In this document: piece after piece, positions 1-64,000 of the stretch
Position numbering within the stretch: the first letter of the stretch is position 1
Layout of the letters: the number at the start of each line of letters is the position of its first letter
NCBI RefSeq assembly: GCF_008831285.2
Contig: NC_045138.2
Span: 17,174,001-17,238,000 of the forward strand
DNA length: 64,000 nucleotides
Direction: 5' to 3'
Source: Nymphaea colorata
Lineage: Eukaryota
The notes under the pieces: generated by a model
The model's database searches: none
Told to the model about the DNA's origin: nothing
The model's input: the letters and a program-made list of their open reading frames with translations, nothing else
Made by a program: the position numbers and the translations under genes

Positions 1-189
1 ATTCGAAAGTATGAAAATTCAATAATTGGTATACAATATCCAATTCGAATCGAATGCAACCTTTTCAACGTCCCTATCCATGCATGGAAGGAACATCAGA
101 AACCATCTCCTCCTTCGAGAAGCGTTCTGTTTTATGTCCTTGGGAACACACATCAAACACCCTCGATGGATCTCAAGTAGTTGAAGTAC

Positions 190-2300
190 CTGATCCCGCG
201 GACGACCGCAAGGTGAGCATCACAAACAACACCCACAAGCTCAATCTTGTAGGGATGCCTTTCCTTCACTCCCTTCTCGCTTGGGACGTCGTCTTCTTCA
301 GCTTCCTCCCAGTAACTCTCTGTCACAGAGCCATCATCTGCAACCTTGTACCCGACTCCCATCCTGTAGCGCTTCCGGTGGACGTTCCGAACCATCTCAA
401 TCGTCTGCCGCACGAACGGCTCCCACGACAAGGTCCCGTCCATGATCACGTCCCGCCCTTCGTTCAGTGCGGTCACCAGCAGCGATGAAGCCGCATCGGT
501 CGATGACTGGTGCACCTGATTTTACCAAATGCATCGAAGAATTCAAATCAGTATTCATGCACGGCAAAATTTCATCTCCTCTTCACATTTGATTCGCGTA
601 CATCATATCTGTTTTGTTTCCCTTTTTCTTATTCTTTTATGCAGCAATACGTGGTCTTCTGTTCTGTTCTGTTTTCCTGCTCAGCATTTCTTCCTCTCTC
701 TCTTTCTTTTTTTCCTTTTTTTTTTTTTAATTTTATTTTATGGCAGGTCAGCTTTTCTCACTTTTATTCGTCAAATTAAAACTCTCTTTTACTTGATATT
801 CGGTATTTCCTTTTTCGATAATTAATAACATAATTTTTCATTGAGTAGGGAGGTCCTAAGTCTCTTTGCTTTAATGCCGATGCACTCATTAGATTAACTA
901 TAATTTTACATTCATGAGGAGAGGCCCTCAATTTATTTGCTTTAATGTCGATGAACTCATTAAATTAACTATAAGGAATCAAATATCAATATATGAACTT
1001 TTGATTTTAATTTCTTAAAACATGCAATATAAATGTAATGGCAAGTTGTATTTATTGGATTAACTACAATAAATCAAAAAATGACTTAAATCTTAATTAT
1101 ATTGATACTTGTGATTTTAATCTCTTAAATCATTCAATATAAATGTAACAACAAGTTAAATCCAACCTAAATACATTGTGTTTGTGCGAAAGTTTCGACC
1201 AATTATGCTATAAGCCAGTTGACAAGGGAGAGAAAGGGGGAGAGAAATACCAACTCGGCCGTGTGGATAATATCATCGTGTCCTCTAGCACTAAGGGCTC
1301 GAAAAAGAACGTCTGTCTCCTTGAATGCATCCGCCTCAACCACCACTGCCTCCTTCGCCGCCTCTGCCCAATAACCCCTGCATTTCAGCCCACCCATTCA
1401 GTCCTATTAGCTCCTCATCAAGACCCACCCACCCACATGGGTCCGAGCCATCTGGAACCCACTTTGCCTAAATACCCACAAGAAAAGTAGAAGAGGACCG
1501 TAACGGTCCGGTTTAGGTCAAGTTCAGTTTGCCCGGCTCATACTTTCTCATGATCTTCTTCAGCACCGTGCTCTTGCCTGCACCCATGCCACCACCCATG
1601 AAAAGGAGGACCGGTCTCGGGTCTTTGGTCTTTGCGGTGACCGTCTCGACGGCACGTGGCAAGTCCCGCTTCGTTCTGATTGCATTGATCTCGTCAACCA
1701 ACGTCGAGAAAACCCTAGTCACCTTGAGGTTCTTGGTCACCTTGTCGATCCTTTGTTTCCTGTGGGCATCAACGGGCTCAGTGCAGGTCAAGTGAGTCTA
1801 AGTTGGTCCGCACCCGGTTAAGTTAGATTACAAAACTCACCTAGTAGCTGACATTACCATGCTTTTGAGCTTGCTCTTTTTCAGCTTACCGACGCTTAAA
1901 GCCTTCATAAAAGAAGCAAACAAGCACAATAATGAGCTAACTTTAGAGAGAGAAAAGGCCAGTAAATTCATTGTTAACCTCGTTAATGAAGGACGATGCG
2001 TGGCTCCAATGGAAGGCCAAGTAGCTAAGGATGCATGACTCGAGCTCATTAGTGAACAGCTCATGGAGTGCCGTTGGGTCATTTTGATTCTCGAAAAAAT
2101 CGTAGATTTCTTCCGGGCTACCCTTTGGATCTCTTAGGTAGTCATCAGCTAATTTGCAGAAGTTTGGGTATCGCTCTGCATCTTTGATGCCCAAGTGCCT
2201 AGCTGCATTTTCCAAAAACAATCTCCTCATATGTCTTATACTAAATGAGGGAAGATAGCTTTAATTAATTATCCTTATAAATACTCTAATTTAAATAATT

Positions 2301-2331
<31 letters not shown>

Positions 2332-3714
2332 TAAAGTTATTTAGATAAGATTTATTGATACATAGTATTGCATCGGGCAGTGTGTTCAATCACATCCTAA
2401 GCATGTTATGATTGGATGGAGAGCTCGGAGGATTTGAGTTCATATAAATATATATATAAGTTGGTAAACAACTTGGATAAGGAACAAAGACCAAACCCAT
2501 TAAAATTATTATTAAAGTATTTTTTTTGGCAACCTAAGAGATACAATTACTTTAAGCGCGATTCGTCAAGAAACATAGTTTAAGTTATCATTTTTTAATT
2601 TAATAACGTTTTCTGAATAATTGAAAAAATGAATGGTTTTTATAGTATTAACATTTTTTATAGTAGAAAGATAAACTTTTTTTCATAAAAATAATATGAA
2701 TTAAAGCACGATTTGTATTAAATTAATGTTTATAAACGCATAAAAATTCATTTAAAACAATTTTTAACACAAATTTAAGAGATTCGGATTTTACCGGTTT
2801 TTACCAAAATATGTATATAGCGGGAACCCCTTTCTGTGAAAATTTTCATTATTTGCTTTGCTGTTGTCGTTCGCTTTTCTATAATTCAATACGGATGATG
2901 GATGTGACCCCTCACATTTAGTTGGTTCCAATGGGTTTCTTTTTATATAAAGATAATTTTCTGTCGGTGGTTTTTTGCTGAGAAACAAAAATATATGCGT
3001 GGCATTTAACATGATCTGGGGCCGCCCATGGAAAGGTTTGGCCAATATCATTTTCCAAGACATAGAGTTTACCGTCCTTTTATGATGAATTTAACTATGC
3101 AAACATACTCATAAGATTGTTTAATAAGCTTATGTCATAAAATTCATTGAACACGTTAAAGCTAAGATTGTTTGACCCATTGTTTCATGATCTTTGGTGA
3201 ATGAGAAGCAAATGACTATATCTAGAGAGAAAGAGAGGTTTGACCCATTGTTTCATGATCCTTGGTGAATGAGAAGCAAATGACTATATCTAGAGAGAAA
3301 GAGAGAGCCGATAAAATGAGAATGTATATCAAACTTTAAAGACAAGAAATCTTCCGAAACAAACCCCAAAATAGAAGCAATAGGAAAAGATTATGTTTGT
3401 AGGAGTGCGTTGGAAAGGAAAACAAGTAAAGAAGAAATTTTTTTTTATGGAGCTTTCTTTGCAGCTTTTTATATATGAAAGGGCATTTACATACATAACA
3501 ACAGACATATTTAAAGATATTAATTTGAAAATGAAGATGTCAATTTGAAAATGAAGAAACCTTGAAAGGAAAGGTTGAGGGAAAGGAAGATGTAGCAGTG
3601 AACGTTACCAACGTAGTGAGAGAAGCGTTCAATCTTCTGGAGGCGACCATCGTCGCCGAAGACCAGGAAAGGGACGAGCTCCCGCTCGCTCCCTCTCGTC
3701 AGCTCGCGCTCCAT
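190..3714 (-). CDS. Zeta-toxin-domain P-loop kinase, calmodulin/Ca2+-dependent NAD kinase (NADKc)-like. Exons 3609-3714, 1979-2202, 1841-1902, 1544-1759, 1251-1377, 190-515; continues beyond the window start.
   Basis: GT-AG junctions join the exons in frame: ...KIERFSHYV|ARHLG...YLAFHWSHA...RKQRIDKVTKNLKVTRVFSTLV...PVLLFMGGGMGAGKSTVLK (Walker A)...VVEADAFKETD...HQSSTDAASSLLVTALNEGRDVIMDGTLSW...HPYKIELVGVVCD. These motifs match the plant At1g04280-like family as I recall it. The start codon is uncertain. Confidence 0.9.
836..972. repeat. Two degenerate ~70-bp tandem copies in an NADKc intron
   Basis: tttgctttaatg(c/t)cgatg(c/a)actcatta(g/a)attaactataa occurs twice. Confidence 0.7.
3170..3306. 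repeat. Near-perfect ~68-bp tandem duplication
   Basis: gtttgacccattgtttcatgatc(t/c)ttggtgaatgagaagcaaatgactatatctagagagaaagagag x2. Confidence 0.9.
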
Positions 3715-4014
3715 TGCAGCGAAGCAGCCGGACAGCACCTTGCTCCGAAACGCACTTGGAAAAGAAAAGAACAAGAAGATAAAAGAGAGAACAGCGACGC
3801 TGGCTCCAAGAAACGTGATCTCTTCTGTTATGTCTTCCTCCCTTTCTCCGTGGAGAAATGTCTGTTTTCCCTGCGGCGGAGAAATAGATGCAGGAGTTTT
3901 GACTGCGAGAGGAAGACGAGACGGAGACGGATGGGGGGACTGTTCAGTTGTTGAAACTTGATGAGAGTGGTGGGTCGGTGGGGACTGCAGAGTCCCCATA
4001 ATTAAATATGACGT

Positions 4015-4312
4015 TGTGCGACTCGAGGTAACTCGAGGTTGATTATGTTACAAACAAGTTGCGCTTGAACTTAATGGAAAACTCGAGTTCATGAACGAGT
4101 AAAGTTTAAATTACGTGAACTCAAACTCAATTAAACTTAGAATAAGCAATTTCATTCTAGTTTTTGATTTGTAATTTTCAAACTTAAAATTATAGGAAGA
4201 GATTAAGTCAAATGAAGAGTTTGGTAAATTAGCTTAAACGAATCAAGCTCGAGCCGAGACTTGGTCTATTGAGTGAGTTTGACCGAGCTCAACTTGCAGA
4301 TGTGCAGCCCTA
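4015..4312. mobile_element. Degenerate CTCGAG/GAGCTC-rich MITE in the NADKc promoter
   Basis: Repeated actcgag/gagctc motifs; ends in cagcccta like the copy at 39147-39499. Confidence 0.5.
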
Positions 4313-6092
4313 TTTAAATGGTTGTGGAAGTTTCTTATTGATTTAAAAGACTCGGGATGGCGTCTGTTGGCATGAGAAGGATTTAGAATGAAGAGTTTCG
4401 AGTAGATTTTTTTTTTTCTTAAAAAACGGTCATTTGTAGTCGCAGAGGTGAATTCTCTCTACTTTTCTTGGGAACTTTTACGCCTTATACGGTATGAGAT
4501 GTTTGAAATTTGACTAATTAGATTCAATATAGTCAATTTAAGATTCAAAATGAGAGCTTAAATAAGATGCAAGGCTAAGAGTTAGATGTGTTTGTTAGAT
4601 CTCAGTTGGATATCATGTTCTTTCACAAATCCAACCAAGTGAATTCAACATGAGACATAAAATCAAATATATCTAATCCATCCACATCTCTACCTTTTGG
4701 TGGTTCCCAGCGAGCTATATTTTATATAGCCTTGGGTGAAATTCATCGATGAGGTGAACACGGCGTATTTGAGATCTTCATTACTAACTAATTGAATCTA
4801 AGACAAACGCGTATCACCATATCTGCTTATCGCATATATTTTCAAATGCAGTAAGAATATCTAACGTATTTTTAACTAAAAATATAGGTTAACAAGTGCT
4901 TTTCAAGTGTATGCTGAGGTCAAAACAACCATTGAATTTGTGATGGACTCCAATTTTAGATATGAAGCTACCAAGAGCACAGCCATAGGGTAAGGACAAA
5001 AATAAAAAATTAAAGTGGGTAGCAAGATCCTTTGGATTTGTGGTAGCATCCAATTTATATATGTATCATACATAGCCAAAGGTAAGGAAAAAGAAGAAAA
5101 AACAAAAACAAAAAGACAAAAGTAAAATGGGTAGGCTTTCAAAGTGGGGGAAAAAAAAAACAAAAGAAAAACTCTCATTTTTTATGGCCTCTATATTCTT
5201 CACGTTTAGGGTTTATAAAACATGTTAGTACAAGTGCATTGAGGATGTGACGGCGGTCACATTGAAAAGTCCCTTTATGAAGTGAACTGTATATGGATTT
5301 ACTCAAGATCATGTCTGATAATGTTAGATATTTCAGGGTATATCATGTATATGTCAATTGTCATGAGCCACAAAGTTTTCATCACTTACTTTAAGGTCGA
5401 CTGGTTATTTTTTATTTTTTTTTCTCATTATTTTTACTTTTTTTTTGTTCAAAAAATAAAAAAGGCCGATTCGCAAGAAATTGTTCGTCCCAGTATGGAA
5501 ATCTAGCTCTTAAATTTGTTTCCGACGAAAATAATATGTTCTTTGAGACACAAAATTTGATCTACTTTAGCTAGTCGCTTGTAGATCTGGAATACAATTG
5601 AATTCTTGATTTTTGAATCATGAAAAGAACCAAAATACATGTAGGACTTCCAAAAAAAAAAAAAAATCAAAGATTGATGAGTTTCAACTTACCAACCTCG
5701 TGAATCACATGCTGAGGTTTAGATCTAAACATCCAAAGAGAAATAAAAGCTAATTATTAATGGTAGATGCACCTAAGAAATATACTGCTAAAATACACAT
5801 GTTTGTTGGATACTGACTTGGGCTTCCGTTATTTAAAACATTTAATATATTTTTTAATATTTTTACAGTGTCTTGACAGGTAATGCATTCCTGATACAAT
5901 ATGCAAAATAAGAGTTTCTTCCATGGAGTAAAAAGACTGACGAACTTAGGTGCCTCGAAACTGATGCCGCACCATTCGCGTGGGGCGGGACGTCGGACTT
6001 AAAATATTCAAAGTGGTAAGAATATGCCACAAATGTTCTGAACGCTCTACCTGTCAAAAAATGAACTTGACTGTCCTATTATCTGTCTGACG

Positions 6093-6521
6093 TAGGGGTG
6101 AACAATGAGCTTAACTCGTTAAATCTTGACTTGTAAATGAGTTTGAGTCAAATCATTTGCTTAATGAGTCGAGCTCCAGTTTCATGAGTCGACAGGTTCA
6201 AACAATCAAGTTGAGGTGAAGCTCAACACGTAACTGCCAAGTCGAGCTCGAGCTTTAGTCGAGTTTGTCGAGCCTTAATCAAGTCGATATATTCAAACAA
6301 GTTTACGAGTTTGTCGAACCTTAATCGAGTCAAGCTCGACCTCAACACGTAATGATGAATATCTATTCTATTCAAACGAGTTTGTCGAGCTTTAATCGAG
6401 TCGAGCTTGAACTCAACACGTAACTGCCGAGTCGAGCTGCTTCTGTCGAGCGAGCTTTCATTAGTTGAGCCGAGCTCAATCTGACTGAACTCGGGCTCGA
6501 CTCGGCTCGTGTTCACCCATA
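6093..6521. mobile_element. hAT-type MITE, GAGCTCGA-rich family
   Basis: TIRs TAGGGGTGAACA...TGTTCACCCATA; degenerate 8-bp TSD (gtctgacg/tcctgatg); a homologue in opposite orientation lies at 58495-58957. Confidence 0.8.
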
Positions 6522-8587
6522 TCCTGATGCCGATACAACTCTAAAACAAAAAGGGGGTTGTGGAGGAGAAGAACGTTTTACTCACGTTTGGGTGGTGGGA
6601 TAACCTTCTGTTCACCCAACGAATGATCTTGACCAATGGTTTAACGAATGATCTTGACCAATGGTTTTCTTCATAGATACTGTTGCAAGTAAAAAACTAT
6701 GTATACACACACACAAATAGCTATCAACGAAGAGTTCCTCATCACAGAAAACCCAAAAAAAGAAAAATTAATGTTACTATTTCACTGTTGGGGCAATTCC
6801 ATGGCTGACATGAAATCCAACATCAAAGCTGAAATGGGTACTCAGAACTACCGCCAATAAAGCAGCATTTTCCATGAAGGAAGGCCCACAAGCTGACAGC
6901 CAAGATGCATTCTCCTAGCTAGTTCAAATTCACCTTCAATCCCTTGCATCTAAAGATCAGTAAGCTACAAAAAAAGGTTGAGAAAATACGACAGACATTT
7001 AGGTGGAAGAAAATAGGAATGTGAAGATGCATATCACCTCTAGTCAAGGGAATCTGGAAACATTTCCTAATCTTGGAGATACAATGGGAATACCAAAACC
7101 CAGTCCAACAAAAATTTGTTTGGATGTGAAATGCACGGCTGTTTTGGTTCTAGCTTTGCATAGTGCTCAAGACCCAAGTAGGAGACTGAGATGGAGATCA
7201 TTAAGTGCTAAGTTGAAAAATACAAGCTAGAAAGTCAATAAGCTGGGCCACACATACTTGACTAATTGGCTAAACTCAAGATTCTGTGAACAATTGCGAT
7301 CTTTCTACCTGGATGTTGGTGCTCTATCTTCGCTTGTTGGTTCTTGTCTAATCTGTCCACAAGGCCAAAAGAGGTGGAAAGACTTTCTCTGTGGACAGGA
7401 GGGAATGAACAATAGGTTATTGCAGGTGGTGGACAAGGAGATAAACTCCTCACCGTAGCGACAAAAAAGCGTATTATTAAAAAAAAAGTGTTCGAAATGT
7501 CAAAAGCTGGTTAGCCGAATAACATGTGGAAAAAAAGTTCTCTTAAAAAAAACATCAAAAATGAAAAAACCATTCGCACTTTTTTCACTTTTTCATGTTT
7601 TCCACATTTTTTCGTGTTTTTTGCAGCTTGTACTTACCAAAATTTTATTTCCACATTCTCCGCATTTTAATTTTAAGATTTGGGACACTTTTCTTTTTCT
7701 TGCCAAAAGATTAATTGTTTTAAAAATTTGCTGAAATTTTGCATTTTTTTTCCGTAAAAAACAACTTTGTCGTCTTATACCTGTACAAAAGCTCATCATG
7801 TAAAACCCGAAATCGATATTTGTGGCCATGTTCCTCACATACAATTCGCAAAAGGAAAATGGATCCAGTGCCAATGCTAACAACAATGGCTTTTTAAGTG
7901 AACCAATTAGGGTTCTGGTCCTCACACATGATGGTAAGACTAACCAGCTTAGAATAGAACTCAATTACTGGCATTCTCATACTATATGATCAGATATAGA
8001 ACCTCCTTTTTCTACTTAATGAGTTGAAAGAAAAAAAAGATATTAACAGTGGCTGATGATTAAACAACATTGTGGAACCTTGAATCGCATTTAAGGTTTG
8101 GTCCATGGCTTCGTCCATTTCAAAATACTGGATCAAATGTCACTGATTTTCAATTGATTAGTTAGATTCTACAAAAAGTTTCTACATTCAGTTACCAATC
8201 CAATTCATATTTTGGTATGTAGCAATCGAATCTGAATCCAAATTTGATATAAGACTGAGATTGAATAACGATCCAATCCATGGATATTCTTATGCTAGTC
8301 TAATCTTAATTAGATTTAAAAGAAAATGTTCCAAACTCAAGTGGAAATTTGGATTTGATTACCTAAAACATATTAGGTCGAATTTGTTATCTCCGAGAGG
8401 GTTGGTACAACGGTCTAAGCGGGGCCAGTAGACAGCAAGTTTCTGTATCTTCAAGTTGAAGCATAATTGTTGTACTTTTTTCAAGGCATCATAAGCAACT
8501 CTAGACCTTAAAAGATGGATGAGCGAAAGTAGGAGGGTTGCTTCAGTGGCAAAGCACGCACTCTCAAAGCGAATCCCCAAAGCACTC

Positions 8588-8697
8588 GTAACTTCAAATT
8601 GCTGAAGCTTCTAAATGAAATTGCTGAAGCTGACTGATTCATATCAGAGCAAAGTCAGTAACTTTAAATTGCTGAAGCTTCTAAATGAAATTGCTGA
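8588..8697. repeat. Direct repeat, ~40 bp x2
   Basis: gtaactt(c/t)aaattgctgaagcttctaaatgaaattgctga occurs twice. Confidence 0.8.
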
Positions 8698-10191
8698 CCT
8701 CTTATGAAGAGTGTTTATTCAGATAAAACTCTTTGGTAATGATCACCATGAATGACATACAATTGCCTCCATCAAACTTAGTATGGTGAGCACTTTTTAA
8801 GATTTGTCTAACTTGAATCAATGACTTTTAGTATCAAGAACCATTCAATACGATTGCAATGACCATCAAATTTCATAAGCACTTTGAACGATTTGTCCGA
8901 CCTGAATGAATCATCAGTCATTCACTCACTCGATGAGCTCTAAAATCAAGTTGAATTTGTTAAAGTTGGATTCAGCCATAACCTGAACTGTTTAAATATT
9001 CATAATCATAGTCCACAACTTAACATATGCACAATTATTGCAACTTCAACTTATAGGTGCAATTAATTCAACTTCAACTTATGGCCCATGAACTAGCTCC
9101 CATGAGCAAATGAAAACGAGATCCAAGGTTCTTTTCGTCACACATTATTATATCTCGACTCTTCGTGTCAAATTATGTAAGTATTGTCACCTCCACACAA
9201 TTAAACAAAATGCAAAAAATAAGGGAAATTTTTAAAAGCACGCTTAAGAATTGGCAGTAATGAAAAACATTACTAAATTTTTCTTATTTTTTAAAGGAAA
9301 TTTAAATTTTTCTATGGTTAGTCAAAGAGATATTGCTTAGCGCATTTAAACTTTTGTTCAATGGCTACTAAAACCATCATGTAATCATGTATTAATATTA
9401 ATGAAATTATAATTTATTTTCACTAGAAGTATTTTGGTTTTTTATCAGCTTTTCCTAAGCTTAAATTAATAATAACCTACCATTAGTAGGCAGATTATCA
9501 TTTTTTACTAATGGTGTAAACTTAGGCGACTTGTTGCGGGCTCCTCCTGAAAATTTACAAAAAGATAATTGTAGCAAAGTTAAATAAAATCCTTGACGCA
9601 TTTGTTTTGAAACTTTAGTTTTTTGCTCCAAAAAATTCTGGCATATATGTTAATGTTAGTGTAAATATGTCAAATAAATTAACCAAACCACTAATTTTCA
9701 CTGCCAATATTATTACAAACATATAAACAAATGGCTTTCATAATACATTAATCCCTTCAGAATCCTATCCGATGCATAATATCACCAGAAACATGCTGAA
9801 ATTTGTGAACTATGATTGTATTTCTCTTTTTGCTTTCGAGTTCCAAAGGGTTAGGCACACCCCTCTTGTTCATTCCGAAATAAGGTGATTTGTGTAAAGC
9901 GATCAGGCATACATCAGAAAACACTGAATCACCCAACATACCCAAGAAATCCGCAACTCCTATTCTAGTTTCTTAATTAGAAGGAAAGAAAAAGATCACC
10001 ATGTTCATGACCATGGTTATTTACACCCCAATAATCCAACCTTTACCCAACACCAACTTTACCTTGTTCAACAGATAGATAATATGAAAAAGAAGAAGGA
10101 AAAATAACATGAGAACTTTGGCTAAATTTTCTTTCTGTCGCTGTCTAATTGCCTAATGATATGAACAACAGAACAAACTCCTGGGTATATT

Positions 10192-10339
10192 GGCAGGAAG
10201 CAGAAGGAAAGAGTAACGAGAAAACTATTGGTATGAGTGGAATAGGAAAGACATAACATTTACAATATGGAGTAAAAAGCGTCTTCCCTATTCCACCTAA
10301 CCTGAGTCTTCCAGAGACTCCTTCCCTCTTCTCACTGCC
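10192..10339 (-). ncRNA. MIR482: miR482/2118-family precursor hairpin 1; predicted mature ~10230-10251 UCUUUCCUAUUCCACUCAUACC (3' arm)
   Basis: The 5' arm GGTTAGGTGGAATAGGGAAGAC (10281-10302) pairs with the mature-like 3' arm and there is an extended lower stem. The sequence fits the miR482 consensus UCUUUCCUAnUCCnCnCAUnCC. Confidence 0.88.
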
Positions 10340-10390
10340 CTTTCTCCATTGCTGCTGCTTGCGTTCTGCTGCTACTGTTGTAACAACAAG

Positions 10391-10541
10391 CAAAAGAAGC
10401 ACAAGGAAAGAGTGAAAGAAAAACCATGGCATGGGTGGTATGGGGAAGCCAAGAGCTCAGTTGTCTGCCAAAAGCATTAATGGCCTCCCCGACACAACCC
10501 AGCCTCCGTTTTTCTGAGCACTCCCTCCCTCTGCCCTTTTG
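10391..10541 (-). ncRNA. MIR482: miR482/2118-family precursor hairpin 2; predicted mature ~10426-10447 UUCCCCAUACCACCCAUGCCAU
   Basis: The 5' arm GGCTGGGTTGTGTCGGGGAGGCCA pairs with TGGCTTCCCCATACCACCCATGCC; flanks AGAAAAAC/GTTTTTCT and a further lower stem. Confidence 0.85.
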
Positions 10542-13148
10542 TCGCTTCCTCTTCAACTCTCTCCACCAAAGCTCCTAACCAGAAGAAGGGGTTAGATTAC
10601 AAGCCAAGCGAGTAAAAGGCCATGGATGGCAGGACAGTGGTTTTGTAAAACTGCTTTAGTTGCCCATGGTTTCAAAGGGCAGCTTCCTCCCGCTGTCCCT
10701 CTTTTCAATTCTTTAATGGGGATGCTCCTGCATGGAAGAACTGGTTTTAATGCGGGTGTTGACTCCGTGCTCGACAATAATGCAAGCTCTGGTGGCCCAC
10801 TGGTCACGGCCATCGAGGCAGCCGAGAAGCTGCCGGGTGGCGGGTGGGTATCCCATTTGAGAAACTCGGAAAACTTATTGAAGTGCTCGTGAATTGCTGG
10901 ATATTTCCGAAGGACTACGCCCAACAATAGTTGGGCACCCTACCATACTGTGGACACGTTTGCTTCCTGCAAATTCAGATAAGGATTTACTCATCTGTCA
11001 ACAATTGATGGGAGGGACGGCGGTCTGTGGGTCTGTATCTGACGCCTCCTAGTTTGACAGCGGAAAAGGCGGAATCTGATTAGATGGTATCTGTTTTTAA
11101 TTGATTTCTAGATATTGTTTTTTAAAATTTCAGACTAATTCGCTGGCTTGGTTGGACTTGGCTAAAAGTGTTAAATAGTTAGTTTCAGAAATAATAAAGG
11201 AAAAGTAAGTAATTAAGTAATATGTAAAAAAATGTTTAACGAAGTTTAGACTATACATGGCCTCCTTGAATCAAACACCGAATCAACCATCAATTCTGGA
11301 CTTATAATAACATTGAGTTAGGCTATATATATGATTTGTAAAGATTACATGGCACCTGAGAAATGGAAAAAGCAGCTAAAGAATGGTTATAAAAGAACGA
11401 CCGTTAGGGCTATGGGCTAAATAAAGTCAGGGGCATGGACTATGGGCAAATGTGTTTTCAAAGTCAGTAATCCTGTTGTGGAAGCAGTGAGCCTAGATTC
11501 CAATGAAATTTTTATAGCATTTTGAACTTTGTTGGTGGCTGCCATTTTTTAGAAAACTTTATAAAATTAGTTGTAAATGAAGGTTATTGCTGTAATTAAC
11601 CATCATATTCGCATTTCTAGCTCTTTTGAGAGTTAACACAAAAAGGTAGGTTGAAGACTGAGCTAGCGGCTCATTGAGGGGGCATTTGATTGCCCTTGTT
11701 CTAACATCCTCACGATTTGAGAATAATGGATTTAAGATCAAAACTCTACTTTCTCCTATCTTATCAACTTGATGTTTCTTGTATAGTTTTTCACACTTAC
11801 TAGTATGATTAACGGACAAGAGATGAGAGATTAGTTCCTCATACTATCAATTTGTTCTCTTCGCTTTCCGGACATGAACATTTTGATGCTGCAAACTGAT
11901 AGAGATTACCTTAACCTCAGCTTTGTTTATCATTGGATTAAAATGCGTCTGTTGTCAAACATAAACTGCGACAAGTGTCTACATGTGAATTAACCACAGC
12001 TTAATTTTTTTGCAGGCTTAGAATTGTGTGTTTGATTGGAAAGAGCTTCATTGGTTACCAGGGAGCCTTGCCTATCTACCAATTCTATAAATGCTTAACT
12101 TGATCGTGAAAACCAACGGAGCTAAATCAAGTTACCCATTATGTCGTTGTTTTATGTTTGGTACACATCTCAATCAATAATTTTCTTGCCCAGTGATTCT
12201 TGGGTAATGGATGTGATGGAAACTAGTAGGCAGCTGCCCAAACGCTCTCTTGTTTGGCGGTAGGATAAAATACTCTACTAGATGCACAGTATGAACCAAA
12301 AACGTACTTATACAGAACAATCAAACTGACCTAGCTGGAATAAGCTCACAACGCCTGAATGTGGGCTTGGCCAGTCTAACTCAGCGCAAGGCTCTCATTA
12401 CCGCGCAGACCATGCTTCTAAGTCCCATTAACCGGGTTTTTAAACCTTTGTATGGAATAAGTTTAACCTATGTGACTCAAAACTCAAAATTTCAAGACCT
12501 GTGAAGATGAAGTAGGATGTAACCAAAGTTGAAGAAGGGAAATAGTTACCAAAGTTTGATTATCTTACAATGTCTTTTCTTATCCCTTTTTATCTGTTTC
12601 TTCATCACTTATGGTGTGTTTTGGCTGCCACAAATGTCATTTTTCAATTTCAGAAAGATACGGAGAGAGTGGGGGTTAAAGACCCTTCAATCAAAATCTG
12701 TTTGCTTCTTGGCTCACATTTCCTATTTTTGATATGTACATGGCGGAAATTTATCCTCAAGCACCAATCTTCTGTTTTCATTTCCACGCAGAAGATAACT
12801 AAGAGCCAGCCTTTGCTCAAACATGGTGCAAAATCAACTGATCTTTAATAAAAAAATAAAAATAAAAATAAAAATTAAGCAGCCTGCTATTTTCTTATAC
12901 TCAGCAAATCTTCGTTGAAATCCATGTCTAAATGGCTTTTAGGAGCCGTGGAAATCCATTGAGCAGTCCTATATCACCCTTCTCAGTTGGTCCAAAAGTG
13001 ATCAATTTCCAAAGGATCAGTCATGTTATGTCACAAGTTGAAGAAGATGAAGTTACGAGAAAACATCTTTCTAAGTAACAATACTATGCATAAATAAGCC
13101 ATATTTGAATTAAGGAACATACCTTTGCAGCATCAGGGTTCCTCCATC

Positions 13149-13594
13149 TTGGCAAGGAGTAGAAGGAAAGAATTATGAGAAAAGTTAGGAATGGGTGGCA
13201 TTGGGAGGGTTCACGACCCAACTTCCACGAAGGCAAATCAGGTTTAGTGAGCAACCTTTCTAAAATAAAGCACTACCAGAGATCACACCGTTTTTTGTAA
13301 CAAAAACACTGCATTAGTGTTTCATAAATCTGTCCCAAAAATTGAGGCAGATTCATGAAACACTGAATTCCAGTGTTCCATGAATCTACCCCAATCTTTG
13401 AGGCAGATTCATGAAACACTAATGTAGTGTTCATGATATGAAATGCGTTGTATAGTTTCTAACAGTCCTTCATTTGAAAGAGATCACTCACCAAATTACC
13501 TTATTTTCCTTTGAGTATTTTGAGTGGAAGAGCATCTTCCCAGTGCCACACACCCTGGATTTTCCAATGACTCTTTCCCCCTGCCACATGCCTA
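13149..13594 (-). ncRNA. MIR2118: miR2118/482-family precursor hairpin 3 (long fold-back); predicted mature ~13186-13207 CUCCCAAUGCCACCCAUUCCUA
   Basis: The mature-like sequence closely resembles canonical miR2118 (UUCCCnAUGCCnCCCAUUCCUA). The 5' arm (13534-13594, GGCATGTGGCAGGGGGAAAGAGTCATTGGAAAATCCAGGGTGTGTGGCACTGGGAAG) pairs with 13149-13210 over ~60 nt. Confidence 0.8.
13305..13431. repeat. Nested palindrome (four alternating ~25-bp units), MITE-like, at the apex of hairpin 3
   Basis: aacactgcattagtgtttcataaatctg...cagattcatgaaacactg aattc cagtgttccatgaatct...cagattcatgaaacactaatgtagtgtt. Confidence 0.8.
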
Positions 13595-13648
13595 ATAACA
13601 TATCAAAAAGGTTAAGGAGCCAAGAAGCACGAACCATGGCTAAAGAAA

Positions 13649-13758
13649 GAAGGAAAGATTGATTGGAAGACTACGGAATTGGTGGATTTGGGAAAACAAG
13701 ATTTGTGTTGTCTTTTCCAATCCAACCAAACGCTACTTTTCCAGTCTCTCTTTCATTC
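13649..13758 (-). ncRNA. MIR482: miR482/2118-family precursor hairpin 4; predicted mature ~13673-13696 (UU)UUCCCAAAUCCACCAAUUCC(GU)
   Basis: The 5' arm GTTTGGTTGGATTGGAAAAGACAA pairs with TTGTTTTCCCAAATCCACCAATTC across a short loop; lower stem CTGGAAAAGTAG/CGTAGTCTTCCAA. Confidence 0.82.
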
Positions 13759-15496
13759 CCAGTTTGCACATGTAACTGGGCAAAGTCATCAGGTAGAGGA
13801 AAAAAAAAAAAACACAGGGAAAGTAAAGAGGATGAAATTGAAGGAGCCTCCTGGAGGAAGCCATTGCCATTGTTGATCTCATCTGGTACCCATCTGCAAG
13901 CATGAGCCTCACATTTATCAGCAGAAGAAAACAGCTCATCACAGCCCATTGGTTTACCAATACCGCTAACTTGGCAGGTGTCGGATTCAATTCTTCTAGT
14001 TTACAGCAGTAAAAAGGTGAAAGAAAGCATCAATAATTGAATGTTACTGCTCATTGGGATGCTATACTTGACTTTGACTAAGCATCGGCGATGGTGGCCT
14101 CACATCACAATGCGTTAATTTAGTTGATATAAAGCGCTGGCATACCCAGAAGGGGCATTGAGATTCGGTCTCAGAATGGAACTTTGGTGCAATCCCCAGT
14201 TAGTTTGGATAAGGGATGCCAATGGCGTGGATATAAGAAAAAATTACATATCGATGTAGTAAAAATGGTAGAAGGCTTTTGGAAAGGAATACGATGGGTG
14301 CCTCAAATGGCTTACAGTGGTAGTTGGGAGAAGGTACTGTGGAACGTTGAGTCTTCGTTTCAATTCTCGTGACTCGTGGGTGTTAGGTTCTCGGGCCATG
14401 TGGAATGGGTTCCGGTACCTACCTGATGTGAAAATGCATCAGTATCATGTCTAATGCTGAAAGCAGATCAAAACCAAGAAAGGTTTGGGGTTGCTCTTTT
14501 TGTGGCAGTAAGTCGTAACCTCTTGTTCATACAGAAGGAATATGATAGATATTCATAATTACCAAAATTCCGATGTGATTACATCTTAAACTTTGGATGT
14601 GTTTTTCATCAAACTAATCAATATCCAGATACTCGAACATGGAACTGGTTATCTCTGATTGGAACTCATCTGCTTAGTTTGAACTTCGGATTTACAGTCT
14701 TCCAAGCCATATTTAAAAAGGGACTTTATTTTGAAACTAACGTTCTTTTAACATGATTTTTTTAAATATTTATCATTATCTCAATGAAAAGGGGATATAT
14801 ATATATCAAAACACTAACACGGCCATTGTGAGGACATGCATTAAAAGCTGGATTTGATCTTTTGAATGTACTTTCTGTCTCATGTTAGTCGGCTTTGATT
14901 ACCTTCATGTAGTAATAGAGAACGAGCGCCTTACAATTCTCGAACAATGGCCATTTTAAAATGGACCAGTAAAACATATTAAGCTCCATTTTGTACTTAG
15001 ATTGCCATGGTTAAACAGGTAACTCATCTTCAGAAATTTCCCAGCACCAACACAACTTTTGCAAATAATTGTCAAAAAAGAAGTGTCAGGTTGCACCTTC
15101 AAAATGACTAGCTCTCAACTTATGGAAGTTGGGACCTCGGAGACTGGAGAGATGCTTCAGCTTGTAAGCAAATTGCGAGAAAAGTTATCTCAACTATAGC
15201 TAAAGCAAATGGTTTGCATTCAACTATAGATCAATTATATACATATTGAGATTAATACTCAAAGACAAAGCAATTTCAGCAGGAAAATTTAACTTCCAGA
15301 ACAAAATTCATTACATCAGGGAAATAACCTTTGACAGAGTAGCCCATGGTTCTAGGTTAAACTCTTCACGCCCATCAATATATATCCCATAATTAGAAGC
15401 GACACAAAACTGTCCTAAATCCAAGCAAAAGCTATGAAATAGACCTTCGTCACAATCGATAAAGTCCAACGAAGAGACAACATAATTTTGTTCTTA

Positions 15497-18080
15497 TTAA
15501 TCCTCCTCCAAATTGATGGAGTCCTTGAATTTTCCATACAGAATCTTCTTCAGATCGGCCATCTGCAATAATACCGAGGACTTCTCATCCTCCAGCTTCT
15601 CCAAATTCTTACCGACCTCCTCTTTCATCTTTTCCAGTCTATTCTCAACATCTTCCCTTGGCATGTGAGTGAAAACCTCCCCCATTTGGAACCTCACCAT
15701 GTCTTCATCTGACAGAATCAGCTCATTGCTGGCATCCTCCAGGTTCTCACTCATTTCCTATAGACAAAGTGAACCGGTCAGTAGATAAATGGGTCTCATT
15801 CAAAGATGGAGAGCAACAAAGGGAACAAAATAGCATGAGATTGTTTTATAGTATAGGCACACAAACACGAAAATGCTTCCTCATCCTGAAACAAAGAGCA
15901 ATAAAGAGACAGTAAGATAGCATGGTGTACAGTTCTCGATAGAATAGGCAGAAAAACAAGAAAATGATTCCTCATCCCAACTGCACCAAAATTTGCAAGC
16001 TTTGTCCTTGGATGATATCAAATGCACCTGAAAATCTTGAACCAATTAGTAAAATTTTTGCACAATCTGCAGTTAGTTGCAACAAAGCATTTTATATTTC
16101 ACCGGTTACAAAGATTAAGGCAGGGAAGTGCTTTGTATGACTGCAATGCCCCTATAGCCCATTGAAAGGACAGATACGATGCCTCCTATGAAAGAATCCT
16201 CTACTCCAACTTCCATGAGAAAAGGCATGACAGCTTACTACAAGGTTTGCTTAGGCAGCCATTCTCACTACACAAACCAATAAAAATTTAAAAAACAAAT
16301 AAAATAAGGCTTAGGTGAAAAGAGATACTTCTCTCCTCAGGATGCTGAATTGCTGACCTGTTTTGCATATCTCCACTATGCTTCATGGACCATGTCCACA
16401 TCTAAGCGGGAAGCGGAGACAGTCACCAAAGTTACTAAAAAGCTATTGGGCACATTCAACCGCAATAAGTTAGTGTCATGCTGCTAACCACAAAATCCAC
16501 TTTAGCAGGGACTCATAGGGGAGACTAGAAGAGTTGAAACTTGAACCTAGACCTAGTGCAGGACCATGAGGAGGCTTAGAAAGAAGGTATTTGGAGAAGC
16601 TTTGAAATCTAAAGGTAATCACTTCCAATTTTGGATAACCTAGAGCAATGGTGCAGTTGAGCTCCTATCACTTGTAAAATTAAGAACTATAGGACATAAA
16701 GCACAGACAGCGCTCCTGTAGCAAAAGGATTGGAGAGAGAATGAGATACCTTCTATTTTCTTACTGCATCCCTAGTTGAAGTCTAAGTTGAGGATAATGA
16801 CTTGTTCTCTCTTAGCCACAAAATGTTACAAAATGAAGCTAGTGAGCTGCTGATTTATATTCAAGTAATCTCTGTTCGGGTAAGTGCCCTACTTAGTTTG
16901 GGTTGGCAATTATGAATGTATAGGTATGGTTATGTGCAAAGGCTATTTATAATCTGGACGTATATGATTATGTATGTGTAGTGCAAGGAAGGAAAATGAA
17001 CTGATCATTCATAATTAGCAGGACTGCCTCTGTCCATAAATTTTTCAAGTACGTATCTAAAAACAGAAACAGGCTCATGCTTGGACATCTATGCAGTTTT
17101 CAATGAGTATGTTATGATCTGATCGTAAATATATACACATATATATGTTGCAAGGGTGTAGAGAGAGAGAGAGCTAGTGCAGTAACTATAGTAGATTAGA
17201 GTGTTGGTGGACTGTACTTGAAGTACACAGATCCATAGGCAGATTGGGTGAGCAGACCTTATAATTTTTTCATGTATGAGAATATTTAGACCGAAGTGCA
17301 GCATGTAGTTCTTGTATGTTGTTGTGTTTAGATGTATACAAAGATATCTAAATGCATACATATATGAAATAGAATATATATATATATATAGAGAGAGAGA
17401 AAGATGCATTCAACAATATGTCAAGTTAAACATTTATTTGTTAATGAGCATGGAATAATGTTGTTTATAATAACATGTTATGATAAAACTGTGCAATGCA
17501 TAATTCTATGAGGCATGCCTACTAGCTTAAAGAAAATAGAGATGAGATAACATCGTTCTTATATGAATATATATGACAACCATGTGAAAATATCAGAGAT
17601 AAGATAATATTGTTCTTATATATATATAATACATATATGACAATCAGATGGACATATCAGAGAAGAGATAATATTGTTCTTGTATGTATGTATATAACAA
17701 TCATGTAGACATATCAAAGAAGAGATGATGTTGTTCTTCCATGTATATATATATCAACCATATGGGTATATATCAAAGATGAGATAATGTTGTCCTTACA
17801 TGTACATATATGACAACCATATGGACATATCAGAGAAGAGATAATATTGTTTTTATATGCAAATATATGACAATCATATAGATATATCAGAGATGAGATA
17901 ATACTACTCTTACATGAATATATATGACAACCATGTGAATACAACAGGGATGATATAATATTGTTCTTATATGTATATATATGACAATCATATAAATATA
18001 TCAGAGATGAGATAATATTGCTCTTACATTAATATATATGACAATCATGTGGACATATCAGAGATGAGATAATATTGTTG

Positions 18081-18129
<49 letters not shown>

Positions 18130-19149
18130 ATAATTACATAGATATATCAGAGATAAGATACTTACTTGTTGTTCATACATGTATATCCATGGCATAAATT
18201 TGTGCACGTTAGAGTTGAAATAATGTTGTTCTTACGCATATATATATTAGGCAACCTTCTGTGCATGTTAGAGTTGAGATAGTGTTGTTTATACATATTT
18301 GTATACATGTCAACTGTATGAACACACTAGGGCAGAGATAATGTTGTTCATACATATGTATATTCAGGAACACATGGACAATCTTATGGATTTGAGCATC
18401 AATAATGTTGTTCATAAAAATGTTATATTGCGGGTGTAAATGAAACGGGTGCCTAGAGGGGTGTGTTTAGGTTGAGTGGTTGGACCATGTTGTTGCAGCG
18501 ATGATCTGGGATATCTCAGGAGGTTTTACTACAGGTTACTCTTGGTCTTTGTAAATTGTCTAGTGAATATTGATTTTATTCTGCCTATGTTTGTGCCCGC
18601 AAGGATTTCTGTTGATGCACGTCACTATAATCATGTTTGGTGGTGGTTAGACTATTGGTGTATCTTAGTCACCCACAATGGATTGTGTTACTACATTTAT
18701 GGTAGTAAACTTAGCCTTGGATTGACTTAAAGTTTCAAGTCACAGACAGTAGTTTGAGCTGCATGCTAGTTTTTGTTTAATATAACTACATATTTATTTT
18801 GTCGAACCATGCTCCACCTATGGTTGGATATTGTCATACTCAAAGCAATCTGACCCCATTTCCCTTCTATCTCTACAAGTAGTTCTTGATTGACTGATGG
18901 CTTTTGGAGGAACTCCTTCAGTTTTGCGACGGACTAGCATTGGCGATCTAGGCATTGAGTCAAGTTTGGGATTTTTTGTGACTTCATTTTCATCGAGTCG
19001 TTGTAGTCTTTTGATTGGGCTCTACACGGGTCCTTGACTCTTTGGGACATTGTTCTCCTTGTTGGATTTGTTTTTGTTTGGTAATTACCCAAGATTTGAT
19101 TTGACTTTTAAGACTTGATGTTCGTTCTGCAATACATTTATATTTTCTT

Positions 19150-19203
<54 letters not shown>

Positions 19204-20801
19204 AAGAAAAAAGAAAAAAAAATTGTGTCAAAACTTGGGTCGTGACAAGAACACTACCTCAAACACAGATCTCAATATCGCTTGGTATAGTATACGAAGC
19301 AAAATTCATGCAGCAGGAGAGAGACAAAAGGTCTCACAAACTAAAGCACGATTGAACAAACAAAGAAGCCCTTGGTAAGCAGCACATATGCAATGTTAAA
19401 TGCAAAAACGAACATAATCTTCTAGAACCAAGGGGATCACAAAGGAAGCAAGAAGGATGAAACGAAAGTCATCCATGTTTAATACTAAAGAGCTTAATAA
19501 GAACCATCCGTGACCACACCTCTTCAACTTAGGAGGAACTTCGTGGCATTCCATGTCAATCCAAGTAGATTTTGCTCTCGAAGAGAAACCAAGTTTCCTT
19601 GATTCAATTATTATGCTTACTTCTTTTTTTTTCTTTTTGTTGCTTCTCATTAAGAGTCTGAAGACCAGGGGATAAGATTCAACAGTGCAGCCACAAATAA
19701 TTTAAAATGCTGCAGACATTGCAATCAATGTGGATACTATCAAGAAACAGGAAAATAGTTTATCATGAATCTGCATCGGGCCTAATTAAGCTAATCTTTC
19801 TTCTAATGTAGCTCTCCAGAAATCCAAAATAAAATTCAGGAAGAATCAAATGAAAGGGAAGTAGTTCCAGTAGCTCCAAGGGCATCAACCTTGTAGGCAG
19901 TTGTACTTTTGTCATATCACTGGATCTTAAGTTATTCAGAGTTTTGATGTGGGGAACATAGTTCATTCTCCAATGGTTAATTGACAAATCGATACAGTTT
20001 TGAGAGTATGTTTTATGATCTAATTTTGTAGCAAAGAGCAATTTTCGTAATTAAATGGCAAGTTTAACAGGTTAATCTTGTGGCCAGTTAAAACTGACAC
20101 ATCAACATTAGACCATGAATGCATAAGAGATTTCTTCTTTTCATAGCTACGGACTAGCCCACAATAGACAAATTATGAAATGGAAAATGATCGGTACAGA
20201 TGGATCTTCATCAACAATTTATTTAAATGGAAAACTGTGCTGCTGGAAATGGTTTTATTCCCTAACTGCGGTGAATCATAGGCCCGATTCTTAAATGGCC
20301 TGAGACGAGAATCTCAGGAAGGAGACCATCGAACTCGAGTGCACAAGAAACAGAGACGGGTACCCAAAACTTTCCTCAAAAGACCAGTTTCAGACGCTAA
20401 ACGACACACGCTAATTCGGATATCAAAAAGAAACTGATGGTTCCCAATATCTTCACAAAGAAGACGAAAGCCCACACACAAACAGCAACCAGAACTAAAT
20501 GCGCATAAAAGAAAAGCGAACAAAGAACTCAAAAGGAAGAATATGGAACCTTGCTGGCTTTGATCTCATCTTCAAGCTCGTGGAATCTGCTGTTGAGTCT
20601 ACCAAAGCGGTTGATGTTCTGCTGGTCTTCCCATGTAACCTCGGCCTCCACTCCAGAACCCTAAAATCAGAATGTAAACCATGACCTTCCGCAAATAATT
20701 AGAACGAAAAACAGGATTATTTCTTGCCGGTTTGCATGTTGGTACTTGTAATTTTGAATCTGAACATCCTAAGCTTCATATTTAACATTCACCTGCTGCA
20801 T
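15497..20801 (-). CDS. PFD4: Prefoldin subunit 4, 126 aa. Exons 20793-20801, 20550-20660, 15497-15757.
   Basis: Spliced product [59 protein letters not shown]...[18 protein letters not shown]; canonical splice sites. Confidence 0.95.
17538..18415. repeat. ~57-bp minisatellite (about 10 clear units plus degenerate ones) with an embedded (AT)n, in PFD4 intron 2
   Basis: Consensus cagagatgagataatattgttcttacatgaatatatatgacaaccatgtggacatat. Confidence 0.9.
19152..19200. repeat. (AT)n microsatellite
   Basis: Pure AT run. Confidence 0.95.
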
Positions 20802-21229
20802 ATTCGGCGAACAGCAAGATCGTGAAGATCTTCTATCTCCGGGGGCTTCCCTTTGTGTTTTCTCGGCTTGCTTCGAATCTGAAGGATGGCACGTTGGTAT
20901 AATGGGTCTACTAAAGAAACTGTACTGTGTTTCTATGATCTCCTGCGAACAGAACGAATTTGATCCCAGCATTACGATATAGCAGATTGGATATTATCAG
21001 CACCTCAGGTTTGGACCCGTGCTGTCAGATGTCCAACCTGCAGATGGATCCATACTCATCAACACAACTTAGATCCGATACGAATTCGGCTTATTCATAT
21101 TCCTACACTTTTAACATGGCCAACTTCTAAATTTGTCAATCATTCTAAGATTATGTTTAATTATTATTCAAATACGAAAAACAGAAAATAGGCCGATACG
21201 GTCCAATGCAGGTGGGTTGATATAACATG

Positions 21230-21640
21230 TTAGCAGAGCTTGACCTCGGCCACCTCGTTCTCGGCTCGAGCCACATATTGCTAGGCTCGAATTTGATTCG
21301 AACTTGAATCGAGCTTCATAAGGCGAGTTGGAGCTCGACTCCGTGAACCCAGTCTAATCTCGAGCTCGACTCGTTTAAGTTTGGTCACTTGTTTCATATA
21401 TTTTCTTTAAATGAAAATGAAAAGCAACAAAAATGTATTAAATTCATCAAAAAATTAATGACATACCCTGAAGATTAACAAACAAGGAAGACACATTTAA
21501 ACAAGTCAAGCTAGTGTAACTTGAACTCAGCTGTTTATAACTCAAGTTTTAACTCTAGCTCGAGCTAGACTCATTTATTAAAAGAGTCAAGCTTACACAA
21601 GCAAGTTCGAGTCGAAAGGCTCGACTTGTTGTACACTATA
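21230..21640. mobile_element. Degenerate GAGCTCGA-rich MITE in the PFD4 promoter
   Basis: Dense ctcgagctcgactcg motifs as in the other copies; ends are approximate. Confidence 0.6.
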
Positions 21641-23239
21641 AGTGGGCGTATATCAACTGAAACACCATAGTGCTGAGGATTCCGAGATGAAACGAATCCG
21701 TAACAAAAATCGTATTTCAGTAAACTCTTGACCTCCTTAACTTGAAGTTCTAATGTCTCTAAATCCTAGCCAGGATGTCAAAATCGGTTAATATTACTTA
21801 TATATTTTTTGTTTTCTATTGATAAGCAAGCTCAGATTAGGCGGATTGTTATATCAAACTCTTGCAATTAAATTCAGCTGGGGTGTTAGAAAATGCATTG
21901 TCATCCAAATATCCGTTCAGGCATCGCATGTTTATCCAAATCATATGGCATATCGGCCGATACATGCCGATGCGTTTCCACCCATATTTGTGATATAAAA
22001 GATATACACATATGTATACATATACCATTAACAAGTCTCAAAAAATAACATTTGAATATTGTTTATGCGTATATTTGTCGAGACAAGGAGACAAATTAGC
22101 ATGCACAATAAATATAAAAAAATATTTGAAGTCGATCTTTTTCGAAAACGATGCCTTGCATTGGTCCGCAGTTTTCCATATTGTGTCATACTGTAAAGGT
22201 CATCCATCTAACTTTATATTTAAAACGAGTTTGCTCATATTCAATATGTTCGGAAACTGTGTTCGGATAGCTTCTGAAGCATTCCACCCTCCTCTTTTGA
22301 AAGAATTTTGATTCGGAAACTGTGTACTTCTGAAATTAGAATGACAATTTCAGTTCCATTTTCATTTGAGCTTCATAGTATGGACTTTTTTATTGTAGAA
22401 TTAAAAATGTGTTGTTTGATAAAAAAAAAGGAGCTAAAATTATAGAATTTTGCCTTGCGCTCCAAAAAGAGAGAAAAGAATCTAAATTCTGGAGTCGTAA
22501 TGCCACCCCTAAGGTGGGATCATAGTTCTGGAATGTTGATTCTAAAATGAGTTTGCAATTCTAAAATCGAAATTCCTTATTTGCCAACACAATTCCCATT
22601 TTTAAAAAATGACAATAATGGTTCCAAAATTTCATTGATTTCAAGTCAATCAAACATCCCCGGAACCATCAGATTAGGTTTTCGACATCAAGAATGTGGT
22701 CCTACTGTTAATTTTGCACATTAAACCTGTTTAATCTAGGCTTGTGCTTTGCTAGAATACATCTGCAGGTCAACAATGATCTACTCAATAATATATGACG
22801 ACTCCTGAATCCTCTCTCTCTCTGTCCATTATACTTTTTGTTAACGTAGTCACTGCATAAAATGTCACCCCTCATGCCACTTAATCATACTGAATAGAAG
22901 ATGGAAAATGGGTTCATAAATGCCAGCATTAACAATGTTTTGTTCTTAACCGTAATACAATGTAGAACATACTCATAATAGGAGACCTCTCTCTCTCTAT
23001 CCCCCCACCCCTCCGATTAACTCAGTCCAGGTAAGTATCCCTCTCCGACACATACCCACACAGCAAAACATTCACACAGGAAAAAAATGACTAATGAATC
23101 CACGAATGGAAGAAGAACGCCAGATATCTCTTCAGGACAACCAATAAACAATCATAACAACTGAATTAATACTCAGCTAGTCCATACAAAAGGAGGGGAG
23201 AAGCGCAACTTATTTATTCCAAGAAGCAGCTTTCTTTTT

Positions 23240-26200
23240 TCAAGAGACTGAAGATTTCCTAGCATAGGCGAGCACCATCACCAAATCTTTGGCTGAGGAA
23301 CCTGAAGCAGCTGCTACCCTTTTCGAAGTGGATGACTTTCTCAGCCACAAGTCTACAAGGCTATGCATTGCCAAGCTTGGGAGGACAGGTTGTCCACAAC
23401 ATGAGATTTCCACCTGTTAGGGGGAGAGAAAGGGAAACATTATCCATCTCAACGAACCTTTCATACTGTTTTCTAAACTAAAACATAGACAGGTGGCTAG
23501 CATCAAATTCTCATGAAAATAAATCATCAGCATACACTAAGACTGATAACGCTTTTCATCAATTTATTCTGCTGACAGAAATGGAAATGCATAAATTTTT
23601 CTAATAGAGATAGAGAATCAACTAAAGAATAGTTTTTGTATGAAAAACGTTGAGGCAACACAAAGGGATTATGAAATCAAACTGCAGATAAAAAAAATGC
23701 TCTAATGAAATTCAGGTAGAAATATTCAGATTTCAGAATGCCCTTTTCTGACATTATCATTTGCATGGTCTAAGTACTCTCTCGGAAAAATTCTAGACCA
23801 AGAACCATAGTATAAAGTACAATTTACAATTCATGCAAGCTGCTGTTGCAAACAGCAGGAAACAAATAAAAAAGGGAGGTGAATACACCAAAACAAAAGG
23901 AAGCTGGTAGCCTCAAGATACAAGTGAAAACATTCACGATGCTCAATACTGAAAGTGAAGAAAATTAGTTCAAGAAAATATCAAATGGATTCAGCCAATA
24001 GACCTACTAGCATACTTAAATCAGTCAGACAAGAGTTATGAGTCAATATATGCAAGCAAGAAAATGTAACAGTAAATTACAACGTACAATCAGCTACCAA
24101 ATTACAAACAAGGCAAAATGAAAGTGGTAAACATAGATATGTTTTGCAATTCAAACAACTATTATGTTACAACTGTGATACTATATCTCGAAAACATTTG
24201 AGAACATGATACAAATAGAGGTTTGACTATGATGTTTGCAGCTACTCAAACAGCAACCAACATTACTGACATGCTAAAAATGTTAATTATGAATTGAGAG
24301 CTGCTTCTGGACACTTGCACGCATAGCACATAGAGGTAGACAGAAATTGATAATTTAGAGAACTGCAGCTATGGCCGTTTAACATATTCCTTGTCTAAAA
24401 TAACATGAAGCTACACTTAGATGCATGCTGCCTACTTGGACTTGCATAGGCAAGCTGCAGACCAAGCTCGATCCTGCTTTAGCTGGGTCATACAGGCATC
24501 TCACAGTCCAACTCTACTGGTTAATATGTCTCAGTTTATATCTGATCGGTAGGCAACAGTCCATGAGGTCAAGTAGCCAATTAAAGAACACATAACCACT
24601 AAATCCCTGTAAATTTTGAAGCAAAATTAAACCCAACAGAAAAAACCTGGCACGCAGGATAGATAAGAGAATTCAATATCATTAAGACATTAACCCTAAT
24701 CCATGACTTAATAGTGATTAGGAGGCGGAAACTTAAAAATTACATTAAGAGTCCACAAACTTATGAAAATAATAAGAAAACTATCTCCTAAAACATAAGA
24801 GCTTCACACGACCCCAAACTTATTCACTAAAACTTCATCTTTTTAAACACTCAACAAAATCTACAATTGTAATAGCTCCTCTCTGTGACAGTAAAAAACA
24901 ATATAGAATGACTGTTTCTCTGAAAATTCACCAATTGGGCAGAAAAATTACCTCTGCTTCACTCTTGAGATCTAGTTTCTTGACCAGGTATTTCTTTATA
25001 AATGACACTGGAATGTTTCCATCTCTGCAACAGGAATACCAAAACACATGATCAGTGTTTAATATCTAAGAAAGAAAACTAACTTCCCATGAATAGATTG
25101 CAGAAGCTCCATGTCTGGAAAGGAGATAGTAAAACCATGAACAATTGAGTATCACTGGCTATTAAGTGCATAGACATTAATCGACAATTTGTTGGCTCTG
25201 AAACACCTAGCGGCTTACTATTTTAACAGGTCCACATACTTCAAAGAGAAAAGGAGAAAAAGAAAAAAAGACACATGCAATATGATAACTAAAAATGGCA
25301 CTGCAAAAATTTTATTAAAACAACTAAAAAGCAACAAACTTTTTTGCACTAGCAAACATAAGGAATACGATACCCCAACTAGAAAGAAGTTTAATCATTT
25401 CGAGAATCAATTATTTATGCTTGTGAAATAAAGTTGTATATCCTATAAAAGTTAAATGAATTTTCCCCAAGATTTGATCCAAATATCCTATGCTGGGAGA
25501 GATGAAAAGAATATGATCTTTTATAATCAGTAGCACTGTAGCAGAGCCAACCAGGGGAAAAGATACTGTTTTCTTGGCAACCACCCCCACCCAACCCCTA
25601 TCAGAAAAAAAAAAAGTTGGGTGAGGAGCAAACTCAGCTAAAAGCTCTCTAGGATAAGTGGATAACTGAAATTTCCCATCAATATGCTTAGGATAAAAAA
25701 TGGCATCTGGGATATGAGGAGGGAAAAGCAACAGAAGGTAAAACCTCGCACCAGCACAAAGTTGTGATGCATTAATTTACCAAATAAAGATACTGATATT
25801 CAGCTAGAAAAGAGGATATAAATATAAAAAAGAGAAAGCTGTTTCATATGAAGCCTTCAGTCATTACTTGCTTCCCTCATGGATCTTCATTCAGACACTT
25901 GCTAATCAATTGTAAAAGGGAAGCAGATTAAAAAATGAGCAAAAAACCTTAGTGCAGATTATGCAAATAAAGTATTATTCAAAAAACAAGAAGACTGTAC
26001 ATACCATGTATATGATAAATCAGCTATCTTTGAAGATCTTGAATAGGAAATGTCCTTCTTTGTTACTTATGAAAGCACCTTGAATATGAAAACTTAAGGG
26101 CTTTCGAGTTTCAATAGCATTTGGAAAGTATATGGCAGGCGTGTCGCAAAAGGTTTTACTCTAAAACATGGGTTGGCTTATGATGAAACCTTCAACCTCA

Positions 26201-29200
26201 TCATAAAGATAGGTACAGTTTGAAATTGTTTTTGACAGAGGATCAAGGAGGAATAATAATTAAATCGATGTAAAGAATTCGTTTCTACATGGAAATTTTT
26301 AGTGTACCATGAACAGCCCTACAAATATGTTTATGTAGACCATGTTGCCTATGTAAATAAAAAAGGATCTATTTATGATTTAAAGCGACCCACATGTTCA
26401 TGATTTGAAAGTTTTTATCAAAAATTCGAAAATATGGATTTATTCGTTCACAACTTGATTATCTCTTTTCTATTTCTGAGAAGAAAAAACGTGTGAAATT
26501 TTTTTCGCATATACATGGATGATATGATAATAATAGGAACCCTAAATAGAATATTAAGATATTAAGGGTCTTTTTAAGAAAAAAATTTCGATTGACGGAC
26601 CTTGGAAAGCTACAATGTTTCCTTGAAGCTGCAAATGACAGGATGGAAGATAAACTTGTTATGAGTTATGACTCAACAGAACACACTTGATTTGTTTGCC
26701 AAATTTGGTATGCAGGATTGCAAACCTGTAGCTACTCCAACTCCAATTCATTAAAAATAAAGTGAGAATGATGGAGAAGTATATTAGATCCTACCAATAA
26801 TCGAAGCGCAGTTGGCATTGACCTTCACTAGAGCATACATCGACCACATAATCAATCGGAAATCGCATTTCATGCACAAACCAAGAATTGTGCACATGGA
26901 ACCCATTAAAGGATTTTATGATACTTAATGGCACAATAGTAAATGGCTTTATTTATGAGAGAAGAAAGCAAAACCATGATATTTAATATTGTCTGCAAAT
27001 TCAGATATGGATTAGGTGGTGATCTAGATGAGAGACGAATCAGTATCTGAATACTATATCTTTATTAAAGGGAAACCTAATTTCATGAAGCAGCAAAAAC
27101 AAAAACGTAGCACTACGTCAAGTACAGAAGTAGAATATCGAGAAGCGGCATCAGCTGAATACAAATTAACTTGAGGATGAACTTGGAAAAATTTTACCAA
27201 AATCAGTTCTTTATTGTGACAACTAGATTGCCATTTAGAATTCATTGAATCTCATACAACAAGGAGAACAAAACATATTGAATGGAGCAGCATTTCATTA
27301 GACAAAAGATTGAACATTAAAGACCAGAAGCAACATATATTGGCAAAGAGAATCAAATTTCCAGGGGCGAAGGGAGGGGGGGCCCACCTAGGCCGTGGCC
27401 CCACCCCAACTAATTTAAAAAAAAAAAATTACATTACAAAAATTGAAATTTTTTGGTTGAGTAATGTATCTTTTAGATTCGGATTTAATTTGGCCCTACC
27501 CAGATTTAGTTTGGCCCTACCCGAATAAGTTTGATGGACCGTTTGGCCCGCCCCTGAAAAAAATCCTGGCTCCGCCCCTACAAATTGCAAACCATATTCA
27601 CAAAAAGACTAATAATTGAGGAGTCTCTAGTTCCTTAAATCAAATTGAGCATGGTATAAAGGTACGCACAACTTGAGGGAGGTGTTAAGATGTGCTTATT
27701 TATATTGTATCTTGCATCTAATAACGCCCTTTTTTCAAACAAAACACAAATAGTGCCATTTTATAGCGTCATTCATTATCTAGACATATTACTTAAGGGC
27801 AGTTTAGTCTTTAGTGCCCCAGTATATCTTATTTAGAGAACTTGCCCATTGCAGAAGCAATTGCTCACACATCTCTTCTACTGAAATCTGGTTCGGATCT
27901 GCTCACCTCTTCCTTTTTTAAGCATATAATTCAAATGCTAATATGAACATACTTTGTTTTCAGGAATTCTGAGGAAGGAATTCTCAAGATTATTTTTTGA
28001 GCATAGTTATGCAACCCCTTCATTTATATCACAAGAAAACCTCATTATAACTTGTACTTCGCATGATAAAACTTTTCTTAGCAAGAAAAATTCAAAATAC
28101 TGCTTCAAAGATATGATATGATATGTTTGAATAGAAAAGATGACAGACACTATAGAACCAATGAAAATGCAACAACCTTAAAGATGGTTCAACTATTCAA
28201 AAAATTAATTACCAATGCATCTTAGATCAGCCAATGAACAAATGAAAGACCAGATGTAAAGATGAACCAAACTGTACAGCATGCCAGAGATCACAGAAAC
28301 TATAACAATCATGATGAAGAATTTTAGAGGACAGATGATGAACCTGCACAACTTACTTTATTCTTAAATAGCACGCAGAAATTTGTGGCAGAGCCTCATC
28401 TCCTTCCCTGAATCAACCAAGCAACAAGATAGAAAAAAGAAGAGTTAGTAGACCATAAGAACATTAAAACCATGATCACAAGAGCGCTTTATCAATAGTA
28501 TTTTCTGGACGCATTTGTCATTATTGGAGTAATAAGAGAACTGTTCTCACTGGTTATCAGAAGCCACAAGGGAGAACCAAACATGACTTATTTTCTTTTC
28601 ACGCTTCAAGCAGGAAGGAGTAACCATGGGTTGAGATGGGATGCTTATCTCCCTCGACATAGCTGCTCGCTTCCGGCTAATCCCATGAAGCCTTCTAGCT
28701 TTACCCAACCCTGAACGTGCAGAAGCAGTGCCTTTTTTATCATCCTGAAGTTTTGGTTTACGAGCATGCTCCTTAAACTTGGCCTTGTGAACATTCACAC
28801 CACTATCGGGGTTGTCAGCTTGCTCTGCCTTGACAGAAGAAGCTTGAAAGTTTGACTTAAATGACTTCGACCTAGTTGCAGCCTCTAACAGACAATTCAA
28901 AGGTTTCCAAAGACCAGATTTTCCAAGCTGCTGCTCTGCTCCATTCTCTGTATTGATATTACAAACGTAGTTTGATGGCTCTCCATTGGATGGATTCTGC
29001 CAAAAGATTTCAAGGTAAACAGTTAACATATACTTTTGACAATGTAGTCGACAAAGAAAATAACCTTATTCATTAACTATAAAAGAAAAAGAACTCCATT
29101 CCTAAGAGAGAAAACAGCATAGAAATAAGCAAACATGGTAAAACCTCATCTTGTTAAATTGTGCAATACTAGAAATCTCACTTCAATAACTCCAGTTCCT

Positions 29201-32135
29201 TTGCTATATAAGAGTAATTCTGTAACAAGTTTTTGGTTGAACCTGATGAAAAGTTTCCCTGAAAATTCTGGTTAAAAGAAATCATTCCAATCCCATTATA
29301 TATTATGTAGGCATAATGTGATATGAGGAAACCATGAAAACATGGACATAGAGACTTTTAGAGCATAGAAATGTAAGAGAGAATGGAACCTGTGTCCTCC
29401 AATGTCGCTTTGAACAATAAATAATGGCTACTACAAACTTTCATGCCAATTAACATATGCTATTAGCAGACCATTCCCTTACTTACCTGCCTTTGTGTGA
29501 TTGTGTCTTGGGTCTCATGAGAACATGAGCTATCATGATGGTCTTCTGCATTTTCTGCTTTGATTTTTACAGGTTCGTCTTTGGCAAAGTTCGACCCACG
29601 TAAAGAAGCAGCTTTTCTAGCAATAGATTTAGTTCTTCTCCCAGTTAAGCCAGTTTGTGTTGTTACACGTGGGGTACTAATAACCAATGATGAAAGAGAC
29701 CTCTCCTTTCTCCTAACAGGCAATGTAATGGAAGGCACAATATCTGCTGCTTTGCCCTTGCTTCCTTTGAGAGGAAATATTTTGTTTCTCACATCTTGCA
29801 AATTATGATCTGGCCTGAATAAGGATTCAGTCATTCAGTAGCGTTATTCAATGCAAAAATAAGAAATGGGATATAGTATCCCAAATCAATTTATTTACAA
29901 CTCCAACAGAAACAGTCTCCAATGAAAAAAAAGTTATGGTGCAACCACTCTATGCAGGGCTAATCACATCCTAAAAGCTAGGGCAAATGTGACTCAGTTC
30001 CAGTCATTTCATGCAAAGAACTCATAGTGGTATTCACCAATTCAAATGCACTGACTTAAAGAAACAGATTGTCAAACAGAGACACATACTAAGTACTGAT
30101 AAAATTGTTTGACATTGATAGTGTGAAACAAACATAAACTAGATTCAGATGGAGAAGATTGAGGCCAGATGATTACGTGTAGTGTGGTTACGGATGAAAT
30201 GTTGGCAGTTCCATGTAAGACTGGACAATGAAATGTCAGCCAGACCAATTCTATTTATGCAGCAAGGTGACATAAGTAATGATGTCTGGCTTGTAAACAT
30301 CAGAAACAATTTAATCAGAGAAAAATGAGGACTACCAAATCACAACATTAAATTAGAAATCAAGTGCACACCTAATAATTAATATGTGAATGATTTATTT
30401 AATGACCTCTAGGAAAAGGACATGATATCAAGCAATGGTTAATCCTCATTTCAAACAGAAAATCAAAACGCTACACCCTTTTATTTTTCACCATCGTTGG
30501 CTAAGATGGAGATAGAGAAACAATTATCACAGTTCTTCTAGTCAAGAAAAGAAAACACATTTGGCATTGCCTGCAAAGTAGTAATTATTCCATACTGACA
30601 TAGTTCTAAGGTTGGTAAAATAAGTATCTGGATCAGTTAGTGATTATACCTTCACCATTAAAAAAAAAAAAAAAACATTTTATTTAACACAAAAAAAATG
30701 GTAACTCCCAAGTATAAAATTTTGGAAGGAAAGATGTTGAAATGAAATCCTTAAGAAAATACCCAAATCAAGGGGACTGTCATCGCAATAAACGTCTAAG
30801 CAGAATGTTTCTCAAAAGTTACTTGTGAGTACAGATCTAATGCCTCAAAACTTGGAACTTAGGGACCAGTTTTGAGAAGGATTCAAGGCTCGCACGAATG
30901 AAAAGGAACCCAACAAGATGAATTGACAATATCACATAAGAACAAATCAATTACATTCTAAACAAACAAGATAGAATGACAGAGCTACCTGAGTTTCTCC
31001 ACAGGAACACAACCGAGATCAGTGTTGCAAATAGGGCAGCAGTCAACCTCCTCATCAGTGAGTTTCTCATAAATACACCTCCTGCAGACTACCACATTTG
31101 AAAACAAAAACGTGTCAGACACAACACTAGAAGCATTTTACTGATACACTACCCAGAAAAAAAACTTTGCCAATTGAAAGCAGAAGTAAAAATAAGCATG
31201 ACCAATAAATGACAACTACAAATCACCAATTCTGACAAATACATGCCCATTCACGTCTGGCTGTCAAGCTGTGTCATCCAAATTAATTATCTTCTGCATC
31301 CAAGTGCAATTTTCTCCAGCCGCTTTGACCAAAGATAGAGAGACACAATGAGGATCTCATCTTTGAGATCCAAAAGTAACTAGATATAGAAAGTGAAAGT
31401 GTTTACACCTGTCTTAGTGTATGCTATATTGCTATATGATTGCAGTTACCGCAGATATGTCCAAATTCTCCTATAAGCCTACAAGTCGGCTAACAAAAAA
31501 TACGCCCTGTTTCCATGCCAATCCCAAAGTAAATCATCAAACTTACGCATTTTTACTTCATTATGGACTTGACTTCGCAGGTTCATAAAGAATCATCCAC
31601 ACCCGTTTCATTACTTATGGACCTTTAAAAAGTCAAAAAGAAAGAAAAAAATTTACATTAATTTCACATTGTTTCTTCAGCGTTTCTGCAGATAGGATAA
31701 CCCAACTTTCTTCATGTTGATTACAATGAGTCTTCAAATTTTTCACGCCACATGGAGACATGAACGTCACTATTTCAACTGCGGCTCACAAACTACACAT
31801 CCAGGGCCACCGATTCACGAGTGCATGCCATGCATATGCACAATATAAACATAAACGTAGATCCAATACGGATTCGTGCACTTCTGCCGTCCGCGTGCAT
31901 AAGCACAGAGAGAGAGAGAGGCTCGTACAGATCAGCAGCTTATTTATGCAGATATTAGAGTAATCGAGTAGAAGAATAAATCAAACTGACTTAAGGAGCA
32001 AGAGAGACCCAGAATCTTACAAGTGTGAAGGCATTCCGAGATGGTGGTGGCTTCTCTGAGCAGTTTCTTGCAAAGAGGGCATGTCATGCAAGCTGCAAGG
32101 GTCACCCTCCGGACCTTCACCACCTGGTTCATCAT
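23240..32135 (-). CDS. DRIP2: DRIP/BMI1-type C3HC4 RING E3 ubiquitin ligase (PRC1 component), ~428 aa. Exons 32021-32135, 30989-31088, 29487-29814, 28551-28996, 28357-28407, 24952-25024, 23240-23413.
   Basis: RING CPLCKKLLREATTISECLHT|FCRRCI...CPIC; LRPDHNLQDVRNKIFP; RRKERSLSSLV; LWKPLNCLLEAA; C-terminal RAWUL-like WFSLVAS...LPQISACYLRIK|DGNIPVSFIKKYLVKKLDL...VMVLAYAR. Phases are consistent throughout; the exact DRIP1/DRIP2 paralogue is not resolvable. Confidence 0.93.
26040..27935 (+). mobile_element. Decayed Ty1/Copia RT-RNaseH fragment with PPT and the start of a 3' LTR, in DRIP intron 5
   Basis: Frameshifted relics resembling ARLVAKGF..YDETF (~26135), DVKNSFLHG (~26265), YMDDMIIIG (~26510), SKKQ..SSTEVEYR (~27090) and RTKHIE (~27265); PPT TTGAGGGAGG followed by TG at 27683. 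Outer ends are approximate. Confidence 0.85.
27362..27580. mobile_element. hAT-type MITE nested in the Copia relic
   Basis: TIRs CAGGGGCG...CGCCCCTA; 8-bp TSD caaatttc/caaattgc. Confidence 0.85.
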
Positions 32136-35100
32136 CTGGACGCCGTGAACTTCAGAACCTGCAAAGCTCTCATCTTTGCCTACATCCTGCGACCATTTTC
32201 TTACGACGAGAAAAGATCGGCTCTTCTTCCTTCTCTTGAATCAAGCTTTACGATTTCCGCCCACCACTCATCCGTCGATAAGCGAACAACAGAAGAGGGG
32301 TTGGAAAAGAGGGTAAGTACGAGCACTAAGCACGGGGAAGGAGATGACCATCGACTCAAGAACGGATTTTGATAAGAGATCCTTAAAATAAAGCGCTGCC
32401 CAATTCAGAAATGGTTGCTTGGAGCATGCCTCTGGGTCGAAATTGGGAGACAGAATGATGGGGAGCTAGAGAGAGAGAGAGAGAGAGAGAGAAGTGAAGA
32501 AAAGGGAAAACCAAATATTAAAGCACCCAAAAAAAGAATTTTGTGCTTCGACAGAAAAACACTCTACTTCACGCAATGGTTTGAGATGAATTACAGTTTG
32601 CAAAAGAATTTATTTTATCCCGCGTAAAAATTTACGAATTTTGTTCCTGACCTGGTGATTGACTCCAAACCTAGGCAATTTCCTACGAGGTTTTCCCCCT
32701 TCGCCGGTTAGCCCACGCCCAGCGTGAGCCTTAACCCGAAAGATGTACTCAACTTTGGAGGCACGAGTTTTCTCCTTGTCTTGGACTTAAAAGGACCAGA
32801 CCAGGGCTCCCACTCGGAAGTAGTTTCACTGTTAAAAAAAACAGTTGGCCAATTTAGAGTAAACCTTTGAAATGAGAAATTGGAGAAATTGAGAGGAAAA
32901 CACTATTCCTGAAAAAACATTTCGTACTCAAAAAAGGGATTCCTTCTCCCTCTTTGTCTCTTCATTTTTCTTGGCTGACGGAAATTTTCCTCATTTTGAA
33001 GGATACCCATAAATTGCATTCGATCGTCTCGGGTTTGAGACGTCAGTTTTGGATGCGACGTAGGATTCAACAGCTATGCCCTCGAGTAATACAAACAAAC
33101 GATGTGATATCCGAGGACATGAGATCCCCATAGTTCCCCAGTGAGGCCTAAAACCTCCCATACAAACTTTTTTGGCAGTGGCGGAGCACAAGTTGGCAGT
33201 TGCTCCCACACCAGCCTTACAATGATAGAGGCTTTCAAATATTTGCTAATTTACATGGATGGCTGTCTCCTAAGGTATGAAACCTTTTACTAGACATTGA
33301 AGGCCCATGAGCCTCTGTTTCGAGATACATATTGACTTGGATCGGAATCCTTACTGCTTTCTAATTCTGGCATTGGAGTTTCGAGAAGGTTTAGTCCAAT
33401 GACGTGTCATTCCTTCCTGTATATCTAGAGATGCGAGGATGTAGGAGTGCTTTGCCTTACAGGGAAAAAATTTAGATCCAAGGATAGGAGATCTTGTTTG
33501 AGATATTTCAGTCAAGGTGGATGATCCCTAATGGGATGCTTGAATTCCTCAACATCTTCAGAGATGTGATTACACCTAGATCCATGCCTTTCTCTTTCCC
33601 TTAATTTTTGCATGGATCCCAGGACTGTAACATTGATGCGGAGATTTTCAAATCCATGGTTCTTTGCCCTCCAAAAGAAGCAACACCACAAACTGTATGC
33701 ACAGAGCACGTGCACGCACACACACACATAGCACTTGTCCATGAATAAACATGTGAAAGTCCAGGAAGGCAGTTTTCTCCTCCACACAGAGTTACAATAT
33801 TTTGGTCTTCATGAAGATCTATCGTTTAAATAACCTCAAATTTTCAAACTTAAGAAGAAGAAAAAGGATGCGTGGAGGTGGGCTGCAATAAGTTGCCGCA
33901 AGCAGAAAATGTCTGACAGTTCATAACCATAGTCACGTTCAGCATGATGCCAAGACAACTAAAGAAATATTTGGCAGAAGGCAACTCATACGGCCTTTGG
34001 TTCTGAAACCACTGAGTTATTCTGGATTTAGGATGGGATGGTAATAAGATTGAGATCGATGATGTTTTAAGATCAAAATGGTTTATTATGGATTTTCACG
34101 ATTATATAATCTTTTTATCTGTTCTGCATCTTGGCAGCAAGGTTAACGACTTTGTATCATACTTTAAAAAAATATTTGCTGCAATATTGAAATTTCACGG
34201 TTGTGTTGCATAGATTTGAAAAGCTGTCAGTCTGCCACCTGTTCAGAAGCTATCATGGTCTTCCTTTTCTTAGTTTTTGTCGACAAGCTGGCGCCTGGAA
34301 AACGTTACTAAATTTTATACCAACAGATTTGCACTATGGGTATGAAACTCTCTGACTTTCTTTTTTAACTCTAAAAATATTAAATCTTAGGCCATGCAAC
34401 AGCAAGGTAGATGGAGTTAGTTCTGGATGAGCTGCTGTCATGAACTTTGTGCGATGGATGCAATGATATTATTGTGTTCTATATATCCGTGTGTATTTTT
34501 GTTATTTAAAAAAAAAACCTTTATTTTACCAATATTTTTCCATGTGAACATGATTTCTTTTATGAGTTCTTCCTGAGATTTTTCCCACATAAAGTCTGTT
34601 GACATCTATCAAAATTCCTTTTAATGCAACCAGGGGCATTGACCCCTTATCTTAGGGGGCAAGAAGTTGGGTGAAAGCTTTTGCTCTTTTTTGTGCAGAA
34701 AAATTAAATACTCCTCTTGCTCACGTCAAAACTTTTGAAGATTGAGATCTAATAAAAAGAAAAATATTTTTATGAGTATAATCATATAACCCTACGAAAA
34801 TAAGAACATTTTTTCACCTCTTTGAACTTTTTCTTTGTAATCACATCCCCGTTTTTCTTTCATAAAAAACAAAAGAAAACGAAGTTCATCTCCCATGTTT
34901 TCCCTCAAGAATTAGAGGATCAATTTTTTGGCACCAGATCAAATAAAATTTCAAGAATCCTAATAAAATTCTACACAGAGCTGTGCTCTGTACCTTTGAA
35001 AACAATTTTGTATAATTAAGCTCCTTGGCACGAAAAGTCTCACCCTTCATCCAAGCCAACAACATGTTATTTTCATAATTTTGTTGTTATCACAGTCATT

Positions 35101-37487
35101 ATTATGTAACAAGCTATGGAGATACAAACGGTCTCGTGTATGGGGAAACTAAATGGCTCATCCCTCAAGAAACGTAAGCTTTCAAACTTGAGCTTTATTT
35201 TGAAAGCCCACACACTAGATCAGAGAAGACAGATTATTATTGTTGGACTTACTTACTTGGTGTGTATAATCTAACTTCTCAAATAATTATACATGAAATC
35301 TCATGATGGCAGTTTGGATCCTTATATATAGTTAATAGTCAAACGTCACATGTCCTTAATTTTGTCCATGATGGCAATTTTCCGGGTGAGAAAGATGGTT
35401 CTCCCACCACCCACATAAGAGCCAACACCCTTCTCTTTCCCCTTGGGTCCAAATTTGTGTTAGTAGTAGGTGTTGAGATCTTCGCTTGGTTTAACTGATA
35501 CATAGGACTCATACTCCTGTACAATACAGGAGCATAGCCACCCACGGGTTTCAAAATGGAGACATGCCTGAGTTCTCCACGAGTCCGCCATTTGATATAT
35601 GACCCGAAGAGCTTCTATGAAAACAGCTTTTTCAGAAAACTTTTTTTTCTTTTAAATGTTGTTTTCATGTCACTAAACAAGTCAAAAAAATGAGTTTTGA
35701 AGGCAAAACAGCGTTTTACCTTGAAAATGATTTTTTTTTTTTACATGCATCCAAACATGCCCTAAGAAGTTGCATGAAAATTGAATCCAGGATGGCAAAA
35801 CGTGAGAAAACCCTAATTTCAGGTCCAACCCATGTGCCCCCATGCTTTTAAGGCTGGAGCCTGCCCAGGCCCATTATAAGTGTGTCAAGAACTGGTTGGT
35901 TTGTGTTAACTTGTACTGGATCTGGCAGGGTCTGGGTTTTGTGGACAAAATCTTTAATGAACCTGTCTCCCTCATCATTTTCGAAGCCATGGATATGGAT
36001 CTTCTTATGATAGCCAGATCTACACTGAGGTATTGATGGTGATTCTCAAATATCGCAGAACAGAATGTCATACAATGAGATAGAATGTAATAGAAACGCT
36101 GGTGCGTCTGATAAGAAGAACATTATGCTTTTGGAAAATATGTGTTTATAATGTGTGCTTGAAGAATGCAATCTTCTCAATTCAGAAAATATAACATGAA
36201 ACATATTGTTACGTCCTCTAAGTTCAATGTTAAGATGTTAAGTCCAAAGTCACATTATGATCTGATATCATTAACACGTCAAACCAAACAACACCAACTA
36301 TCCCACCTTTCTTTTAGATAAGCAAGCTGGGATTAGGTAGAGTGTGACCAAATTATCAGAACGTCAGTGGACAAAACTCTTGTCCTTACCCGTCATGAAT
36401 GTATTTAAGACGGATACATGAAATAAAATGCGAATAAGATGAGTTCATGACAGATCTCGCAATTTCTGGCTATTAAAATATCCAACTTTCCCCGTATTTA
36501 GCTGTTCCATGTTTGACTCATTTGCAGCCTGACATCACAAAAGGACCACAAATGAACAGTAGATCGTACCATCTTCTACTTGAAACAATAGATGAAAAAT
36601 GGGAACATCCTTGGACATTCTGTGCCAGACTTTTTCCACCATCACTCAAACACGCCCTCAGTACATGCCCAAAAGGTGTCCGTGCATGTAATAAAGGTGA
36701 TACTTAGTAGATGCCACCAACTTGATTAACTATGATGAGTTGGAAACACGTAAGAATTATTTCTTGTCGCAAGGTCGGCGCTGAGTAGGCATGAAAACCT
36801 TACCAACCGTGGGCCGACCTAATTGTGACCAGTGAGTAGGAGACTCCCTTTTCCCCTTCTCTTGACCTACCAAAGAAAAGTTGGGCCGACCCACATAATG
36901 GGCAAAAGTTTGTTCCTTGAAAAGAATTTTACGCCATGAAGACGAACAGCTTTTGAAGGTCCCCGGAATTTGGTTGGTACCAAACACAGGAGAAACTTGA
37001 ACAAGTTTGAAAGGAAAAAAAGAGAGATTTAATTGATTGAGATTTCAAATCAAATGGAAATGCGTGTAGAGCTCAATGGATGCCTCTGCTAGCTCATGTT
37101 TTTTTTGTGAAAGTATACCAAATTATTGACTAGAAAGACTTGAATGGTTTGGATTTGGGTTGGGATCGATTTAGTATAATCTTTCAGGAAACAAACATAA
37201 GATTCTGAATTGGTCCATTAGGATCTGGACTCAGCTGATTGTTTCTGTTTCGGATAATTTGAAGAATCATCAACTGAAGTTCAATAATCTCCAGTTCTGC
37301 CCGAATCTGATGCATTTACATCCCCTAAAAAAACAAATGTAAGATGCCTAGCTATTCAGTTAGAACTTGGTTTCCGCTAACCTAGTATCTGTTTGGTATA
37401 ATTTGGAGAATCATCAATTGAAATTCAATAATGTTCCGATTTGACCTCATTAGTAGCTGTCGATCTTAGGGGTAAGGGAGACACTTT

Positions 37488-37923
37488 TATAATACCTCAA
37501 AAATTTAATCTCATGTTAAAGATTATGAATTATCTTTAAGAGCTTATAAAAAATGTAATTAAATAGATGGTTATTCTTTGGAGTCGAAACTAGTAGGAGG
37601 CGGGTTGGAATCCGCCGAAGCAAGGGCTCGAGCCTAGAAGTGGGTTGGGTTGTTATAGTGGTATCAGAGCCGGTTCAACACTCGGACCTATGGTCCCACA
37701 CAGGCAAATGCATGTGCTTTAGAATGGGTGGATTGTAACATCTCAAAAATTTAATCTCGTATTAAAGATTATGAGGGATCTTCAAGGGCTTATAAATGAG
37801 GTTATTAAATAGATGGTCGTCCTGAATCCTAGTCTTTTTGAGGTTGAAACCGAAACTGCTATGAGGATGGTTGGGATCAGCCGAAACAAGGGCCCGAGCC
37901 TAAAAGTGTGTCGAGTTGTTACA
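37488..37923 (+). mobile_element. TRIM (terminal-repeat retrotransposon in miniature)
   Basis: LTR1 37488-37657; PBS TGGTATCAGAGC at 37659-37670 (tRNA-Met type); 76-bp internal region with purine-rich AGAATGGGTGGA; LTR2 37734-37923 (TGTAACA...TGTTACA); TSD acttt/acttc. Confidence 0.9.
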
Positions 37924-39146
37924 ACTTCGGCTCTCGCTTAGATGATGGGATACTTGGATTTTCTCCCGCTCAACCAAATCAACTAAAATTGAACAATTTC
38001 TAGATCTGACCAGAAGCGAACCCATTTAGATCCCCAAATAGTTGTTGATAACTCATTCTCTGACCTGTTGTGTGCCAACTAAAAGGACCATCTTTCTATC
38101 TTCATCTTTTTCTGCTCCAAAGGTGAAAGAATTTTGACTGCTTGATTTGCTTTTTGAGTTGCTGGCCAAGGTCTAGGGTGGAACAATCATGTCAAGCAAT
38201 TTAAAATCTTATTTTCTCTTTGCTCATGATTTGAAAACTTTAGTGCTGGTGATCCTGAGGCCCTGCATAACTTGGGCACCCAACTTTGAAACCCCTTTTT
38301 CCCCAGTCTGACACAAAGCAATCGAGTTGTCTATGTGCACCCCATTTACACACCCATTTCTTGAGAATCAAATTGTAAAAGAAAACATTAAAAGGTTTTG
38401 GAAAAATGATGGGTTTCTCTTCTTTTTTTTTTTTTTTTACTTATGGAAGGAAAAATATGAGTCAAAGGAGACATGATATAGATTGGTAACAAGCATTGAT
38501 GGTGTTGAACACAATGATGAGCAGGGAAACCTAAAGTGACAAAATATAAAGATCTTCCAACTCTGGAAATTATTTTGTTTTAAAAAGAAAATCTCAGGAA
38601 AACTTTAGCGCTTGTAAGAAGTACGAAAAAGCTAACAAGAATGTCAACAATATAAGAAGCAAGGCAAACTATTTTTTCACAGGTACGAAATCCTAGAAAT
38701 AAGTGTTTTATTTATTTCCTTTTATTATCATGATGTCTGGTGTTAAGTGTACCAATATCTTTCTTACTAGGTTTCATGTTGATATGCCAGTTTTAGAGTC
38801 AAATGACAGATCTTGAACACCTTTTTGCGCAAAAGGAAAGAAACTTTTGTAGAATATGATCAGTGCAATGTTTGGTGAGTTTATAAATGCATGCCATATC
38901 ATTTTCTTATTTTACTTGGGGAAACTCTTTCTAGAAAAGAAGCTTCATCGCTCATCTGGGCAAAAATCCTGAAAGCCATTTGATCGCACCCTTGGTTCTG
39001 GCATCGACTTTTGCAAACAAAGCGCACCATTAAGATTTGAACCAGTGACTAGCTGTCTACCAGCCCATGGCCCAACCAGTTATGTCACATCATTCAGGAC
39101 TCATACAAGAGTTTTCAACTTGACACCCTTCACATCCTCCTCCTCT

Positions 39147-39499
39147 CAGGGCAGTACAATGAGTCGAGCCAACTCGAAGTCGACTAGCTCAAGGTCCACT
39201 CCCTCGAGCTTAACTAAACTTGAGTTTATGAACGAGTCAAGTTAAACTCAAGTAAGCCCATTTAATCTAGGTTATCATTTTTTTTGTAATTTAGAAACTT
39301 AAAACCAAGGAAAAAGATCCAATTCAAATTGGGAGTTGGTAAACAAGCTTAGGTGAGTTTCGAGCTGAGGCTGAGTCAAGCTTGAGCTAACCTTGTACAG
39401 CTCAATTTGAGCTCAAGCCAAGCTCGAGCCTAGCAATATATGAGTCTAGTCAAGTCAAGATGACTGATCTCGTGCTCAACTCGGCTCGGTACAGCCCTA
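39147..39499. mobile_element. GAGCTCGA-rich MITE
   Basis: TIRs CAGGGCAGTAC...GTACAGCCCTA with internal tcgagc motifs. Confidence 0.75.
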
Positions 39500-40832
39500 G
39501 CCCCTTTCCCTTGGCCATGAAATCTTTAGCATAGACAAACAAATGAAGAAAAGGCTAGACTGTATCAACTTCAATCGAAGTGTGGATTCCACTGCTGGTC
39601 TGCAATTCTTTTGGAGACTCGTACGGGGATGCAATCACGTAAGCACATCGGATTTGCATTCAGACACCTGCCCATTCTAACATGTTAATCAGTAGGCAAA
39701 TGAAATTCCTTAGATCCAAACTTGGTATGGACATGGGATTCTGCATCCAAGTCAAAACATGAGACCACTTAAAACCCAAATGTGAGTGGACTGGGAGATC
39801 AGGTCATACATTGGATCCAAATTCTTACTTGAAAGTTCAATTATGCAAGATCCAATTATGCCAGAATCCATAAAGCCTAGATCCAAGTTTCAACTCTAGT
39901 CAGACCTGTCCAGTTTCCATGATTAGTGGCTGAGATGGTGGACTGTATCAAGGTACAACAGCACTAACCCCATTCCATGATTGTCTCCAACGAAATGTCA
40001 TGTTGGAAGAAAGGGCTCAGTTTGAGGGGTTGGTACACCTTTACAAAGCGCTACGTGAAAGCTTTGTGTTGTTTGAGCACTGATCATCCACATCCCAGGA
40101 ATGATAGCTCCTAGATCCAAACAAAACAAGCCTAATATCAATTCCTGGATCAAGGTCTAATCCGAGATGTATAATTTTTTACTTCATTGACCAAGTTTGG
40201 GTAAACCGGAGTATTTCATCTTATCACCAGCTGAGAGCCGAAGCTTCCACCTTTCCCCTCATCTCCTTGGGTTAACAGGTTTCAATTTACACATTGGTCT
40301 CCTCCCCATTATGTCACATAGAGTTGATGCCTTAAGGGTTTGAAAGAGAGAACGGCCACCTACCTGCCCCTGCCCTCTGTTTGTGCCAACCCCCTCGGGC
40401 TCCCGTTCGAAGTCCCCAATGGTCTCCTAAGGAAACCCAATAAAAGCATGCAAATCATATTTCTGGACCCTCTTGAGCATCAAAATGATTCCTTGTTCCT
40501 TGGGTGGATTCAGTTTTTTTCTTTCTGTAATGGTTAATTAGGAATGTAAAATGGTCAAACTCGATTTAGATCTACTGTTTGCCAAATGCGATCTTATCAG
40601 ATCTTTTCCTGTCGAATTCAAACTCACAGTCGGATTTGGACTTGAATTTCTTCAAACTGATTTCTGGATTCACAGGCATAAAACCTGCAGACCTTATCCT
40701 TGTGGGTTATCAAACTCAGGTCCAAATCTGGCTACTATTGTGAAACTTAGCACAAGCTGAAGTTTCCCTGCGAACAAACACATTGAAAAGCAAAAAAAAG
40801 AAATCCAAAACACTTATCTAGCCACTATCATG

Positions 40833-41227
40833 TAGGGATATACAATGAGTAGAATCAACTCGGGATCAACTCCAACTCACCAGTGTAAGCTCGAGCTTGA
40901 GTTAAAGCTCGAGTTATAAATGACTCGAGTTCGAGTTACACAAGCTTGACTCGGCTCATGTCTTCCCTATATACTAATTTTCAGGGGCATATTGGTATTT
41001 TTTATAAATATATTAACACCCTTTTTGTGGTTTTCATTTTCATTTTCATTTAAAGAAAAAATATATATGAATCAAGTGACACAAGCTTAAACAAGTCGAG
41101 CTATGGCTCGAACTCCCTTTACCAAATCGAACTCGAGCTAATATCATAAAGCTCTACTCGAGCTTGAGCCAAATAAATTAATAATATGTGACAAGTTCAA
41201 GCTTGTCTTGACTGCTGTATGAACCAA
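40833..41227. mobile_element. GAGCTCGA-rich MITE
   Basis: Starts TAGGGATATACA; flanked by ctatcatg/atatcatg (8-bp TSD-like). Confidence 0.65.
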
Positions 41228-43040
41228 ATATCATGGTTACCAAAGAAAAGGAATCCGAATTTTCAGAAAGTTCAGACACCAAAGCCAGTTACCCTATAAA
41301 AAGTGAAAGGAACTTGCCCTAAATTCTGGTGGCACCAACGCGCATGAAATCATGAAGCCCCTTTTTGCAGGACAAAAACGAACCAGTTCTCAGTTGCCTT
41401 TCTCTGATTTCACAAGACATTTTCCCACTCCCAAGGAGTAAAAAGGACACCGTACCTTTCATTCCACAAGTCCATCCATCATCATAAGGGCCGATGGCTA
41501 CAGTAATTTTTCCCTTTCCCTACAAGTAAGCTCCGGTCTCATGGACAGGGGACACCATGTTTTGCTCACAGGTTGCCAAACTGGAAGAAAGGTTGCCCAA
41601 CTGGAGAAAGTTCAGCTCCTTTTACCAACCCTCCTGTGCCACATCTTCACCAAGTTAGAACGTTGTTTAACCAGCATTTTTTTTTTCCTCCTTGAATGGG
41701 CAAAATGAGGTTTTCTTGGGCTTTCAGAGCAGCTAGGCTCAAGTCTCACAAGCGATGTGCTTGTTGAAGGTATAGCAGAAGTCGAGCAGATACCCTCCGA
41801 AGGGATTTTACCAATATCACGAAGCTTTGCTCCTTCTTATATACCACAGGTCGAACATGTAGACGCCAGGGGTTTGACCACTAGTTTCTCTTTAAGTTTG
41901 TCCCAAACTAACTGAGGATACTAAAATAAAATGCACTTCAGGGATTGAAATGTTTAGCTAGATGGATGGAGCTGTCGCCAGCTTTGAAAAGGTAAAAATC
42001 GCTTCAGAGTGTGAAGCAACAAACTTCCCTGACAGAGTTGGTCACATGTTAGTGGCTCTCAATCCCTACAAGGCGTCCCTTTTCTCCTGCAAAACTTTAA
42101 ATAACAAGAAATCATGTTGGAACAAACTCGAGAAGATGCACAGCTTGTTAGTTAGCGGGTAGTTGAAGAATCACTCGGTAAATATGCTTGGAAAACATCA
42201 ACTTTGCCGGATAGACTTTTCCTCCCTAGAGAGTGAATTTTGTTCGTCGATTAGTGTCCTCATTTCCAGCCCTCCTCTTCCCCGTCACACGATCAAATAG
42301 AACTTTTCATGAGAACTTTAAATTTCATGTAAGACTGTTAAGTTGTCCCTTTGCTTTCACGGATAGCCGCAATCTTTTCCCATATGTTACTTAGACTTTT
42401 CATATGACTTTTCTTGTCATATTGAAGCATGCAGTCGATCCTATCTGCTAATTTCCGTCCGCAAAAACCCCTTCAACCACATAGAGCAAGCAATAATCGG
42501 ACATTCTTTCTGCTACATTCTTATATACAGAAATATTCTCGTGCTGAGATGCAACATAGTTCCATATACCTCTCAATTACATAGTACAATGGCCGGCAAC
42601 ACCTTTCATTCGCATAGCCAGTTTTTTATTCTTAGTAATGTATTCGATGGATGACATGTTTCTATAAAGATTATACACTTGTAATAATGAACTTGCTCCG
42701 ACGCAAGCTCAAAACTAAGAATCAAGAAGAAAAAAAAAATAACAATGGCTACGAGATGCTGCCATCTCATTGGTATCAGCTGGTTACCATGCTCCTCCAA
42801 CTTTCAGTAATTCCTCCTCAATAGAAGTGCATTTAAGCCACTTTTATGTGGCTGAACGGTAACAACAACGACGTTGACCTCCAAAGAAGAAGTTTGACTT
42901 TTTATAGATAGTAACTGCACTTTATCGATGCCCTGTTGCATATTTTCAACCAGAGCAGAACATGCTGCATAAAGAGCCTTCGCTTCTCTTTGGCGCCACA
43001 AGGTCAGGAGGGCTCCACTAGGGCAGAAGGTGCTTCGACG

Positions 43041-46000
43041 TCAACTCCCAACCAGACCTTTGTATCGAGCATATGAAACGATAAGGGAGAACAGCAACAA
43101 ACAACCAACTCCAGAAAGGATAACCACCTATTAAATGCACAATATGATTAACATTGTCGAAAAGCAAAAAAAGTACAAAAAAACTGATAATAGAACTTGG
43201 CAGTTTACCCATTTGAACATATAGCCATGATCATCGTTCCATGTATAAGGGATATTCATGCCGAAAATTCCAGCAACCAATGAATATACGGAAAGGCAAA
43301 CCGTGCCAGAACTTAGGAAGAGCTCCAGCTGCCATCAATACAACAGAGGCAATTTGAGAATATGATACACTAATCCACCAAAACGAATGATCATATAAAA
43401 AGAGCCACAAAGCAAATGTGAATTGACAAAGTCAAATTGGTTTCTTTAAGCACTGGTAACAGGTATATTTCTTTATTATAAAATGATGTGACATGGGTAC
43501 TTCCAATGATCCACGTCATGCAAGCACTTTTGGGTGTAATTGCTGGGAGCTTCTAGGAACTGCCATAATATCCAGGCTATATTTTATTATACATTGCACA
43601 CACTTTATATGCATATGCTTTTTTAGACATATTTCAATGTTATCCAATGCCGTTAAACCATCACAACCAGATGTCACTTTATCCCTTTCTGAAAAATAAT
43701 TGCTTAAATACAATGTATGAAACATAGACGATGCAAACATGTAGACAGTTATATCAGATGATAGAGGTACTCAAAGCAATCACCTGAATCAGCTGGTTCC
43801 GATGATTATCAAGCTGGAAAACATGGCAAAGAGAAGGTTTAGTCTGGAGACTTGCATGGTCAAGACAAAGGCCATTAAGACAGCCAATTACCTGGATGTT
43901 GATGTAGTCTTCTGTATCATCGATGTATTCACGCAGCTGCGACGTACAATGGAAAATTGTGCGTTACACATGAACATAAGTGATGGAGATGATACATGAT
44001 ATAAGCCTTGAAAATATATTATTTAGCAAGAAACAAGTCTCTTAAACAAAACTCCCCAAAGTTGTTCATAGAAGCTGAAGGAAACAATGCCATCGGCCCA
44101 TCGCTACTTATTTAACAAAAATTAGTTTAGCTACTCTATGGTGCTTTCCACCTTCCAAGCTCAGTCATGCCTTAAACTCTCAAAATAGTCGAAGACTGAA
44201 AGCTGTAGAGATTTTTCCTTTTTCCTCTTTCATAATTGAGCTTACAGATCTAGCTTTGACATAAGCATATGATCTCAAAAGGGCCATTCTGAAGAGGATT
44301 ACTACTTAAAAATATACTAATAACCTCAGAATCGTCTAAAGTGTAACAGCCCATTCCTTCTGTGTTCTTTTTCTCCACCGTCAACTATTTTTGACATGCA
44401 AGAACATCATGCAAGTAAGAAACTCATTCTACATTCTTTGTGCATGCCATGAAGCAAGACGGTTAGCCAGAACAGTTTTTCAAAACGTCAGATTCCCAAC
44501 TTGATTATTGGAACACAAGTAAGCAGAGATGAAGCAGATGGGCCAACTTATAAATAGTAAACTCCAAGTCTTTAAGTCCAAGAATGAAAGCAATCAAGAG
44601 CAATGGAGCACAACTTTATTCACAATGCACAAATAATCAACCTACCACCTTTTTTTCATATCTTGACAGGCAAAACTTTGCTGACCTAACAATTGGCCAT
44701 CACAGAAAAGAAACTTTATAAGGAAATGGCTTATCAGTGATAAGATAGGTTCTTGATTCCATTACATTATCAGGCTCACAAAAAGCCAACAAGACTTTGG
44801 CAAGTTGAGAATCGATGTAGGCTGTCAAAAAATTGATAAAACAAAAAAAATTGATAAAGGAAATATAATTATACTCTTTGCTCCTGGCTAGACAAGATGT
44901 TCCTGCTGTTCCCAGCCTTCATTAGAAAGCACCAAAAAGTAAAGGAACAATAACTAAGACACATACATGCACACACACATTCACATATACAAATCCAAGA
45001 AACAAACTGGCATGTGCATGGGCATTTTATTCTACTTGTTAGTTATTACAGGAGTAGTGCTCACCGTGGTAAGCCTGTTAAGTGTGCCATCAATCTGCAT
45101 AAAGTATGCCTGCAAATGGCCAGATTTTTTGTTTAAACAACACAAGGAATTGAAAAGAGAAAAAGAAATTCAACATATGGATTGATTTTCTTTTAAACCA
45201 CAAAAAGGGATTGGAAAAGAAAAAATAATGCAACAACTTTTGACCTCGAGTAACATCTCAAGCTCCTCAATATCATTTTCATTCCCATGAACCGTTGCAG
45301 CACTAACACGGCTAGCCCTAGATATTTTCGAAGCAATTGTAGGAGAAGCAGGAAACCAGTTTGGTGCACCGGAGCCACTGATGGGAGAAGTTGCACCAGC
45401 TGATTTCCTTGTTAAATAAAGATCTGCCATATCATCATCATCATCCAATAGTTGTTCAAGTTCATCTCTGACCTGTGAACAAAAAGCATTGGGTAGTGGA
45501 CAGAAGCTTGTAAGGGGAGAAAGTTCACTCCAAAGGAGATAGAAATCAAAGCATGAAAGCCATGTGATTCATAATTTTGAGACTAGTATTACATGAAATT
45601 CTAATTTTTCATCTAAAACTAATCTCTGGAATAAACAAAATAGCCAAGAGCCTGACCAAGTCTATTCTTGAAAATTCATCTTCAGCATCCCAGTTGATGC
45701 AAAAAGACACAAGCTTCAGGACTGCAAACCTAACCCCAAAGGAGTGGACAACAGAAACACCATTAGCAAACACCACACCTTTAATCCCACCTATCAATGC
45801 CATTCATGATTACATTCTCTTAGCCCTTGTATAAAGCTCTTTGGGTTCCAAAATCTCAAGTAGTCTAACTAGTCATTTGAGTCGGATACTGACCGACCCG
45901 CTAAGCCACATGGGTGCCAGTACAGATGTAGGTGTAAGTACAGCAGTGCAGGTGTGCAAATTGTAAAAATATGGGTACAGAGGTATGGGAAGGCATAGAT

Positions 46001-49000
46001 ATAAATTAAAATTAGACATTTAGTTTTCATGTTGTTGCTTATTTTGTAATATACCTGTGCTTTATAGACTCAGTAAAAGTTGAGGATGCTTAAGAAAAAT
46101 TTTAAACAGTTAATAGAAAGGGAAGTTTAAAGGTGATGAAAGGAAGTAAATCCTTCCCTCCCCAAACTCTCTCTTTCTCTCTCTTTTGAGTCAGCTGACA
46201 CTGTCGAGGTATCTTTAAAAGCTTCTAACATTTACATTTTGGATCAGGTCTAACCCAAACCCAATCCAAAATATAGCCAATTGCCCTGTCGCACCCTGTC
46301 TCTGAAAGGGCATACCTACATGAGTACGGCAGGGTAAACCTTGTACCCATGTTACTTAGCCAACCAGTGTTTCAAACCGGTGACTAGTTGGTCCGACTAG
46401 TTAACTAATCAGCCTACTAGTTGGTCATCCAATTAATTCATGAAATATAGATATGTGCATTTTTAGTTGGATATATATATTTTTCTGCACTTAAGCAAAA
46501 GCATATAAGATTATGTATTTATAGTCAATCAACTTGGACCAACGAATCCCAATCAGCCATTTTGGGGTCTTGAATAGCTTGGGTCCGACTTCCGATTTTG
46601 ACAACTTAGCATAGGATGTATTGACTACCAATTATCACAAATGCTGTGAAAATCAATTAAACTTCCATAGCGTTTCAAGTTTTAGCTCCTCCATAGAACT
46701 CCTAGTTACATAAAACTGACATGAAACATGGCCACACCTAAAGGTGATTTGAACAATGAAGACAACCTTACATTTCAAATTCTCACCTAATATTAGATTC
46801 AAAATACTTTGATCATAATATACAAATATTCTTGGCTTTATAGTATGAATATGAACCTTTCATTTTCCGCATTTGCTTTGCTGAATCCTATTGTGGCCAC
46901 ACCTAAAGGTGATTTGAAAAATGAAGACAACCTTACATTTCTAATTCTCACCTAATATTAGCTTCAAAATGCTTTGATTATAGTATAGAAATATTATTGG
47001 CTTTATAGTATGAATATGATACTTGATTTTCTGCATTTGCTTTGTTGAATCTTACTCTGAATCTGTCATTAACAACAAGAGATTTGTTAGGAGTTACAGG
47101 AAGCATCAGGTGGAAGATAGACCTACAGTTGACAGAAATGAAGAGCTCCTAAGCTTCAAGTGATTTGTTAGGGAGAGACAAAGTCACAAAAGGAACTTAA
47201 GCTTCTTTTTCTAAATGCAATTTTACTTACCAACAATATCTTAATCAGAACAGTAAGTTAACTACAGTCTATCTTGGGGTTCAAACGTTAGTCACATATT
47301 GCATCCTTTGCCAGAAATAGAGGGAGAAAAAGAGAGAAAGAGATCTGAAAAAATGTTGAAATCCAAAAGTTCCTTCTATTCATCAAGAAAAACCTTAACA
47401 CCAGCAACTCAGGAGCCTATGACCTAAAGATTTAATCATCATTTATTGAGAACGAGAAAAAACCTTTTGAACACGACCAGTCAACCTTGTCATAGCACTC
47501 TTCAACTTCCTCACACGGTCCAAGTTCCGGCTGCTAATCTGCACAAAATCATATCCATTGGCTTTGAGAGTGCAAATAAGAAAATCAAGAACTTTTCAGT
47601 GGAATCTTCTTTAGATAGGAATAGATGGTTTCTCCATCATGAAGTAACAAAATGATACTGATTGGCTTCCACAGTGCAACTAAGAATACCAAGATGTCCA
47701 CACTGGAATTTTCTTTAGGTAGGAATAGACAGTTTCTCTGTCATGAACTAGGATGAAATGATACCCACTGGCTTAACGAGTACAAATGAGAAAATCAAGA
47801 ACTCCATACTGGAATCTTCTTTAGATAGGAATAGACAGTTTCCCCATCATGAAGTAGGAAAAAATGATACCCATTAGCTTCCACTGCACAAATGAGAAAG
47901 CCAAGTATTCCATTACTGGAACCTTCTTTAGATAGGATTAGACAGTTTTCTCCATCATAAAGTGGAACAAGAAATTGGTTGAGAATGGAGACATAATTCA
48001 CGTCTTTCTAGACCAGAAGTCTCAACAACATGGGTCAAGAAAGGTGCTGATGGCTGAACTGGAAAAGTTGGTGGCTTCTAAGCTCTATTATATTCTTCCC
48101 AAAATGTATAAATTAGCCCATGTTCAACAAAACAAAACACAGTGTCATAAATTTTCCTTCTCATCCGGAACATGAATCTTGAACATCTTACAAGCAAATG
48201 CCCATAAAATATACAAGAAAATGCATATGTGTGTGTGTGTGTGTGTGTGTGTGGAAACTAAAGCTTCATTGACATGTATCTCTGAACTGGATTCTAACAG
48301 CTACCAATCCTAATAATGCTGACTACTGTGTCTATATCTCCTCTCCCCTTCCTGTTAAATCATGTTTAACAAGGAAGAAGACTAAAGAGATAGACTAGGA
48401 AGTCAGGATGTCAGGATGTTTTTAGTTGATAAGATCTAGTGTACTCACGCACACACACAAACACATATACTAGGCCCTGACGACCAACAAAGCAAGTTAA
48501 ATTTTGCAGGAGAATCGACAAACCTTGGATGTTAGCTCATCTAAGGCAGGGTAAGCAGCAGTTTCCAGTTCTGTTGTGCGTGCATCAAGGAAGCTGCAGA
48601 TACCTTCTAGTGCAACCTCTAAAGCTCGGAATTCAAATGGAGGTTCTACAATTCAGGATCCAAAATTATCAGGGACTCGTATGCCACATGTGTGTGCAAA
48701 GTTCTTAATGCTCAATGATAACTCCTTGCATCCAAAAATCAGAAGAGGCAAATGAAAAATAATTTCAAGGTCAACAATCATGCATGAACTAATATATACA
48801 AAGAGGGCTATTTCCTCGAGCAAATGGAGTTTGCACTTTGCACACTATTATAACTTTGGATTTTTGTGTTATTTTAGGCTGTTCAGTATTTGACTTTATG
48901 GATGTGACCCAGTGCAGGTTTTCTAGTAGGAACCTATTTTAGGTCACCAACTTTACAACACATACGTAGGCATTCAGAGGACTTAAGAAGTTGGTGGATT

Positions 49001-51176
49001 TAGTTTTCATGATAGGTTTGCGGTATATTTAGGTCTTAAAAAATAACACTAGCTCATTTCCAAGAGTCTATTTCTATTTTCTAGCAAAAGGGTCTACAAG
49101 AACCTTTGTAGGAACTTGTTTCGGGGATAAACTCTCAAACATGTAAAACCAAGACTGCCCATAACATAATGATGGTGCCACGTGGATTTGGATCATGTTT
49201 TAAAATGTTAGCATTTCGCTCTTCAAAGTTGAGCTAAAAAGCACGATTGGTTTTTCCACCAACCTCAATGTCCAGGAACTGTCACTATTTGATCTGGCTT
49301 TCTCAAACTTTAATATCTTACACGTTCAAGAACTGTAAGTCCTTGATTTTTGGATTTCTCAAACTTTGGATATCATAATGTACTAAAAAAATCAATTTCA
49401 ATACAACTGTCCCCGTGTATGTGCATGGGGGGATCACGTTTTGGAGCATGTTTTAAGATGTTATCATATCCCACATCAAAGTTGAGTTAAAAACATGATT
49501 GATTTTTCACCAACCTCCATGTTCAGGAACTGTGAGTATTTGATTTTTGGCTTTCTCAAACATTCAATATCATGCATGAATATATATTCAGCAATTCTAG
49601 TCCTTGATTTTTGGCTTTCTCAAACATTCAATATGATTGCATGAATACATGCAATGCTAGTCCTTGATTTTTGGCTTTCTCAGTTTGATTTTTGGCTTTC
49701 TTAGACTTTGACTATTGGAATGCACCTGAAGTGATTAACAGATGAATCAATTTCAACAGACATGCTTGGTTAAATGAGCCTAGATCTAACAGCTGATGTT
49801 GCAAAACAAGAGTTCCCACCACCATATTGTGTTAGAAACCACCATATAGTTTCCCATACATATTACGAGCATTGGATTTGTAACGGTTACCAAGTTATGG
49901 CAAGGAGTACAGGAAAAAGCAGAAAAATGAAAGCAGAGATATAACAAGAAATGGGAGAGAAAACCAACACCAAATACGTACCTTTTAGCATGGGTTATTC
50001 AAATATGAAGGACAAACAAATAAAACAAAAAGTAGTTGCACGCAAGATAGCCACATAATTCAACCTAAGACCATGCAGCCAACGAATAACAAATAACTAA
50101 ATGGAAAGAAAGATGGAATACGGACCATCTTCTTCACCAGCATCCATGTCATGTTGCCCGTTCACGTGCTCTTTCCCCTCCCCATTTGGTTGGACTATAT
50201 TCCCTGGGGGCAGCCTCCTTCGGAGCTCCTCAACTACGGGAATAACATTGTCATCCATGGGATCTCTAAGCAAAACCTGGGCCCAAAAAATAAACCAATA
50301 ACGATGAAGAAATGAATTAGAACAACAATCTCACAAGAAATTGTCAACATCAAATTTTAGATAAATAATTGAGAAGAAAAGGACTCCTAAGAACCGAGGA
50401 CTCACCTCTTCTGAAGTAATAATAGCCTTGATATGCTGACAAAAAAAAAAGCCCAGAAACACAAAAAAGGAAAAAAAAAAAAAAACTATCATTAGCAATC
50501 AAACACTTTCAGATTAAAGGTGCCTGTAAGCGGAAACAGAAGCAAAAGGCAGTCGAATATAAGATAACAGACTACACAATACAAGAAGAAGGATATAAAA
50601 GCCAAATTCAGAAAATTCACACGAAACAATAAGATCGACCAATTATTCTATTAAAAGGAAAAGGACGAAGAAACCAAATTAAAGGTACAGTAAACCCTTA
50701 ATAACTCATAAAAACAACAACAACAAGGAATCATCACATCGAGAACAACCAATAGTAAGGATGCCAATTCAGGCGAACAGCATTTATATATCAATTGAAC
50801 CAAACTAAAGACCTCACAATTAATCAATCTGAAGCCTTCATCACCTCAATTCAATAGACATGCGCGAAGGAAATGATCTAAAAATTCAAACCTCGAGATT
50901 GAGGACGATTGCCCGCTCGCGACCGAGGATTGTTGACGGGTATGACAGCAAGGGATCGAGGATCCGTAGGTCCCGGGCATGAATTTGCACGCGGTGCATT
51001 ATGGCGTACTTGTCGACATCAAGGATCGTGCCCTCGCCCGTGCAGTCCATCACGATCCAGCTCCGAGACGCCGCTGCCTTCTTCTTGAGTCCGCCCTGCG
51101 AATCAGCGACCACGAGCGACGCCTCCCTCCCATTCCTCTCCCCGGAGCCACCGCCCGAGTCGCCAACCCGGTCCAT
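43041..51176 (-). CDS. MRS2: MRS2/MGT (CorA-like) magnesium transporter, ~405 aa. Exons 50892-51176, 50406-50435, 50126-50276, 48524-48645, 47464-47538, 45245-45472, 45065-45109, 43892-43936, 43784-43813, 43209-43328, 43041-43127.
   Basis: [99 protein letters not shown] motif; C-terminal TM helix. All junctions are GT-AG and in frame. Confidence 0.96.
45901..46359. mobile_element. Probable MITE in an MRS2 intron
   Basis: Imperfect TIRs ctaagccacatgggtgc / gtacccatgttacttag; degenerate 8-bp TSD ccgacccg/ccaaccag. Confidence 0.5.
46729..47052. repeat. ~165-bp tandem duplication in an MRS2 intron
   Basis: tggccacacctaaaggtgatttgaa...gcatttgctttg(c/t)tgaatc x2. Confidence 0.9.
47548..47965. repeat. 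~105-bp degenerate tandem repeat (about 4 units) just upstream of an MRS2 acceptor
   Basis: ctggaatcttctttagataggaatagacagtttc...catcatgaagta recurs at ~47600, 47702, 47808 and 47916. Confidence 0.85.
49180..49705. repeat. Complex direct repeats in an MRS2 intron
   Basis: tcaaagttgag..aaaa..ca.gattg...accaacctc.atgt.caggaactgt occurs twice; gatttttggctttctc occurs several times. Confidence 0.75.
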
Positions 51177-51381
51177 CACATCTCCGACCGAAGACCCTGA
51201 GCTAGGAGAACACCGGAATTTATGGATCCGGAAGGGGTCGGCCCCAAAACCCTACAATCCGCCGGAGGAACGAACCCTAGTCGCCGGAATCGTAACGGGA
51301 AGGCGAATTTAAGGCCGACGGAATCAAGGATAAAGGCTGCGGCAGTCGCCATCGGGAGGGGAGGGCCTCTGGTGGAGGGAG

Positions 51382-51390
51382 CTTATAAAG
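51382..51390 (-). promoter_or_regulatory. Putative TATA box of MRS2 (CTTTATAAG)
   Basis: Lies ~205 bp upstream of the ATG, immediately before a pyrimidine/GC-rich 5' UTR-like stretch. Confidence 0.5.
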
Positions 51391-53042
51391 TGAGAAATTA
51401 CAAAACTAGCCTCATTTCTTTCCGAATTCATAATTTTTCGTCAGCCGATTCAATTTTAGCTGCCGTAACATGAAACGGCCCGAAATGGTTCATACTATTT
51501 TTTATTTACCAACAAATCGCAGTGAAAATCTCCTCCTTAGAAAAACCTTTTGAGATAAAATCTGGTGAATTTCATATTTTCTGCGGAAACCTTTTGAGGG
51601 AAAAAAAATGGCATATGTTGCATTAAAAGAACATATATAAAAATTAAAAACCAAAATTCAAGTCTCTCTATTTAATCAAATGTCATGAATTTTTTTTAAA
51701 AAAAAAAATTGACCTGACCTCGTCTCAGGCAATTGTGCTAGACAATTTTCATGTTGTTGAGGGTATTTAGGTAATTTTACGAACTTAACTTTTATTTTTT
51801 TAGACCCTTTACTTGGGGAGAACAGAGGAGTTGGCGGGAGTCATTTTCACACGTGAGTCTGCAGAGCCCCACATTTATCACGCGTGCGGGGTTGCGTTGG
51901 CGCTGTGCGAGTGCTAAATGACCGCTTTACTTCTAATCTTTCTTTTTATTACCTAAACTCCCCGACACCTTTCGGATCCGATTTGGATGCATTGCTTACC
52001 AGATCGAACCCAATCGGATCTCTGGGCCTTAATCAGATTTGAAGTCACACTCGGACAGCCTTAGGCTTTACTTTTTAGGCATTGGTTGTCTTGGACAATT
52101 TGTTTATTAGGGTATTGTGTCCTCCGTTCATTTGCTTATCATGTCTCGATCATTTCATTATGCATTTGAAGGATCTCAAATTATTGGAAAATTAATGTCC
52201 CCGGGATAAAATTGTCCGACTTTACCACTAGGTTAAACTATGGGCACAATATAAAACGCGTTAAAAAGTCGATCCCTTTAGGCCTTAATTCGAATCGCAA
52301 ATTATCTTTACCTAAGTTGCATGTCTGTACCAAGTAAAGATTAGGTCACACCTGTTTCACTTTTATATTTACCGTAAGCACTAAAGATGTTAGTAATTTG
52401 GCACGACTAAAGTTATGAATATGTTTATATATTACAAGTTCAAAGTAAATGGAATTAGGAGATTACATCTGAGTAGAGTCCATCCCCATAAAACAGGCTT
52501 GAGCTCGACTCCTTTAATTCGTTTTTGTTGAGTTTGACTTATTTATTTTAAGTTGTTAATTCGTTTAACTCATTTAACTTGTATAATTGATATTCGTTTA
52601 ATTATTTTTTCATTGCATTTTATCACAAATTTAATTTAAATGGGTTTATTTTATAATTCAAAATCAAGTTGTTTAACATTTTAAAACTCGAGCTCAATTC
52701 ATTTTGACTATAGGGTTTGAGTCCAACTTAAACTGACTCAAATAATGAACAATTTATTGCCAAGTAGTCAATCATCTCTGGGAGTGCTGTTTCTAGTTGA
52801 TTTGATTTGACTTCGAATGAAATAAATTTATTAAGACAAGGCGCTTCTGGTGTCACGTCAACTTGCCAAAATAGAAAAAAAAAAGGCTAGCAAAAAGTGT
52901 CGCCTCAGCGGCATTAAAAGAAAAAAGAACGTTCGGGTCCTGGTGTGACATGTTGACCAATAGAGAACTCCGAAGTCTGGGTACATATGATACCTGCTCC
53001 ATTTCCTTTTGAAATCTGATATTTCTTTAGTATGTTAGGACT

Positions 53043-53620
53043 TGTCACAATCTCATTGAATACTTATTTCAAGTCATAACTGGATGAACCATTGGCGAAG
53101 AAAAAAATCTCGGCAATAAAATGGAGAAAAGACAACAAATTTTTAAAAAATAAATAAAAAATCCTAACAATTATATAATAATAAAATAAATGAGAAATTA
53201 AAAAAACATTAGAAAATAGCGAGATAAGCAACAAATTAATTTTAGGTACACCTCTCAAACCAACTTAAAAATGTAGAGAAGTTAACTCCATTTTTGTGTT
53301 TAAAAGACGTTTTTGTCATTAAAAAGAGCATCCAAATTAAAAAAAACCAATTTTTTCATAAATATTACACGGGTGCCATATTCAAAAAGATGTTTTTGCC
53401 GGGTCCAAGTTAAAAAAAACCTATTCTTTTACAAATATTAAACGCGTGCCATTTTTTTAAAAAAATATAAAAAAATGTATAAGACGCGTTTAGTACACGT
53501 CTTTTATTTTTTACCTTTTTTTTAAAAAAAAACGAGTTATATTCCTGTTTTATACGAGAATGTCGTTTTTAACGTTTAATACGCGTTATTTTTAAAATAA
53601 TAACGCCGTTTTTTGTGACA
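53043..53620. mobile_element. AT-rich MITE-like element with TGTCACAA...TTGTGACA termini; related sequence at ~60550-60879
   Basis: Short terminal inverted repeats and internal acgcgt motifs shared between the two copies. Confidence 0.5.
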
Positions 53621-55965
53621 CTTCAACAAGTTGAGGTAACTTGAACTCAACTGGGTTATTAAATGTTCAAATTTGTATGCTGCCTCTTTGTTTAGAAAAT
53701 AAATTTTTTAATGAAATGATTGGTTTGGCTCATGACAATATTCGACAATCAAGCTGAATTCGAGTTTTAAGAACTCGCTCGAGCTATGTAACCAATCAGT
53801 TCACCACTAATTCAATAAACTGATCCGATTCAGGCATGTCCCGAACGAGAAATATCAAAACAAGGCTGGTTGGTTACAACTTAAAGCATAAAGCAAACGC
53901 AGTATTACTAAGCAAACGCAGTATTACTAAGCAAGCGTTTCAGCAGTTATTAGCTTTGCGAGAAAGAGTTGCAGTGCATGGCCTGGGTGGTTCATCTCCA
54001 ACGTGACGACACTGTGCACTTCTGCTACAAACTGTGCTAATAAACAAATTGTCCAAGACAAGACAACCAATGCCTAAAAAAGTAAAGCCTAAGGCTTAGA
54101 GGCTTGCCGAAGTGGGTACCGCCTGCCAGGCCTCGATAAATGGTTCGATAATATTTGATTATCCTTGTCAATCAAGTATTGGATCCAAATCCAAGACAGG
54201 GTTTAACTAACTGGATCTGGGACCTGACAAGGATCTGAACCCAAATCGTACCCGTACTGGATTTGGCTTTAGAAACTCTCAAACTCATGCCCGAGTCCGG
54301 GTCTGACTTCAAATCTGATCAAGGCCCGGAGATCCGACTGGGTTCGATCTGGTAAGCAATGCATCCAATTCGGATCCGAAAGGTGTGAGGGAGTTTAGGT
54401 AATAAAATAGGAAGTTATAAGTAAAATGGTCATTTAACAATCGCATAGCGCAACCCCGCACGCGTGATAAATGTGGGGCGAAAATGACTCCCGCCAACTC
54501 CTCTGCGCTCCCCAAGTGAAGGGTCTGAAAAAATAAAATTTAAGCTCACCAAATTACCTAAATACCCTCAACAAATAAGCACAATTGTCTGAGATGAGGT
54601 CAGGTCAATTTAAAAAAAAAAGTTCATGACATTGTAGGACATGATTAAATAGAGAAACTTGAATGTTGATTTTAAATTTTTTTATATGTTCTTTTAATGC
54701 AACATATGCCATTTTTTCCCCCCCGAAAGTTTTCCACAAAAATTTAAAATTGACCAGATTTTATCTCAAAGGTTTTTCTAAGAAGGAGATTTTCACTGCG
54801 ATATGTTCAAAATTGTTGATAAATATAAAATAGTAAGAACTATTTCGGCATTTCGTATTACGGCAGCCAAAATTGAACCGGCTGACGAAAAATTATGTAT
54901 TTGGAAAGAAACGAGGCTAGTTTTGTAATTTCTGACTTTAACGGCTCAAGCATATCAAGGTGATTCAAGGATTCAAGCAATTCCGCTTTCCATTGTAATT
55001 CTATTCCTTGCTAAATAATGGTCCTTGTTCTTGGTGGCCGCCAGCCCTAGGAGTTGGTAATGGGGTTTGGTCTTCGAATCGAGCCAAACAGTTCAACCTT
55101 CGGCTTCTAATTCCCAGAAATGTACGTGAGACGGCGACCTTTGACATAGAAATTCTCTTACACAGTGGCTGAGAGCTCCATCTATTTATAATCAATGGGT
55201 GGCCTTGCATAGCAACCAAGTAAAACGTGACAAGCTGTTGCTAAGGACAAATTGTCCAAGACAACCAAGGATTTAGAATCCTTGTTAAGGATCATGGAGC
55301 TGACAAATCACATCGGATTTAAGATCCAAGAAAACCAATCAAACACTTTTTCAGGCGTGTTTGCTTTGTTGAAAAAAAATCATTTTAACCATGAATAACT
55401 TTTCCAAAGGAGGGTGTCCAATGCGTGTCTGGTTAACTTTTTTTAACTCGTGTTTGTATCAAATGGAGTTAACATCTTCTGTGACAGAAAGAGAAGTAGG
55501 GAAAAAGTACTCTAACATCCATAGGTGCGTTTGAATTCTGTGACATTCTTCACTTTCTAGTGATCAATTTTTTATAAAATAAACAATGGCCATCCTACAT
55601 GATGTTTCTACTTTCTAGTGTGGGTTACATGTGGGCCTATACTGATCCCCAAAAGTTATATATATATTATATATTTTTTTAGCAATTATTTTTCTTTATG
55701 CATTAGCACCCTTTAAAAATTTTAAAATTTATACATAATCCCCTGTAACCAGAATTTTTTAGCTCTACCTATGCCCTTCAAAACCACATGGTGTAGGTTC
55801 TTCGTTGCATTATTGGTTCATAGCGTCACTTAGGTTCTACTACCAGCATTAGTTGTAATTGTCACAACCAACACTTTAAGACGTTTTTTTGTTGTATGTC
55901 TTAATTTTTCTAATGAATATTGTTTTTTTGTTGTATGTCTTAATTTTTCTAATGAATATTGGGAG

Positions 55966-56126
55966 CAGGAATAGAGCCAAGATTTTTTTCAGGGGCAGGT
56001 CAAACGGGCCAAGACGATCGGCGGGTCGAGCCAAATTAAAAAAATTTGATTTTTTCAATATAAAAAAATTTCCTGTGCTTACCCGAGCCATGGCCCAGGC
56101 GGCCCCTCCCCCTCCCTCCGCCCCTG
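55966..56126. mobile_element. hAT-type MITE, same family as 27362-27580
   Basis: Perfect 8-bp TSD ATTGGGAG on both sides; ends CAGG...CTCCGCCCCTG. Confidence 0.88.
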
Positions 56127-56457
56127 ATTGGGAGTGACATGAACTTTTATTTTTAAAGTAATCTAAACTTTCTCCAAAGTAATACGGGTTTGGATCCATT
56201 TAAATATTTGAGTTTTTGAAAACCAGATCTAAACACAGCAAGGGGAAGATCCGACTTTCACATAATATCCGATAGGTTCTCAGACTCAGACTCAAATTAA
56301 GACTTAAATATCTGAACCCAATTCGAAATTGGATTCAACTTTCTCTCCGGGTATCACTTCATGTTGGCAATTGACTTCTACTGAGCCATTGACGTCTTTA
56401 CTCATAAAATAAAATAAATAAATAAATAAAGGCTAAAGAAAGACGCACCTACCAGGT

Positions 56458-57246
56458 GATCTCATACTTCGCTCGATTTATTAACAAAAAATTTTATATC
56501 ATCTAAAAATTCATATAGGATTCATCTCTCTCTGCATCTAGACAAGTAAGAAGGTAAGCGGTAAGAAGACGGCTACTGATGGGCGCCGGAGAAGAGAGAG
56601 AGATGAGAGAGGAGAGGAGAGGAAAGAGAAACGACTGTCGATGTGCACTAACGAAACACAGAACGAACGAAGACGGCCTTCGATTGACCCTTGCCTCCCG
56701 GGCTCGACGCCATCTTCTTGAGCAACGGTTTACATTTTGGAGCCTTACTTTTATTTAAGGCTCCCCGGTCTCGATATTTTCTGAGAAATCAAAGAGAGTA
56801 CCGCTTACCTTCTTACTTGTCTAGATGCAGAGAGAGATGAATCCTATATGAATTTCTCTGTCTCCCTCTCTCTTTCTCTTCTGCTCACACTGGGGAACCG
56901 TTCCTTCCTCTCCCTCACGTCTCTCCCTTACCGTTCCTTCTCTCTTTTAACTTCTTCTTTTGCTGAGACACCATTCTGAAACTTAGCTGACGTATCGCCC
57001 TTTGAGCTTCCCTTCACTTGAACTTCCTCTTCTTCTGCACAGACATCGTTCTGAAACTTAGCTCCCGTCTCTCCCTTTGGCCTTCCTTCTCTATTTAACT
57101 TCTTCTCTGTGACGTCCTTCCGAAACTCAGCTCCCTCTTCTCTCTATGTTCAAGTATTAATTTACATTTAGAATTAATGACAGTTTTTTCTGCTTTTTTA
57201 GATGATATAAAATTTTTTGTTAATAAATCGAGCGAAGTATGAGATC
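56458..57246. repeat. Nested perfect inverted repeats (52 bp and 57 bp)
   Basis: 56458-56509 is the reverse complement of 57195-57246; 56507-56563 is the reverse complement of 56799-56855. Confidence 0.92.
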
Positions 57247-58494
57247 AAAAAGGAAATTTTTTCTGCTCATCGAAAAGGAATTTTTTTTTTTTCGAGTTTC
57301 ACATATTTTCATATATTACGTTTCTTGCTCCTCGCCACTAAATTGTGGCATTTGGAGGTTCCTTTAATGAAAAGTGTGTGAGCACCATGGACTGTCTGAA
57401 ACAAATAGTCCAAAACTTTTTGTTAAGTAAACCAAAATCCTTATGGTCAACCGGATTGGCCCATTTTCACATGGTCATCCATTTTTTTTAGTTCATTTTT
57501 TAAAAATATTGTCATTAACTACCTTTTTACTAACGAGGCCCCAGAATTTGGCTGTCCGTTGGTACTCGGTCCAACTTGAGTCCGAACTAAAAAAAAAAAA
57601 GATATTTTTTATTAAATATATATAATATTTTATTATGATTAATTATATTTATATATTATTTTATATTAAAAATATATTTTTAAATTTAATCGTCCATACT
57701 CGAACTTGGGTTTTAATGGTCAGGTCAGGTCGACTTACTTTTTAATGTGAACGAAGGAAACAAATATTTAAAAATTTTCTAAGACACTTTCATCTTTTCC
57801 ATAACAACTCCCTCACGGGAACATCAAGTTAAATCCCCTCATTCTATCAAATGCACAATTCTATACGTTCTTACTTCATGATTTCTAGTTAATTACTCTC
57901 GTAGAAATAGAAATGAAGAAGAAAAGCGTGGATTGTTGTGGGTTGTTTGAGAGCAAGCTCATCCTTGGATAAATTTTACCATACCTTAGGTACTTATTTC
58001 CCTCGATTAAATATGGGCTGGTTTTTTTTTTTTTTTAAATGAAGTCATGGTTCTGTCATCCAACCTTTTTTAATGAAGTCATGGTTCTGTCATCCAACTC
58101 CCCGTACATTGAGGGGAAATTTATCCCAAATAAAATGGAATATTTTTCCGTCCAAATGTGATAAAGTGACTTTTTTTGACCAACGACTATACATCTTATA
58201 AGGACAAAGTTAAACTCCTTTTGAGGAAAAGAAGGTCCAAGAACATGCCTAGCGTTAGATGGTATTGAAAAAAATGCTTAAGTTTGATTTACTTTCATTT
58301 TATTATCAATTTGCATGTAAATTAAGCGGTTTAAATTGATACACAAAGCATATTCGAATCCGAGCGTGTTTTCATTACATCCTTACCAAGACGAATTTGT
58401 TTTCTAAAATTTTCTTTGTGACTCAATTCAAAACTGCATTTTTTCAAGTGAGCAAGTAGTTAATAATTTATTGTCTACAAAAGAGGCTTGAATG

Positions 58495-58957
58495 TAGGGG
58501 TGAACATGAGCTGAGTCGAGCTCGAGTTCAGTCAGCTCAAGCTCGGCTCGACTAACAAAACCTCGAGCTTAAGAATAGCTCGACGGAAGTTGCTCGAGCT
58601 CGACTCGATTAAGGCTCGACAAGTTCGTTTGAATGGAATTGATATTTATCGTTATGTGTTGAGCTTGAGCTCAACTTGATTATTGCTCGACAAATTCGTT
58701 TAAATAGAATTGATATTCATCGTTACGTGTTGAGCTCGAGCTCGACTCGATTAACACTCGACAAACTCGTAAACTCGTTTGAATATATCGACTTGATTAA
58801 GGATCAAACTCGACTCGGCAGTTAAGTATTGAACTTGAATTCAACTCGATTATTTGAACGAATCGACTCGTTAAGCAAATGACTCAGCTTCAACTCGTTT
58901 ATGAGTCAAGCTTTAACGAGTCGAGTTCGAGTAGCTTGACTCGTTTGTTCACCCTTA
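58495..58957. mobile_element. hAT-type MITE, GAGCTCGA-rich family
   Basis: TIRs TAGGGGTGAACA...TGTTCACCCTTA; TSD cttgaatg/ctggaatg. Confidence 0.88.
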
Positions 58958-61900
58958 CTGGAATGTTCCCTCATTCGCCTTACTTCCAGTTTCCTGTGAC
59001 CTGGTACATTACACCCATCAAAAAATATCAAGGTCCTATCATTTATAAAAATAACATCCACTGAAAAACTGACGATGTGTTTTTAAAGTGCCGTCTACTC
59101 TTTTAGGCATGGTAACCTCTTTGGGTTGCAAACTCTCTTTTTCAAAATGCATTTTCCTAAATATATATCTCGTTTTTGGGGTTGGGTACAGATCAAACCA
59201 TTGGATGGACGGCACATATAAATCGATCTTGTGATAGACGGCTCAGAAAGGGGCCCCTGTTGAAACAGAACAGCAGTCAGGCACAGAGTGGGGGAGAAAT
59301 TGTCCTCAGTATGGGTGTCCCTTAGGGGGTTACAGTAGGATAATTAATGACAGATGGGTAAGACACCTGACAATGAGTCCAGGAAAATTTGTCATAAGTA
59401 AACTGTACTATGCCTAAGCTGTTATATTCCACTTGTCCTCAAAGCTCAGATGGACTGACAACAAGACAATTTACACTCTGCAATAAATTGTCCTCCTTCC
59501 TTCATCATCCTCTCGCGAAAACCAAGACAATTTATTGCTCGTTCGAATTTCCAGCCATTTTGAAAATTTACCACTCTTCCTTATCACGCATACCCAACGG
59601 AGAGGGTCTTGTCAGATCTGATGCAAAATCACGTGATGCTTTATATTTAATTTCGAAAAATCAACATATATGTAAAATATAAAAGAATTAAATGAACTTA
59701 CGGATGCATGGTATTTAAAAAAAAAACTGTCTTGTATGGCGAAGTTGTTAATGTTATACATGGAGCATTTTTTTTTGCCTTTGAAATATATTTAACCTTG
59801 TATTACACTTTGAAAATCGCTTATATGGAGATTTTGAGAAGTTATTGACATTTTTCACTTTAATTTGCCGCATGCAAATTATAATAGATAGTTAGAAACA
59901 TTATCGTTTCATGCCTACTTCTTACTTATAATTTCGAAAAAAATAATATCTTTTGTGGTTTTGGTTTTTTAAATGAAAGCTTCGCTATTCATGAAAATAG
60001 CCAAATAAAAGCCTGGAATGAACTCATGCTAGCTTGAAAAATAAAAGAATAGATGTATTTTTTTTCTTTCACGAAATTACCTTCTATCTAACTTGCATCC
60101 TTATTATTTTTACTTTTTTTTGTGTTCCATGTTGACAAAAATTATTTTAGACTCTAAATTCCCCTTAAAAAGTTTTTTTTAATAAGCCAACGGTAAGCAA
60201 AAGCGTAATGTTATCTTGGGGAACCACATTCACCGTACTTTAACTTGTACATCAGTGGCACCGTGTTTATAATGCAACTAAGTTGACACCTTGAGAATTA
60301 GAAATGAAAGCTGACCACTTAGGATGATCTGAACTTCAGTCCAAATCCAAATGTGTATATGATACTACTCACTTCAAGTTAGGAAGATCCAAGTAAATAC
60401 AAACTAACAATGTTTCAGAAAAGATCCATGCATTACTGCAGATGCAATCAAGACAATGGATCCAACTTCCATCTGAACCTGAAAAACAAATGACGATGGA
60501 TGAATCTGAATTTGAACCCATACATGCTTTCGGATCTTCAGTTTGAAGTTTGTTACAAAAAACGCGTTTTATTAAAACAAAATGCGTATAAAACGTGGAA
60601 AACAAGTCGGCCGTATAAAATGTGAAAAAATGTATTACAAAAAAAGCACCAAAAAAACAAAAAACACGTAAACCCATATAATACCCACATTATACGTATT
60701 ATATGTGTTTTTTCTCATTTTTTCATATTTTTATTAAATTTTTTTATAATTTTTTAAGATTTATTAAATGTTTTAAATTTTTTAAAAATTCGCCGAGATT
60801 TTTCCGACATATATAAATTTACCGTATTATACCCAAGAAATTTCTCACCGTATAATACCCGTACACATTTTTGTGACAATGGACTTTGAACATATGCCTT
60901 AAGAAATACAATCTCAAATTTCTCTCATCTCGCCAAAGCCGATCGCTGGAGACTGAGATGAGCAAGAAAGGAATAAATGGGACTCGTCAAAAGTTACAGC
61001 AGAATTGATTAGAGAAAATAAAGAAACCCTAGAAAGAACATGACTTTGCAGAAGGTTGAGGGATCTGGTTGAACAAGAAAATAACAGCCCTTTTTCCTGC
61101 TCCCTCAATAAATACTTTTTAGATGTTTGTTTAATGTTTAATGTTCCTTTTCTCACTGGCTTTTAAAAAAAAAAATTTTTTTTCTGAACATCAGGGGCAC
61201 AAGATCAGATCCAGAACTACTTGAAAAGTTAAAAGAGCCCAAGAAGAGAACCTCTCTGTCTTTCTCTGCATGTGCTTGTGTTGATGGAATTGAATGCATT
61301 CACATTGGAATTGAATTGGGCGCCCCTGATTTTAGCTCATTGGGAGCTCTGCTCTACTGAAACGAGTGCTGGGCACATTTTAAAGTCCATTTCTGATGAT
61401 ATTTTCAAAATTTTAGCTCCACATATTTTTGTTTAGGGCTCAAAACTTAGAAATCGACTCTTAAATTGCTTTACTTTGACATGAAAAGAAGCTGCAAGAT
61501 TTTGAAGTTGTGATGTTGAAGCAATTTTTTTCTTTGAGCTGCTACCCAAATCAGATGGATCTTCTCATATATATGAAGAAATGACAAGAACCCTCATTTA
61601 GAACCCAATACATTTGAAAAATATAAGTTAGGTATTGATGAAGACACACTTTTTATACATTCGCCAAGCAATCACTAACATTATAGATCGCAATCTCATT
61701 AGATATAGCAAGCCAAGTAGCCAGGTTTTATTTAATTTCAAGGATAGTTTTCTTTGTGATTGAAAGTAAAATCTCAAAATCTAAGTTCATGATCTTATGA
61801 TCACTGTTTCATTATGCAACCAATCTACGTAGCATCGTCCTTATATTGGTCATTCAAATGCGGATCGCCTCATTAATTCAGTGACAAGGACATCTACCAA

Positions 61901-63596
61901 CTCATCATAATATAGATATATGTATATTTAAAAGCCGAAATTCACCATCTTGAGTTCCACGCTATGAGAGGTTGGGACTTATTTGCTCAAACTTGAATGA
62001 AAAAATATCAACATAAAATCGTGTTCTTTAAAAATGATTAAGCTGCTGAAACTTTTAATTTTTATGAAAACTTAATTTGCAAAAAAGCCAAGTTTTTGGG
62101 CCGAATATTCACAACCATGTTTGGTCTTTTTGAGAAAGAATAATTATGTATACGGAAATTAATCAGACTGCACTATACATATAGTAGAATATGTTATTTC
62201 GACAAGCACAAAAAAAAAATCCTTTTAATGTACATCATGAACCATATAACGTATAAAACATGACCCATCTATATAGAACGATATCATTTTTTTTTTCAAA
62301 CGGTCTTCTTCACATTTATAACTTTTATAATCAGAAGGCTCGAATGAACCTTTTATAACTACTGTTCATTATGCAACCAATCTACGTCAAAATGGTCTTC
62401 CAATCTTAGAAATGTTATACATTTTGATTATATATTCTCATGAGCTTGATATTATCTGTTTTATTTGTTATTACAATCAACTATTATATTTATGTATATT
62501 TATATGACAAGCAAAATTTTTTATTATGACCAAAAGGCCCCTCAACCATTTGGTGAAGTCCAGTAAATGATTGAATTGGTTAATTCTTAATGAACCGGAG
62601 CTAGTTGGATCAGGTTGAAGCTTTTCCTTTCTTATTCATCTTAGGTCCAAGTCAAATCTGAAGCTTATGAGCGGAGTTAGGATTCTTTTATATACAAGGG
62701 CAAAAAAATATAAATTTTTGAAATTTTTAGATATAATAAATGATTTTTTTTTTAAATTGACATGTAAACTTTTTTTTTTTTTTGAGAGGAGGCCAAAGCC
62801 CTTGCCGTAACCTGGCTTCACCCAATGCAGTGACGTACCTTATAGAATTGAAGAACATAGCATCCACAAAAATCAAATTGAAGACCCAGACTTTCGTACA
62901 CATCTCTGTCCAACCAACTAATCTATGCCTGCTTGATGCTTAAAATTAACACCGATTCAATTTCAATTGGGGATTTGATTATCGATTCGGTTTTCATATA
63001 GATATTTACTGACGGATACACATCGACATATGTTGACATATGAGCCGATACGCCACTAAATGGAAAACACAAAGAATTCAGTGCACAATTACGGATCCAG
63101 GATCCGATAAATGTCAAATGCACGTGCGAAGCTCTACCGGGCACGTGACAGAGACGATTCGAAGTGGCCAGTTGGATGTTGCCCGGTTTTGAGATCCCCA
63201 GGCTCAAAGTACAAGGTTTCGGGTCCCCCGCTTCAGGGTGGAGGAGGGGTGGGGACCCAATGGCCACCGCCGCTCACCGTCGCTACCATTCCATTACCAT
63301 CTCATCATCATCCTCGCGATGATAACCATCATCATCTTCATCGTATCATCGCCACCATCGTCATGTGCCGCCTTTGGGGAACGTGAGCGCCATGATCAGA
63401 CATCGTCATCGCCGAAATCACGCCATTTTCTCTAGTACGAGCGCTTCCTGACAAAGTTTCTCCGTCCAAATCTCGCAATCTTCCGATCATTACCTTCCTT
63501 CTTTCTTTCCCGTCTATTGGTCTCCGGTTGATGGGTTTTTGTCTCCCTAGAGATTCTAGAGAGAGGTTTTAGGAAGATATCAGGTAGGGGAGAGAG

Positions 63597-63908
63597 ATGC
63601 ATTGGCAGCAGAGGCTTAAGCGGCCGAGGGTGATCATCGTCTCATTGCTAGCCGTCTCTGTTCTGGCTCCTATATTGTTCTTGTCTCACAGAATCAACTA
63701 TTTCTCGAATTTTTCGGGTAAATTTGCGAACTCCCTTGTTCGTTTACTTATTTTGGATGGTCTGTCGAGGTGCCAATTTCCGTTTTCTGAAAAGAAGGGG
63801 AGAAGGCATCCAGATTTCTTACCTATAGCACATTGGTATCTTCTAACTGTGTTTGCTTTTCATCCATTTGAAGTGCGCAAGGAATTGGCTGAAGAGTTCA
63901 GCAATATC
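63597..63908 (+). CDS. Galacturonosyltransferase GAUT5/6-like, 5' end. Exons 63597-63717, 63874-63908; continues beyond the window.
   Basis: MHWQQRLKRPRVIIVSLLAVSVLAPILFLSHRI...|VRKELAEEFSNI: a type II membrane anchor resembling my recollection of the GAUT5/6 N-terminus (RILILSLLSISVFAPLIFVSNRL...RREFIEELS). The catalytic domain is not in the window. Confidence 0.75.
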
Positions 63909-64000
63909 GTAAGTGTCAAAAGGATTCAATTTCTTTTTTCTTTGATTGTTATTTGCTTTTGAAACGGAATGGATGTTAGTTTCTATGCTATTTATGTTCC

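Follow-up and report, generated by a model that had tools for sequence, protein, structure and literature searches.

Polycistronic MIR482/2118 clusters are already known from ginseng and columbine, and the arrangement itself is unsurprising. In Panax ginseng, MIR482a and MIR2118 are reported from one unigene (PMC3433442), and two MIR482/2118 clusters are reported from columbine (PMC8368212). In these reports, the hairpins lie head to tail, tens of bases apart and in one direction, with the miRNA on the 3' arm. The locus described here shares these traits; it differs in that two such pairs, separated by 2.6 kb, occur in an ANA-grade plant and apparently derive from a duplicated dicistron. Norway spruce MIR482q-s (PMC4651229) reportedly have stem-loops longer than 300 nt that contain a miR482/2118 duplex, as does one hairpin of the present cluster, H2. 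The spruce MIR482q arm is described as resembling NB-LRR coding sequence, whereas the H2 extension does not and includes a dispersed palindromic repeat. In cotton, according to a review (PMC10004981), MIR482/2118D owes its spread to GosTE, a MITE of the PIF/Harbinger group. A MITE is physically tied to a MIR482/2118 locus in both cases; in the cotton account it multiplied the locus, whereas here the MITE-like element lies inside the loop of one hairpin and lengthens its stem.

In the 64-kb stretch of Nymphaea colorata DNA that was analysed (the window), the minus strand carries four paralogous stem-loops, H1 to H4, in two close pairs, H1+H2 and H3+H4 (Table 1), with a gap of 47–48 nt inside each pair. 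With a probability of about 0.7, we read the locus as a tandem four-hairpin miR482/2118 cluster, built from a duplicated dicistron and expressed as two transcription units, whose 22-nt miRNAs are predicted to target NLR P-loops; processing, the 22-nt length and NLR cleavage are what we infer.

Table 1. Features of the MIR482/2118-type cluster (positions in the window)
Feature	Positions	Strand	Remarks
Hairpin H1	13640..13762	-	MIR482/2118-like, weakest of four
H1 candidate mature	13675-13696 or 13673-13694	-	star about 13709-13731
Hairpin H2	13149..13592	-	444-nt foldback, miR482/2118-like duplex at base
H2 candidate mature	13185-13206 (5' U) or 13186-13207	-	star 13536-13556
Hairpin H3	10388..10544	-	canonical
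H3 candidate mature	10426-10447 (5' U)	-	star 10483-10504
Hairpin H4	10192..10339	-	canonical
H4 candidate mature	10230-10251 or 10228-10249	-	star 10280-10300 or 10282-10302
H2 extension, no counterpart in H4	13222..13530	-	imperfect middle stem enclosing repeat
MITE-like palindromic element in H2 loop	13270..13468	.	ends inferred by eye
Likely main unspliced pri-miRNA over H1+H2	12370..13885	-	ends approximate; strand inferred from structure
2.6-kb non-coding spacer between pairs	10545..13148	.	contigs, Pfam negative
Transcribed block over H3+H4	9700..10700	-	second unit or 3' part of read-through transcript

Hairpin structure and family assignment

The four minus-strand stem-loops were all found in the two pairs in which the original prediction had placed them, and their arms pair on folding. 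The z-scores against dinucleotide shuffles are -3.6, -15.6, -8.4 and -9.2 for H1 to H4, with no shuffle folding as well as the real sequence (60 shuffles for H2, 200 for each of the others). On refolding, H2 reached an energy of -203 kcal/mol and a z-score of -17.3, again with none of 100 shuffles as good. The plant MIRNA criteria of Axtell and Meyers (10.1101/213314) allow at most five mismatched positions in the duplex, at most three of them asymmetric, and a foldback of at most 300 nt. H2, H3 and H4 each have three mismatched duplex positions, H2 in the 5' U register only, and in the MFE fold H1 has six or seven, depending on the register. By length, H1, H3 and H4 (123–157 nt) stay within the limit, which H2 exceeds with its 444 nt. 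H1 is weak in other respects as well, with an MFEI of 0.70 and a plus strand that folds better than the minus strand (-41.6 vs -35.6 kcal/mol), and it would probably be poorly processed. Under these criteria, the delivery of four family members, as originally proposed, is doubtful for H1 (mismatches) and for H2 (length); H3 and H4 appear to be the best precursors of the four.

Small internal loops lie about 12–17 nt below the star strand in all four hairpins, to be set beside the lower-stem rule of about 15 bp given in the spruce study (PMC4651229). With arm limits picked by eye, G:U pairs outnumber A:C oppositions on the minus strand (46 vs 23, p 0.008); the basal stem of H2 lacks this bias (6 vs 6), and its distal stem shows it weakly (7 vs 5).

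The 22-mers on the 3' arms form a single four-copy direct-repeat family. Their reverse complements translate as GIGGFGKT, GMGGIGRV, GMGGMGKP and GMSGIGKT, with GIGGFGKT belonging to H1, GMGGIGR to H2 and GMGGMGK to H3; all four decode in frame to G-x-x-G-x-G-K/R and are in this sense complementary to NB-ARC P-loop codons. H2 encodes R at the position where the other three have K, and its 22-mer starts with C unless the register is shifted by one base. In six frames of the whole window, the P-loop-like peptide pattern occurs at exactly these four sites. In 200 shuffled windows its mean count is 0.02 and its maximum 1, so that none reaches four, in a control that is post hoc, the pattern having been written after the sequences had been seen.

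At the gathering score, the Rfam search returned nothing. Below the MIR2118 gathering score of 85, H3 matches with 45.8 bits (E 9e-7), H4 with 30.2 bits (E 0.006) and H1 with 18.1 bits (E 5.1); H2 gave no match to this model. MIR5565, which scored 56 bits against a gathering score of 80, was rejected together with the other hits to the H2 distal stem, since these reflect a generic hairpin. Relative to the MIR482/MIR2118 superfamily (Rfam RF01911, MIR2118), the cluster agrees in its 3'-arm 22-mers complementary to P-loop codons and in the sub-threshold matches, and both the miR482 and the miR2118 register, 2 nt apart, are possible in it; it differs in that every match stays under the gathering score and in that H2 is far longer than the model. 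From these sequence comparisons, the assignment of H1–H4 as MIR482/2118-type hairpins is supported.

The four core sequences, in U and T forms, are absent from the main text of the literature searched, H4 occurring in a supplement: the 75-nt precursor listed as 'sly-miR482d-3p' in Table S10, row 21, of PMC7015852 equals window positions 10302-10228 letter for letter. The P-loop decoding, the sub-threshold MIR2118 matches and this miR482-labelled row bear out the claim of miR482/2118-like sequences of about 22 nt on the 3' arms. The further expectation that annotation would miss the locus stands in part: H1–H3 and the cluster as such were not found in Table S10, which has H4 alone, but H4 has already been published, and a set of N. 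colorata miRNAs based on sRNA-seq, complete with cluster information, exists in ANAgdb. Table S10 itself looks like a loose homology scan, animal miRNA names being included.

Transcription and likely duplication of the pairs

As had been proposed, no credible protein ORF covers the hairpins: none of nine ORFs or frame pieces over or near them reaches the Pfam cut-off (best E 0.07). The ORFs at 10148-10456, 10592-10939, 12546-12845 and 13674-14000 lack Pfam support and were rejected as protein-coding.

Single contigs bridge H1+H2 and others bridge H3+H4, and co-transcription within each pair is likely. Over H1+H2, an X1 contig starts at 12403 and an X2 contig at 12369; the longest pieces among those listed end at 13829, 13875 and 13884, and the bin from 13963 has no cover. 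No splice joints were seen over H1+H2, and splice sites noted by eye were rejected as unsupported, since the contig joints that do occur are not GT-AG and look like indels in relatives. The H3+H4 block is represented by contigs at 9802-11189 (X1), 9700-10689 (X2) and 9930-12234 (X9). The contig runs are RNA only by guess, X1 and X2 belong to one study, and contig depth is uninformative on level, ends and strand; the depths of 681 or 449 over H1+H2, 3–7 in the spacer and 16–27 over H3+H4 are accordingly not usable as expression, and stretches that lack contig cover (X9 12485-12967, short X2 gaps) count as no evidence. One of three raw RNA runs, X19, clearly covers the hairpins; X20 contributes two partial reads, and most of what X23 shows are repeat reads from outside the locus. 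A reading of the cluster as the 3' UTR of an upstream prefoldin gene is unlikely, as 14014-15015 is without cover in all four runs, which is weak evidence.

We consider it rather doubtful that all four miRNAs come mainly from a single tetracistronic pri-miRNA of about 4.2 kb (13.9 to 9.7 kb). In that case the two transcribed blocks would be only apparent and reflect processing fragments, a poly(A) site within the transcript or artefacts of the filter. Contigs of X1, X2, X5, X9 and X15 do tile the 2.6-kb spacer, an X15 contig at 10299-12573 and the X9 contig reaching far into it, and the two pairs show no clear promoter similarity to each other, both of which are consistent with a single transcript. 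Against it, no contig or read was found that bridges H2 to H3, and the X1 and X2 contigs break at 12369-12403 (in one study), those of X2 again at 10669-10689. The X19 reads fall into two blocks, bins 12678-14013 and 9672-11007, with both pairs covered and no cover at 11008-12677; this gap is a weak hint, as X19 is unstranded, about 6% of it was read, and dips may stem from the read filter. As to the single pri-miRNA that was originally proposed, co-transcription within each pair is likely and the spacer has contig cover; a transcript of all four hairpins is neither shown nor refuted. In the two-unit reading that we prefer, the main unspliced transcript would start near 13.89 kb and mostly end near 12.4 kb, after H1+H2; H3+H4 would be reached by read-through across the spacer, perhaps also from a second start near 10.7 kb, and the four-hairpin transcript would probably be a minor form.

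The lower stems are alike in all four hairpins (3' lower stems, z 2.6–6.1 in six of six pairs). On the loop side before the miRNA, only H1 and H3 are alike (z 6.0; the other five comparisons, z <=1.5), and in the stretch after the star only H2 and H4 (z 4.8; the other five, z <=1.4). Since H1 resembles H3 and H2 resembles H4, the pairs look like a duplicated dicistron, and by sequence likeness it is likely that a two-hairpin unit was duplicated to give the four-hairpin cluster. The order of duplication is uncertain, because the flanks of the two pairs have no significant similarity (upstream, linker and downstream z -0.2, 0.2 and 0.6) and H3 and H4 are also 79% alike over 58 nt.

The hairpins are retained in relatives. 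In one X15 contig, at most three of 20 substitutions lie in 10299-10541 (H3), whereas 10542-10826 has 17 (Fisher p 0.005 in the worst case); in the X15 contig over H4, eight of nine substitutions are listed, and none of those listed falls in the mature or star strand. For H3 and H4, the hairpin thus appears more conserved than its flanks in relatives.

The extended hairpin H2

The original prediction overlooked that the loop side of H2 is lengthened by about 320 nt and holds a dispersed palindromic repeat, so that this single foldback is no ordinary pre-miRNA. An imperfect middle stem (13469-13530 paired with 13222-13269; G:U 11 vs A:C 4 on the minus strand) encloses a near-perfect inverted repeat at 13285-13451, which holds two 49-nt self-palindromic units (13316-13364 and 13372-13420) with a 56-nt period and 2.4 copies. 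In the distal stem, 65 of 81 columns are Watson-Crick pairs. The probe pair of the long stem has a probability of 0.99, which disfavours a cruciform fold of the repeat.

Reads and contigs from other loci match the repeat core only, with loose ends on both sides, in all four organisms compared, and 22 of the 24 loose-ended matches listed across four runs fall at 13320-13420. Such off-locus reads number 8 in X19 and 17–21 in X23; no second full copy was found within the window. The repeat is short, non-coding and dispersed in several copies, as a MITE is, and it is likely a small transposon. Counted by eye, TTGGCA occurs in five of ten left flanks of the off-locus copies and its complement TGCCAA in three of 12 right flanks, H2 itself having only a degenerate trace of this terminal motif. 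Such ends may resemble those of Tourist elements. A TAA/TTA target-site duplication, given as a trait of Tourist/PIF-Harbinger elements (PMC10004981), is absent at the inferred ends, which show GAA and TTT on the minus strand. Because of these flanks and of the uncertainty of the ends, the repeat is not filed as Tourist.

It is possible, but in our view somewhat unlikely, that H2 is no longer a precise miRNA gene and that DCL2/3/4 process its long, near-perfect distal stem into a heterogeneous set of hairpin or MITE siRNAs, in which case no more than two hairpins of the cluster (H3, H4), or three, would give real miRNAs. The length beyond 300 nt, the well-paired distal stem with little strand bias, the dispersed repeat at the core and a 22-mer with a non-U start or a shifted register all agree with this. 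The basal duplex and lower stem are nevertheless intact, relatives keep the whole H2 hairpin in their contigs, and the long spruce MIR482q-s precursors are reported to give miRNAs (PMC4651229). In the cluster model that we favour, H2 would have gained its extension, including the MITE-like palindrome, a gain that is likely tolerated since it is the shared lower stem, and not the loop, that positions the first cut. More speculatively, and at rather low odds, H2 may be a two-in-one precursor, conserved in several water-lily taxa, from which DCL1 frees the basal, NLR-targeting miR482/2118 while the ~320-nt stem is diced into small RNAs, derived from the middle stem and from the MITE-like palindrome, that silence the many repeat-carrying transcripts. 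If so, one Pol II transcript would couple immune-receptor silencing to the silencing of MITE-tagged RNAs.

Predicted targets and their meaning

DCL1 likely cuts from the base of each hairpin to give 22-nt microRNAs, whose predicted pairing partners are the P-loop codons in mRNAs of NLR immune receptors; this pairing would trigger secondary phasiRNAs. No P-loop target was found within the 64-kb window, and low-level miR2118 reads are reported from N. colorata (10.1101/2020.04.25.061721). It is improbable that these miRNAs act mainly as triggers of non-coding PHAS loci, reproductive or lineage-specific, and not on NLR mRNAs. The family does have such targets elsewhere, members from spruce (PMC4651229) and columbine (PMC8368212) being described as targeting NLR as well as non-coding loci and litchi members having acquired a non-coding target. 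All four 22-mers, however, still decode in frame to G-x-x-G-x-G, they differ from each other at amino-acid-changing positions, as expected when varied NLR P-loops are tracked, and the RNL, TNL and CNL families of N. colorata are reported as expanded (PMC7015852). The two roles are not mutually exclusive.

Very improbable is a derivation of the long H2 stem from an inverted piece of an NLR gene, with the short hairpins as its trimmed descendants: spruce MIR482q-s offer a described precedent (PMC4651229) and the middle stem has no assigned origin, but stops break all six H2 frames, four frame pieces (22–45 aa) have no match at the Pfam cut-off and none to NB-ARC, in a comparison of low power, and the distal part is the dispersed palindromic repeat.

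Water lilies, with their expanded NLR families, are an ANA-grade lineage, between gymnosperms and later angiosperms. The targets of miR482/2118 in gymnosperms are described as including NLRs as well as non-coding PHAS loci, whereas later angiosperms are said to keep mostly one role (PMC4651229). The four defined candidate miRNAs make this target question testable with existing Nymphaea sRNA-seq. The unusual feature of the cluster is H2, stretched to 444 bases partly by a likely small transposon, and it is a natural experiment on whether a conserved miRNA can outlast the insertion of a repeat into its loop and gain new small RNAs.

Hairpin structure and family assignment

Four minus-strand stem-loops (H1 to H4, in the pairs H1+H2 and H3+H4), each with a miR482/2118-like 22-mer on its 3' arm, had been claimed in the original prediction, and they are real: none of the dinucleotide shuffles folds as well as any of them. 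The 3' arms are four copies of one repeat family, and the plus-strand translations of the 22-mers read GIGGFGKT, GMGGIGRV, GMGGMGKP and GMSGIGKT. The H1-H4 sites are the sole matches to a P-loop-like pattern in 64 kb, against an average of 0.02 in 200 shuffles; this is a post hoc control, the pattern having been composed after the sites were known. Rfam MIR2118 matches three of the four hairpins, every score lying under the curated cut-off. With P-loop-decoding 22-mers in all four, the proposed family call is sound, the P-loop motif being a known target of miR482/2118 (PMC4651229). In line with the claim that no credible protein ORF covers the hairpins, none of nine ORFs or frame pieces of the hairpin region has a Pfam match at cut-off.

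Features of the window and corresponding H2 hairpins in relatives
Feature	Position	Strand	Remarks
H1	13640-13762	minus	stem-loop, fold z -3.6
H2	13149-13592	minus	stem-loop, fold z -15.6
H3	10388-10544	minus	stem-loop, fold z -8.4
H4	10192-10339	minus	stem-loop, fold z -9.2
Prefoldin-subunit gene exon	15503-15757	minus	PF01920, E 2e-15
Neighbouring genes	28547-29834, 45170-51251, 63588-63962		DRIP-type RING E3 ligase; presumed MRS2-like and GAUT-like exons
Tandem array	17538-18096		period ~57 nt, 9.6 copies; adjoins TA microsatellite
Long H2 hairpin, organism B	13172-13601		contig
Long H2 hairpin, organism D	13122-13884		contig
Long H2 hairpin, organism E	13143-13829		contig

Under the 2018 plant MIRNA criteria (10.1101/213314), H3 and H4 are structurally acceptable, with three mismatched duplex positions, as is the basal duplex of H2 in the 5' U register, but the H2 foldback, at 444 nt, exceeds the 300-nt limit. 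The H1 duplex has 6-7 mismatched positions, more than the five allowed, and its plus-strand fold is better than its minus-strand fold. In a strand-blind alignment of the arms, G:U pairs on the minus strand outnumber A:C (46 vs 23, p 0.008), the excess coming mainly from H3, H4 and the middle stem of H2. One contig from a relative carries 20 substitutions over two adjoining stretches, no more than 3 of them within 10299-10541 and 17 in the following 285 nt (worst-case p 0.005). The lower stem is similar across all four hairpins, each with small loops ~12-17 nt below the star (miRNA*) strand; these features would fit the base-to-loop cutting described in PMC9864873. The purine-rich stretch 63466-63508 weakly matches the H1 lower stem (81% over 43 nt), probably through low complexity.

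The cluster is of an ordinary kind: polycistronic MIR482/2118 is already reported from ginseng, with MIR482a and MIR2118 in one unigene (PMC3433442), and columbine, with two clusters (PMC8368212; also 10.1101/2021.01.20.427321). Non-NLR targets are reported in litchi (PMC10955497). The N. colorata genome paper describes expanded NLR families, and a miR482-labelled row of its Table S10 is the 75-nt H4 precursor, letter for letter (PMC7015852); in the portion of that file searched, H1-H3 were not found by position, nor H2 by motif. This trace of H4 is confined to a supplement. A small-RNA survey gives N. colorata miR2118 fewer than 100 reads (10.1101/2020.04.25.061721). ANAgdb, which is reported to list 141 sRNA-seq-based miRNAs for N. 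colorata and to give their clusters (PMC11437788), may already annotate these loci; the one supplement of its paper contains none of the H1-H4 motifs.

The prefoldin-subunit exon is expressed and apparently spliced at 15759; it shares the strand of the cluster and lies ~1.5 kb upstream. For the DRIP-type exon, identity is 97% with a Nymphaea thermarum protein, 86% with one of Victoria cruziana and no higher than 68% with any of the other 118 proteins among the matches listed. The MRS2-like and GAUT-like labels are presumptive and derive from the ORF list.

Transcription of the cluster

Eight of the 24 listed sequencing runs were compared with the cluster. Raw, unstranded RNA reads of run X19 cover bins 9672-11007 and 12678-14013, with zero between them; X23 and X20 contribute little. 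X1 and X2, which come from one study and are presumed to be RNA, have contigs all along the span, interrupted at 12369-12403, and relatives' contigs extend from H3/H4 across most of the 2.6-kb spacer (9930-12234; 10299-12573). RNA cover upstream of H1 ends before 13963, and no splice joint occurs in reads or contigs over the cluster. These data are best read as one main transcript spanning H1+H2 with read-through to H3+H4, perhaps with a second transcription start near 10.7 kb. The single four-member pri-miRNA originally proposed is hypothetical, as are its NLR or PHAS targets: co-transcription is likely within each pair, which single contigs bridge, but no contig of the runs examined joins H2 to H3. 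One long precursor may still carry all four hairpins, since neither dips in coverage nor contig depth is a reliable guide to transcript structure.

Several further observations concern this region. A/T-rich, TATA-like words (by eye) lie at 13913-13920 and 10711-10717 (minus), ~25-30 nt upstream of each pair's cover start. Two 90-nt reads of X20 ('OTHER' library) lie partly within 10006-10339, where the depth suggests ~33 bases of each; they may be short inserts. Stretches of 38 nt (10827-10864) and 179 nt (11537-11715) are absent from X9/X15 contigs, with non-GT-AG ends and a few other letters instead, and are probably spacer indels. Over 9922-13829, X15 (organism E) contains two haplotypes: the first is almost the same as the window, and the second agrees with X9 (organism D) in two indels and in most of the substitutions listed, a pattern as might be seen in a hybrid or allopolyploid. 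A 49-codon ORF (13736-13882, minus), a miPEP candidate without a Pfam match, starts just upstream of H1 and enters it; it crosses a T run in which five of nine reads from X19 are one base short, at 13800.

Probable duplication history and the elongated H2

The loop side preceding the miRNA is similar only between H1 and H3 (z 6.0), the stretch following the star only between H2 and H4 (z 4.8), and the linkers within the pairs measure 47 and 48 nt. Duplication of a two-hairpin unit would be the simplest reading; it is likely rather than certain, because the flanks of the pairs retain no similarity (z 0.6 or less) and H3 and H4 are also close. As the H4 loop is short, the H2 extension was probably gained.

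In H2, ~320 nt separate star from miRNA. They comprise a middle stem, which pairs imperfectly, and an inverted repeat (13285-13451), which is near-perfect and consists of two 49-nt units, each palindromic. Some reads (8 in X19, 17-21 in X23) derive from another transcript: they align to 13320-13360 with both ends loose and differ there at three positions. Among the loose-end rows listed, 22 of 24 lie at 13320-13420, in four runs of four; TTGGCA stands in 5/10 left flanks and its complement in 3/12 right flanks. The off-locus reads and loose ends at 13320-13420 therefore identify the core as a dispersed, MITE-like palindromic element. A presumptive Tourist/PIF-Harbinger assignment was not adopted, because the inferred ends lack a flanking TAA/TTA duplication. 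A second dispersed repeat occupies 8550-8700, with off-locus reads, loose ends at 8550-8612 and an adjacent 40-nt direct repeat.

Long MIR482 precursors are on record in spruce (PMC4651229); an NLR-derived origin of that type is unsupported for the H2 extension by the Pfam search of ORFs and frame pieces. MITE-linked MIR482 expansion is reported in cotton (review PMC10004981). In the main texts of open-access papers, searched mostly at listing level, no description was found of the Nymphaea cluster or of a MITE within a MIR482 loop. The long H2 hairpin occurs in organisms B, D and E, and so is older than their split, the E contig differing once from the window and not being independent. With the repeat removed in silico, the rest of H2 still folds as one 245-nt hairpin. 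The elongated H2 is the sole feature of the cluster that merits follow-up.

What the first reader, a model, noticed from the sequence alone, without database searches (positions are those of the whole stretch)
10230..13696. Each predicted miRNA matches a different P-loop variant
Read on the plus (target-sense) strand, the four mature regions encode GMSGIGKT (10230-), GMGGMGK (10428-), GMGGIGR (13188-) and YGIGGFGKT (13672-). Variation includes non-synonymous positions (Ser for Gly, Ile for Met, Phe), not only wobble bases. Inference: the paralogues partition different NLR clades; hairpin 3, the most miR2118-like, may instead target non-coding PHAS transcripts.
Basis: partly seen in the sequence, partly recalled or inferred. 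Interest (0 to 1): 0.7.

Follow-up and report, generated by a model that had tools for sequence, protein, structure and literature searches.

The report
Water lily miR482/2118 four-hairpin cluster
Four hairpins in a transcribed stretch of a water lily genome resemble the well-known plant miR482/2118 microRNAs, which likely dampen immune-receptor (NLR) genes; their differences fall mostly at third codon positions, so they likely cover overlapping target sets rather than one receptor class each, and only the fourth copy is a real oddity.

Summary
The four translations are exactly as reported. They are the reverse complements of four minus-strand MIR482/2118-type hairpins in Nymphaea (best match N. 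colorata), arranged as a duplicated pair (h4-h3, h2-h1) inside one transcribed stretch; h1 is already listed as a miR482 homologue in the water lily genome paper. The inference is mostly not borne out. Variation is wobble-dominated (6 of 7 third positions vary, 3 of 14 others; p=0.016). Ile-for-Met and Met are third-base changes, Ser is a G:U-tolerated change, and Arg lies at or beyond the 5' end of the predicted miRNA. h1-h3 all fit the canonical GMGGIGK core, and h3 fits it best, so P-loop fit gives no reason to send h3 to non-coding targets. None of the four literal peptides was among 5 Nymphaeaceae TNL P-loops retrieved. What survives: predicted target sets overlap only partly, h3 leans to Ile-type (TNL-like) sites in a small foreign sample, and h4 is a true misfit that prefers GIGG[F/L/I/V]GK. 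h3 also carries a 280-nt repeat-related foldback that extends its stem. The decisive test against the species' NLR set could not be run. An ordinary member of a known family.

The parts
10192..10340 (-). Hairpin h1, MIR482/2118-type precursor
   Evidence: MFE -74.8, MFEI 1.13, z -9.2; Rfam MIR2118 30.2 bits, E 0.005, below gathering score 85; identical precursor listed as miR482 homologue in PMC7015852 Table S10
10228..10251 (-). Predicted mature of h1 (22 nt; 10251-10230 or 10249-10228); target-sense reads GMSGIGK; the Ser base is a U paired to G in the star arm
   Evidence: register not shown by small-RNA reads
10391..10543 (-). Hairpin h2, MIR482/2118-type precursor
   Evidence: MFE -83.4, MFEI 1.02, z -8.2; Rfam MIR2118 45.8 bits, E 7e-7, below gathering
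10426..10447 (-). Predicted mature of h2 (22 nt, 5' U in the miR2118 register); target-sense reads GMGGMGK
13150..13592 (-). Hairpin h3, about 440-nt precursor; 5' arm near 13535-13592, 3' arm near 13150-13210
   Evidence: whole fold -203.2 kcal/mol, z -15.1; the 3' arm finds no partner within 13150-13300 alone; both arms align to h1
13185..13207 (-). Predicted mature of h3 (22 nt; 13207-13186 begins with C, 13206-13185 begins with U); the Arg base 13207 is position 1 or outside
   Evidence: best fit of the four to GMGGIGK
13230..13511 (.). Foldback of about 280 nt in the loop of h3, core inverted repeat 13285-13451; its centre matches other transcripts with unrelated flanks (dispersed, MITE-like repeat, inferred)
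   Evidence: self-match 72% over 287 nt, -145.9 kcal/mol, z -16.5; I1; loose ends at 13320, 13360, 13374, 13413
13640..13768 (-). Hairpin h4, the weakest precursor
   Evidence: MFE -35.6, MFEI 0.71, z -3.3; Rfam MIR2118 only 18.1 bits, E 4.2 on minus and 21.1 bits on plus; aligns to h2 at 71% over 77 nt
13673..13696 (-). Predicted mature of h4 (22 nt; 13696-13675 or 13694-13673); target-sense reads GIGGFGK; the Ile base is an A-U pair where h2 and h3 have C-G
9800..13900 (-). Transcribed interval holding all four hairpins (likely one primary transcript or two tandem two-hairpin transcripts; strand inferred from folding, libraries are not stranded)
   Evidence: raw RNA reads of X19 at 9868-10735 and 12689-13990, none at 9000-9867 or 13991-15075; X1 contigs tile 9802-13800; contigs of four other organism labels cover all four mature regions

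Best explanation
This is a transcribed cluster of four miR482/2118-type hairpins in a water lily, arranged as a likely duplicated pair, whose predicted 22-nt microRNAs would cut NLR immune-receptor mRNAs at the P-loop codons and likely trigger secondary phased siRNAs, with target sets that likely overlap and are sorted mainly by codon usage rather than one NLR class each. Shown: the hairpins, their P-loop complementarity, transcription of the region, the h1~h3 and h2~h4 similarity, third-position bias. Inferred: processing to 22-mers, register, cleavage and phasing (from the family's known biology). The translated reverse complement is a compromise sequence, not a record of a target peptide: a U in the miRNA reads A or G, ATG and TTT at the variable fifth residue sit one change from Ile, Leu and Val codons, and position 1 does not pair with the target (established AGO biology, recalled). 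h1-h3 share the common GMGG[I/V/L/M]GK pool, with h3 and h1 leaning to Ile codons; h4 has drifted to favour GIGG[F/L/I/V]GK sites and probably has a smaller, partly separate set.
For: Third-position bias: 6 of 7 vs 3 of 14 columns, Fisher p=0.016; 9 of 12 minimum changes, counted by hand, binomial p=0.004; the same pattern is reported for the family in PMC5026261 (section 8 read) and PMC6377479 (passages). Share of synonymous encodings of GMGGIGKT scoring at most 4: h1 0.20, h2 0.16, h3 0.35, h4 0.02; h1 covers GMGGIGK (0.20) no worse than its own GMSGIGK (0.15). On 62 unique foreign NLR sites, none of which encodes Ser, Arg, Ile-2 or Phe, h1, h2, h3 hit 13, 8, 7 at cut-off 4, and h1 and h2 each hit all four core types. 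5 Nymphaeaceae TNL P-loops: GMGGIGK x3, GIGGLGK, GKQGIGK. In top-5 lists for 70 genomes GMGGIGK dominates, GIGG[I/L/V]GK is frequent, GMSGIGK appears once, GIGGFGK and GMGGIGR never. Solanaceae members are described as mainly generalists with redundant targets (PMC4700956, passages). Colinear arm similarity h1~h3 (77% of 60 nt, 73% of 55 nt) and h2~h4 (71% of 77 nt).
Against: No N. colorata NLR nucleotide set, small-RNA or degradome data could be examined, so targets and mature registers are predictions. My scoring only imitates psRNATarget (no gaps, no accessibility). Overlap in the foreign set is modest (15 of 21 hit sites by one miRNA only) and h3 shows a TNL-type lean (4 of 4 vs 2 of 50). 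The foreign set was fetched with a pattern that forces GMGGxGK, so it cannot show targets of h4. The one water-lily NLR-like P-loop with known bases is at best a weak target (h1 4.5, with a mismatch at position 10; others 6 or more). Rfam scores are below gathering for all four. h4 folds slightly better on the plus strand (-47.9 vs -42.9). Raw reads covered the hairpins well in 1 of 3 runs (X19); X20 gave 2 partial reads and X23 only repeat-derived reads. Global arm identity supports h1~h3 (0.67) but not clearly h2~h4 (0.59).
Confidence: 0.75

Rival explanations
1. Clade partition: each paralogue has been tuned to its own NLR clade or class, and the translated differences record real P-loop variants of expanded water-lily clades.
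For: N. colorata has expansions in TNL, CNL and RNL (PMC7015852 passages) and a 102-gene CNL lineage (PMC9140740 passages). GIGGFGKT exists in a real CNL of bean (P0003); GMGGMGK is a top-5 core in bean, peach and apple. h3 hits TNL-type sites preferentially in the foreign set. h4 covers 0.27-0.29 of GIGGFGKT encodings and the others 0.03 or less; a GIGGLGK P-loop exists in an N. colorata TNL (P0065), where h4 is the best of the four (0.06 vs 0.02 or less). Tomato miR482 favours CNLs.
Against: Wobble-dominated variation; Ser is G:U-neutral and Arg is at or beyond position 1, both uncompensated in the star arm; no literal peptide among 5 Nymphaeaceae TNL P-loops, a small sample biased towards the query's words; GMGGIGK is shared by both NLR types.
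Confidence: 0.17
2. One or more paralogues mainly trigger phasiRNAs from non-coding transcripts (TAS5-like or reproductive 21-PHAS loci); on P-loop fit the better candidate is h4, not h3.
For: Dual NLR and non-coding targeting is reported in spruce (PMC4651229), columbine and strawberry (PMC8368212), tomato and litchi (PMC10955497), so it is plausible in a water lily. h4 carries two changes away from the canonical core and hits 0-1 of 62 foreign canonical sites at cut-off 4. h3 is closest to the Rfam MIR2118 consensus.
Against: No PHAS or lncRNA set could be searched. Resemblance to miR2118 does not predict target class: h3 is the best P-loop match. Outside grasses few 21-PHAS loci with a miR2118 trigger were found, and miR2118 reads in N. 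colorata were below 100 (bioRxiv 2020.04.25.061721 passages). This can hold together with the best explanation.
Confidence: 0.25
3. h3 and/or h4 are decaying copies: h3 is impaired by its long insert and loss of pairing at the miRNA 5' end, h4 by drift away from the P-loop, so their 'variants' mean nothing.
For: h3 has C at 13207 and 13209 opposite A in the star arm; h4 has the weakest fold; large loops were judged to block processing in some spruce loci.
Against: The h3 insert is itself base-paired and extends the stem; h3-h4 is the more deeply covered half in 5 of 5 contig sets (contig depth is a poor measure of expression); both are retained under four other organism labels; the Ile change of h4 is compensated in the star arm.
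Confidence: 0.15

Closest known systems
miR482/miR2118 superfamily (Rfam RF01911 MIR2118; PMC5026261, PMC6377479)
   Same: 3'-arm 22-mer complementary to NLR P-loop codons, two registers 2 nt apart, diversity at third codon positions, conserved lower stem
   Different: Rfam scores below gathering; h4 carries two changes from the canonical core (GIGGFGK); mature reads not seen here
N. colorata miR482 homologue in PMC7015852 Supplementary Table 10 (row 'sly-miR482d-3p', Chr1 minus)
   Same: Precursor and mature identical to h1
   Different: h2, h3 and h4 matures were not found in that file (file is cut when stored); a homology prediction only
Polycistronic MIR482 clusters: Populus MIR482-MIR1448 (PMC3475693, abstract), columbine miR2118/482 clusters (PMC8368212), tomato miR482a/g within 200 bp (PMC4700956), litchi clusters (PMC10955497)
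   Same: Tandem paralogues about 200-500 bp apart with diverged matures
   Different: Here four copies as a duplicated pair in an early-diverging angiosperm
Long-stem spruce MIR482q-s (PMC4651229, section 9)
   Same: Precursor of 350 nt or more with the duplex in a long stem, like h3
   Different: The spruce arm retains NB-LRR coding similarity; the h3 extension lies on the loop side, shows none and matches a dispersed repeat

Membership tests
miR482/2118 superfamily | Stable stem-loop precursor with the miRNA in a paired arm | tested here: met
   z -9.2, -8.2, -15.1, -3.3; duplex pairing listed; h4 is marginal (MFEI 0.71)
miR482/2118 superfamily | Mature sequence complementary to the NLR P-loop coding motif | tested here: met
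   h4 fits canonical GMGGxGK poorly (minimum penalty 2.5)
miR482/2118 superfamily | Match to Rfam MIR2118 at the curated gathering score (85 bits) | tested here: inconclusive
   No hit at gathering; sub-threshold hits h2 45.8 bits E 7e-7, h1 30.2 bits E 0.005, h4 18.1 bits E 4.2, h3 none. The family's precursors diverge widely, so this is not taken as failing membership; h1 is independently annotated as a miR482 homologue
miR482/2118 superfamily | Variation among members concentrated at third codon positions of the target | tested here: met
   6 of 7 vs 3 of 14 columns, p=0.016
miR482/2118 superfamily | 22-nt mature with 5' U from a duplex with one-base asymmetry | tested here: inconclusive
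   Folds give a net extra base on the mature side in h1, h3, h4 but not clearly h2; 5' U is possible for all, for h3 only from 13206. No small-RNA reads
miR482/2118 superfamily | Precursor is transcribed | tested here: met
   Raw RNA reads over both hairpin pairs in X19, none in flanking 13991-15075; strand not shown
miR482/2118 superfamily | Cleavage of NLR or non-coding targets and triggering of 21-nt phasiRNAs | not testable with these tools
MITE (for the h3 insert) | Dispersed copies with unrelated flanks | tested here: met
   Loose ends with several different flanks in raw reads and contigs
MITE (for the h3 insert) | Defined terminal inverted repeats and target-site duplication | not tested
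   A long internal inverted repeat is present but element ends and a target-site duplication were not established

The most novel reading that the evidence does not exclude
In this early-diverging angiosperm the h4 copy has been retuned, with a compensated stem change, to a water-lily-specific expanded NLR clade with a GIGG[F/L]GK P-loop, the h3 copy covers Ile-type TNLs from a precursor whose stem was extended by a transposon-derived foldback, and the duplicated pair thus shows a microRNA cluster tracking amino-acid-level P-loop change and splitting NLR classes.
Probability: 0.15. Interest if true: 0.5.

Novelty: new member of a known kind. Interest (0 to 1): 0.25.

Why it matters
Modestly. 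It fills in the miR482/2118 locus of a water lily, a lineage near the base of flowering plants with a large NLR expansion: one hairpin was annotated, three were not found in that table, and two other 'miR482' rows of that table look like P-loop coding sequence rather than hairpins. It gives four defined sequences with which public small-RNA and degradome data can test whether early angiosperms kept both NLR and non-coding targets as spruce does. The clade-partition idea would matter more if shown, since published work finds mainly synonymous tracking and redundant targeting, but only h4 offers real grounds for it.

Tried and rejected
Whole genome: none held, so no target search in the species. 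Rfam at gathering: 0 hits. Run search listed no holder on record as RNA; raw reads were laid instead. The difference table for related organisms showed 40 of 369 rows, none inside a mature 22-mer, and one added base behind 13186 in X13; this is too cut to judge conservation. Composite-profile searches for NLRs with a GIGGFGK P-loop: 1 hit among 50 candidates, a bean CNL; 12 hits, all scored up by repeated matches, none with GIGGFGK, none of the 12 named as Nymphaea among those looked up; these searches are insensitive, so absence means nothing. The TNL search listed 120 of 188 hits, 3 of them Nymphaeaceae. No Nymphaeaceae CNL or RNL protein was obtained. Atlas search with the h4 frame gave only sub-0.9 P-loop look-alikes; rejected as evidence of a gene. 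No NB-ARC remnant in the window (best E 0.13) or in the hairpin arms and loops, so a recent origin by inverted duplication of an NLR was rejected. TATA-like words at 14133 and 11329-11565 on the minus strand were not taken as promoters. Earlier-findings look-ups gave nothing relevant. Literature searches found no paper on this cluster or its targets; the library lacks most subscription papers, and bioRxiv supplements (for example of 2020.04.25.061721, which sequenced N. colorata small RNAs) were closed and may list these matures.
Full report
Setting. The window is plant nuclear DNA. An exon at 28550-29065 (minus) matches a DRIP2 E3 ligase; the N. colorata protein matches at 150 of 150 residues, N. 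thermarum 148, Victoria 135. No whole genome is held.

Observation. The plus strand reads GMSGIGKT at 10230, GMGGMGK at 10428, GMGGIGR at 13188 and YGIGGFGKT at 13672. A degenerate P-loop pattern finds these four and the star arm of h1, 5 matches against 0.08 expected. They form one 46-nt repeat family. Each is the 3' arm of a hairpin on the minus strand: h1 -74.8 kcal/mol (z -9.2), h2 -83.4 (z -8.2), h3 -203.2 (z -15.1), h4 -35.6 (z -3.3). h1-h3 fold better on minus, h4 slightly better on plus. Rfam gives nothing at gathering but sub-threshold MIR2118 hits for h2 (E 7e-7) and h1 (E 0.005). The h1 precursor is listed letter for letter as a miR482 homologue in Supplementary Table 10 of PMC7015852; matures of h2-h4 were not found in that file, which is cut when stored.

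Anatomy. In transcript order the hairpins run h4, h3, h2, h1. Local alignment pairs h1 with h3 on both arms (77% of 60 nt, 73% of 55 nt) and h2 with h4 (71% of 77 nt), colinearly, which suggests duplication of a two-hairpin unit; global arm identity supports h1~h3 (0.67) but not clearly h2~h4 (0.59). All four keep a conserved lower-stem block; 11 of 51 consensus pairs among h1, h2, h4 show a change on both sides (three sequences only). The star arm of h3 lies about 330 nt from its mature arm; the sequence between is a foldback (72% self-match over 287 nt, z -16.5) that stacks on the duplex, and its centre matches other transcripts with different flanks, so it is related to a dispersed, MITE-like repeat (inferred; element ends not defined).

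Expression. Of three raw RNA runs with the same species label, X19 covers 9868-10735 and 12689-13990 and nothing at 9000-9867 or 13991-15075; X20 gave 2 partial reads; X23 only repeat-derived reads. The libraries are not stranded. Contigs of X1 tile 9802-13800 and stop at both ends. Contigs of 4 of 4 runs with other organism labels cover all four mature regions and also stop near 9750 and 13900. One polycistronic transcript, or two tandem ones, is inferred, not shown.

What the variation is. Over the 21 bases of G-x-x-G-x-G-K there are 9 variable columns: 6 of 7 third positions and 3 of 14 first or second positions (Fisher p=0.016); 9 of 12 minimum changes are at third positions (hand count, binomial p=0.004). 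This is the pattern published for the family (PMC5026261 section 8; PMC6377479 passages). Taking the 'non-synonymous' cases in turn: Ile in h4 and Met in h2 are third-base changes. Ser in h1 is a U at miRNA position 14-16, which pairs with the G of a Gly codon by wobble; the star arm still has G there. Arg in h3 is position 1 in the miR2118 register, or outside the mature if it starts at the next U; the star arm still has A opposite it. Phe in h4 is a real first-position change at miRNA position 8-10. The Tyr and Thr codons lie mostly outside the 22-mer.

What they could target. Using a psRNATarget-like penalty of my own (no gaps, no accessibility), the share of synonymous encodings scoring at most 4 is, for GMGGIGKT, 0.20 (h1), 0.16 (h2), 0.35 (h3), 0.02 (h4); for GMSGIGKT 0.15, 0.03, 0.05-0.09, 0; for GMGGMGKT 0.29, 0.58, 0.20, 0; for GIGGFGKT 0, 0, 0.03, 0.27-0.29. 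So h1-h3 share the common cores and h3 fits them best; h4 stands apart. At cut-off 4, h1, h2, h3, h4 hit 13, 8, 7, 0; 41 sites were hit by none, 15 by one, 6 by two or three; at cut-off 5, 20 of 42 hit sites are shared. By kinase-2 type, h3 hit 4 of 4 TNL-type and 2 of 50 CNL-type sites, h1 0 of 4 and 10 of 50, h2 2 of 4 and 5 of 50; 8 sites had no kinase-2 in view. Three Nymphaeaceae TNL proteins came up among 120 listed hits (TIR and NB-ARC confirmed); their 5 P-loops are GMGGIGK three times, GIGGLGK and GKQGIGK, none a literal match to the four peptides, though the search was biased to the query's words. In the top-5 cores of 70 genomes (PMC5026261 Table S10, no water lily included) GMGGIGK dominates, GIGG[I/L/V]GK is frequent, GMGGMGK appears 3 times, GMSGIGK once, GIGGFGK and GMGGIGR never. 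GIGGFGKT does exist in a bean CNL. The single water-lily NLR-like site with known bases, read from a mis-called row of the genome paper's table, scores 4.5 with h1 and 6 or more with the others.

Mechanism. Most likely the primary transcript is cut by DCL1 into four 22-nt miRNAs that guide cleavage of NLR mRNAs at the P-loop codons and trigger 21-nt phased siRNAs (family knowledge; PMC6377479, PMC4651229 passages). Which gene is hit depends mainly on synonymous codons, so recently expanded subclades that share codons would tend to share a miRNA, and Ile-rich TNLs may lean to h3, without a clean one-miRNA-one-class map. This agrees with Solanaceae members acting mainly as generalists with some specialisation (PMC4700956 passages). 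h4 probably has a smaller and partly separate set; its Ile change is compensated in the stem (A-U where h2 and h3 have C-G), which argues for retention rather than decay. Non-coding targets are plausible for any member and untested; similarity to the MIR2118 consensus (h3: 3 differences, others 6-7) does not decide it.

Comparison and novelty. It works like, and by the tests possible here belongs to, the miR482/2118 superfamily; mature reads and cleavage were not testable. Tandem and polycistronic MIR482 copies are known in Populus (PMC3475693, abstract), columbine, tomato and litchi; long precursors in spruce (section read). Searches found no paper on this cluster; N. colorata miR2118 reads below 100 are reported in bioRxiv 2020.04.25.061721 (passages), whose supplements were closed. 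Other papers seen: PMC9650292 and bioRxiv 2021.01.20.427321 (passages), PMC9140740 (passages and one supplement). Kinase-2 typing (DDxW vs DDxD), the non-pairing of position 1 and the DCL1 step are recalled knowledge.

Verdict. Real feature, ordinary family, observation accurate at the letter level but over-read; clade partition unproven and at most partial; the non-coding guess points at the wrong hairpin on present evidence. Interest 0.25.

Noticed in passing
window 13230-13511: A 280-nt foldback related to a dispersed repeat sits in the loop of h3 and extends the stem to about 440 nt; it is retained in contigs of other organism labels. It could yield further small RNAs.
   Followed up: partly
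PMC7015852 Table S10, rows 'gso-miR482a' (Chr2) and 'sly-miR482b' (Chr4): These two 'miR482' rows look like antisense P-loop coding sequence, not hairpins: the first reads VGMGGLGK on the other strand, NLR-like; the second reads GKGGVGKTT by eye, like a MinD-type ATPase (recalled).
   Followed up: partly
window 11189 and 11329-11331: X1 contig depth steps from about 6 to 27 at 11189 going towards h2-h1, just downstream of a TATA-like word on the minus strand; a second start for the h2-h1 pair is possible, but contigs cannot show starts.
   Followed up: no
window 13186: One contig of X13 has an extra A behind 13186, at the 3' end of the predicted h3 mature, beside a second contig without it: two alleles or homoeologues.
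   Followed up: no
window 8588-8700 and 9025-9080: Short direct repeats (40 nt twice at 70-nt spacing; 28 nt in tandem) downstream of the cluster.
   Followed up: no
window 23243-32135 (-), 45170-51251 (-), 63588-63962 (+), 153-4047 (-): Neighbouring genes: DRIP2 E3 ligase, an MRS2-like magnesium transporter (below Pfam cut-off per exon), and two further spliced genes not identified by Pfam. No NLR gene in the window.
   Followed up: partly
P0065, P0069 (N. colorata proteins): Both are tandem TNLs with two TIR and two NB-ARC stretches carrying different P-loops (GMGGIGK with GIGGLGK; GKQGIGK with GMGGIGK), so one mRNA could carry sites for two different paralogues.
   Followed up: no

Follow-up and report, generated by a model that had tools for sequence, protein, structure and literature searches.

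A high-copy palindromic repeat in the terminal loop of a predicted MIR482/2118 hairpin of Nymphaea colorata

The window analyzed here, i.e., the whole stretch of DNA under study, comprises 64,000 nt of the forward strand of Nymphaea colorata (GCF_008831285.2, NC_045138.2, positions 17,174,001–17,238,000). Exons and open reading frames are located at 28547–29834, 45170–51251, and 63588–63962, and include exons of a DRIP-like RING E3 ligase. One RING-protein exon has 99% identity to a protein of Nymphaea thermarum and 90% to Victoria cruziana, and the next matches are at 45% or less. Some of the reading frames in these three regions presumably encode an MRS2-type magnesium transporter and a galacturonosyltransferase. 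The window also contains AT-rich repeats. These include tandem arrays at 17538–18298 (periods of 57, with 9.6 copies, and 59), which surround a TA run and have no miRNA-like stem, and two fold-backs found in a hairpin scan, one centered on a TA microsatellite (19020–19320) and one that may be another decayed repeat (53430–53620).

Four hairpins in the window belong, as judged from their sequences, to the miR482/2118 family. Hairpins A (10192–10339; predicted mature miRNA 10249–10228) and B (10385–10546; predicted mature miRNA 10447–10426) are followed by hairpins C (13151–13592, about 442 nt, delimited by the minimum free energy helices and by homology to A) and D (13635–13772; predicted mature miRNA 13694–13673), all assigned to the minus strand. 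Hairpin D has RNA cover and lies upstream of C, likely on the same transcript. At the gathering score, Rfam MIR2118 has no match in the entire window. Hairpins A, B, and D score 18–46 bits (A, 30.2; B, 45.8, with an E value of 1e-06) versus the gathering score of 85, and C has no match at E values up to 10, where a model of 170 positions cannot span the insert described below. The two arms of C can be aligned with those of A (46 of 69 letters on the 5′ side and 46 of 60 on the 3′ side) and D resembles B, suggesting that the cluster likely arose by duplication of a two-hairpin unit, with A + B and C + D as the two copies. Beside B, the region 10600–10720 has a purine/pyrimidine pattern like that of a further degenerate hairpin, with a weak fold (MFEI −0.53 to −0.59).

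The cluster is most likely read from the minus strand, a call that the sequences allow with rather high confidence. On the plus strand, the left arm of all four hairpins reads P-loop-like codons (GMSGIGKT, GMGGMGK, GMGGIGR, and GIGGFGKT), which makes the 3′ arm on the minus strand the likely mature one. The reading GMGGIGR is the complement of the predicted mature miRNA of C, and we take readings of this type to be P-loop codons of NB-LRR genes; the miRNA of C is accordingly predicted to target these immune-receptor genes. By manual count, agreement with the 22 letters of the Rfam consensus is higher on the minus than on the plus strand in every hairpin (C, 19 vs. 13; B, 16 vs. 12; A, 15 vs. 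14; D, 15 vs. 13). The sub-gathering Rfam scores also favor minus for B (45.8 vs. 29.8 bits) and A (30.2 vs. 24.6 bits) but plus for D (21.1 vs. 18.1 bits). Similarly, A, B, and C fold better on the minus strand, whereas D folds better on the plus strand (−53.2 vs. −44.3). Among seven substitutions in C listed from related genomes, one breaks a pair of the minus fold, while four break pairs of the plus fold. Against this assignment, the minus arm of A also reads GGIGKT. A TATA-like GATAAAT on the minus strand (13913–13919), about 30 nt before the position at which RNA cover ends in run X14 (13880), weakly supports a minus-strand start. A TATA-like box near 13089 would suit a plus-strand reading, but this reading was discarded, as RNA cover extends to the left of the box.

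Hairpin C differs from its neighbors in size. The region 13130–13620 folds into a single rod on either strand, with −187.8 kcal/mol on the plus strand (z = −12.0) and −207.9 kcal/mol on the minus strand (z = −13.4), and none of 100 shuffled sequences equaled these values in either case. This agrees with the first-pass annotation, which had proposed a fold-back of about 445 nt with miR and miR* about 325 nt apart; the distance found is 327 nt. In comparison, the corresponding distances are 31, 35, and 16 nt in A, B, and D, respectively, so that the sister loops are short as described, although the range given for them (10–30 nt) was slightly low. The predicted hairpin is approximately three times as long as those of its neighbors because a high-copy repeat sits in its loop. 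When this repeat is removed in silico, a 281-nt hairpin remains (z = −7.2).

The 22-nt mature miRNA predicted for C occupies 13186–13207 on the minus strand, in the family register taken from the alignment of the sisters. This register places a C at position 1 (13207), which is found in C alone among the four hairpins, and shifting the start by 1 nt would give a 5′ U at 13206. The predicted 21-nt miRNA* (13535–13555, minus strand) pairs with three mismatches and one 1-nt bulge. The 3′ arm of the lower stem (13151–13185, minus strand) is 35 nt long and is paired with 13557–13592 at 28 of its 35 positions; the stem below the duplex measures 36 nt in A and 35–38 nt in D, and is longer in B. The plant MIRNA criteria in PMC12594335 allow at most five mismatches, no asymmetric bulge of more than 3 nt, and lengths of 20–24 nt, and the duplex of C lies within these structural limits. 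That source treats a precursor above 300 nt as a warning rather than a failure; the precursor of C exceeds this length, with 370 nt from the duplex base and 442 nt including the lower stem. It further asks for 10 or more duplex reads, a precision of 75%, and 2-nt overhangs. The pairs at 13207–13210 were set by hand, since the minimum free energy fold favors a side hairpin of these positions with 13216–13219 (p of about 0.8), and A–C mismatches are present at 13207 and 13209. The 5′ C and this mispaired junction above the duplex count against full function of C. At the sequence level, the mature miRNA matches the printed Rfam MIR2118 consensus at 19 of 22 letters by manual count, the closest match of the four hairpins. 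Products of this family are 22 nt long and cleave NB-LRR mRNAs or trigger phasiRNAs; for C, a 22/21-nt duplex is predicted. A literature search with the predicted mature sequences of C and B, in RNA and DNA spelling, returned no matching papers. The portion of bioRxiv 2020.04.25.061721 available to us reports miR2118 from N. colorata with fewer than 100 reads and without locus detail.

The first-pass annotation held that the duplex had been preserved despite an insertion, and in silico folding bears this out. The mean pair probability of the duplex core is 0.97 with the repeat in or out, and 0.95 (minimum, 0.75) over 30 shuffled spacers. Formation of the duplex in silico is thus independent of the spacer.

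The spacer consists of two parts. Its outer part is a fold-back with a 3′ arm at 13222–13285 and a 5′ arm at 13451–13530 (both minus strand), which are delimited by pairing and by single-copy depth (for the 3′ arm in all four runs). Positions 13222–13288 pair with 13450–13530, with 39 of 57 aligned letters complementary, a level that none of 3,000 shuffles reached. The self-complementarity noted earlier for nearly the same segments (13222–13282 and about 13454–13530) is thereby confirmed. With the apex deleted in silico, the outer arms give z-scores of −4.8 on the minus strand and −2.9 on the plus strand. The 22 nt just past the star (13514–13535) resemble the loop of sister A, with a score of 18 against that loop, which 14 of 5,000 shuffles also reached, versus scores of 5 and −6 against the loops of B and D, respectively. 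This resemblance suggests that it was the ancestral terminal loop into which the extension was placed. The outer arms may derive from an extinct element or from a local inverted duplication.

The inner part is a 165-bp palindromic element (13286–13450, no strand assigned) with 64% AT, no coding capacity, a strong fold-back (z = −16.9), and uninterrupted helices of 32 and 21 bp. It contains four 23-nt units in alternating orientation within 13316–13420 (13316–13338, 13342–13364, 13372–13394, and 13398–13420), which agree at 19–23 of 23 letters and form two 49-nt palindromes with a period of 56. Copy number was assessed by comparing contigs from three DNA runs of related genomes with 12500–14150. 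On this stretch, the runs gave 721, 539, and 720 contigs, with partial fits accounting for 698, 519, and 690 of them, and 92–94% of the contigs run on into sequence unlike the stretch. Summed depth in the three runs is 1,316–1,691 at 13340–13395, which is not a true copy count, versus about 7–14 in the regions flanking 13284–13451, and the excess depth is confined to 13284–13451. The RNA runs also have loose ends, at 13320–13418. The apex is therefore high-copy, as the check proposed in the first-pass annotation had anticipated for an inserted element. No second copy was found within the window, where one TIR-like motif is attributable to chance, and two metagenome scans found no loci with the element. 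Rfam matches of the apex to MIR5565, MIR1435, mir-2241, and mir-4524 were rejected, as they are below the gathering scores and reflect the hairpin shape.

Other genomic copies match 97–115 nt of the four-unit array, and contig joints that step back 46–106 letters point to copies with more units. Since the array recurs in other copies, the apex is one element rather than a nest. The four units described previously for 13305–13431 thus stand, while the nested insertions proposed along with them do not, the array being a trait of the family.

The ends of the family provide a clue to its identity. Behind 13420, the consensus of the loose ends terminates in GCCAAACAACCCC in all three DNA runs, with a one-letter variant in an RNA run, and the loose ends before 13318 read likewise from the left; agreement within this consensus is only about 0.5. 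Table 2 of PMC6327408 lists an OsPIF2 TIR whose first 12 letters equal the reverse complement of GCCAAACAACCCC. The register of these TIR-like family ends places the element at 13286–13450. At C itself, the ends match the family ends at 18 of 30 letters on the left and 12 of 30 on the right by manual count, although this decay may be overstated because the consensus derives only from copies that differ from the locus. The terminal GGGG/CCCC is absent, and the two ends of the C copy match each other at 11 of 17 letters. No TTA/TAA target site duplication is found at the C copy, which is flanked by TCA and TAT, and a scan of nearby end positions yielded only 3–4-letter repeats at chance level. 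Having neither an intact TIR nor a target site duplication, the C copy is termed a remnant of a Tourist-like family and not an intact member. Based on these sequence features, the apex is likely a fossil of a decayed Tourist-like (PIF/Harbinger) MITE. The earlier idea of a fold-back or MITE-like insertion is supported by the copy number and the PIF/Harbinger-like family ends, but not by a target site duplication or intact TIRs in the C copy. A transposable element origin is supported for the apex but not for the outer arms, which have single-copy depth.

These data also bear on a transposon-free origin, in which successive inverted duplications or template switches at the locus itself would have built up the entire spacer. 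The lack of a target site duplication and of an intact TIR would fit such an origin, as would outer arms that are single-copy and self-complementary. However, hundreds of contigs with differing flanks match the apex, and the family has PIF-type ends, by which this origin is refuted for the apex; it may apply to the outer arms, but for the spacer as a whole, we regard it as very improbable.

Two of the runs compared (X21 and X22) are RNA runs on record, and three others (X5, X14, and X17) are presumed to be RNA. Pieces from X14 define a transcribed block with approximate ends at 12983–13880 that holds both D and C, the minus strand being inferred, and in X5 the cover of this block reaches 12369. 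A sample of 6 in 100 of run X21, which looks unstranded, gave 130 raw reads on the stretch, and these cover 9871–10725 and 12778–13974 with one near-zero bin between. The former region represents a second transcribed two-hairpin MIR482/2118 unit (A + B). Run X5 has one perfect contig at 12369–13643 with a depth of 449, versus 3–6 between the clusters, while X22 has two reads of 12 million on the stretch. Over D, the depth of X5 contigs is 882–1,188 (13614–13812) versus 449 over the contig with C, and a contig branch is present at 13614–13643. Contig depth being flat, this difference is no more than a hint that a shorter transcript exists or that processing occurs between D and C.

If the spacer were mostly removed as an intron, the precursor would be shorter. 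On the minus strand, position 13499 resembles a donor site, and 13309, 13273, and 13260 resemble acceptors, which would permit this. Moreover, X21 has another letter at 13335 in 12 of 12 reads and at 13371 in 10 of 10, mostly from other copies of the repeat, such that no raw read of the C locus crosses the tip; this mismatch may stem from the genotype, from a library bias at a stable hairpin, or from filtering or processing. Nevertheless, no splice joint within the spacer was found in X21, X5, or X14, where the depth of X21 is about 4–12 and contigs drop rare forms, and unbroken contigs from two presumed RNA runs pass through the spacer (12369–13643 in X5 and 13143–13594 in X14). Splicing of the spacer, which had been named earlier as a possible refutation, thus appears highly unlikely.

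The long form of C is present in all four related genomes compared. One contig covers the entire hairpin in X14 (13143–13594, with eight differences and no gaps), as does one in X19 (13065–13608, with 21 differences and four gaps). In X15 both junctions of the element are bridged, and in X13 the right junction is. An empty site in relatives, as would be expected for an insertion, was not found, with no joint skipping the element in any of eight runs. The long form therefore predates lineages that are about 2–4% apart. A fifth relative, X17, has no piece on the single-copy flanks of C and D, which proves nothing given that its records were filtered. This run carries the A/B unit at about 93–95% identity with a 66-bp gap (10001–10066).

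It is conceivable, if rather unlikely, that C is a decaying passenger, transcribed together with D but processed poorly or imprecisely, in which insertions persist because the hairpin is unimportant. The 5′ C, the two A–C mismatches, and the competing side hairpin would be consistent with such decay, as would a length above the 300-nt warning level (PMC12594335), and the three sisters could cover the role of C. The comparison with relatives points the other way. Among the 40 of 164 entries listed, the miR and miR* of C have no changes in four relatives, whereas the mature sequence of D has two (13674 and 13692, in three of the four relatives), which could shift its targets. Moreover, none of the six listed changes outside the element and duplex breaks a pair (chance 0.012, a value biased by the restriction to 40 of 164 entries), and the mature sequence of C is the one nearest to the Rfam consensus.

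On balance, we consider it probable that C is a transcribed miR482/2118 hairpin, likely on the minus strand, with a loop that contains a 165-bp high-copy palindrome, likely a decayed MITE, within an older single-copy fold-back, and that DCL1 would likely still release the miRNA from the base. The terminal loop would first have grown by a fold-back of roughly 120 nt, and the MITE would then have landed at the new tip. Each of the two would pair with itself, leaving the duplex and the lower stem alone. In PMC3787264, MIR472 is reported to be cut sequentially from the base, where a 15-nt stem precedes a cut located 21 nt below the duplex. The 35-nt lower stem of C equals 21 + about 15 nt and fits base-to-loop cutting of this type, which suggests that excision is likely indifferent to the insert and that the insert has little effect on it. 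The first-pass annotation had raised altered DCL1 processing, extra siRNAs, and RdDM at the cluster as possible effects. The first cut would fall about 15 nt from the bottom of the stem (13151:13592), and the second, some 21 nt further up, would reach the base of the duplex. A third cut would free the 22/21-nt duplex, which would target NB-LRR P-loop codons. According to PMC3787264, base-to-loop precursors have variable tops (569 nt in MIR824 and 254 nt in MIR163), and an upper stem that is structured may be cut further. Because this type of processing tolerates long loops, the insertion is probably tolerated cargo rather than a selected feature.

In this model, the freed 327-nt top would be mostly degraded, perhaps with some small RNAs from the 32-bp and 21-bp helices, and small RNAs from the tip are therefore possible. 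A different reading makes the apex the main product, as a hairpin source whose stem is diced into 21–24-nt siRNAs against other copies of the repeat. The uninterrupted helices would suit such a role, the internal array has matches of at least 80% in hundreds of contigs despite the decayed ends, and the repeat is carried by other transcripts. However, all copies of the family are palindromic, so the C copy is not needed as a source; one listed change in an end of the element breaks a pair, and the decay of the ends may appear larger than it is in a consensus built from differing copies. We therefore regard this reading as improbable. A combination of the two outputs is doubtful as well: the base of a single transcript would give miR482/2118 and its tip MITE siRNAs, so that the control of immune receptors would be coupled to MITE silencing, with the array kept while the ends decay. 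If this were true, the tip siRNAs would couple NB-LRR control to hundreds of MITE copies and to MITE-bearing mRNAs.

Returning to the favored reading of a working miRNA below an inserted top, hairpin C may serve as a natural test of foreign dsRNA load in a conserved plant pri-miRNA, for which the three short-loop paralogs, one of them on the same transcript, provide controls. It also suggests a route to long plant precursors through self-pairing elements that land in terminal loops. Loci of this kind exceed 300-nt annotation limits, and their tips would attract multi-mapping siRNAs of transposable elements and thereby lower precision scores. Long tops, MITE-derived MIR genes, and the PIF-driven spread of MIR482/2118 in cotton are already known. 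What appears to be new is that the terminal loop of an ancient MIR482/2118 hairpin holds a probable MITE remnant, which is fixed across related water lilies; neither a MITE in a MIR482/2118 loop nor the C locus itself was found in the literature searched, in which subscription journals are thinly covered. Given the known long loops and MITE–miRNA links, the finding is only modestly surprising, unless functional siRNAs arise from the tip.

Compared with known systems, C shares with the MIR482/2118 superfamily (Rfam MIR2118, RF01911; Arabidopsis MIR472) the 22-nt register, the 1-nt bulge, the complementarity to P-loop codons, and the clustering of hairpins. The lower stem of MIR472 is about 36 nt according to PMC3787264, similar to the 35 nt of C. 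The 327-nt terminal region with a high-copy repeat and the 5′ C set C apart from this superfamily. Like Tourist-like (PIF/Harbinger) MITEs, the apex element is short, AT-rich, non-coding, and able to fold back, with hundreds of copies and OsPIF2-like family ends, while the C copy lacks the terminal TIR letters and the TTA/TAA duplication and has an internal palindromic tandem array. Long terminal regions are likewise tolerated in Arabidopsis MIR824 and MIR163 (569 and 254 nt), which are treated as young miRNAs in PMC3787264, whereas C belongs to an ancient family whose long top came later and is in part a repeat. Giant invertebrate miRNA hairpins (PMC12553114) also combine a conserved miRNA with secondary lengthening, but they belong to the animal Drosha/Dicer system, and the main text of that paper makes no mention of transposons or insertion. 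MITE-derived MIR genes, as described in PMC3086885 and the review PMC10004981, share a MITE hairpin inside a transcribed stem-loop; their miRNA comes from the MITE, whereas the miRNA of C is older than the MITE and lies at least 79 nt outside it. The same miRNA family and transposon superfamily are found together in cotton, in which GosTE, a PIF/Harbinger element, is reported to have spread MIR482/2118d (Shen et al., 2020, as cited in PMC10004981). In that case the element multiplied the MIR gene, whereas in C the element sits within the loop and the gene stays single-copy.
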